DNA from: an uncultured Clostridia bacterium
Lineage (GTDB): Bacteria > Bacillota > Clostridia > Christensenellales > Aristaeellaceae
Direction: 5' to 3'
Assembly (NCBI GenBank): GCA_937886445.1
Contig: CALGBY010000058.1
Location: 1 to 16,776, forward strand
DNA length: 16,776 nucleotides
Part shown: positions 1 through 16,776 of the stretch, in pieces
Numbering within the stretch: the first letter of the stretch is position 1
How the letters are laid out: each line of letters begins with the position of its first letter
Made by a program: the position numbers and the translations under genes
Notes under the pieces: generated by a model
Database searches by the model: none
Told to the model about the DNA's origin: nothing
The model's input: the letters and a program-made list of their open reading frames with translations, nothing else

Positions 1-36
1 ATGCGGCTTGGTGCGTTCAAACTTCTGCTTTGCCAT
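1..36 (-). CDS. tuf: Elongation factor Tu, N-terminal 12 codons only (truncated by window edge)
   Basis: Minus-strand ATG at 36-34 is preceded by GGAGGA (rc of 45-50). The codons to the window edge read MAKQKFERTKPH, the canonical EF-Tu N-terminus. It lies directly downstream of fusA, as in str operons. Confidence 0.8.
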   Translation of the reverse strand, partial: MAKQKFERTKPH

Positions 37-67
37 TGTTATTTCCTCCGTTAATCATATTGATCGA

Positions 68-2143
68 TCAGTATCTCTGTCCGACGATCTTTTCGGAAAT
101 GCTCCTGGGCACTTCCTCATAGTGGTCGAACTGCATCGTGTACATGCCTCTGCCCTGAGTGCGGCTGCGCAGATCAGTGGCATAGCCGAACATCTCGCTG
201 AGAGGCACGAAAGAATGGATGCTCTGTTCACCCGTGCGGGGCTCGATGGAATCGATCCTGCCGCGGCGGGAGTTGAGATCGCCCACCACATCACCCAGAT
301 ACTGATCCGGAACGATGGTTTCCACCTTCATGCAGGGCTCAAGCAGCCGTTCCTCGGCCTTTTTGAGCGCTTCCTTGAACGCCATGGAACCGGCGATCTT
401 GAAAGCCATTTCGGAGGAGTCCACCTCGTGGTAGGAACCGTCCAGCAGAGTGGCCTTGAAATCCACCACCTCGTAGCCGCCCAGAGAACCGGCCTGAGCC
501 GCTTCCCGGATACCGGCATCGATGGGAGCGATGTATTCCTTGGGCACAACGCCGCCGACGATCTTGTTTTCAAACAGATAACCCTCGCCAGGGTTTCTGG
601 GCTCTATCTCGATCACGCAGTGGCCGTACTGGCCATGGCCGCCGGTCTGCCGCACGAAGCGGCCCTCCGCCTGGCACTTACGGGTGACGGATTCCTTGTA
701 GGCTACCTGGGGCTTGCCCACGGTGGCTTCTACCTTGAACTCCCGCATCAGTCGATCCACAATGATCTCCAGATGCAGTTCACCCATGCCGGCGATAATG
801 GTCTGGCCGGTCTCCTGATCGGTATAGGTCTTGAAAGTGGGGTCTTCCTCGGCCAGCCTCGCCAGCGCCAGCGCCATCTTGTCCTGACCGGCCTTGGTCT
901 TGGGCTCGATAGCGACCTGGATAACGGGATCCGGGAATTCCATATTTTCAAGCACGATGGGTGCGCTTTCATCGCACAGCGTATCGCCAGTCACGGTCTC
1001 CTTGAGACCTACCGCCGCGCCGATCTCGCCGGTGTAGACCTGGTCCACATCCTCACGGTGATTGGCGTGCATCATCACGATGCGGCTGAAGCGTTCACGC
1101 CTTCCCTTCGTGGAATTGTACACATAGCTGCCTGTCTGGGCCGTACCGGAGTAGACACGGAAGAACGCGAGCTTGCCCACAAAGGGGTCAACGGCGATCT
1201 TGAACGCGAGGGCGGAGAAGGGCTCGCTGTCGTCGGCATGACGAACAACTTCCTTTTCGCTGTCCCTGGGATCTGTTCCGGTCACGGGCTTGATATCCAG
1301 CGGCGACGGCAGATACGCAACGATGGCATCCAGCAGCGGCTGTACGCCCTTATTGCGGTAAGAAGAGCCGCACAGTACGGGCACCAGCCTGCATCTGACG
1401 GTCGCTTCGCGCAGAGTAGAGATGATCTCCTCTTCGGTCAGCTCCTCGCCGGCGAAGAATTTCTCCATCAGCTCATCATTCTGTTCGGCAATGGATTCCA
1501 GCATTTTATCTCTGGCTTCCTCCGCCTCAGAAAGGATGTCGGAAGGAATTTCTTCATCGCGGATGTCTTTGCCTTCCTCATCGTAGTAAACCTCGGCCCT
1601 CATCCTGACCAGATCGACGATTCCGCGGAAGTTGCCTTCCTTGCCGATCGGCAGCTCAATGGGCACGGCATTGGCATTCAGACGGCTCTTCATCATTTCC
1701 ACAACACGGTGAAAATCAGCGCCGGTGATATCCATTTTGTTTACATAGGCGATGCGGGGCACATTGTATTTGTTGGCCTGACGCCACACGGTCTCGCTCT
1801 GGGGCTCAACGCCGCCTTTCGCGCAGAACACGGCTACGGCACCGTCCAGCACTCGCAGTGAACGTTCTACTTCCACCGTAAAATCCACATGGCCCGGGGT
1901 ATCGATCAGATTGATGCGGTGACCCTTCCACTGGCAAGTGGTAGCGGCGGAGGTAATGGTGATACCGCGCTCCTGCTCCTCCTCCATCCAGTCCATCGTG
2001 GCGGCGCCTTCGTGCACCTCGCCCAGGCGATGCGTTCTTCCGGTATAGAAGAGGATGCGCTCGCTGGTGGTCGTTTTTCCGGCGTCGATATGCGCCATGA
2101 TGCCGATGTTGCGGACTTTTTCAAGGGGATGACTTCTTGGCAT
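68..2143 (-). CDS. fusA: Elongation factor G
   Basis: 691-aa ORF with GTPase motifs [17 protein letters not shown] and NKMD and full-length EF-G-like sequence. AGGAG RBS (rc of 2152-2156). Position is between rpsG and tuf. Confidence 0.97.
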
Positions 2144-2179
2144 GCGGTTAACTCCTGTAATAATTTATATACGGAAGAA

Positions 2180-2650
2180 TTACCAGCGGTAGTGGGCGAA
2201 AGCCTTGTTGGCTTCGGCCATACGGTGCATTTCTTCCTTACGCTTTACGGCGTTGCCGGTGTTGTTGGCGGCATCCATCAGTTCGGCGGCCAGGCGCTCA
2301 GCCATGGTCTTCTCACCGCGGGTGCGGCTGAAATCAACGATCCAGCGGAGAGCCAAGGTCTGCCTTCTTTCGGGACGGATCTCGATAGGCACCTGGTAGG
2401 TGGCGCCGCCCACGCGGCGGGCCTTTACTTCCAGCTGGGGCATAACGTTGTTAAGCGCTTCCTGGAAGACTTCGTTGCCTTCCTTACCGGTCTTTTCCTT
2501 GATCATCTCAAAAGCGTTGTAGCAAACCTGCTGGGCAACGCCGCGCTTGCCGTCGAGCATGATCTGGTTGATAAGCTTGGTCACTACCACGGTGCCGCAT
2601 ACGGGATCGGGCAGGACTTCACGCTTGGGGATAAATCCACGACGTGACAT
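2180..2650 (-). CDS. rpsG: 30S ribosomal protein S7
   Basis: 156-aa ORF running MSRRG...KAFAHYRW, typical S7 length and termini. AAGGAGG RBS (rc of 2658-2664). str-operon context. Confidence 0.97.
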
Positions 2651-2847
2651 ACATTAGCCTCCTTAAGTAGCGATCCTCTTTTTGCTTTTCCTTCGCTGTC
2701 CGGAGCATGTCAGCATCATGCTCTTCCGGTTTCAGGCACCGGGCGGCATTTCCGGCACGGCGGGATAAAGTGTTCCGGCTTTATCTCCTGCCTTACGCAC
2801 CGCAAAGCCACCGGGCGGCAGCACATCGGAAAAACGTTTCGGGATCC

Positions 2848-3222
2848 TTATTTCTTGGGACGCTTGGCGCCGTACAGAGATCTTGCCTGCATACGCTTGG
2901 CAACACCGGCAGTATCGAGCGCGCCGCGGATGATGTGGTAACGGACGCCGGGCAGGTCACGTACACGACCGCCGCGGATGAGCACCACGCTGTGTTCCTG
3001 CAGATTGTGGCCGATTCCGGGAATGTAGCAGGTACCTTCGATGGAATTGGTCAGGCGGATTCTCGCGATCTTACGAAGAGCGGAGTTCGGCTTCTTGGGC
3101 GTCATTGTTTTAACGCTCAGGCAGACGCCGCGCTTCTGCGGGCAACCCTGCAGGATGGGTGCTGTGGACTTCTTGACAACCTTTTCTCTTCCCTTGCGGA
3201 TCAGCTGATTGATCGTCGGCAT
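2848..3222 (-). CDS. rpsL: 30S ribosomal protein S12
   Basis: Tracked ORF 2848..3399 is over-extended. The real start is the internal ATG at 3222 ([12 protein letters not shown]...), preceded by AGGAGG (rc of 3231-3236). 124 aa with [11 protein letters not shown] and GGRV(R)DLPGVRYH motifs. Confidence 0.95.
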
Positions 3223-3417
3223 GGAAGCACCTCCTGATAATTGTTCGGAGCCTGCCGAAACAGGTCCTCCTCCTATAAAATCCCCGCAACCCTCGGGAAT
3301 ATATAGTCTTAATGATTTTTGTGCTTTCAGGCGTTTTTTCCACCTTTTCATGCGATTTACGGGATACCCGTCATTGCATTCAAAGCACAGTTGCCGCATA
3401 GTACAGACAACTATAAC

Positions 3418-3446
3418 ATAATATCATTACTGTTTTATATTGTCAA
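3418..3446 (-). promoter_or_regulatory. Sigma-70-type promoter of the str operon (TTGACA-17-TATTAT)
   Basis: On the minus strand, TTGACA (rc of 3441-3446), an exact 17-nt spacer (3424-3440), then TATTAT (rc of 3418-3423). This predicts a leader of about 190 nt before rpsL. Confidence 0.55.
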
Positions 3447-3508
3447 TACCCGATTTATCAAAGATTCCGGGCGATCGGTCACGAAAACAGCAGGAAAAAC
3501 AGGCAGGG

Positions 3509-3607
3509 GATCACGGGTAAAGAACCGGCCGGCAATGACTGTACCGGCAGGCTCCGGACACAGCACGGATCCGGGGCCCGCCTCCGGATAAGAGAAAACC
3601 CGTGATC
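3509..3607. repeat. 99-nt GC-rich element closed by a perfect 10-bp inverted repeat
   Basis: GATCACGGGT (3509-3518) and ACCCGTGATC (3598-3607). Internal sub-hairpins include GCCGG/CCGGC and ATCCGG/CCGGAT. It lies in the 320-nt gap between the AraC terminator and the rpsL promoter. Confidence 0.5.
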
Positions 3608-3754
3608 GTGCAAAAGGCGCCGCAAATGAGCCCGCCGGTCGCTCGGCGTTTCATCAGAAGCCCTATGGAAGAAACGCCCCGTAAAGGGAAACAGAAAAGA
3701 GGCAATGAAATTAATGTGAAAAGATAGTGAAAAATATTATATATCTGTTATGTG

Positions 3755-3793
3755 CCATTAAAAGGCCGCCGCGGATCATTTCACCGCGGCGGC
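3755..3793 (-). terminator. Rho-independent terminator after the AraC gene / ABC operon
   Basis: Perfect 10-bp GC stem GCCGCCGCGG (3765-3774) / CCGCGGCGGC (3784-3793) with a 9-nt loop. On the minus strand it is followed by CTTTTAAT. It starts 15 nt after the AraC stop codon. Confidence 0.65.
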
Positions 3794-3807
3794 TTTCATC
3801 CGGCATC

Positions 3808-4716
3808 CTACATATAGGTGCCGTATATGCTTCTGAATCTGGTAGGCGTACAGCTGTGTATCTGACGGAAGATGCGGTTGAAGGTGGCAAGGCTGCGGAA
3901 GCCGGATTCCCTGGCTACCTCGGCCACGGGCTTTCTGGTGTGCAGCAGCATCTCATCCGCCACATTCAGCCTCCGCCGGTTCAGATATTCCACAAAGGTA
4001 AGGCCGGTAAAGGAATTGAAGGAGCGGGAAAAATAGAACCGGGAAAAGCCGGCGAAGGCCGCCACCTCTTCAAGCGTGATGTTTTTCCTGAAATTCTGCT
4101 CGATAAAGGTGATCGCGCTGTTCATCAGCTCCGGATTCACGCTCTGCTTCGCGCTCTCGCTGCCGGGAAGCTCTTCCTCGTTTTTCACCATCGCCAGCTG
4201 AGCGTACATTTCCATAAAGAACCCGTAGCAGCGGGTGTTCCACAGCAGGGGTCTCTCGCTGTAGCACTGAGCGCAGCGCGTCAGCGTATCCGCGATGGCC
4301 TCGGCGTTCTTATCCCCCGCCCGCAGCACGCGCGGCGTATCCATCCATTCCTTGAGCGGCTGAAAATCGCGCATGGTAAGCAGCGGATCCGGCTCAAAGA
4401 GAAAGAGCAGACGGGAGGAATCCTCGCAGGAGTTCATCGAGTGGGTGTGGTTGGGAGAAATGAACAGCATATCCCCCTTTGCAAGCGATATGCGCCTGTC
4501 ATCCACCATAAAGATCACCTCGCCCTTCCTGCAAAGGGCGATCTCGATGGCGCTGTGGCGGTGCGGGGCATAGTAATCCGCCTCGTCCGAGGGCCACACA
4601 CGCACCGAGGAATGCTCGGCATAGGTGATGTATTCCTGTGTTCCGTTCAGGATGCGGAAACCGTCCGGAAAGCGTTTGTTTGCTCCGGAAGTGTTCGCTC
4701 TGTCTTCTGCTGCCAT
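3808..4716 (-). CDS. AraC-family transcriptional regulator (cupin-like sensor plus C-terminal AraC-type HTH)
   Basis: 302 aa. The C-terminus (ITLEEVAAFAGFSRFYFSRSFNSFTGLTFVEYLNRRRL...ESGFRSLATFNRIFRQ) is a typical double-HTH AraC domain. The N-terminus has a cupin-like HRHSAIEI...G motif. GAGGAAAC RBS overlaps the end of the upstream permease gene (10-nt gap). Confidence 0.85.
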   Translation of the reverse strand: MAAEDRANTSGANKRFPDGFRILNGTQEYITYAEHSSVRVWPSDEADYYAPHRHSAIEIALCRKGEVIFMVDDRRISLAKGDMLFISPNHTHSMNSCEDSSRLLFLFEPDPLLTMRDFQPLKEWMDTPRVLRAGDKNAEAIADTLTRCAQCYSERPLLWNTRCYGFFMEMYAQLAMVKNEEELPGSESAKQSVNPELMNSAITFIEQNFRKNITLEEVAAFAGFSRFYFSRSFNSFTGLTFVEYLNRRRLNVADEMLLHTRKPVAEVARESGFRSLATFNRIFRQIHSCTPTRFRSIYGTYM

Positions 4717-4726
4717 GGCTGTTTCC

Positions 4727-5650
4727 TCAGCCCTTTACGCTGCCCAGAGCCATGCCTGTAACAAAGTACTTCTGCAGGAAGGGGTATACCACCATGATGG
4801 GAACAGCGGAAATGACCATGATCGCGCAGCGGATTGTGATGGGCGTCACCTGCTTGCCGCTGCTGCTGGCGGCGGCGTCCACCGTCTGGTTGGCGGAGCC
4901 GGCCTGGTTCTGTGTGGAAGCCAGCATGGCGTTCAGCTTGTACTGCAGGGTGTGCAGTTCCTTTTTGCCGGCGGCATAAAGGCGGGTGTCGAACCAGCTG
5001 TTCCAGCTGCCCACGGCCACGAACAGGGCCACCGTAGCCAGCACAGGCAGGCACAGAGGAAGGATGATCGAGAAGAACGCGCGGATATCGCTGGCGCCGT
5101 CGATGCGGGCGCTCTCAAGCAGCGCCTCAGGCAGGCCGGCGATATAGGTGCGGATCACTACCATATTGAAACAGGAGAACATGCTCGGGATGATATATGC
5201 CCAGTAGGTAGATCCCAGACCCAGCGTGTTGTTCACAAGCAGGAAATTGGGGATCAGACCCGCGTTGAAATACATGGTGAACACCATGAGTACGGTGATC
5301 GGCTTGCGGAAAATGTATTCTCTCCTGCTGAGCGCGAAGGACAGCATGGAGGTAAAGAACAGGTTGAGCACCGTAATGATCACGGTTTTTGAAGTGGAGA
5401 TCCAGAAGGCCTGATAGATATCCTTATCGTTCAGCATCTGCTGATAGGCCTGCAGGGAAAACTTGCGGGGATACACGGTGATGCCGCCGCGTACGGCGTC
5501 GATACCGTCGTTAAAGGAAATGGCCACGGTGTTCAGAACGGGATACAGCGTAATGATCATGATCACGATCAGGATCACCGTGTTTACGATCGGGAAAGCG
5601 ATATCCCCTTTTTTTATGCGTTTCTTCATTCTCGCGGCAACTGTACTCAT
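4727..5650 (-). CDS. Carbohydrate ABC transporter permease (CUT1, LplC/YtcP-like)
   Basis: 307 aa, multi-TM. EAA-type loop (LPEALLESARIDGASDIRAFFSIILPL). GGAGG RBS (rc of about 5657-5661). 19-nt gap to the upstream permease gene. Confidence 0.85.
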   Translation of the reverse strand: MSTVAARMKKRIKKGDIAFPIVNTVILIVIMIITLYPVLNTVAISFNDGIDAVRGGITVYPRKFSLQAYQQMLNDKDIYQAFWISTSKTVIITVLNLFFTSMLSFALSRREYIFRKPITVLMVFTMYFNAGLIPNFLLVNNTLGLGSTYWAYIIPSMFSCFNMVVIRTYIAGLPEALLESARIDGASDIRAFFSIILPLCLPVLATVALFVAVGSWNSWFDTRLYAAGKKELHTLQYKLNAMLASTQNQAGSANQTVDAAASSSGKQVTPITIRCAIMVISAVPIMVVYPFLQKYFVTGMALGSVKG

Positions 5651-5669
5651 CAGGATACCTCCTTCCTCG

Positions 5670-6620
5670 TCAGATCAGCGAATCTTCGCCGACTTTTTTG
5701 GAGATCGTATTGGCGCCCAGCAGCAGCACGATGGCCACGGCGGATTTGAAGATACCCGCGGCGGTAGCCAGCGAATAGTTGGGCGTCTGCATGCCCAGGC
5801 CGAAGCGCATCACGAATACGTCGATCGTCTGGGAACGGGAACGGATCAGTCCGTTGCCCATCAGGTACTGCATTTCGAAGCCCGCTTCCATCAGATGTCC
5901 GATATTCATGATCAGAAGGATCACGAAGGTGGACCGGATGCCGGGCAGGGTGACATTCAATATCCTCTTGAAGCGGCCGGCACCGTCGATGGCCGCGGCT
6001 TCATAGAGGCAGGGGTCAATGGAGGTCATTGCGGAAATATAGATGATGGTGCCCCAGCCCACTTCCTTCCACACATTGATGATGCCCTGCAGCCACCAGA
6101 AGTGCTGCGGCTCACCCAGCCAGAAGACGGGCTTGTCTGTGATGCCGAGGCCCGTAAGCACAGCGTTGACGGGACCGTCGGTGGCAAAAATGTTCTGCGA
6201 CATACCCACAACGATCACCATGCTCAAAAAATGAGGCAGATAGGTGACCGTCTGCACGGTACGCTTGAAGGCGCGGTTGCCCACTTCGTTGAGCAGTACG
6301 GCCAAAAGGATCGCGCTCACAGTGCTGAACACCAGGTTGATGATGCTCATCGCCAGCGTGTTCACGATGCTCTGGAGAAACTCGCTGTCGCCAAACAGCC
6401 ACACGAAGTGTTGAAGGCCCACATAGGTGCTTCCTTCTATGCCGGCCTTGGGGTCATAGTTCATGAAGCCGGTCAGCCAGCCCCACATGGGAGCATAGTT
6501 AAAGAGCAGCACATAGAACAGCATGGGCACACTCATGACGATGAGCCATTTCTGTTGTGCCAGCGTCTGCGCTAAGCTTTTCTTCTTTACAAATTCCGGT
6601 GTCTTTATGCTGCCTGACAT
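5670..6620 (-). CDS. Carbohydrate ABC transporter permease (CUT1, LplB/YteP-like)
   Basis: Multi-TM protein with EAA loop (YEAAAIDGAGRFKRILNVTLPGI). The tracked start at 6626 is a TTG. The ATG at 6620 sits 9 nt after AGGAG and is preferred. Confidence 0.85.
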   Translation of the reverse strand: MSGSIKTPEFVKKKSLAQTLAQQKWLIVMSVPMLFYVLLFNYAPMWGWLTGFMNYDPKAGIEGSTYVGLQHFVWLFGDSEFLQSIVNTLAMSIINLVFSTVSAILLAVLLNEVGNRAFKRTVQTVTYLPHFLSMVIVVGMSQNIFATDGPVNAVLTGLGITDKPVFWLGEPQHFWWLQGIINVWKEVGWGTIIYISAMTSIDPCLYEAAAIDGAGRFKRILNVTLPGIRSTFVILLIMNIGHLMEAGFEMQYLMGNGLIRSRSQTIDVFVMRFGLGMQTPNYSLATAAGIFKSAVAIVLLLGANTISKKVGEDSLI

Positions 6621-6686
6621 AAACAAATGCTCCTTTCCAAAAAGTCATGGGGAGAGCAGTGCTCTCCCCATGACCCGAAAGATTAA

Positions 6687-8348
6687 TTACTCGCCGAGAG
6701 CTTCCTTAACGAGCTTGAGAACTTCTTCCTGCATGAAAGCAGAGTAGATCTCGCAGGAGGGGTTGATCCTCTCAACGAAAGCGTCCCAGGTAGCGTCAAA
6801 GTCAGCGGGAGCAGCCATGATGACCTTGGGCAGGTCTTCATCCTGGTAGGCCAGGAACTGCTGGTTGTAAACGAGGTCGATGGGGGTCTTGTCGATCTGC
6901 CAGGCTTCTCCGTAGGGAGCCAGCTCCAGCGTCTTGTCGAACACATCACCGGGCACCTTCAGGCCGCAGGCGGCGAGGAAGTCGATGGTGTACTGATCCA
7001 TCATACCGAAGTACATTTCAGCCTGATCGCCGGGAGCCCAGGCGTTGCCGTCATCCTGCAGACCCTGCTTCTTGGGAGCGGATTCCCAGATGGCCAGAGC
7101 CTGGTTGGCGCGCTTCCATTCGGCGTTGTTGCGCTGATCGTACTGCTCCTGAGTCATGAGCATACGGCCGTTTTCTACATAGTAATCTTCGCCTTCGATA
7201 CCCCACTGGAGGATCTTCTGCCATTCGTCGCTCAGCAGAGCTTCAAGCAGGGCGATAACGCGCTCGGGGCACTCGCAGCCGACGGAGATACCGAAGCCGC
7301 GGTCCTTGTTCATGACGGTACCATTTACATAGTGCTCGTCGATCTTGCCGTAGCCATAGCTCTCGTCATAAACGAGGGGAATGCCCAGGTAGGTGTTCTC
7401 ATACATGCCGGCATCCTTCAGCGCCTGATCAGCAGTGCCGAAGTCCCAGCCCTGGTCGAACATACCGAGTACGATGCCGGAAGAAAGCTGGGCAATGTAC
7501 TGGTCATAGTTCATAACGAAGGTGTCAGCCTTGATGATGCCCTTGTTGAATTCTTCGTTCAGCTTGGCATAGTAGGGCTTGGCATAGGGCTGATTGATGA
7601 AGGTAACGGTCTTGTATTCGGGGGTGGTGATGTCGATGAGGACTTCACCGTCATTGGGACGGCCCATCAGATGCTGTACGGGGTTGATCAGGCAGAAATG
7701 ACGCCAGTCTTCGCACAGGATGTCAAAGCCGATGTATTCGGTGCCGTTCTTATCGGTGGGGTTGGCAGCGAGGAAGCGCTCGATCAGGTCGAAGTATTCA
7801 TTCAGGGTGGTGGGGATCACGTAGTTGTTCCACGCGATGACCTGCTTCTGGATGAAGAACATGGGGCCGTTGGGAGCGTTCTGCACCTGGCCGTTGTAGT
7901 TGATGCCGTAGTTGGGGATGATGTACAGTTTGCCATCATGCAGCAGCTGGGCAATGCGGTTGTCGGTGTAGATGTGCTTGTAGAGGTTGGGAGTGCCTTC
8001 CTCGGTGATGTAGGGCAGCATATCGATGAGAGCGCCGGCGTTCTCAAGGATCTCGGCAGAGTTGCCGCCGTCCCACAGGTCGGGATAGTTCTCTTCGCCG
8101 CCGGCAAGCTTGATGCCGAGGGTCTCGTTCAGGTCGCCGGTCAGGAATTCGATCTCAAACTTGATGCCGAATTCTTCTTCGATCTTCTTGTAGATCTTGT
8201 TGTCTTCGGTAGGCTGGTCACCGGGATCGCCGCGGAACACGGTGAGGGTGATCGCTTCGTTACCGGACTCTTCTTCCTCGGCCAGCACAGAGGGCACGAG
8301 GGATACCAGCATGATCAGAGCCAGTACCATAGCCAGGATCTTCTTCAT
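6687..8348 (-). CDS. Large extracellular solute-binding protein of the sugar ABC transporter (LplA-like)
   Basis: About 553 aa. Start moved to the ATG at 8348 (MKKILAMVLALIMLVSLVPSVLA/EEEE), 7 nt after GGAGG (rc of 8356-8360). It has an N-terminal signal peptide. Size and operon position are typical of LplA-type SBPs. First gene of the SBP-permease-permease-AraC operon; no ATPase gene is present. Confidence 0.85.
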   Translation of the reverse strand: MKKILAMVLALIMLVSLVPSVLAEEEESGNEAITLTVFRGDPGDQPTEDNKIYKKIEEEFGIKFEIEFLTGDLNETLGIKLAGGEENYPDLWDGGNSAEILENAGALIDMLPYITEEGTPNLYKHIYTDNRIAQLLHDGKLYIIPNYGINYNGQVQNAPNGPMFFIQKQVIAWNNYVIPTTLNEYFDLIERFLAANPTDKNGTEYIGFDILCEDWRHFCLINPVQHLMGRPNDGEVLIDITTPEYKTVTFINQPYAKPYYAKLNEEFNKGIIKADTFVMNYDQYIAQLSSGIVLGMFDQGWDFGTADQALKDAGMYENTYLGIPLVYDESYGYGKIDEHYVNGTVMNKDRGFGISVGCECPERVIALLEALLSDEWQKILQWGIEGEDYYVENGRMLMTQEQYDQRNNAEWKRANQALAIWESAPKKQGLQDDGNAWAPGDQAEMYFGMMDQYTIDFLAACGLKVPGDVFDKTLELAPYGEAWQIDKTPIDLVYNQQFLAYQDEDLPKVIMAAPADFDATWDAFVERINPSCEIYSAFMQEEVLKLVKEALGE

Positions 8349-8393
8349 AAAGGTTCCTCCTTCATATTTTGGCATTGCTGCCAGATGAATATA

Positions 8394-8421
8394 TTATTAT
8401 CCCGCACAGGCAATATCGCAA
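8394..8421 (-). promoter_or_regulatory. Candidate promoter of the ABC operon (TTGCGA-16-TAATAA)
   Basis: Minus strand: TTGCGA (rc of 8416-8421), a 16-nt spacer, TAATAA (rc of 8394-8399). It overlaps the third GGGATAA repeat. Alternative -10 choices exist in this AT-rich patch. Confidence 0.3.
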
Positions 8422-8475
8422 TGTAATATCTGGTCGAATTCGTTCACATTTTGCTATCTGATTATCATATTTTGC

Positions 8476-8489
8476 TGTAAGCGGTTTTT
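8476..8489. promoter_or_regulatory. Possible catabolite-responsive element (cre-like)
   Basis: TGTAAGCGGTTTTT matches 12 of 14 positions of the Firmicutes cre consensus TGWAANCGNTNWCA. It lies about 130 nt upstream of the SBP start. Confidence 0.25.
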
Positions 8490-8564
8490 ATCCCGTTCCG
8501 GCAAGTTATGACACATGATTTTCCGGTTTTGTCGTTTTCCCGCCTGTTTTATCCCTGTTCGTTC

Positions 8565-8600
8565 AAAAAAAGGACCGGTACGCCATTTGGCACCGGTCCC
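8565..8600 (-). terminator. Rho-independent terminator of the GH13-tsaC transcript
   Basis: Stem GGACCGGT (8572-8579) / ACCGGTCC (8592-8599). On the minus strand it is followed by a T7 run (A run at 8565-8571 on the plus strand). Confidence 0.65.
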
Positions 8601-8838
8601 CTGTGCGCAAAAACTGATTGAAACATGCCGTTTCAAAACATCCGTCCGGCTGCTTCTTCGCGTTTTTTGTACTCACACGCGCTTTACATACGATGCCGCG
8701 GGCTTTTCTCGCGCTCTATGTTTATGATCCGCCCTCCGGTAATGAGCTTTACAGCTCATAGTTTATAACTTTCAGTCCGTCGGATAATCCGCCTGAAGAG
8801 GCACCGATGGGCTGTTTGAAAATGATCCGTATACATTT

Positions 8839-9855
8839 TCAAACTTCTCTTAAATCAAAGGCAGCAGCCCTCGCCATGCGGTTCATCACGGCCAGCGCCT
8901 CTCCCTTTACCGCCCAGCCCTCGGTAAGGATGCGGGTATAGCCCTCCTCATCCATCTCCCTCAGCAGAGCAAACAGCAGACGGGCGCTGTCCATCGCGTC
9001 CTTTCCCACGCTCTTCGCGTTCATCCCCTCATAAGATGCCAGATGATCCTCATGGCAGAGGACGCAGGTGTTTTCCTCGAGCGGATATTCCTTCAGCACC
9101 GCGCGGCGCACATTCTCCGCCTCTCCCAGAAACACGGTCATGCGCCCTTTCGGGGCATAGTGGCGGTGCTTCATGCCGGGGCTGGGGGCTTTTTCATTTT
9201 CCCGCAGCGGGCGCATCACGCTGTCCGCCACGCTGCAGCCGCCGCACACGGCGGCCACCATCTCCTGTGTGACCGCGCCGGGGCGGAAGATCACGGGCTC
9301 GGGGCCGGATACATCCAGCACCGTGCTTTCCACGCCCACCCGGCAGGCCCCGCCGTCAATGATCAGCGGGATGCGCCCGTTCATATCCTCAAACACATGC
9401 TGCGCGGTCGTAGGGCTGGGGCGGCCGCTCAGGTTGGCGCTGGGCGCGGCGATGGGCGTGCCCGCGGCGGCGATCAGCGCGAGCGCGGCGGCATGGTCGG
9501 GCATGCGTATCCCCACGGTATCAAGGCCCGCCGTGGTCACATCCGGCACGGAGGAGGTTTTCGGCAGAAGCATGGTGAGCGGTCCGGGCCAGAACGCGGC
9601 GGCCAGCTTTTTCGCGTTCCCGTTGATCTCACACAGGCCGTCCAGCATATCTAATGAAGAAATGTGTACGATGAGCGGGTTGTCCTGCGGACGGCCCTTG
9701 GCGATAAAAATGCGTTTTACGGCTTCGGCGTTCAGCGCGTCCGCGCCCAGGCCGTACACCGTTTCGGTGGGAAAGGCCACCAGTTCCCCTTTCCGGATCA
9801 GCTCACCCGCCTCGCGGATGCTCTCCTCTCCGGGCAGAACGATGCGTGTATCCAT
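8839..9855 (-). CDS. tsaC: L-threonylcarbamoyladenylate synthase (Sua5/YwlC-type TsaC, with C-terminal Sua5 domain)
   Basis: 338 aa. N-terminal YrdC signature (VAFPTETVYGLGADALNAEAVKRIFIAKGRPQDNPLIVHI) followed by a long C-terminal extension typical of Sua5. 21-nt gap after the GH13 gene. Confidence 0.9.
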   Translation of the reverse strand: MDTRIVLPGEESIREAGELIRKGELVAFPTETVYGLGADALNAEAVKRIFIAKGRPQDNPLIVHISSLDMLDGLCEINGNAKKLAAAFWPGPLTMLLPKTSSVPDVTTAGLDTVGIRMPDHAAALALIAAAGTPIAAPSANLSGRPSPTTAQHVFEDMNGRIPLIIDGGACRVGVESTVLDVSGPEPVIFRPGAVTQEMVAAVCGGCSVADSVMRPLRENEKAPSPGMKHRHYAPKGRMTVFLGEAENVRRAVLKEYPLEENTCVLCHEDHLASYEGMNAKSVGKDAMDSARLLFALLREMDEEGYTRILTEGWAVKGEALAVMNRMARAAAFDLREV

Positions 9856-9876
9856 GTATATGATTGCCTCTTTTCA

Positions 9877-11652
9877 TCATTTCGCGTCGCGGCGGTTGAA
9901 CACCATTTCAATCTCTCCAGAGCTCTGTTCCTCGCCGAACACATCTTTTCCGTCGCGGATGAAGCGGCGGATGATCAGCGTATCGTCATCCGGCGCCTCC
10001 GCCTCCACATCGCCGGTCTTCAGCAGCGGCGAGGCAAGGCGTTCGTTCAGTATCCCGCTCACCTTCCGCAGCATTTCCGTATCTCCGCCCTCCCATTGGT
10101 AGGGAGCGCGGCAGAAGGGATCGGGCGCGCCCTGCATGCCGATCTCATCCCCGTAGTACACGCAGGGGGTGCCCGGCAGCGCGCACAGGATGGACAGCAT
10201 CATCAGGTACCTCGCCTTCCCCAGGCGGTATTCCTCCTCCGTAAGCCTCCTGCCCCTGCGTTCCTCCGGCTCCAGTTCCTCAAAGGTGCGCCCCGCCAGA
10301 TAGTTGACAGCCCGCGCCCGGTCATGGCTGCCGGCCAGATTCATCAGGGAATAGTAGAAGGGCTTCGGATAATTTTCCTTCTGGCTCTGTATGATCCTGC
10401 ACAGGGTAAAGGCGCTGGAGCGGAAGGTGAGAAAATTCATCACCGCCTCGCGCAGCGGGTAGTTCATCACGCTGTCCAGCGTATCGCCGGTGCAGTAGCA
10501 GCGCATTTCCCCATACGCCACCTTGTGGCTGGCGTCCTCCCACACCTCGCCCAGCACAAGGCTGTCGGGCTTTTCGCGCTTCGCGGCGCGCCGCAGGGCA
10601 CGCAGAAAATCCATAGGCAGCTCATCCGCCACATCCAGCCGCCATCCGGAGGTACCGCGTCTCAGCCACCTTCTCACCACGCCGTCCTTTGAAAACATGA
10701 AGCGGTTGTAGGAGGGGGAGCGCTTGTTGATCTCGGGCAGGCTGGTAAAGCCCCACCAGCAGCGGTATTTATCGGGAAAATGTTCAAAGGTGTACCAGCT
10801 GTAATAGGGACTTTTCTCCCCCGTGCAGGCGCCGCGCCGGTGATAGCGGTCATACCGGTCGAAATACACGCTGTCATCGCCCGTATGGCTGAACACGCCG
10901 TCCAGGATCACGCGCATGCCCAGCGCCTCCGCCGCGCGGCAAAGCTCCGTCAGGTCCTCCTCCGTTCCCAGCAGCGGGTCCACCTTCGTGTAATCCGCCG
11001 TATCATAGCGGTGATTGGAACGGGCCATGAAGATCGGGTTCAGGTACACCACCGTGATGCCCAGCTTTTTCAGATAGGGCAGCTTTTCTTCGATCCCCTT
11101 CAGGTTACCGCCGAAAAAGTCCAGCTCCGGCGTCCTCTTGCCGTCCGGCCCCGTGATGAACACGGGCTCCTCATCCCAGACCTCGTGCAGATACGCGTTT
11201 TTCCTGCCCTCCGGCAGCGCGCGGGGCGCGGGGGAAGCGTAAAAGCGGTCGGGAAAGATCTGGTACATCGTGCCCTCGCGCATGAAGGCGGGTACGGTAT
11301 ACCCTTTTTCATACACGGTGATCTGATAGCCGCGGGGCTGCCACCGGCTCATTTCCCCCGTGCCGCCCAGCATGGCGGCGTTGTTGCCGTAATAGAGCAC
11401 ATCGCCCTCATTGTTTTCGGCCCGGAAATCATACCAGCACAGCATGGGCACATCGGGCATGGTCAATGTATATTCAAACAGCTCCTCGGCGATCATATCC
11501 ATCGGATAGAAGAACTCGCTGCCGTTATAAAAGCGCAGAAACACCCTGTCCGCGCCGATCGCCCGGATCCGTATAGCCACGGAAGCCGTACATTCCAGCG
11601 CCCCGCCGGGGTTGCGGAAACGGATGTCAAAGGAATCGTGATACAGATGCAT
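9877..11652 (-). CDS. GH13 alpha-amylase-family enzyme, neopullulanase/cyclomaltodextrinase-like, cytoplasmic
   Basis: 591 aa with no signal peptide. GH13 conserved regions are present: DGVFSH (I), GWRLDVADE (II), GEVWED (III), LAGSHD (IV). The N-terminal domain before the barrel resembles that of neopullulanases. Confidence 0.9.
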   Translation of the reverse strand: MHLYHDSFDIRFRNPGGALECTASVAIRIRAIGADRVFLRFYNGSEFFYPMDMIAEELFEYTLTMPDVPMLCWYDFRAENNEGDVLYYGNNAAMLGGTGEMSRWQPRGYQITVYEKGYTVPAFMREGTMYQIFPDRFYASPAPRALPEGRKNAYLHEVWDEEPVFITGPDGKRTPELDFFGGNLKGIEEKLPYLKKLGITVVYLNPIFMARSNHRYDTADYTKVDPLLGTEEDLTELCRAAEALGMRVILDGVFSHTGDDSVYFDRYDRYHRRGACTGEKSPYYSWYTFEHFPDKYRCWWGFTSLPEINKRSPSYNRFMFSKDGVVRRWLRRGTSGWRLDVADELPMDFLRALRRAAKREKPDSLVLGEVWEDASHKVAYGEMRCYCTGDTLDSVMNYPLREAVMNFLTFRSSAFTLCRIIQSQKENYPKPFYYSLMNLAGSHDRARAVNYLAGRTFEELEPEERRGRRLTEEEYRLGKARYLMMLSILCALPGTPCVYYGDEIGMQGAPDPFCRAPYQWEGGDTEMLRKVSGILNERLASPLLKTGDVEAEAPDDDTLIIRRFIRDGKDVFGEEQSSGEIEMVFNRRDAK

Positions 11653-11684
11653 AAAGCGTACGCTCCGAAAAAAGTTTACAATTT

Positions 11685-11713
11685 ATTATACTCTCAGTCT
11701 CCCCCGCAGGCAA
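11685..11713 (-). promoter_or_regulatory. Candidate promoter for GH13-tsaC (TTGCCT-17-TATAAT)
   Basis: Minus strand: TTGCCT (rc of 11708-11713), a 17-nt spacer, TATAAT (rc of 11685-11690), about 33 nt upstream of the GH13 ATG. Confidence 0.45.
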
Positions 11714-11857
11714 GCAATGCTTTTTCGGAAGTTTCATGGAAAACAACGCAAAAAGAGGCCCGAAAACGGCAAAAACGGCTGCCGACATGTTCCGAAGGCA
11801 GCGGCGGCGCGTTTTCGGGCTCATTCGCGCACCGTATCCCGATTTCATGCCGCGCTA

Positions 11858-11886
11858 TGGTCAGAAGCGGATTTGTATGCTATAAT
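11858..11886 (+). promoter_or_regulatory. Candidate extended -10 promoter for the paralogue operon (TGcTATAAT)
   Basis: Perfect TATAAT at 11881-11886 with TGC at 11878-11880. Weak -35 TGGTCA at 11858-11863 (17-nt spacer). About 55 nt upstream of the first paralogue. Confidence 0.5.
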
Positions 11887-11941
11887 AGAGCGTAAGATGT
11901 TTCCGGCAAGCACTGCTTCCGGCTTATACAGGAGGACCGTC

Positions 11942-12601
11942 ATGAAAAAGTACCTTTGTCTGCTCGCCGTAATAGGGCTGCTGCTGCCCTCCGCGTGCTT
12001 CGCCCTGCAATTGAAAATGCCCGAAATGAGCGAGAAAAACAGTTATTCCTACGAAAACCCCGTGCTGGGCTATTCACTGCGCGTGCCGAAGGCGCTTGTT
12101 TCCCTGCCGGACAGCGATCTTGCGGAAATACTTGACAACGCGCACAGCAGAGCCGGGTTCGGCGAGGACGATTATCTGTACGATGTACGCATATGGGGCA
12201 TGGCCGCCTCCGCCTCCGATACACTGGTGCTTGAGGTCCAGCTGAAAAAGTGCACTCATACCGATTTTGAAACAGAGGTGGCAAACGCGCCCAACTACAG
12301 TGAAAGGCAGGAGGCGCAGCAGGCCGAACAGGGAAACGATGTAAGCATCACCATGCTGCACGACGGCATGCTGCGCGAGACCCCGGCGGGCACCATGCTG
12401 GAAATGGCCTGCGTATGGCACTATACGGACGCAGACGGCACCCCCCGCGATACCATGCATGTGTATTATGATTACTACTGCAACAGCATCGAATACTGCT
12501 TCGTTCTGGAAGCGCCCGAACGCCTTGTGACCCTTGAAGGCATGCAGAAACTGCTCGCAGACATCATGGAAACCGTAAGGATCGAAAATGTGATAGAATA
12601 A
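11942..12601 (+). CDS. Secreted protein of unknown function, paralogue 1 of 3
   Basis: Start moved to the ATG at 11942 (MKKYLCLLAVIGLLLPSACFA/LQL), preceded by AGGAGG (11930-11935). It has a signal peptide. Colinear similarity to the next two ORFs (LGYSLRxP, LKKC, LHxGxLRETPxGxMLE, YYDxYxNxIEY, IENVI). Confidence 0.85.
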   Translation: MKKYLCLLAVIGLLLPSACFALQLKMPEMSEKNSYSYENPVLGYSLRVPKALVSLPDSDLAEILDNAHSRAGFGEDDYLYDVRIWGMAASASDTLVLEVQLKKCTHTDFETEVANAPNYSERQEAQQAEQGNDVSITMLHDGMLRETPAGTMLEMACVWHYTDADGTPRDTMHVYYDYYCNSIEYCFVLEAPERLVTLEGMQKLLADIMETVRIENVIE

Positions 12602-12693
12602 ACGGCAGCACCGCGCGGATGAGGCCGTGCTCAGCGTGCCGAAGAGCCGCGCGATACTGCCTGAGGATCAATAAAGAAAGGAAAAGATCAGCC

Positions 12694-13365
12694 ATGAAAA
12701 GAAAAGTGACCGCCGCGCTCTCCGTTCTGCTCACCCTGTGCATGCTCCTTCCGCTGTGCGGACAGGCCCTGCAGGTGCAACTGCCCGAAGTGACGGAAAG
12801 CAATTCCTCGCCCTACGCGGATCCGGTGCTGGGATATTCCTTCCGGATCCCGGACTATCTTACTCCGCTTCCGGAGGAATATGAAAAGCTGCTCCTTGAC
12901 GAGCAGAACAAGGAGAAGGAATTCGGCGATGAAGAGTGGCACTATGATGTGCAGGCCTGGTTTACCCCCGTTTCCTCCGGCGAAATGCTGTTTTTTGAGG
13001 TAACGCTCAAAAAGTGCAGCAATGAAAGCTTTGAAAACGAGGTGGCGCAGGCCCCATACTATGCCGAAAACGCCCGGAAGCAGTTCAGCGAGGCCGGGCG
13101 GGATGCGCATATCACCATGCTGCATGACGGCATCCTGCGCGAGACTCCCGCGGGGCAGATGCTGGAGATCGCGGTCATCCAGGAGGAAACCCTTGAAGAC
13201 GGAACACAGTCCTCTGAGCTGTTCATTTACTACGATTTTTACTGCAACACCATCGAATATATCTTCGCGCTCACCGCGCCGTCCCGGCTGGTATCGTACG
13301 AAAGCATGCAGAAGCTGCTTGACAGCATCGTAAACACCGCCGAGATACAGCATGTGCTTGAATAA
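12694..13365 (+). CDS. Secreted protein of unknown function, paralogue 2 of 3
   Basis: Start at the ATG at 12694 (MKRKVTAALSVLLTLCMLLPLCGQA/LQV). The RBS (GAAAGGAAAAG) is weaker. It shares the motif set of paralogues 1 and 3. Confidence 0.85.
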   Translation: MKRKVTAALSVLLTLCMLLPLCGQALQVQLPEVTESNSSPYADPVLGYSFRIPDYLTPLPEEYEKLLLDEQNKEKEFGDEEWHYDVQAWFTPVSSGEMLFFEVTLKKCSNESFENEVAQAPYYAENARKQFSEAGRDAHITMLHDGILRETPAGQMLEIAVIQEETLEDGTQSSELFIYYDFYCNTIEYIFALTAPSRLVSYESMQKLLDSIVNTAEIQHVLE

Positions 13366-13399
13366 AAACGACATAAACGATCATAAGGAGGAAACACCC

Positions 13400-14089
13400 A
13401 TGAAAAAAACCGTATGCGCGATCCTTTCCCTCATGCTTGCCCTGCTCCCCGCCCTGTGCACCGCGGAGCTGAGCCTGACCATTCCCCATGTAACGGAAGA
13501 AAACTCAACGGAATACAGCGACACCTATCTGGGCTATTCCCTGCGCATCCCCGATTTCCTCGTCAAGGTCAACGACACCTACCTGAGGCAGTATCTTGAA
13601 AGCATGAACGAAGGCAAAACGCCGGACAGCGCGGACTATGTGTACGACAGCCATCTCTGGGGCACGCAGGTCAGCAGCGAAAGCGCGATGATATTTGAAA
13701 TACAGCTCAAAAAGTGCACCAATGAAAGCTTTGAAAAAGAAGTGGAAATGGCTCCCCGCTATGAGGAGATCGAAAACGCCATGCTGGAAGAAACCGGCAG
13801 CAGCACCCGCATAGCGCAGCTGCACAACGGCATCCTGCGCGAGACCCCGATGGGCACCATGCTGGAAATGGCCTATACCGTCAACTATCTGCTTGATGAC
13901 GGTTCCTCCTCGCAGGAGACCCATGTCTATTACGATTTTTACTATAACACCATTGAATATATCTTCCTGCTGGAAGCGCCCACCGAGCTGATCACGGTGG
14001 AAAGCATGCAGCAACTGCTCAGCGAGCTGATGCAGTATGTGCAGATCGAAAATGTGATCTCCGATACCGCCGCCCCCGCCGCCGCGTAA
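13400..14089 (+). CDS. Secreted protein of unknown function, paralogue 3 of 3
   Basis: Start at the ATG at 13400 (MKKTVCAILSLMLALLPALCTA/ELS), preceded by AAGGAGG (13385-13391). Same motif set, plus a short C-terminal DTAAPAAA tail. Confidence 0.85.
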   Translation: MKKTVCAILSLMLALLPALCTAELSLTIPHVTEENSTEYSDTYLGYSLRIPDFLVKVNDTYLRQYLESMNEGKTPDSADYVYDSHLWGTQVSSESAMIFEIQLKKCTNESFEKEVEMAPRYEEIENAMLEETGSSTRIAQLHNGILRETPMGTMLEMAYTVNYLLDDGSSSQETHVYYDFYYNTIEYIFLLEAPTELITVESMQQLLSELMQYVQIENVISDTAAPAAA

Positions 14090-14148
14090 ACAGCGGAATT
14101 ACGGGAAAAACCGGATGATCTGCGAATATGCGGAGGAGCTGACAGGCC

Positions 14149-15171
14149 GTGTGTAAGATAAAAAAAGCTTTGACCGTTCTGCTTGCGATCCTTGTTTTCT
14201 GCAATGTCCTTCCGGCATCCGCGAAAACCCCGAAAAAAAACATATATGCCTACTTCATCAACGGCAGAGAGATCGACCGGCTTGCGGAAGCGCTGCCGGT
14301 CCTGGTCTCATACGGAACGAACGCTGTCATTCTGGACGAATCTGTCTTTCATTACCGTACAGAAGCGCAAACCGCTGCTCTGTGCGCAGAACTCAAAAGT
14401 AAAGGCATCACTCCTTACATCCGGATACAGGTATGGTATAGGGATGATCATTGGATCTCGCCGCTCACCCAGCCCGGCTTTCCGGTATTCCGGCAGGATA
14501 TTGTCGATCAACAAAAAGCCGTCATCACAGACTACCTGAAGCTGGGCTTCTCCGGCATTGTGCTCGATGATGTTCTGTTTCCCGGAACAGCGGAAAAATA
14601 CGGAACGGAAAACGCGTGCAGCGCCATTACGGAAACGGTGAAGCAGCTTAATGAAGCAGCAAAGAGCACAGACCCGGATGCTGTTCTTGCCGTGATGGTC
14701 AAGCCCGACATTGAAGGGCGGAACAGGATTGATTACGGTCAGGATGTTGCGGAAATAAGCAAAAACGCGGATATCGTTATCCCGATGATGTACATCGATA
14801 TTGAGAGATGGTCCGCGAAAGAAATGACCCGGATGATCGGGAAATTCGTTGATACAATACAGCCGGGCACTAAACCGGTCGTCGCCCTCCATACATATAA
14901 CGCGCTCAATAACGACGAACCGCTTTCCTATCAAAAGCTGTTTGATGATGTGAAAAGCGCGGTCCGGGCCGGTTCAAACGGTGTTATGCTGTGGCAGCTG
15001 GGGCTGTCGGAGATCATTGATTTTACAAAGCTTTCTTCCATGCCCGGCACCGGCGATCATGCGCCGCTCGCTCTCCCCGCAGCAGCAGCGCTGCTGTCTT
15101 CCTGTGTGTTCCTTTGGCTTCTCTGCTTTGAACGCAGGCGAAGCCGGAAGGCACGGCAGATCCGTTTTTGA
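14149..15171 (+). CDS. Secreted glycoside-hydrolase-like TIM-barrel protein (GHL10/DUF4015-like by eye) with C-terminal cell-wall sorting signal
   Basis: GTG start 12 nt after GGAGGA (14132-14137). Signal peptide MCKIKKALTVLLAILVFCNVLPASA/K. The motifs GFSGIVLDDVLFPG and ADIVIPMMY resemble GH-like TIM-barrel families. The C-terminus is MPGTG, then about 25 hydrophobic residues, then ERRRSRKARQIRF. No terminator separates it from paralogue 3. Confidence 0.7.
   Translation: MCKIKKALTVLLAILVFCNVLPASAKTPKKNIYAYFINGREIDRLAEALPVLVSYGTNAVILDESVFHYRTEAQTAALCAELKSKGITPYIRIQVWYRDDHWISPLTQPGFPVFRQDIVDQQKAVITDYLKLGFSGIVLDDVLFPGTAEKYGTENACSAITETVKQLNEAAKSTDPDAVLAVMVKPDIEGRNRIDYGQDVAEISKNADIVIPMMYIDIERWSAKEMTRMIGKFVDTIQPGTKPVVALHTYNALNNDEPLSYQKLFDDVKSAVRAGSNGVMLWQLGLSEIIDFTKLSSMPGTGDHAPLALPAAAALLSSCVFLWLLCFERRRSRKARQIRF
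15040..15168 (+). other. Tripartite sortase-type sorting signal (MPGTG / hydrophobic segment / Arg-Lys tail)
   Basis: The last 43 residues are MPGTG-DHAPLALPAAAALLSSCVFLWLLCF-ERRRSRKARQIRF. The architecture equals an LPXTG signal, but the first motif residue is Met. Confidence 0.6.
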
Positions 15172-15182
15172 CCCTGAAAGTT

Positions 15183-15232
15183 TCTCTGAAAAATCTCGGA
15201 AAAATTCTCCGAAAAAAGGGTTCTCGAAAAAA
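15183..15232. repeat. Four tandem imperfect direct repeats TCTCnGAAAAA (phased A-tracts)
   Basis: TCTCTGAAAAA (15183), TCTCGGAAAAA (15194), TCTCCGAAAAAA (15206), TCTCGAAAAAA (15222). Start-to-start periods are 11, 12 and 16 nt. Non-coding, between the GH-like gene and the LysM-peptide promoter. Confidence 0.7.
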
Positions 15233-15245
15233 GTTTTCCGTTTCA

Positions 15246-15285
15246 TTGTACCTCCCCGCGGCTCCCTCGTATGTATATGTGTCCG
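15246..15285 (+). promoter_or_regulatory. Candidate promoter plus shared motif upstream of the GG-LysM peptide gene
   Basis: TTGTAC (15246-15251), an 18-nt spacer, then the TATGTATAT region (15270-15278). The 19-mer TCGTATGTATATGTGTCCG (15267-15285) matches 16 of 19 positions of 16449-16467, upstream of the second GG ORF. Confidence 0.4.
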
Positions 15286-15347
15286 GCACAAAAGCCGGGA
15301 CAAAAAATACGAAAAACTGCCATACAGGCTGAAAAGGAGATACCAAA

Positions 15348-15602
15348 ATGGAAAACGCTGAGAAGATCATCAACATCATCACCGATGACGAACTGGAAAA
15401 TGTGAACGGCGGCAGCATGCCCAAGGAAGACCCCGGCAAAGGCTACAAGTGGTACCAGATCCAGCCCGGCGACAATCTGAGCCGCATCGGAAGCATCTAC
15501 CACATCAGCGTGGACAAGCTGATGGCGATCAATCAGGACCGCCGCGGGATCAAGGACAGGAACCATATCATTGCCGGGTTCTGGATCCGCGTGCCCCGGT
15601 AA
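15348..15602 (+). CDS. Double-glycine-leader peptide with a LysM-domain core (84 aa)
   Basis: AAAAGGAGA RBS 8 nt upstream. The leader MENAEKIINIITDDELENVNGG fits the GG-leader consensus at positions -15, -12, -11, -8, -7, -4, -2 and -1. The core YQIQPGDNLSRIGSIYHISVDKLMAINQ...IIAGFWIRVP reads as LysM. It is followed by a strong terminator. Confidence 0.8.
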   Translation: MENAEKIINIITDDELENVNGGSMPKEDPGKGYKWYQIQPGDNLSRIGSIYHISVDKLMAINQDRRGIKDRNHIIAGFWIRVPR

Positions 15603-15635
15603 ACAAACCCCGTAAGAACACGGAGATTAAAAGAA

Positions 15636-15680
15636 CACGGCCGGCAGATCGGACTGATCCGCCGGCCGTGAATTTTTCTG
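15636..15680. terminator. Bidirectional rho-independent terminator between convergent genes
   Basis: Perfect 10-bp stem CACGGCCGGC (15636-15645) / GCCGGCCGTG (15661-15670). It is followed by AATTTTTCTGTTTTT on the plus strand and TTCTTTTAAT on the minus strand. Confidence 0.75.
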
Positions 15681-15684
15681 TTTT

Positions 15685-16209
15685 TCACACAAGACCGCGA
15701 AGACGCCTTTTCAGCGCGAGGGCGATCGGGATACCGGGGAAAAGCATCACAAAGGAATCAAGCGCCCACGCGGCCAGGGCGGTGGGGATCTTCAATTCCG
15801 GCCTCAGGCTGTACAGAACGCAGTCGATCACCGTTTTTACCGTGACCCCTGCCAGCATGGACAGCACGACGACTGCCGCCGCCTTCAGCCAGAACCGTCC
15901 AGACGGGGCATCCGCTTCCTTATACAGCACGCGTCCGCAGGAAAAGCCCACAATGGCGTTCATCACGATCCAGCCGAAAGCGATGCCGCGCTGGCTCATC
16001 AGCATGCTCTCGATCAACACGCCCGCCGCGCCGATGACCGCCGCCGGCACCGCGCCCAGATAGACCGCACCCACCGCCAGAGCGATATATCCCAGGTCCA
16101 GCTTGATATTGCCCGCCACCGGGATCTTCAGCAGCGTGGAAAGCACAAAATAGAGCGCGGTAAGCACGCCTGTCATCACAACTTTTTTCGTCTTCTTCGT
16201 ATTTTTCAT
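15685..16209 (-). CDS. Small polytopic membrane protein, ECF-transporter S-component-like (substrate unknown; folate/QueT-type size)
   Basis: 174 aa. Lys-rich N-terminus followed by about 5-6 hydrophobic helices rich in Ala/Gly (TGVLTALYFVLS..., LGYIALAVGAVYLGAVPAAVIGAAG...). Size and pattern are typical of solitary ECF S components. The family call is by eye only. Confidence 0.55.
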   Translation of the reverse strand: MKNTKKTKKVVMTGVLTALYFVLSTLLKIPVAGNIKLDLGYIALAVGAVYLGAVPAAVIGAAGVLIESMLMSQRGIAFGWIVMNAIVGFSCGRVLYKEADAPSGRFWLKAAAVVVLSMLAGVTVKTVIDCVLYSLRPELKIPTALAAWALDSFVMLFPGIPIALALKRRLRGLV

Positions 16210-16353
16210 TCTGTTCTGTACGCTCCTTGCCGCCGGCAGACGGCGTAAACCTCAGGGGATACCTCCGCCGGCTCCGGTATCGCCGTCTGTTCCGGCATAC
16301 AGGAGCACCCGCGGACACTTCATGATGATAGCACAAAAGCCGGCTGTTGAAAA
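16210..16353 (-). promoter_or_regulatory. Promoter (TTTTCA-17-TGcTATCAT) and structured ~110-nt leader sequestering the RBS; candidate riboswitch
   Basis: On the minus strand, the -10 TATCAT is rc of 16325-16330, with TGC and a -35 TTTTCA (rc of 16348-16353). In the leader, GCCGGAACAGACGGCG (rc of 16281-16296) pairs with CGCCGTCTGCCGGC (rc of 16232-16245). There is an inner hairpin GATACC/GGTATC. GCTCCT (rc of 16301-16306) can pair with the AGGAGC of the RBS (RBS AAGGAG is rc of 16223-16228). Confidence 0.4.
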
Positions 16354-16596
16354 GATAAAACGCGTGCCGCCGCGAAGAGCAACCCGGCAGAGCCTGCAAA
16401 CGCCCCTGCCCCCGCCCAAAATACTCAGTGTCCCTTTTCGCGTGTCCATCGTATATATTTATGTCCGCGGGGAAGTAAAAAAGATCGTGCACAGCCGATC
16501 TGCTGACGGCCCTTCGCCGTCTCATCCTGAGGACGGGCCGAAAGCGGCAAAAGAAGTAATAAATAAGCTGAAAACAGATAAAAGGAGAGAAAACAC

Positions 16597-16776
16597 ATGA
16601 AGAACACAAAGCTGCAGAAACTGTTTGACTACCAGATCTTCTCCGGCAACAGGGAGATCGAAAAGATGTACCGCGAAGCGGAAAACCGGAACGCCGAGGC
16701 GCTCAGTCTGGATGACCTGGCCTTTGTGGCCGGCGGCGTCCGCTCCGATGAAGCGAAGGACGAAAAGCAGAACTGA
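16597..16776 (+). CDS. 59-aa ORF with internal double-glycine-type motif and short charged tail (not in the ORF track)
   Basis: ATG at 16597, 8 nt after AAAAGGAGA, the same 9-mer as at the LysM peptide gene. Translation: MKNTKLQKLFDYQIFSGNREIEKMYREAENRNAEALSLDDLAFVAGG-VRSDEAKDEKQN. The stop TGA is the last 3 nt of the window. Confidence 0.55.
   Translation: MKNTKLQKLFDYQIFSGNREIEKMYREAENRNAEALSLDDLAFVAGGVRSDEAKDEKQN

Follow-up and report, generated by a model that had tools for sequence, protein, structure and literature searches.

We found that the window (the whole 16,776-nucleotide stretch of DNA analysed here) carries three functional paralogous genes in tandem, A, B and C, that represent a new sequence family inside a known fold. 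On balance, we favour an explanation in which the array encodes exported paralogues with a PsbP-type fold, which arose by triplication in this lineage and would have a binding role outside the cytoplasm. The three consecutive plus-strand open reading frames were recovered exactly where the original prediction had placed them. Gene A (positions 11942–12601, + strand) encodes a 219-aa precursor with a mature protein of 198 aa (pI 4.4), gene B (12694–13365, + strand) a 223-aa precursor with a mature protein of 198 aa (pI 4.3), and gene C (13400–14089, + strand) a 229-aa precursor with a mature protein of 207 aa (pI 4.1). The mature proteins are thus acidic (pI 4.1–4.4), and they are single-domain proteins of ~22–24 kDa. 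They align without gaps over 197–198 residues at 47–49% identity (BLASTP E 1e-63 to 9e-72), and in full-length alignment A and B are each 47% identical to C; this resemblance is well above chance level. The paralogy read from the sequence is therefore confirmed, while the by-eye identity of 40–45% was slightly low. The blocks that had been listed as shared are colinear in the alignment: LGYSLRxP, YD..W, QLKKC..FE.EV..AP.Y, LH.G.LRETP.G.MLE.A, YYD.Y.N.IEY.F.L.AP, MQ.LL and I.NV. An AGGAGG ribosome-binding site lies 6 nt 5' of the gene A ATG. The A-B-C array recurs at ~98% nucleotide identity in three independent assemblies (L012, L013 and L015), which rules out an assembly artefact.

We scored signal peptides with a simple heuristic rule that looks for a basic n-region, a hydrophobic h-region and small-x-small residues at –3/–1. 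By this rule, the signal peptide of gene A covers residues 1–21 (cut between CFA and LQ), that of gene B residues 1–25 (between GQA and LQ) and that of gene C residues 1–22 (between CTA and EL), in line with the signal peptide originally proposed for each protein, which is of the Sec type. The n-regions begin MKK or MKR and hold 2–3 K/R, the h-regions have a mean hydropathy of 2.6–3.2, and all three proteins show the tripartite Sec/SPase I pattern; the same n, h and c regions with an AXA-type site are found in nearly all full-length relatives. No twin arginine was found in the signal peptides of A, B, C or their relatives, whose n-regions read KK or KR, and a regular-expression scan found the canonical lipobox [LVI][ASTVI][GAS]C in none of A, B, C and about 40 relatives. 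The Cys described as conserved before the AxA site is present in A, B and C, yet it is missing in at least 10 family members (e.g. P0007, P0016, P0020, P0022 and P0023). The residue at –1 of this Cys is L or P in B, C and several relatives, and P stands at –3 in A. Because the lipobox is absent and the Cys is not conserved, we dropped the idea that A, B and C are lipoproteins. The view that these signals have neither a lipobox nor a typical SPase I c-region holds for the lipobox only, as the signal peptides are of the ordinary SPase I type. The signal peptides of A, B and C look Sec/SPase I-cleaved.

Profile searches bore out the claim that the family is unrecognised. Pfam gave no match at E ≤ 1 for A, B or C, NCBIfam, PHROGs and PADLOC gave none, and sequence and profile searches of the PDB returned chance matches only, to signal-peptide regions. 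At the level of sequence profiles, A, B and C do not belong to PsbP (PF01789), PsbP_2 (PF18933) or DcrB (PF08786). When 30 family members were scanned against Pfam at E ≤ 10, PsbP_2 was the only named family of the fold class touched at sequence level, by one member of the 30 and not significantly (E 0.084); A, B and C do not match it even at E ≤ 10. An exhaustive HMM search found the family as 43 clusters among 1.84 billion representative proteins, and it amounts to 8 clusters among 5.8 billion proteins; an 8-member alignment was the query for the metagenome scan. Among 185,579 species-representative genomes the family occurs in seven; each belongs to an uncultured bacterium, and six bear the label Clostridia or Clostridiales. 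The sole label for its members in any source is 'hypothetical protein', and we found no pertinent literature on Gram-positive secreted PsbP-like proteins. The sequence family of A, B and C is thus very small and unnamed, and all the carriers found in this analysis are uncultured bacteria, for the most part gut Clostridia. Across 30 members with identities to the gene C product down to 23–36%, E114, P150 and E186 are invariant and K104, E156, D179 and several Tyr are nearly so. The conserved polar positions (E114, E156, D179, E186, K104 and several Tyr) might just as well belong to a site for catalysis or metal binding. Some relatives carry extra domains; those of P0010/14/19 and P0026/35 showed no similarity to the family domain by HMM or hhalign, and we rejected them as repeats of it. 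The N-terminal 340 residues of the P0010 AlphaFold2 model have low confidence, so we did not trust the Foldseek matches to PA3488 outside its family domain (TM 0.14–0.23, rmsd 18).

The AlphaFold2 model of mature C (pLDDT 88.7, pTM 0.84; low confidence in the C-terminal tail DTAAPAAA) has the secondary-structure order b-b-a-b-b-a-b-b-b-b-b-a. A Foldseek search of this model against the PDB gave 22 matches at E ≤ 1e-3. The top match is CyanoP (2xb3, E 8e-6, TM 0.53/0.68), followed by plant PsbP and then by BT_1490, Apa and LpqN, and 3lyd, Tsi3, Mog1, SciW and MTC28 fall just short of the threshold. The Foldseek probability is 1.00 for CyanoP, PsbP, BT_1490, Apa, LpqN, Tsi3, Mog1 and SciW (TM up to 0.68), with TM-scores that lie near the fold threshold (0.5–0.68) at 5–13% sequence identity. 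With an independent second model, of the family domain of a distant relative, CyanoP was again first (E 4e-6). On predicted structure, then, the family falls in the PsbP/Mog1p/DcrB-like class, as had been guessed from the sequence, and A, B and C are predicted to fold as an alpha-beta-alpha sandwich. Previous work placed Tsi3 in the Mog1p/PsbP fold class (PMC3792639) and DcrB in the Mog1p/PsbP family (PMC7716261). The members of this fold class differ widely in function, serving as photosystem II subunit, in Ran binding, in immunity, as chaperone or as lipoprotein.

The best structural matches, CyanoP and PsbP (PF01789; 2xb3, 2lnj, 1v2b and 2vu4; E 8e-6 to 7e-4, probability 1.00), align with the C model at TM 0.45–0.53 normalised to the query and 0.54–0.68 normalised to the target, and share with A, B and C the alpha-beta-alpha sandwich and a non-cytoplasmic location. 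In contrast to these proteins, A, B and C have no match to the sequence profile (6–13% identity), the model is about 40–50 residues longer in the alignments, and the signal is Sec-type without a twin arginine. The genes around the array and the genomes that carry the family point to a host from the Clostridia that is not photosynthetic, without any photosystem II context; no photosynthesis genes were found in the window, and A, B and C are not PsbP/CyanoP proper, a photosystem II subunit. The known bacterial members of the class are mostly Gram-negative or mycobacterial, and several are lipoproteins. Among them, DcrB/DUF1795 (PF08786), LpqN (6e5d, E 1e-3), Apa (5zx9/5zxa, E 6e-4) and MTC28 (E 1e-2) share the fold class, act outside the cytoplasm and offer the nearest analogy for a cell-envelope role. 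However, these proteins have no sequence similarity to A, B and C and come from different phyla, and DcrB was not among the best 50 Foldseek matches. DcrB is anchored via an N-terminal lipidated Cys (PMC7716261), whereas A, B, C and their relatives lack a lipobox and are not lipoproteins of the DcrB/LpqN type. The Eag/DUF1795 T6SS chaperones (SciW, EagT6) are also set apart, since A, B and C carry signal peptides; SciW is a weak structural match (E 5e-3), and we found no Rhs/PAAR genes.

In the loci of four relatives (L001, L005, L006 and L035), one family copy is present at the same syntenic GH13–Sua5 position. The ancestral single gene was divergent from a cytoplasmic gene of the GH13 alpha-glucosidase type, beside Sua5, in the rpoBC / rpsL-fusA neighbourhood. 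A, B, C and P0002 form a clade with 80% bootstrap. The triplication is lineage-specific, by tandem duplication in this organism's lineage, and it is old, with dS between copies saturated. Between strains, dN/dS is 0.07–0.18 over A, B and C (0.10 for gene A against sibling strain L013 and 0.14–0.18 for gene B against L012 and L013), and all three copies are retained under purifying selection. The proposal that triplication led to diversification is borne out in so far as the triplication is lineage-specific and the copies are retained, but the single-copy relatives without the glycosidase-like neighbour (gene D, below) speak against it. In another sample (L014), a divergent candidate allele of gene C lies between identical flanks and has a gene-wide dN/dS of 0.17. 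We rejected gene conversion as its origin, with A or B as the donor: of the 112 sites that distinguish it from C, A agrees with the divergent allele at 43 and with C at 37, and the corresponding counts for B are 40 and 39. Identity among A, B and C is 0.18–0.33 in residues 30–58 (helix alpha1 and its flanks) and 0.77–0.87 in strands b2, b6 and b9. Helix alpha1 and the nearby loops thus hold most of the divergence, which fits sub-specialisation for a partner or ligand.

Gene D (14149–15171, + strand), which is not a family member, encodes a secreted protein of 340 aa, an orphan with a faint resemblance to TIM-barrel glycosidases. The original prediction regarded it as a wall-anchored GH-like enzyme co-transcribed with the array. 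Its matches to DUF4015 (E 3e-4) and GH18 (E 9e-4) are sub-threshold, and its homologues form one cluster only, at 98% identity. The C-terminus reads SSMPGTGD, ~24 mostly hydrophobic residues and then RRRSRKARQIRF (tail RRRSRK), but Gram_pos_anchor and LPXTG anchor models left gene D unmatched at E ≤ 1, and no sortase gene was found in the window. Genes C and D are on the same strand with a 59-nt gap, no + strand terminator-like site was found between the genes, and from this spacing gene D is probably co-transcribed with A–C. Gene D is intact in L015. However, it is absent beside the single-copy relatives (L001, L005, L006 and L035) and disrupted in the 98%-identical sibling strain L012, where A-B-C is intact. 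Co-transcription is therefore plausible, while a functional tie between A–C and gene D is unlikely.

We tentatively propose that the likeliest role of A, B and C, possible though short of probable, is that of a binding module that has no enzymatic activity and works beyond the cell membrane, by analogy with the extracytoplasmic bacterial fold relatives (DcrB, LpqN, Apa and Tsi3), which act without catalysis. On this view, each protein would serve outside the cytoplasm for binding or as a scaffold, docked on a protein or envelope component at the cell surface. The scaffold or site shared by all copies would come from the conserved beta-sheet core (GYSL, YD..W, QLK, H.G.LR.TP.G.MLE, VYYD.Y and EY.F), and the choice of partner would be adjusted in each copy by its own version of helix alpha1 and of the loops beside it. 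A–C would probably be made as one transcript from a promoter 5' of A, and the downstream gene D would be a passenger and not a partner. A sigma-70-like promoter candidate lies 5' of gene A (11858–11886, + strand; TGGTCA, a 17-nt spacer and TATAAT, with TG before the –10 hexamer) and has 10/12 consensus matches, although such sites are no commoner in the region than shuffled expectation.

The genomic neighbourhood could instead point to extracellular glucan- or oligosaccharide-binding proteins, co-regulated with the divergent GH13 gene and a nearby ABC sugar transporter, a reading that we regard as rather unlikely. The close subfamily is always head-to-head with GH13 (in the window and in L001, L005, L006, L013, L015 and L035), the 289-nt A–GH13 spacer has promoter-like sites in both orientations, the downstream neighbour in L003 is a secreted CBM_4_9 protein, and Tyr and acidic residues are frequent among the conserved positions. 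However, the GH13 protein has no signal peptide (N-terminus read by eye) and is paired with the housekeeping gene Sua5. The GH13 synteny may be mere inheritance, since these are close relatives and a core chromosomal region, and the distant subfamily is not near GH13. Cre-like operators were not above chance in number and none lies in the spacer, which holds only a weak 15-nt inverted repeat; Rfam gave no match, and thus neither a cre-like site nor a riboswitch was found. Nor does the match to the fold class directly suggest carbohydrate binding.

In a distant, sister subfamily, a HAD-IB hydrolase gene (PF12710, TIGR01490) lies directly 3' of the family gene in 22 of the 22 loci with enough downstream DNA, in several species, and in every case the two frames, taken from stop to stop, either overlap or adjoin each other. 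This strict pairing suggests a family role tied to the hydrolase in an envelope or phospho-metabolite pathway, for which the window copies would use a HAD gene elsewhere in the genome. We consider this unlikely, as no HAD gene is found in the window or beside any member of the close subfamily. The HAD protein also has no signal peptide, which puts it and the family product in different compartments. No pathway is known to couple a HAD-IB phosphatase to a protein of this family.

Tsi3 is a small protein that confers immunity to the T6SS muramidase Tse3, a glycosidase that it neutralises by binding (PMC3792639), and A, B and C may likewise be inhibitors or immunity proteins of wall- or exopolysaccharide-acting glycosidases, whether the gene D product or competitors' enzymes, with triplication broadening their range. 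Tsi3 (4luq, 3wa5) shares the fold class and matches the C model at E 1.7e-3 (4luq_C, TMt 0.58; TMt 0.65 with the second model). The glycosidase-like gene D follows 59 nt downstream on the same strand, and a GG-leader LysM peptide gene comes next; the differences among A, B and C cluster in one surface region, and the divergent C allele (L014) is what antagonistic selection might give. In contrast, the matched Tsi3 chains have 120–126 residues as compared to ~200 in A, B and C, and PsbP/CyanoP is the better structural match. Gene D is an orphan that is not conserved with the family, and A–C are intact and constrained in the strain where it is disrupted; no conserved pairing with a cognate effector was found, no effector or secretion-system genes (toxin, T6SS or T7SS) were found in the window, and dN/dS is low gene-wide (0.17) even in the divergent C allele. 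This reading is therefore quite unlikely. Equally doubtful is a bolder version, in which A, B and C would be diversified secreted Tsi3-like neutralisers or decoys of a Gram-positive gut bacterium, each helix-alpha1 surface directed against a different wall- or exopolysaccharide-degrading enzyme, whether hostile or made by the cell itself, or against a phage receptor-binding protein, the replacement of the C allele in L014 would reflect a continuing arms race, and the family and its HAD-IB partner in sister lineages would form a two-compartment envelope module of the Clostridia that is not yet described.

Very unlikely is a new enzyme on the PsbP scaffold: the invariant Glu/Asp/Lys/Tyr/His residues, among them the invariant and near-invariant positions given above, would form a catalytic or metal site, and CyanoP is called a zinc-binding protein by its depositors (as quoted in PMC3792639), but among the named structural matches none is described as an enzyme (photosystem, Ran- or fibronectin-binding, immunity, chaperone and lipoprotein), and structural salt bridges buried in the protein could account for the conserved polar residues.

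Small tandem arrays of uncharacterised secreted proteins are common in gut Firmicutes, and the A-B-C array is only moderately unusual; it overturns nothing and opens no long-standing question. The species-specific triplication, the surface divergence, the possible divergent C allele and the strict HAD-IB pairing in the sister subfamily are starting points for function. The family would give the PsbP/Mog1p/DcrB class one more DUF-type sequence family, and it would bring into this class proteins from uncultured gut Clostridia that are secreted and carry no lipid anchor.

We found that A, B and C, the three tandem paralogous genes, are consecutive plus-strand ORFs that, read from their most plausible starts, encode 219 aa (A, 11942-12601), 223 aa (B, 12694-13365) and 229 aa (C, 13400-14089), and a Shine-Dalgarno-like sequence (AGGAGG, AAAGGAAAAG, AAGGAGGAAA) precedes every start. 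In full-length protein alignment, A and B are each 47% identical to C, and all of the colinear blocks reported in the original prediction are found. The mature parts align without gaps over 197–198 residues at 47–49% identity (E 1e-63 to 9e-72), and nucleotide similarity is retained in the 3' halves only (67–84%). Three independent public assemblies (L012, L013 and L015) contain the array, with a nucleotide identity of about 98%. Because these arrays show between-strain dN/dS values of 0.07–0.18, with synonymous changes far exceeding non-synonymous ones, A, B and C are genuine, constrained genes. The long ORFs antisense to them most likely arise as a side effect of the high GC content of the coding sequence.

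At their N-termini, A, B and C carry two or three Lys/Arg residues, then a hydrophobic core and a small-x-small site (CFA↓L, GQA↓L and CTA↓E), an architecture common to the family of their homologues (AAA↓E, AVA↓E, AFA↓E, SAQA↓). Neither a canonical lipobox nor a twin-arginine motif was found in any family member, and the signal-peptide cysteine singled out earlier is absent from at least 10 members. From these motifs, we take the N-termini to be signal peptides of the ordinary Sec/SPase I type. The mature proteins have an acidic pI (4.1–4.4) and masses of 22.5–23.7 kDa.

Pfam gave no match for A, B or C at E ≤ 1, NCBIfam gave chance-level sub-threshold matches only (E 0.006–0.07), PHROGs and PADLOC scans were empty, and a profile search of PDB chains with the family found no match. 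A word-indexed search of 5.8 billion proteins recovered only 8 family clusters, and an exhaustive HMM search of 1.84 billion representatives recovered 43 at E ≤ 1e-3 (12 of the 43 at E ≤ 1e-30). The family is present in 7 of 185,579 species-representative genomes, all seven from uncultured bacteria and six labelled Clostridia or Clostridiales; source labels for three of them are human (Hadza, HRGM) and sheep-rectum. "Hypothetical protein" is the sole name given to members in any source. No known-family assignment is possible by sequence; thus, the description of A, B and C as unrecognised is upheld. Fused relatives carry either about 340 extra N-terminal residues (P0010, P0014 and P0019, 533–547 aa) or about 210 extra C-terminal residues (P0026 and P0035, 416–426 aa), all lacking a Pfam match, and locus L037 (6807-8408) was grouped with these longer relatives. 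The secondary structure predicted by AlphaFold2, at low confidence, hints that the extra regions may be further alpha/beta sandwich domains.

Mature C was modelled with AlphaFold2 from an eight-sequence alignment, giving a confident model (mean pLDDT 88.7, pTM 0.84) with disorder confined to the last nine residues and secondary structure in the order b-b-a-b-b-a-b-b-b-b-b-a. Its top Foldseek match in the PDB is the cyanobacterial PsbP 2xb3 (E 8e-6; TM 0.53 by query, 0.68 by target), followed by plant and algal PsbP subunits and then by members of the same fold class: BT_1490, M. tuberculosis Apa, LpqN, MTC28, Jonesia 3lyd, the T6SS immunity protein Tsi3, human Mog1 and the Eag chaperone SciW. 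CyanoP is again the top match for a model of the distant 533-aa relative P0010, via its C-terminal family domain. DcrB has been assigned to the Mog1p/PsbP family (PMC7716261), and the structural neighbours of Tsi3 include Mog1p and CyanoP (PMC3792639). The predicted fold of A, B and C is thus PsbP/Mog1p/DcrB-like, and the earlier guess of a PsbP/DcrB-like protein is supported at the level of fold but not of family membership, because sequence profiles do not connect those families to this one.

By analogy with the extracytoplasmic fold members DcrB, LpqN, Apa and Tsi3, we tentatively propose that A, B and C may be non-catalytic binding or scaffold modules that act at the cell surface. Identity among the three is 61–87% in strands b2, b6 and b9 and the first half of helix alpha2, about 30% in the second half of alpha2 and the following loop, and 18–33% in helix alpha1 and its flanking loops (mature residues 30–58). 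The conserved beta-sheet would then serve as a core shared by all three, and differences in specificity between A, B and C would lie in the variable alpha1 region.

In a neighbour-joining tree, A, B, C and P0002 (a variant of C, 84% identical) form one clade with 80% bootstrap, and all other members fall outside. Four loci from relatives (L001, L005, L006 and L035) have a single family copy at the same position, where it lies head-to-head with a GH13 gene and Sua5/TsaC comes next. The other flank in L005 and L035 is rpoC-rpoB; there, rpoC directly follows the single family gene, where the window has B, C, D (the GH-like gene), a LysM gene and an ECF-transporter S component gene (15685-16209, minus strand). 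Because of this flank and the rpsL-rpsG-fusA genes at the left end of the window (68-3399, minus strand), we place the A-B-C locus in the core chromosome and not in a mobile element. The triplication arose within this organism's lineage, and it is an old duplication and no recent repeat, because dS between the paralogues is saturated (1.0–1.4). The sole other tandem case seen is L002 (179-829 and 882-1512), whose second copy is much more diverged and split by a frameshift, which reflects a pseudogene or an assembly error; immediately 3' of this pair is a uvrA-like ORF.

A divergent C allele is found on L014, an 833-bp contig from another sample that aligns to 13293-14079. Two stretches match the window at 100%: one runs from the end of B through the B-C spacer into the first codons of C, and the other lies close to the 3' end of C. 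Elsewhere within C, identity is only 66–84%; the allele has 84% aa and 86% nt identity and a dN/dS of 0.17. We rejected gene conversion as its source, since the differences are not derived from A or B. This one short contig may represent allelic replacement by recombination or an assembly chimera.

A 562-aa protein with a signal peptide and no Pfam match at E ≤ 1e-3 (6687-8375, minus strand) is encoded upstream of two genes for permease-like proteins (4727-5650 and 5670-6626) and one for an AraC-family regulator (3808-4716), and resembles the sugar-binding component of an ABC transporter, though a large one. We consider it unlikely that A, B and C are a glycan-binding accessory to GH13 and ABC-transporter genes. 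The sole strictly conserved neighbourhood found for the family involves a HAD-IB hydrolase gene (PF12710, TIGR01490). In a sister subfamily (31–40% identical to C; L007-L011 and L016-L033), this gene lies directly 3' of the family gene in all 22 loci with enough downstream DNA, and in each of them the two open frames, taken from stop to stop, either overlap or abut (in L007, 8863-9543, then 9543-10202). One product of the pair is secreted and the other is a cytoplasmic phosphatase. The window has no HAD gene. A family role coupled to this partner is quite unlikely.

D (14149-15171, plus strand) begins 59 nt 3' of C. There is one promoter-like site upstream of A, no plus-strand terminator-like site in the A-B, B-C or C-D spacers, and only two plus-strand terminator-like matches, short 5-pair stems inside A and B; co-transcription of D with A–C is plausible from these signals. 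D has sub-threshold family matches only (DUF4015, E 3e-4; GH18, E 9e-4), no sequence relative found in the PDB, and homologues in a single cluster (98% identity) among 5.8 billion proteins. Its C-terminus has MPGTG, a hydrophobic stretch and a basic tail, and no LPXTG-anchor model matched. D is intact in L015, and in the sibling strain L012, 757 bp of it (14184-14940) are swapped for 319 bp of AT-rich DNA (2310-2628 of L012), while A, B, C and the LysM and ECF genes are kept at about 98–99% identity. The replacement contains an 83-aa minus-strand ORF with apparently two hydrophobic segments. D thus varies by presence or absence at strain level and makes a weak candidate as functional partner of A–C. 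The original prediction had tied diversified recognition or immunity to this enzyme, an idea undercut by the absence of D beside the relatives' single copies; that A, B and C are inhibitor or immunity proteins, for all the fold match to Tsi3, is very unlikely. The LysM gene (15348-15602, plus strand), kept in L012 and L015, encodes 84 aa with a single LysM domain (PF01476, E 2e-8) and a double-glycine-leader-like N-terminus (DDELENVNGG; weak sub-threshold matches to bacteriocin GG-leader models). A peptidoglycan-binding peptide that leaves the cell through a PCAT-type transporter is one possible identity of its product; the window has no gene for such a transporter.

A new enzyme is the least likely of the roles considered for A, B and C. 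Taken together, these genes are a species-specific expansion to three copies in a sequence family that is new within a known fold class, a result that is real and tidy, but unsurprising.

Follow-up and report, generated by a model that had tools for sequence, protein, structure and literature searches.

A conserved double-glycine leader on a small LysM protein of uncultured Clostridia: a candidate exported peptidoglycan-binding peptide and a possible regulon

The stretch of DNA analyzed here (the window, 16,776 nucleotides from an uncultured Clostridia bacterium) carries close to its right end an open reading frame (15348-15602, + strand) whose translation is an 84-aa protein, MENAEKIINIITDDELENVNGG|SMPKEDPGKGYKWYQIQPGDNLSRIGSIYHISVDKLMAINQDRRGIKDRNHIIAGFWIRVPR*. 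Judged from the sequence, this ORF reads as a monocistronic unit that is equipped with a promoter-like box, a 5' hairpin, a ribosome binding site and a terminator (Table 1); the terminator is common to the ORF and to a convergent gene for the S component of an ECF transporter (15685-16209, - strand). No Rfam family was found in the window. The leader has a net charge of -5 and the mature part one of +5, the latter being predicted to comprise 62 aa (residues 23-84, pI ~10) and to begin with SMPKEDPGK. In agreement with the earlier note on this DNA, made from the sequence alone, which had found no Sec-type signal, the 84-aa protein contains no Sec or transmembrane hydrophobic segment (maximal 15-aa Kyte-Doolittle mean of 1.05). 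A start at the internal Met24 was considered and rejected: it has no Shine-Dalgarno sequence, most homologues have no methionine there, and the conservation of the leader is seen at the protein level.

Table 1. Features of the ORF 15348-15602 transcription unit and of the second GG-leader ORF, in window coordinates
Feature	Coordinates	Strand	Basis or remark
-35-like element GTACCT	15248..15253	+	14 nt 5' of the CGTAT box
-10-like element CGTATGTA, CGWA-type	15268..15275	+	CGTAT(A/G/C)(T/A/C)A kept across unrelated neighbourhoods
Stem-loop near the 5' end of the predicted transcript	15278..15302	+	Folding energy compared with shuffles
Shine-Dalgarno sequence AAGGAG, 8 nt 5' of ATG1	15334..15339	+	Read from the sequence
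GG leader, residues 1-22 (MENAEKIINIITDDELENVNGG), predicted cut after G22	15348..15413	+	Motif and conservation
Variable basic/Pro-rich linker, residues 23-35 (SMPKEDPGKGYKW), predicted mature N-terminus	15414..15452	+	
One LysM (CBM50) domain, residues 36-83	15453..15596	+	Pfam PF01476, AlphaFold and Foldseek
Hairpin terminator, 15-bp stem with 11 GC pairs	15636..15680	.	Hairpin at 15636-15670, T-runs on both strands
Second promoter-like box, GTCCCT-N14-CGTATATA	16430..16457	+	Same box motif
ORF2, 59 aa, GG-leader-like motif LSLDDLAFVAGG at residues 36-47	16597..16776	+	Close homologues P0161-P0163

The leader places I at -15, I at -12, T at -11, E at -8, L at -7, V at -4 and GG at -2/-1, a numbering that the earlier note had given and that the translation bears out. 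That note had also raised the question of whether the combination of a GG leader with a LysM module is conserved: GG is kept in 24/24 relatives, and in none of them (0/24) is the motif missing or the start located downstream of it. Positions -4 (V/A/I), -7 (L/M/V) and -12 (L/I/M/V) are likewise conserved in 24/24, E at -8 is found in 20/24, and the leader has a pI of ~4.1 in all family members. A strict expression of the motif ([LIVM]x3[ED][LIVM]x2[LIVMA]xGG in the N-terminal 45 aa) matched 1 of the 81 ATG-initiated ORFs of the window, namely ORF 15348-15602, and 0 of 1,758 six-frame ORFs from 505 kb of unrelated loci. Searches against curated leader models, which the earlier note had suggested, gave a divided answer: the leader families that matched the window protein were GG-leader families exclusively, but each of them scored below its curated threshold, with 15.2 against 15.7 for TIGR01847, 15.6 against 23.1 for Lactococcin (PF04369) and 12.6 against 27.1 for Bacteriocin_IIc (PF10439), in addition to a sub-threshold match to cerein-7B. 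Models of this kind are either very short or take in part of the bacteriocin core. Similar sub-threshold matches, the sole non-LysM models concerned being those of GG-leader families, were distributed over the 24 relatives (Bacteriocin_IIc in 10/24, cerein-7B in 8/24, TIGR01847 in 7/24, VP1 in 4/24 and ComC in 2/24), and one paralogue at locus L002 attains the gathering score of Bacteriocin_IIc (27.2 against 27.1). In the AlphaFold model the leader is disordered apart from a short helix (residues 13-17). Taking together the motif, its conservation and the lack of a downstream start in 24/24, the GG leader is judged to be real and under selection.

The remainder of the protein had been read as one LysM module, and profile and predicted fold concur in this. 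Pfam PF01476 matches residues 36-83 with 34.5 bits (E = 2e-8, gathering score 20.9) and also matches 24/24 relatives. AlphaFold models residues 23-84 with pLDDT >90 in a beta-alpha-alpha-beta arrangement (strand 33-37, helix 44-50, helix 55-61 and strand 79-83), and the best 24 Foldseek matches in the PDB are LysM domains or LysM-containing proteins (probability 0.82-1.0); all PDB profile matches are LysM domains as well. The positions G41, D42, L44, N62, I74 and G77 of the LysM core are invariant across the family. Cysteines occur in the core of some family members and are not conserved. Binding by a single LysM is usually weak, which leaves the function of a monomer uncertain. The premise of the earlier note that LysM proteins normally use Sec stands in a softened form, as the rule is not universal: SafA and SpoVID, LysM proteins of the spore coat that the mother cell makes, have no signal peptide, and such proteins are normal in spore formers.

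The family comprises at least 24 distinct relatives (about 25) from uncultured Clostridia, of 75-88 aa and 30-55% identity, all with the layout of leader and LysM. Mean pairwise identity is 0.51 in the leader core and 0.47 in the LysM, against 0.19 in the linker (residues 23-31), and the mature parts span 59-69 aa with a pI of 9.0-10.3. Tandem arrays of 2-3 diverged paralogues are present at six loci (L022, L024, L029, L049, L002 and L003). The family was recovered solely through exhaustive HMMER and alignment-based searches; no entry identical to the window protein turned up in an exact look-up, and a word-indexed single-sequence search found one relative (98%). A scan of reference genomes returned one locus, in the rumen MAG RUG11935. 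A scan of viral contigs returned generic LysM proteins, all of them leaderless, hence there is no sign of a phage-borne family. No published description of a GG-leader LysM protein was found; for GG leaders paired with LysM, or with ECF sigma factors, the literature yielded no more than incidental co-mentions.

Upstream of most family genes there is a conserved box, GTACCT/GCCAYC-N13-14-CGTAT, accompanied by a 5' hairpin. The CGTA of the -10 element and the N13-14 spacing are kept in ~15 sites, and GTACCT, GTCCCT, GCCAYC or TCCATC hexamers lie at equal distance from it at nine loci (L003, L009, L019, L023, L024, L025, L029, L035 and L089). GG-LysM genes have 67-96 nt between the CGTAT element and the ATG, while ORF2 of the window has 147 nt and L019b 59 nt. 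In 114 kb of family loci, 14 matches to the box were found as compared with 5.2 +/- 2.3 expected by chance, a modest enrichment obtained with an expression built in part from the scored loci; 10 of these 14 matches lie 54-142 nt 5' of GG-leader ORFs, and it is this positional association, not the total count, that carries the signal. The divergent clade L049/L055 is devoid of the box and uses another promoter. The stem-loop of the window has a minimum free energy of -12.1 kcal/mol (z = -4.08), with 0/200 shuffles as stable, and the other loci have a hairpin of differing sequence 3-6 nt past the box, with z <= -1.97 in 10/12. These values are per-sequence shuffle z-scores; RNAalifold on the MAFFT-aligned 5' hairpins returned no consensus because the stems are out of register.

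The sigma-I/ECF class of promoters is usually linked to envelope signals. The consensus of the sigma-I class, with a CGWA -10 element and a 13-14 nt spacer, fits the box (PMC4711584), the -35 element of which (GCCAYC/GTACCT) has neither the AAC of typical ECF promoters nor the AAA triad of sigma-I promoters. At locus L026 a gene for an ECF sigma factor is located directly 5' of one relative. Going by motif resemblance and this single adjacency, the box may be a promoter of the ECF/sigma-I class. Two sigma-like ORFs (93 and 65 aa) at L003 were set aside and not used as evidence, given their distance of 6 kb and their weak likeness to sigma factors.

The box is not restricted to LysM genes, since it also precedes GG-leader ORFs with other cargos, namely ORF2 of the window and an ORF at L019 (3760-4080). 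In ORF2 the GG-leader-like motif is followed by a charged tail of 12 aa. Its homologues P0161-P0163 keep the motif, and in a separate neighbourhood (L089) the homologue P0163 is itself preceded by the box (TCCATC-N13-CGTATATA); the contigs that bear ORF2 reach 0.2-0.7 kb past the right edge of the window. ORF2 has no match in Pfam, and its sole NCBIfam match (YdgT) is far below threshold (18.6 bits, cut-off 101). ORF2 is a putative GG-leader protein co-regulated with ORF 15348-15602. The earlier note had passed over both the common promoter-like box and this second GG-leader ORF at the window end. With the shared box and ORF2 taken into account, a dedicated GG-leader regulon becomes the more informative reading. 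A tentative extension of it, which we hold to be possible though less probable than not, is a hitherto unreported secretion regulon in some uncultured gut and rumen Clostridia in which one dedicated alternative sigma factor, a box with a stabilizing hairpin and an unlinked PCAT would serve scattered GG-leader proteins with unrelated cargos (a folded LysM, a Cys-rich protein of ~80 aa and a precursor that has a long leader and a tail of 12 aa).

The genetic surroundings of the family are uniform in what they lack. No C39-ABC exporter (PCAT) was found in the 16.8 kb of the window, in 12.5 kb at L003, 20 kb at L055 or 11.6 kb at L002, nor in flanks of 8 kb at L009, 6 kb at L014, 4 kb at L019 and 7 kb at L089; this search relied on Pfam for every large ORF in the L055 and L002 flanks and on precomputed Pfam labels for the other loci. 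Across these eight neighbourhoods there is no immunity gene, accessory gene or conserved neighbour, and modification enzymes adjoin the family genes in no context. The flanking genes are wholly different from locus to locus (an ECF-S component, SbcCD/transglutaminase, MatE, HAD and unknowns), and the L055 clade adjoins a histidine kinase and a response regulator. The flanks in the window are consistent with the remark of the earlier note that no PCAT, immunity pair or regulator lies beside the gene, and the points of that note which the sequence by itself could probe were all borne out. Since a PCAT, an immunity gene and a conserved neighbour are missing from all eight neighbourhoods, export and cleavage are presented below as predicted steps.

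The explanation that we favour, with a probability of roughly 0.55, is that ORF 15348-15602 encodes the GG-leader precursor of a basic, non-catalytic, peptidoglycan-binding peptide of ~62 aa that is controlled by an alternative sigma factor and exported by a PCAT. Transcription would be driven by a sigma factor of the ECF/sigma-I class recognizing the CGWA -10 element, as for the other members of a small GG-leader regulon. A PCAT-type ABC exporter, encoded at another site in the genome, would then bind the leader through its C39 peptidase domain, the precursor would be cut after Gly22 and the cargo would leave the cell without Sec. Export of a LysM cargo in this manner is plausible because in the Clostridium PCAT1 substrate recruitment relies on the leader alone and the cavity takes in the whole cargo with no specific contacts (PMC8794836). 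Once freed, the peptide (pI ~10) would bind GlcNAc-containing glycan strands of peptidoglycan through the LysM groove and would act in a non-lytic way, as a coat on the wall or an occupant of binding sites. In this manner it may either shield the wall of the producer from muramidases or compete with LysM-anchored autolysins on the walls of the producer or of its neighbours. Of all the steps in the scheme, the biological role is the least secure; we lean towards non-lytic coating or site occupation, and consider a classical killing bacteriocin less likely, because there is no immunity gene or partner, the putative promoter belongs to a class usually linked to envelope signals and a lone LysM is not known to be lethal.

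Some properties of the family would nonetheless suit a true class II-like bacteriocin, a cationic LysM peptide, exported by a PCAT and cleaved at the GG, by which competitors would be killed or inhibited. Docking on nascent peptidoglycan or lipid II would be one such mode of action, and a block on septal hydrolases another. The leader is canonical for bacteriocins and pheromones, the mature part combines a small size with a positive charge (62 aa and +5 in the window protein, with the pI range of the family given above), diverged paralogues stand in tandem at six loci, the linker varies fast, and the two-component genes beside the L055 clade recall many bacteriocin loci. Against this, neither an immunity-like gene nor an accessory protein or a transporter is conserved in the eight neighbourhoods, no published precedent was found, and LysM is a non-catalytic binding module that is not known to have lethal activity; this reading is therefore regarded as unlikely. 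The leader might instead serve another machine, such as a stand-alone C39-like or other protease combined with a different exporter, or a RiPP-style modification enzyme, so that the product would not simply be a free LysM. GG/GA leaders also occur in lanthipeptide and other RiPP systems, weak matches to XyeA, a model for triceptide RiPPs, and to a model for lichenicidin fall on the leader, and both the cysteines seen in some cores and the lack of a PCAT in the inspected flanks of any member would fit. However, those cysteines are unconserved, no modification enzyme lies adjacent in any context, and the core is predicted to be well folded with conserved sugar-binding positions rather than a short modifiable peptide, which makes this possibility very improbable.

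A different view of the same protein dispenses with export: a cytoplasmic or mother-cell protein that would bind cortex or coat peptidoglycan during sporulation in the manner of the N-terminal LysM of SafA or SpoVID, its acidic N-terminus being an interaction tag and the GG likeness coincidental or vestigial. LysM proteins without a signal are at home in spore formers, the fold matches include SleL and the CBM50 domain of SafA (7r1l), and the SafA/ExsA model TIGR02899 matches 24/24 relatives (as does PRK10783, MltD) with a best E-value of 2.3e-10. Yet the bit scores on TIGR02899 (17.3 for the window protein, with a maximum of ~35 among the window protein, P0008 and P0147) are all far under the cut-off of 67.85, so these matches reflect generic LysM content only. 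A CATACA lies 5' of the ribosome binding site in the window, but it is not kept in the homologues, and the invariant -10 element is CGTA and not the CATA of sigma-E, -K and -G; a sporulation promoter was rejected for these reasons. Moreover, the whole GG-leader pattern is found in 24/24 and is conserved as strongly as the LysM, and the box also precedes unrelated proteins in which a GG leader is the sole common feature. A non-exported sporulation protein is accordingly considered improbable, and an exported, wall-binding LysM peptide remains the preferred reading.

GG leaders and PCATs have been studied almost solely for short bacteriocins and pheromones, and LysM as a Sec-exported anchor of larger enzymes. 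The family would widen the cargo range of PCATs to a folded carbohydrate-binding domain and, if the scheme is true, PCATs would serve to export small folded proteins in general, and in free LysM peptides bacteria would have an equivalent of the fungal LysM effectors that coats peptidoglycan or competes for it. Additionally, the shared box would offer a handle for listing the remaining secretome of uncultured gut and rumen Clostridia, and a product of ~62 aa is within reach of chemical synthesis, hence wall binding, protection from muramidases and antagonism are directly testable.

Among the closest known systems are the GG-leader precursors of class II bacteriocins and peptide pheromones (lactococcin A and ComC, and the PCAT1 substrate CtA of Clostridium thermocellum). 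Shared features are an acidic leader of 15-27 aa that is hydrophobic at -4, -7 and -12, has Glu at -8 and ends in GG (-2/-1), the absence of a Sec signal and a cationic mature part near the size of the CtA cargo; the CtA leader ends at G23/G24 (PMC8794836). The family differs in that its predicted cargo is a folded domain that binds carbohydrate, where those precursors carry amphipathic or pore-forming peptides or short pheromones, in that its genes have no adjacent transporter, immunity or accessory gene in eight contexts, and in that its putative promoter is of an alternative-sigma type, whereas the usual control is two-component with direct repeats (the L049/L055 clade being the exception).

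Other LysM proteins of Firmicutes resemble the family in part. The SOS division suppressor YneA of Bacillus subtilis is small and stress-induced, with one C-terminal LysM, acting outside the membrane, as its single recognizable domain, and its model NF010723 gave weak matches to 13/24 relatives (best P0147, with 19.8 bits and E = 0.00056 against a cut-off of 60). YneA has an N-terminal transmembrane anchor and is under LexA control, whereas the window protein has no hydrophobic segment and a different upstream box; LexA/YneA-type control was rejected on these grounds and on the sub-threshold scores. SafA and SpoVID share with the family a Firmicutes LysM without a Sec signal, and TIGR02899 gives the best E-value of all NCBIfam matches in 24/24, but they are large morphogenetic proteins with extra regions and no GG leader, and the family scores below the cut-off of their model.

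With regard to regulation, the ComX (sigma-X) regulon of streptococci, which has a CG-containing -10-like box (TACGAATA), brings together the GG-peptides CibAB and the wall hydrolase CbpD. The likeness is conceptual, a dedicated alternative sigma factor that switches on peptides with GG leaders along with proteins aimed at the wall; the streptococcal box has another sequence, there is no relationship between the organisms, and the window offers no competence context. With regard to the cargo, the fungal LysM effectors Mg1LysM and Ecp6 are, like the predicted peptide, small, essentially LysM-only and secreted, and they bind GlcNAc polymers without catalysis. Ecp6 (4b8v) ranks first among the PDB profile matches, and Mg1LysM (6q40, 78 aa, a single LysM) is among the best structural matches, with a TM-score of 0.57 normalized to the target and 30% identity. 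Unlike the family, these effectors are eukaryotic, Sec/ER-secreted, disulfide-stabilized and chitin-binding in a plant-pathogen setting, and their likeness may illustrate a possible mode of action, not group membership, for the predicted wall-binding LysM peptide.

The GG-LysM protein of the window joins a double-glycine (GG) leader to a LysM module. Its translation agrees exactly with that first given, and a Shine-Dalgarno sequence precedes ATG1, with none ahead of the internal Met24. Residues 36–83 match Pfam LysM with 34.5 bits (gathering score 20.9), and the AlphaFold model, built from the family alignment, exceeds pLDDT 90 over residues ~23–84 and has a beta-alpha-alpha-beta topology with a small hairpin within the alpha2-beta2 loop. 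The top Foldseek PDB matches are all LysM domains (OsCEBiP, SleL, Ecp6, MltD, AtlA and CtCBM50) and the matches include Mg1LysM, a 78-aa single-LysM effector; a profile search of PDB sequences concurs. By score and by predicted fold the protein is thus a LysM protein, as the earlier note had proposed.

The leader is modeled as disordered, with a short helix across DELEN. The protein contains no hydrophobic segment (its 15-aa Kyte-Doolittle mean peaks at 1.05), which bears out the previously claimed lack of a Sec-type signal, and its net charge is -5 over the first 22 residues and +5 over the other 62. It carries the GG-leader motif and scores borderline on curated models: all family-model matches on the leader belong to GG-leader families and align on the leader (TIGR01847, 15.2 with a cut-off of 15.7; Lactococcin, Bacteriocin_IIc, cerein-7B and lactococcin G-beta), but every one is sub-threshold. 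The strict leader pattern, sought within the first 45 residues, occurs in one of 81 ATG-ORFs of the window, the GG-LysM ORF itself, and in none of 1,758 six-frame ORFs from 505 kb of unrelated loci.

An exhaustive HMMER search returned predominantly multi-LysM proteins together with small full-length relatives, and alignment-based searches of the protein collection, metagenome contigs and reference genomes expanded this set to a family of at least 24 different sequences (75–88 aa, 30–55% identity to the window protein), one source being an uncultured Clostridiales rumen MAG; the viral contigs scanned contained no member. GG is kept in 24/24 relatives, as are V/A/I at -4, L/M/V at -7 and L/I/M/V at -12, with Glu at -8 in 20 and Asn at -11 in 21, and both the proposed leader and its union with LysM are therefore conserved features. 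All 24 match LysM, whose core positions are invariant, and the only other models matched are GG-leader families (Bacteriocin_IIc in 10 members, cerein-7B in 8, TIGR01847 in 7, VP1 pheromone in 4, lactococcin in 3, ComC in 2); a second copy at locus L002 attains the Bacteriocin_IIc gathering score (27.2 vs 27.1). Pairwise identity averages 0.51 for the leader core, 0.47 for LysM and 0.19 for the intervening linker; since the leader core is as conserved as LysM whereas the linker is not, the leader must be translated and subject to selection of the same strength as the domain. Leader pI is about 4.1 throughout, and the predicted mature peptides (59–69 aa) all have a pI of 9.0–10.3. Two or three tandem paralogues occur at each of five loci (L022, L024, L029, L049 and L002). 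At L003, directly upstream of the gene for homologue P0008, lies a tandem second copy whose leader is very short (MAISNEELDAVGG…); an in-frame TAG breaks it in several samples (also L004, L006–L008), and it is either a pseudogene or read through.

Features of the window and of loci bearing family genes or related ORFs
Feature	Sequence	Positions	Strand	Remarks
Three tandem paralogous genes	window	11717-14089	+	secreted or lipoprotein-like products, ~245-295 aa
GH18/DUF4015-like gene	window	14149-15171	+	340-aa secreted protein, weak similarity, hydrophobic C-terminal tail
Shine-Dalgarno AAGGAG	window			8 nt before ATG1 of GG-LysM gene
GG-LysM ORF	window	15348-15602	+	84 codons
Hairpin	window	15636-15670		15-bp, GC-rich, T-runs flanking both sides; 3' of GG-LysM gene
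ECF-transporter S-component gene	window	15685-16209		convergent with GG-LysM gene
Box of ORF2	window	16430-16457
ORF2	window	16597-16776	+	59 aa; MKNTKLQKLFDYQIFSGNREIEKMYREAENRNAEALSLDDLAFVAGG followed by VRSDEAKDEKQN
Degenerate GG-LysM copy	L003	9600-9815
Cys-rich (CxxC) protein with its box	L019	3681-4080	+	106 aa; leader …LTLLQMERAAGG followed by KRPKP…
ECF-type sigma-70 family gene	L026	21-392	+	cut at contig end
GG-LysM gene	L026	457-696	+	directly downstream of the sigma gene
Divergent-clade region	L049	345-987
Divergent-clade region	L055	7160-10225
Extension past window's right end	L084	215-947		includes HEPN/DUF86-like ORF

Beyond the earlier observation, most family genes share a new element, a box followed by a hairpin. 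The box, about 60–95 nt upstream of the start codon, consists of a GTACCT, GTCCCT, GCCAYC or TCCATC hexamer, 13–14 nt and CGTAT(A/G/C)(T/A/C)A. A stem-loop starts 3–6 nt past it, varies in sequence between lineages and, at 10 of 12 loci, folds more stably than dinucleotide-shuffled sequence (z -1.97 to -5.2). A loose box pattern gave 14 matches over the 114 kb of family loci, a modest excess over the 5.2 +/- 2.3 expected from Markov simulations; more telling than this count are the positions, 10 of the 14 lying 54–142 nt upstream of a small GG-leader ORF. The window has only two intergenic and correctly oriented matches, ahead of its two GG-leader ORFs. We infer that the box is probably the promoter of an alternative sigma factor, and that the hairpin may act as a 5'-terminal stabilizer or regulatory stem. 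The sigma-I/ECF promoter class has the consensus C-----AAA-N13-14-CGWA (PMC4711584); the box resembles it in the CGWA -10 and the short spacer, but lacks the AAA triad. The sigma factor encoded at L026, with Sigma70_r2, r4 and ECF matches, is a candidate cognate factor. In a divergent clade (L049, L055) the CGTAT box is absent, and TGTGACA direct repeats with a TATGAT -10 lie upstream instead; the L055 gene is divergent from an operon for a 201-aa protein of unknown kind, a response regulator with HTH_3 and a sensor with His_kinase (PF06580), and control in this clade is of a different, two-component style.

Two of the 10 box-preceded GG-leader ORFs lack LysM. One is ORF2, whose GG-leader-like motif LSLDDLAFVAGG (residues 36–47) is followed by a highly charged 12-aa tail and which could be a precursor whose long leader precedes a short secreted peptide; P0162 and P0163, its homologues, share the motif but differ in the tail, and one of them, 78% identical, lies in a different neighborhood (L089) behind the box (TCCATC-N13-CGTATATA). 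The other, the Cys-rich protein of L019, has no Pfam match, lies about 1 kb from a GG-LysM gene, has GCCATC-N14-CGTAT upstream and is apparently a third cargo type of the same regulon.

The neighbors differ from locus to locus. In each of eight neighborhoods (4–20 kb) the GG-LysM gene stands alone among unrelated housekeeping genes, and none of the eight contains a C39-ABC exporter, an immunity-like gene or a partner that recurs. Around the gene in the window lie ordinary chromosomal genes, namely fusA, rpsG, rpsL, an AraC regulator, a sugar ABC importer, Sua5 and an alpha-amylase, those for three secreted paralogues of unknown family and one for a GH18/DUF4015-like protein; as the earlier note had stated, no C39-peptidase transporter, immunity-like gene or regulator is among them. 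The hairpin 3' of the GG-LysM gene also serves the convergent ECF-transporter gene. The three paralogues have no Pfam match and share motifs such as LGYSLR(V/I)P and LHDG(M/I)LRETP (LHNGILRETP in the third). Contig L081, from a strain 98–99% identical, carries about 320 nt of other sequence in place of window 14180–14940, so the GH18/DUF4015-like gene differs among strains. At L082 (1–335), similarity to the window starts mid LysM gene, at window 15476, behind unrelated sequence, so that the contig has neither the leader nor the promoter; it is either an assembly chimera or from a strain whose gene is truncated. The contigs bearing the window's right-hand end all stop 0.2–0.7 kb past ORF2, which suggests a repeat or variable region there; the HEPN/DUF86-like ORF on the longest extension (…IRGMRNLFPHDY…) was judged by eye.

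From what is known of GG leaders and of PCATs (ABC exporters with a C39 peptidase domain), the leader would dock onto the C39 domain and be cleaved after GG, and the 62-aa cargo would then pass through an exporter whose gene would lie at another place in the genome; once outside, the basic LysM peptide would attach to the glycan strands of peptidoglycan. The earlier interpretation, a LysM protein exported by a PCAT, is partly supported. That the leader serves other machinery is a further reading, against which stand the folded core and the lack of any such genes adjoining the GG-LysM gene. A non-exported, spore-associated protein would fit the generic SafA-like matches, all below threshold, but both the shared box and the conservation of the leader contradict it.

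As to role, a killing bacteriocin would agree with a mature part that is cationic, with paralogues in arrays and with a variable linker, but the nature of the LysM domain and the lack of an immunity gene weaken this reading. A non-lytic wall coating or competition for binding sites is favored, because no immunity gene accompanies the GG-LysM gene, the putative promoter is of a class tied to envelope signals, LysM alone has no catalytic activity and fungal LysM effectors act in this way.

In full-text searches, double-glycine or GG leaders appeared with LysM or ECF sigma in incidental co-mentions only. The architecture and the regulon are well supported and both apparently undescribed: the GG-leader cargo class is a folded, predicted peptidoglycan-binding domain, and its genes apparently belong to a regulon of GG-leader proteins under an alternative sigma factor. 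The gene differs from those of class II bacteriocins in its locus and the protein from SafA and YneA in falling short of their score thresholds, and the closest stand-alone analogues of the predicted mature peptide are the fungal LysM effectors.

Follow-up and report, generated by a model that had tools for sequence, protein, structure and literature searches.

The window, by which we mean the whole stretch of 16,776 nucleotides analysed here, comes from an uncultured Clostridia bacterium and closes with a small ORF that reads to its last base (Table 1). Upstream of this ORF lie genes for EF-G, S7, S12, an AraC regulator, sugar-transporter permeases, Sua5 and an amylase, and further genes for three paralogs without a Pfam match, a weakly GH18-like protein, a LysM protein with a Gly-Gly leader and an ECF-transporter S component. 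The large ORFs at 68-11652 are housekeeping or transport genes, and 11717-16209 holds genes without a Pfam match, the weakly GH18-like protein, the LysM protein and the transporter. Rfam gave no match in the window, and in the related contigs it matched only a group II intron (L012).

Table 1. Features of the small gene at the end of the window (positions counted from the first base of the window)
Feature	Position	Strand	Basis
GTGTCC, -35 element of the family-specific ECF-type promoter	16428..16433	+	PWM scan
-10 element CGTATA, after a 16-nt spacer from the -35 element	16450..16455	+	PWM scan, comparison with L012
Predicted 5' untranslated leader, about 120-135 nt, moderately structured, ribosome-binding site unpaired	16460..16581	+	Fold
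Ribosome-binding site AAGGAGAG, 7 nt ahead of the ATG	16582..16589	+	Direct reading
ORF of 59 aa, MKNTKLQKLFDYQIFSGNREIEKMYREAENRNAEALSLDDLAFVAGGVRSDEAKDEKQN	16597 (ATG) to 16774-16776 (TGA)	+	Direct sequence reading
Codons 1-35 (KLQKLFDYQIFSGN...EAENR), the portion of the conserved domain specific to the family, with helices 1 and 2	16597..16701	+	Alignment, AF2
Codons 36-47, LSLDDLAFVAGG, helix 3, double-glycine-type (C39 peptidase/ABC exporter) recognition motif	16702..16737	+	hhalign, AF2
Codons 48-59, variable hydrophilic tail VRSDEAKDEKQN	16738..16773	+	Comparison with the 78% relative, AF2
TGA stop codon	16774..16776	+	Final three bases of the window
Intrinsic terminator hairpin	Just past the window end, after the stop codon	+	Identical-gene contigs, folding

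AlphaFold2, supplied with an 81-sequence alignment, gave the window protein three helices, at residues 4-16, 19-31 and 38-45, and an unstructured tail, with block-mean pLDDT values of 84-91 for residues 1-30 and 53 for the tail. The third helix lies within LSLDDLAFVAGG (residues 36-47), which has L at -12, S at -11, L at -7, V at -4 and GG at -2/-1; the hydrophobic residues at -12, -7 and -4 and the Gly-Gly pair that characterize double-glycine leaders are therefore present as L36, L41, V44 and G46-G47. Seven of the 12 residues of the tail, VRSDEAKDEKQN, are Ser, Asp, Glu or Lys. A previous description of this ORF, made from the sequence alone (the sequence-only reading), had pointed to this spacing, to a helical N-terminal part and to a tail of this composition, and all three are borne out by the sequence and the AlphaFold2 model.

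That description had also proposed that the unannotated 59-residue ORF, with its strong ribosome-binding site, is a real gene. A gene for the identical protein is called on nine metagenome contigs, a 97% variant is called on two more and a 78% variant (P0003) on one, giving 12 contigs in total. The 78% copy is carried by the locus L012, where a LacI regulator and a sugar transporter lie upstream of it and a group II intron lies downstream, and its DNA likeness to the window runs from the ribosome-binding site to the stop codon only. Codons 1-47 of the two copies show 12.5 synonymous differences against 3.5 non-synonymous ones (dN/dS about 0.05 at a dS of about 0.65), and the reading frame is kept between these relatives. 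The 12 tail codons are saturated, with a pN of 0.54 and their length kept; the tail of the 78% relative, TANEGNEEEKRS, is equal in length to that of the window protein, but its sequence is not conserved. The low dN/dS of the domain together with the saturated tail indicates a protein-coding gene in which the N-terminal 47 residues are strongly selected and the tail sequence is not. On this comparative evidence the window ORF is a real, working gene. The conserved "leader" looks like its working part, and the 12-residue tail looks unconstrained in sequence.

The idea that the first 47 residues define a family with variable tails was confirmed by profile searches. A search of 1.84 billion representatives of 50%-identity clusters returned 80 matches at E<=1e-3, all of 57-117 aa save one spurious repeat protein, and a search with the 81-sequence alignment returned at least 1,420 clusters at 90% identity (E<=1e-5), with a family range of 57-135 aa. 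The exception, P0064 (1,317 aa), was rejected as a relative, being a TIR/NB-ARC/TPR protein that matched by repeat composition. The family consensus is MExKLKxLFDYQxFxxNxxLxxxIxExExRxxxxLSDDDLxxVxAAG, a domain of 45-47 aa, followed by the variable tail. Among 81 family representatives Q13 and L41 are invariant, and L6, F10, F15, N18 and L36 are at least 90% conserved. The tails of 193 members range from 7 to 88 aa (median 21) and are rich in G, E, K, D and N; two or more Cys occur in only 7 of the 193.

Pfam, NCBIfam and PHROGs hold no family for the window protein or its 81 relatives, and matches to the Gly-Gly leader models were below threshold. A sequence search of the PDB, a Foldseek search with the AlphaFold2 model and a tblastn search of plasmids with the family consensus gave no match. 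Scanning one genome per species with a 26-sequence subset alignment yielded 66 loci, or 56 after removal of duplicates. All of the 66 species-level genomes with family loci are Clostridia, mostly from the rumen and gut, and the carriers include Lachnospiraceae, Oscillospiraceae, Acutalibacteraceae, Butyrivibrio and Ruminococcus. As judged from these alignments and the predicted fold, the three-helix N-terminal domain defines a large family that has not been described before, carried by Clostridia of the gut and rumen, and its members are best read as small cytoplasmic proteins.

The neighbouring ORFs of the family loci were grouped by clustering, without the use of annotation. The commonest neighbour family, found in 55 of the 66 loci, is a protein of about 165 aa encoded on the same strand, with Sigma70_r2 and r4 domains, and it matches TIGR02937 (ECF class) with 107 bits against a cut-off of 43. 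The small gene abuts this sigma factor gene in 47 of the 56 distinct loci, lying upstream of it in 34 and downstream in 13, and nine of the 56 (about 16%) have no adjacent sigma gene. Where the small gene comes first, 33 of the 36 junctions measured have a gap of no more than 6 nt or an overlap; the genes overlap in 27, with ATGA-type coupling. The gene for P0004, which at 54% identity is the closest relative outside the window lineage, lies directly 3' of a sigma gene. The most constant neighbour is thus an ECF sigma factor gene, and not a kinase/regulator pair or modification enzyme of the kind that the sequence-only reading had suggested looking for. A conserved membrane anti-sigma factor following the sigma gene was considered and rejected, as none was found in the family loci.

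The second commonest neighbour, of about 725 aa, combines Peptidase_C39, ABC_membrane and ABC_tran domains and matches TIGR03796 (NHLP bacteriocin export peptidase/ATPase) with 893 bits, above the cut-off. Its gene usually stands in tandem with that of a TIGR03797 partner, and a short HlyD-like gene precedes it. An NHLP-type C39-peptidase ABC exporter (PCAT) is found within 8 kb in 36 of the 56 distinct loci, and the 8-kb flanks of the other 20 contain none. One group of loci also has a radical-SAM/SPASM enzyme and, in tandem, 4-10 precursors of Nif11 type whose cores are rich in Cys, the gene order being exporter, precursors, radical SAM, small gene and sigma. Across all 66 loci the only conserved neighbour families are the sigma factor, the exporter, the radical-SAM enzyme, the Nif11-type precursors and the HlyD-like protein. 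Judged from these neighbourhoods, the primary link of the family is to an ECF sigma factor, and that to a peptidase-exporter comes second.

ECF promoters, for example those of sigma-W in B. subtilis, typically have CGTATA as the -10 element and a spacer of 16 nt. The family promoter has the consensus (C)AGTA[T/G]CC-N16-(T)CGTATA[A/T]A, and GT[G/A]TCC-N16-CGTATATAT is almost all that the upstream regions of the window and L012 genes share. The L012 promoter (6135-6169, 28.8 bits) has the same spacing and CGTATA and lies about 80 nt ahead of the ATG. With a position matrix trained on eight sites and a threshold of 17 bits, the scan of the related loci gave 29 sites, 28 of them on the gene strand, compared with none in shuffles. 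The window site scored 20.0 bits when left out of the training set and is the sole site of at least 9 bits on either strand of the 16.8-kb window, where the 95th percentile of the maximum score in shuffled windows was 15.8 bits. A simple match score of 10 or more was reached by 10 of 66 regions upstream of small genes, as against 20 of 2,000 random segments. The sites stand directly ahead of the small gene or, where a cargo gene comes before it, ahead of that gene, and in loci where the sigma gene comes first the site is in the spacer between the two genes. The window gene thus has the conserved upstream ECF-type promoter expected of a member of an ECF regulon. Two additional promoter-like sites were seen in L034, with no obvious gene after them. 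We infer the transcription start of the window ORF from its predicted promoter, which would place it some 6-8 nt past 16455; the fold of 16460-16600 has an energy of -37.2 kcal/mol (z -2.0), and a comparison with L012 found no conservation of this leader structure.

The contigs with the identical gene continue after the stop codon with AAAGCGCCCTATCCATCTTGGATAAAGCGCTTTTTTG, which forms a hairpin of -19.4 kcal/mol (z -6.0) and is succeeded by a T tract; none of 200 shuffles of this sequence gave an equally stable fold. In L012 a strong hairpin and T tract lie about 130 nt past the stop codon. The sequence-only reading had suggested a search for modification or export genes downstream, but with a predicted terminator directly after the stop codon the window gene is, on these signals, monocistronic, with no such operon after it. 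The assemblies with the identical gene all end 25-290 nt past the stop codon, which suggests a repeat at the assembly break points. In the variant strain represented by L004 the DNA diverges from 17 nt past the stop codon, into a DUF86/HepT-like fragment. An exact-match scan of JGI metagenome contigs with the 3' end of the gene gave no match, and the downstream sequence reaches 290 nt beyond the stop codon, or 733 nt in L004. No sigma factor or exporter gene was found in the 16.6 kb upstream of the window gene or in these 290 nt (733 nt in the variant) downstream. A remnant of a sigma gene beside the window copy was also considered and rejected, since tblastn found none. As the window copy has neither neighbour, the case for a partnership is built solely on its relatives. 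The window copy is an orphan, and we infer that its cognate ECF sigma factor must be encoded elsewhere in the organism.

The third helix links the family to the exporter. In an hhalign comparison the family matched the leaders of the co-located Nif11-type cargo with a probability of 87% and an E-value of 3.7e-6 over 19 columns; the aligned profiles are LSDDDLxxVaAAg for the family and ELSDeELDnVaGG for the cargo, with the AA of the family beneath the GG of the cargo. This match to the leaders encoded in the same loci argues that helix 3 is a true exporter-recognition motif. Gly at -2 is the most conserved position in double-glycine leaders. Across the family homologues, however, the Gly pair at -2/-1 is not conserved: of 193 members, 167 have AAG at the end of the domain and 22 have GG, so that GG has been replaced by AA(G) in 87% of members, mostly with Gly-Glu/Asp after it, whereas the cargo genes of the same loci always have GG. 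GG is retained in P0002, P0003 and P0005, the closest relatives of the window gene. The proposal that residues 36-47 form a double-glycine leader motif therefore stands as regards its homology to cargo leaders and fails as regards conservation of the glycines, and loss of the GG motif among homologues was the very outcome that the sequence-only reading had named as telling against it.

The double-glycine leaders of PCATs, in particular the long Nif11/NHLP leaders of the TIGR03794/03796/03797 system, have much in common with the window protein. The motif LSxxDLxxVxGG with its canonical spacing is shared, the profile resembles that of the cargo leaders, TIGR03796 and TIGR03797 co-occur with the family, and a long conserved N-terminus is followed by a hypervariable C-terminus. 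The differences are that the window protein has no match to the Nif11/NHLP leader models TIGR03798 and TIGR03793, with 3 of its 81 relatives touching TIGR03798 at E>=0.03; that residues 1-32 have no likeness to anything known, including the Nif11 and NHLP leaders; that AA(G) prevails over GG; and that the constant partner of the family is a sigma factor, not a maturase.

The near-constant adjacency to an ECF sigma factor and the frequent presence of an exporter nearby make a regulator more likely than the precursor of a modified peptide. Our preferred reading, which we hold with modest confidence, is that the window gene encodes a sigma factor partner, probably an anti-sigma factor, with a motif for recognition by an exporter, and that it is an orphan within a sigma-linked family. 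The cognate ECF sigma factor would read the GTGTCC-N16-CGTATA promoter, and helices 1 and 2 would bind this sigma factor, making the small protein a sigma regulator, most likely a soluble anti-sigma factor that acts in feedback in the manner of NepR and sigma-EcfG. The PCAT might bind the small protein through helix 3, and perhaps cut it after Gly47, and such capture would tie sigma activity to the workload of the exporter. The adjacency to, and co-transcription with, a sigma gene that would be expected of an anti-sigma factor gene is absent at the window copy, while 47 of the 56 family loci show adjacency. In known PCATs the cleaved leader remains in the cytoplasm, so that a cut at GG would remove the tail alone and by itself leave the anti-sigma domain in place, which speaks against the model.

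NepR of the sigma-EcfG (PhyR) system and the class II anti-sigma factors of the CnrY type are likewise small (about 50-60 aa), soluble proteins of two to three helices. The likeness to NepR extends to gene order, the family gene lying directly 5' of an ECF sigma gene, apparently co-transcribed with it and behind an ECF-type promoter. NepR is freed from its sigma factor through the binding of another protein (partner switching), and the logic proposed here would be the same, with the exporter as the other partner. Unlike NepR, the family has a third helix that is an exporter-recognition motif; there is no sequence or profile likeness to NepR or CnrY, the phylum is another one, no PhyR-like gene is present, and sigma binding by the family is a prediction. 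More generally, the 81 family members and the AlphaFold2 model showed no likeness in sequence or fold to known anti-sigma domains (zf-HC2/RskA, NepR and similar). A second parallel is FlgM with sigma-28, where an export machine takes the anti-sigma factor as its substrate, so that the activity of the sigma factor mirrors the condition of the exporter. FlgM is small and partly disordered and exits whole through the flagellar type III apparatus, whereas the machine here would be an ABC exporter with a C39 peptidase, and in such exporters the leader normally stays inside and the part after it is exported; the two proteins are not homologous. Searches of the literature on anti-sigma factors with double-glycine, PCAT or C39 systems, on ECF classification and on Nif11 with sigma factors found no description of such a family or mechanism, nor does the ECF re-classification paper give one in its main text. 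Both sigma/anti-sigma pairs and double-glycine leaders are known, but their combination appears to be new.

An alternative that we consider unlikely, while taking it seriously, is that the gene encodes the precursor of an exported peptide, with the 47-residue leader cut after GG and VRSDEAKDEKQN released as a signal or bacteriocin, the sigma factor merely switching the gene on. RiPP families such as Nif11 and NHLP are known to combine a conserved leader with a hypervariable core, and the window gene and its relatives show this pattern. The leader-type motif homologous to cargo leaders, the presence of an exporter within 8 kb in most of the distinct loci and the position of the promoter directly ahead of the small gene all favour export of the tail. 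Some tails share subfamily motifs, such as EWYGxxNxPGxFExGS and QYxIHIY, which fits tails that are exported products and goes against a regulator. Of the 19 exporter loci checked, 10 have canonical Gly-Gly cargo genes next to the small gene; that no other such cargo was detected in about half of the loci counts in favour of a precursor. The further notion that the small gene is the sole possible cargo of the exporter loci was rejected in view of these ten. Several observations are hard to square with a precursor. The family has AA(G) where cargo of the same locus has GG, and the tails are hydrophilic, unconserved even among close relatives and short, at 13-21 aa with a single exception among the loci where the small gene lies ahead of the sigma gene. 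They also overlap the start region of the sigma gene, and translational coupling with a sigma gene is unusual for precursors. The loci without an exporter in their 8-kb flanks (20 of 56) outnumber those without an adjacent sigma gene (9 of 56), and a precursor would leave the extra 30 conserved residues without a job.

A more elaborate form of the preferred anti-sigma reading, which is speculative and in our opinion doubtful, is that the small protein is an anti-sigma factor disguised as exporter cargo. The C39 exporter would bind helix 3 and cut at GG/AA, and in the AA(G) form the cut would then expose a C-terminal xAA tag, which might route the anti-sigma domain to ClpXP; this last step would not apply to the window protein, whose domain would end in AGG. 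The freed sigma factor would transcribe the cargo genes and the small gene, so that sigma activity would track the availability of the exporter, and orphan copies such as the window gene could act as an additional brake on that sigma factor from a separate place in the genome. There is a parallel in the proteolysis of RseA, RsiW and clostridial RsgI, which leads to ClpXP through a C-terminal xAA, since the common form of the family, if cut by a C39 peptidase, would end in N/S/A-Ala-Ala. The parallel is conjectural, and it differs in that the protease would be the domain of an ABC exporter and not a site-1 or site-2 membrane protease. Fragments of clostridial RsgI anti-sigma factors that end in VAA, IAA or SAA are substrates of ClpXP (PMC12203970).

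It seems very unlikely that the window gene is a decaying leftover, a copy that lost its sigma partner, has no function and is due for loss. The missing adjoining sigma gene, the variation of the downstream DNA between strains with the assemblies breaking there, and the group II intron near the L012 relative would all agree with decay. However, the two orphan copies, of the window and of L012, stand in different contexts and both keep the frame, length, ribosome-binding site, promoter motif and terminator, and a domain dN/dS of 0.05 between two orphans at a dS of about 0.65 implies long-term purifying selection after loss of the partner.

We give almost no credence to the remaining alternative, a modified peptide of graspetide type (omega-ester/amide) or a radical-SAM product made from the Asp/Glu/Lys/Ser-rich tail: the composition of the tail (S, D, E or K at 7 of 12 positions) is the sole feature shared with graspetides, and a radical-SAM/SPASM gene does lie directly 5' of the small gene in 20 loci, but these loci have their own 4-10 Cys-rich Nif11-type precursors, the family tails are almost free of Cys, no radical-SAM maturase or other candidate modification-enzyme gene was found near the window copy within the window, the tail has no conserved core or Ser/Thr-Asp/Glu pattern, and none of the neighbour families conserved across the 66 loci, compared at the level of families, could be an ATP-grasp ligase. 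The graspetide speculation of the sequence-only reading is rejected, and the main interest of the gene is its link to a sigma factor.

Among alternative sigma factors the ECF class is the largest, and the control mechanism of many ECF groups is unknown. Clostridia of the gut and rumen are under intensive mining for their peptide and RiPP export clusters, but the way in which these clusters are switched on is poorly understood. With at least 1,400 clusters, a sigma link in 84% of loci, an exporter link in 64% and a promoter motif of its own, the family offers a testable regulatory module consisting of a sigma factor, a probable anti-sigma factor, a defined promoter and an exporter as candidate input, and this module may be of use in the activation of silent clusters. 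An odd, unannotated ORF at the end of the window thereby becomes a gene for which both a regulator and a promoter are predicted. The family would also account for genes of this kind, of about 60 codons, escaping annotation; the few of its clusters that have a name are called "hypothetical protein", and among the matches listed 1 of 120 has a Pfam entry.

Canonical Gly-Gly-leader cargo genes adjoin the small gene in five of the related Clostridia loci (L031, L013, L022, L027 and L042). These cargo genes are varied, and all of them carry GG at the leader end whereas the small family carries AA(G). The window encodes a protein in which a short canonical Gly-Gly leader (MENAEKIINIITDDELENVNGG) is joined to a peptidoglycan-binding LysM domain. 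Bacteriocin leader models matched this protein only below threshold, and it is conserved in the window-lineage contigs L001, L010 and L011. A promoter-motif scan of the window found no family promoter site before its gene. This Gly-Gly-leader LysM protein suggests that the window organism has a C39-peptidase ABC transporter, encoded elsewhere, by which it exports cargo.

Coordinates of features in the window and in related loci
Locus	Position	Strand	Feature	Evidence
Window	11717-14089	+	Three paralogous genes in tandem (294, 248, 245 aa)	No Pfam match
Window	14149-15171	+	Secreted-looking 340-aa protein	Weak GH18/DUF4015 similarity
Window	15348-15602	+	Gly-Gly leader + LysM protein, 84 aa	Pfam LysM 2e-8
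Window	15685-16209	-	ECF-transporter S component (folate/riboflavin type), divergent to small gene	
Window	16210-16596		Spacer S component/small gene, 390 nt	
L012	6587-6657, up to 7010	-	Group II intron, RF00029	Rfam 44.8 bits
L013	8245-8496		Gly-Gly cargo gene	
L022	4940-5296, 6475-6837		Gly-Gly cargo genes	
L027	4649-4873		Gly-Gly cargo gene	
L031	5518-5949		Gly-Gly cargo gene	
L042	7801-7959		Gly-Gly cargo gene	
L065	3103-4269		Two small-family genes	
L069	5306-8195		Two small-family genes	

Another six loci (L036, L039, L043, L061, L062 and L077) each contain a cluster of 4-10 tandem Nif11-type Gly-Gly-leader precursors, for example at L077 1974-6555, whose cores are Cys-rich and 60-80 aa long. 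The precursors are followed by a radical-SAM/SPASM enzyme, then the small gene and then the sigma factor, with a C39 exporter additionally present in some clusters. Such clusters have the look of a large RiPP or small-protein system with multiple precursors in rumen and gut Clostridia.

Two further loci, L065 and L069, each hold one sigma-linked and one unlinked small-family gene, demonstrating that a linked copy can be accompanied by additional unlinked ones. The tails of the family measure 13-21 aa where the small gene precedes the sigma gene, with one exception, and 12-19 or 34-56 aa in the reverse order. Some tail subfamilies share the motifs EWYGxxNxPGxFExGS, WGxGQxGEI and QYxIHIY (drawn from members P0041, P0045, P0047, P0026; P0012, P0079; and P0020, L017), and the tail of P0040 is a zinc ribbon.

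Farther upstream in the window, the three tandem paralogues have hydrophobic N-termini resembling lipoprotein or signal sequences, and none of them matched Pfam. The 340-aa protein ends in MPGTG, a hydrophobic stretch and RRRSRK, which looks like a sortase sorting signal. In the spacer before the small gene Rfam found no riboswitch; on the minus strand, at ~16472-16501, there is a hairpin with a T run after it (seen in L002).

Every window-lineage contig (L001-L011) breaks 25-290 nt past the stop codon of the small gene, which points to a repeat at that place. A long inverted repeat (TTTTCCGTCA...TGACGGAAAA) is present in the last 110 nt. L004 differs in that 215-947 runs into a DUF86/HepT-like toxin fragment after the small gene. 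This junction looks like a recombination spot. The group II intron of L012 has a maturase-like reading frame and is situated 200 nt downstream from the 78% relative.
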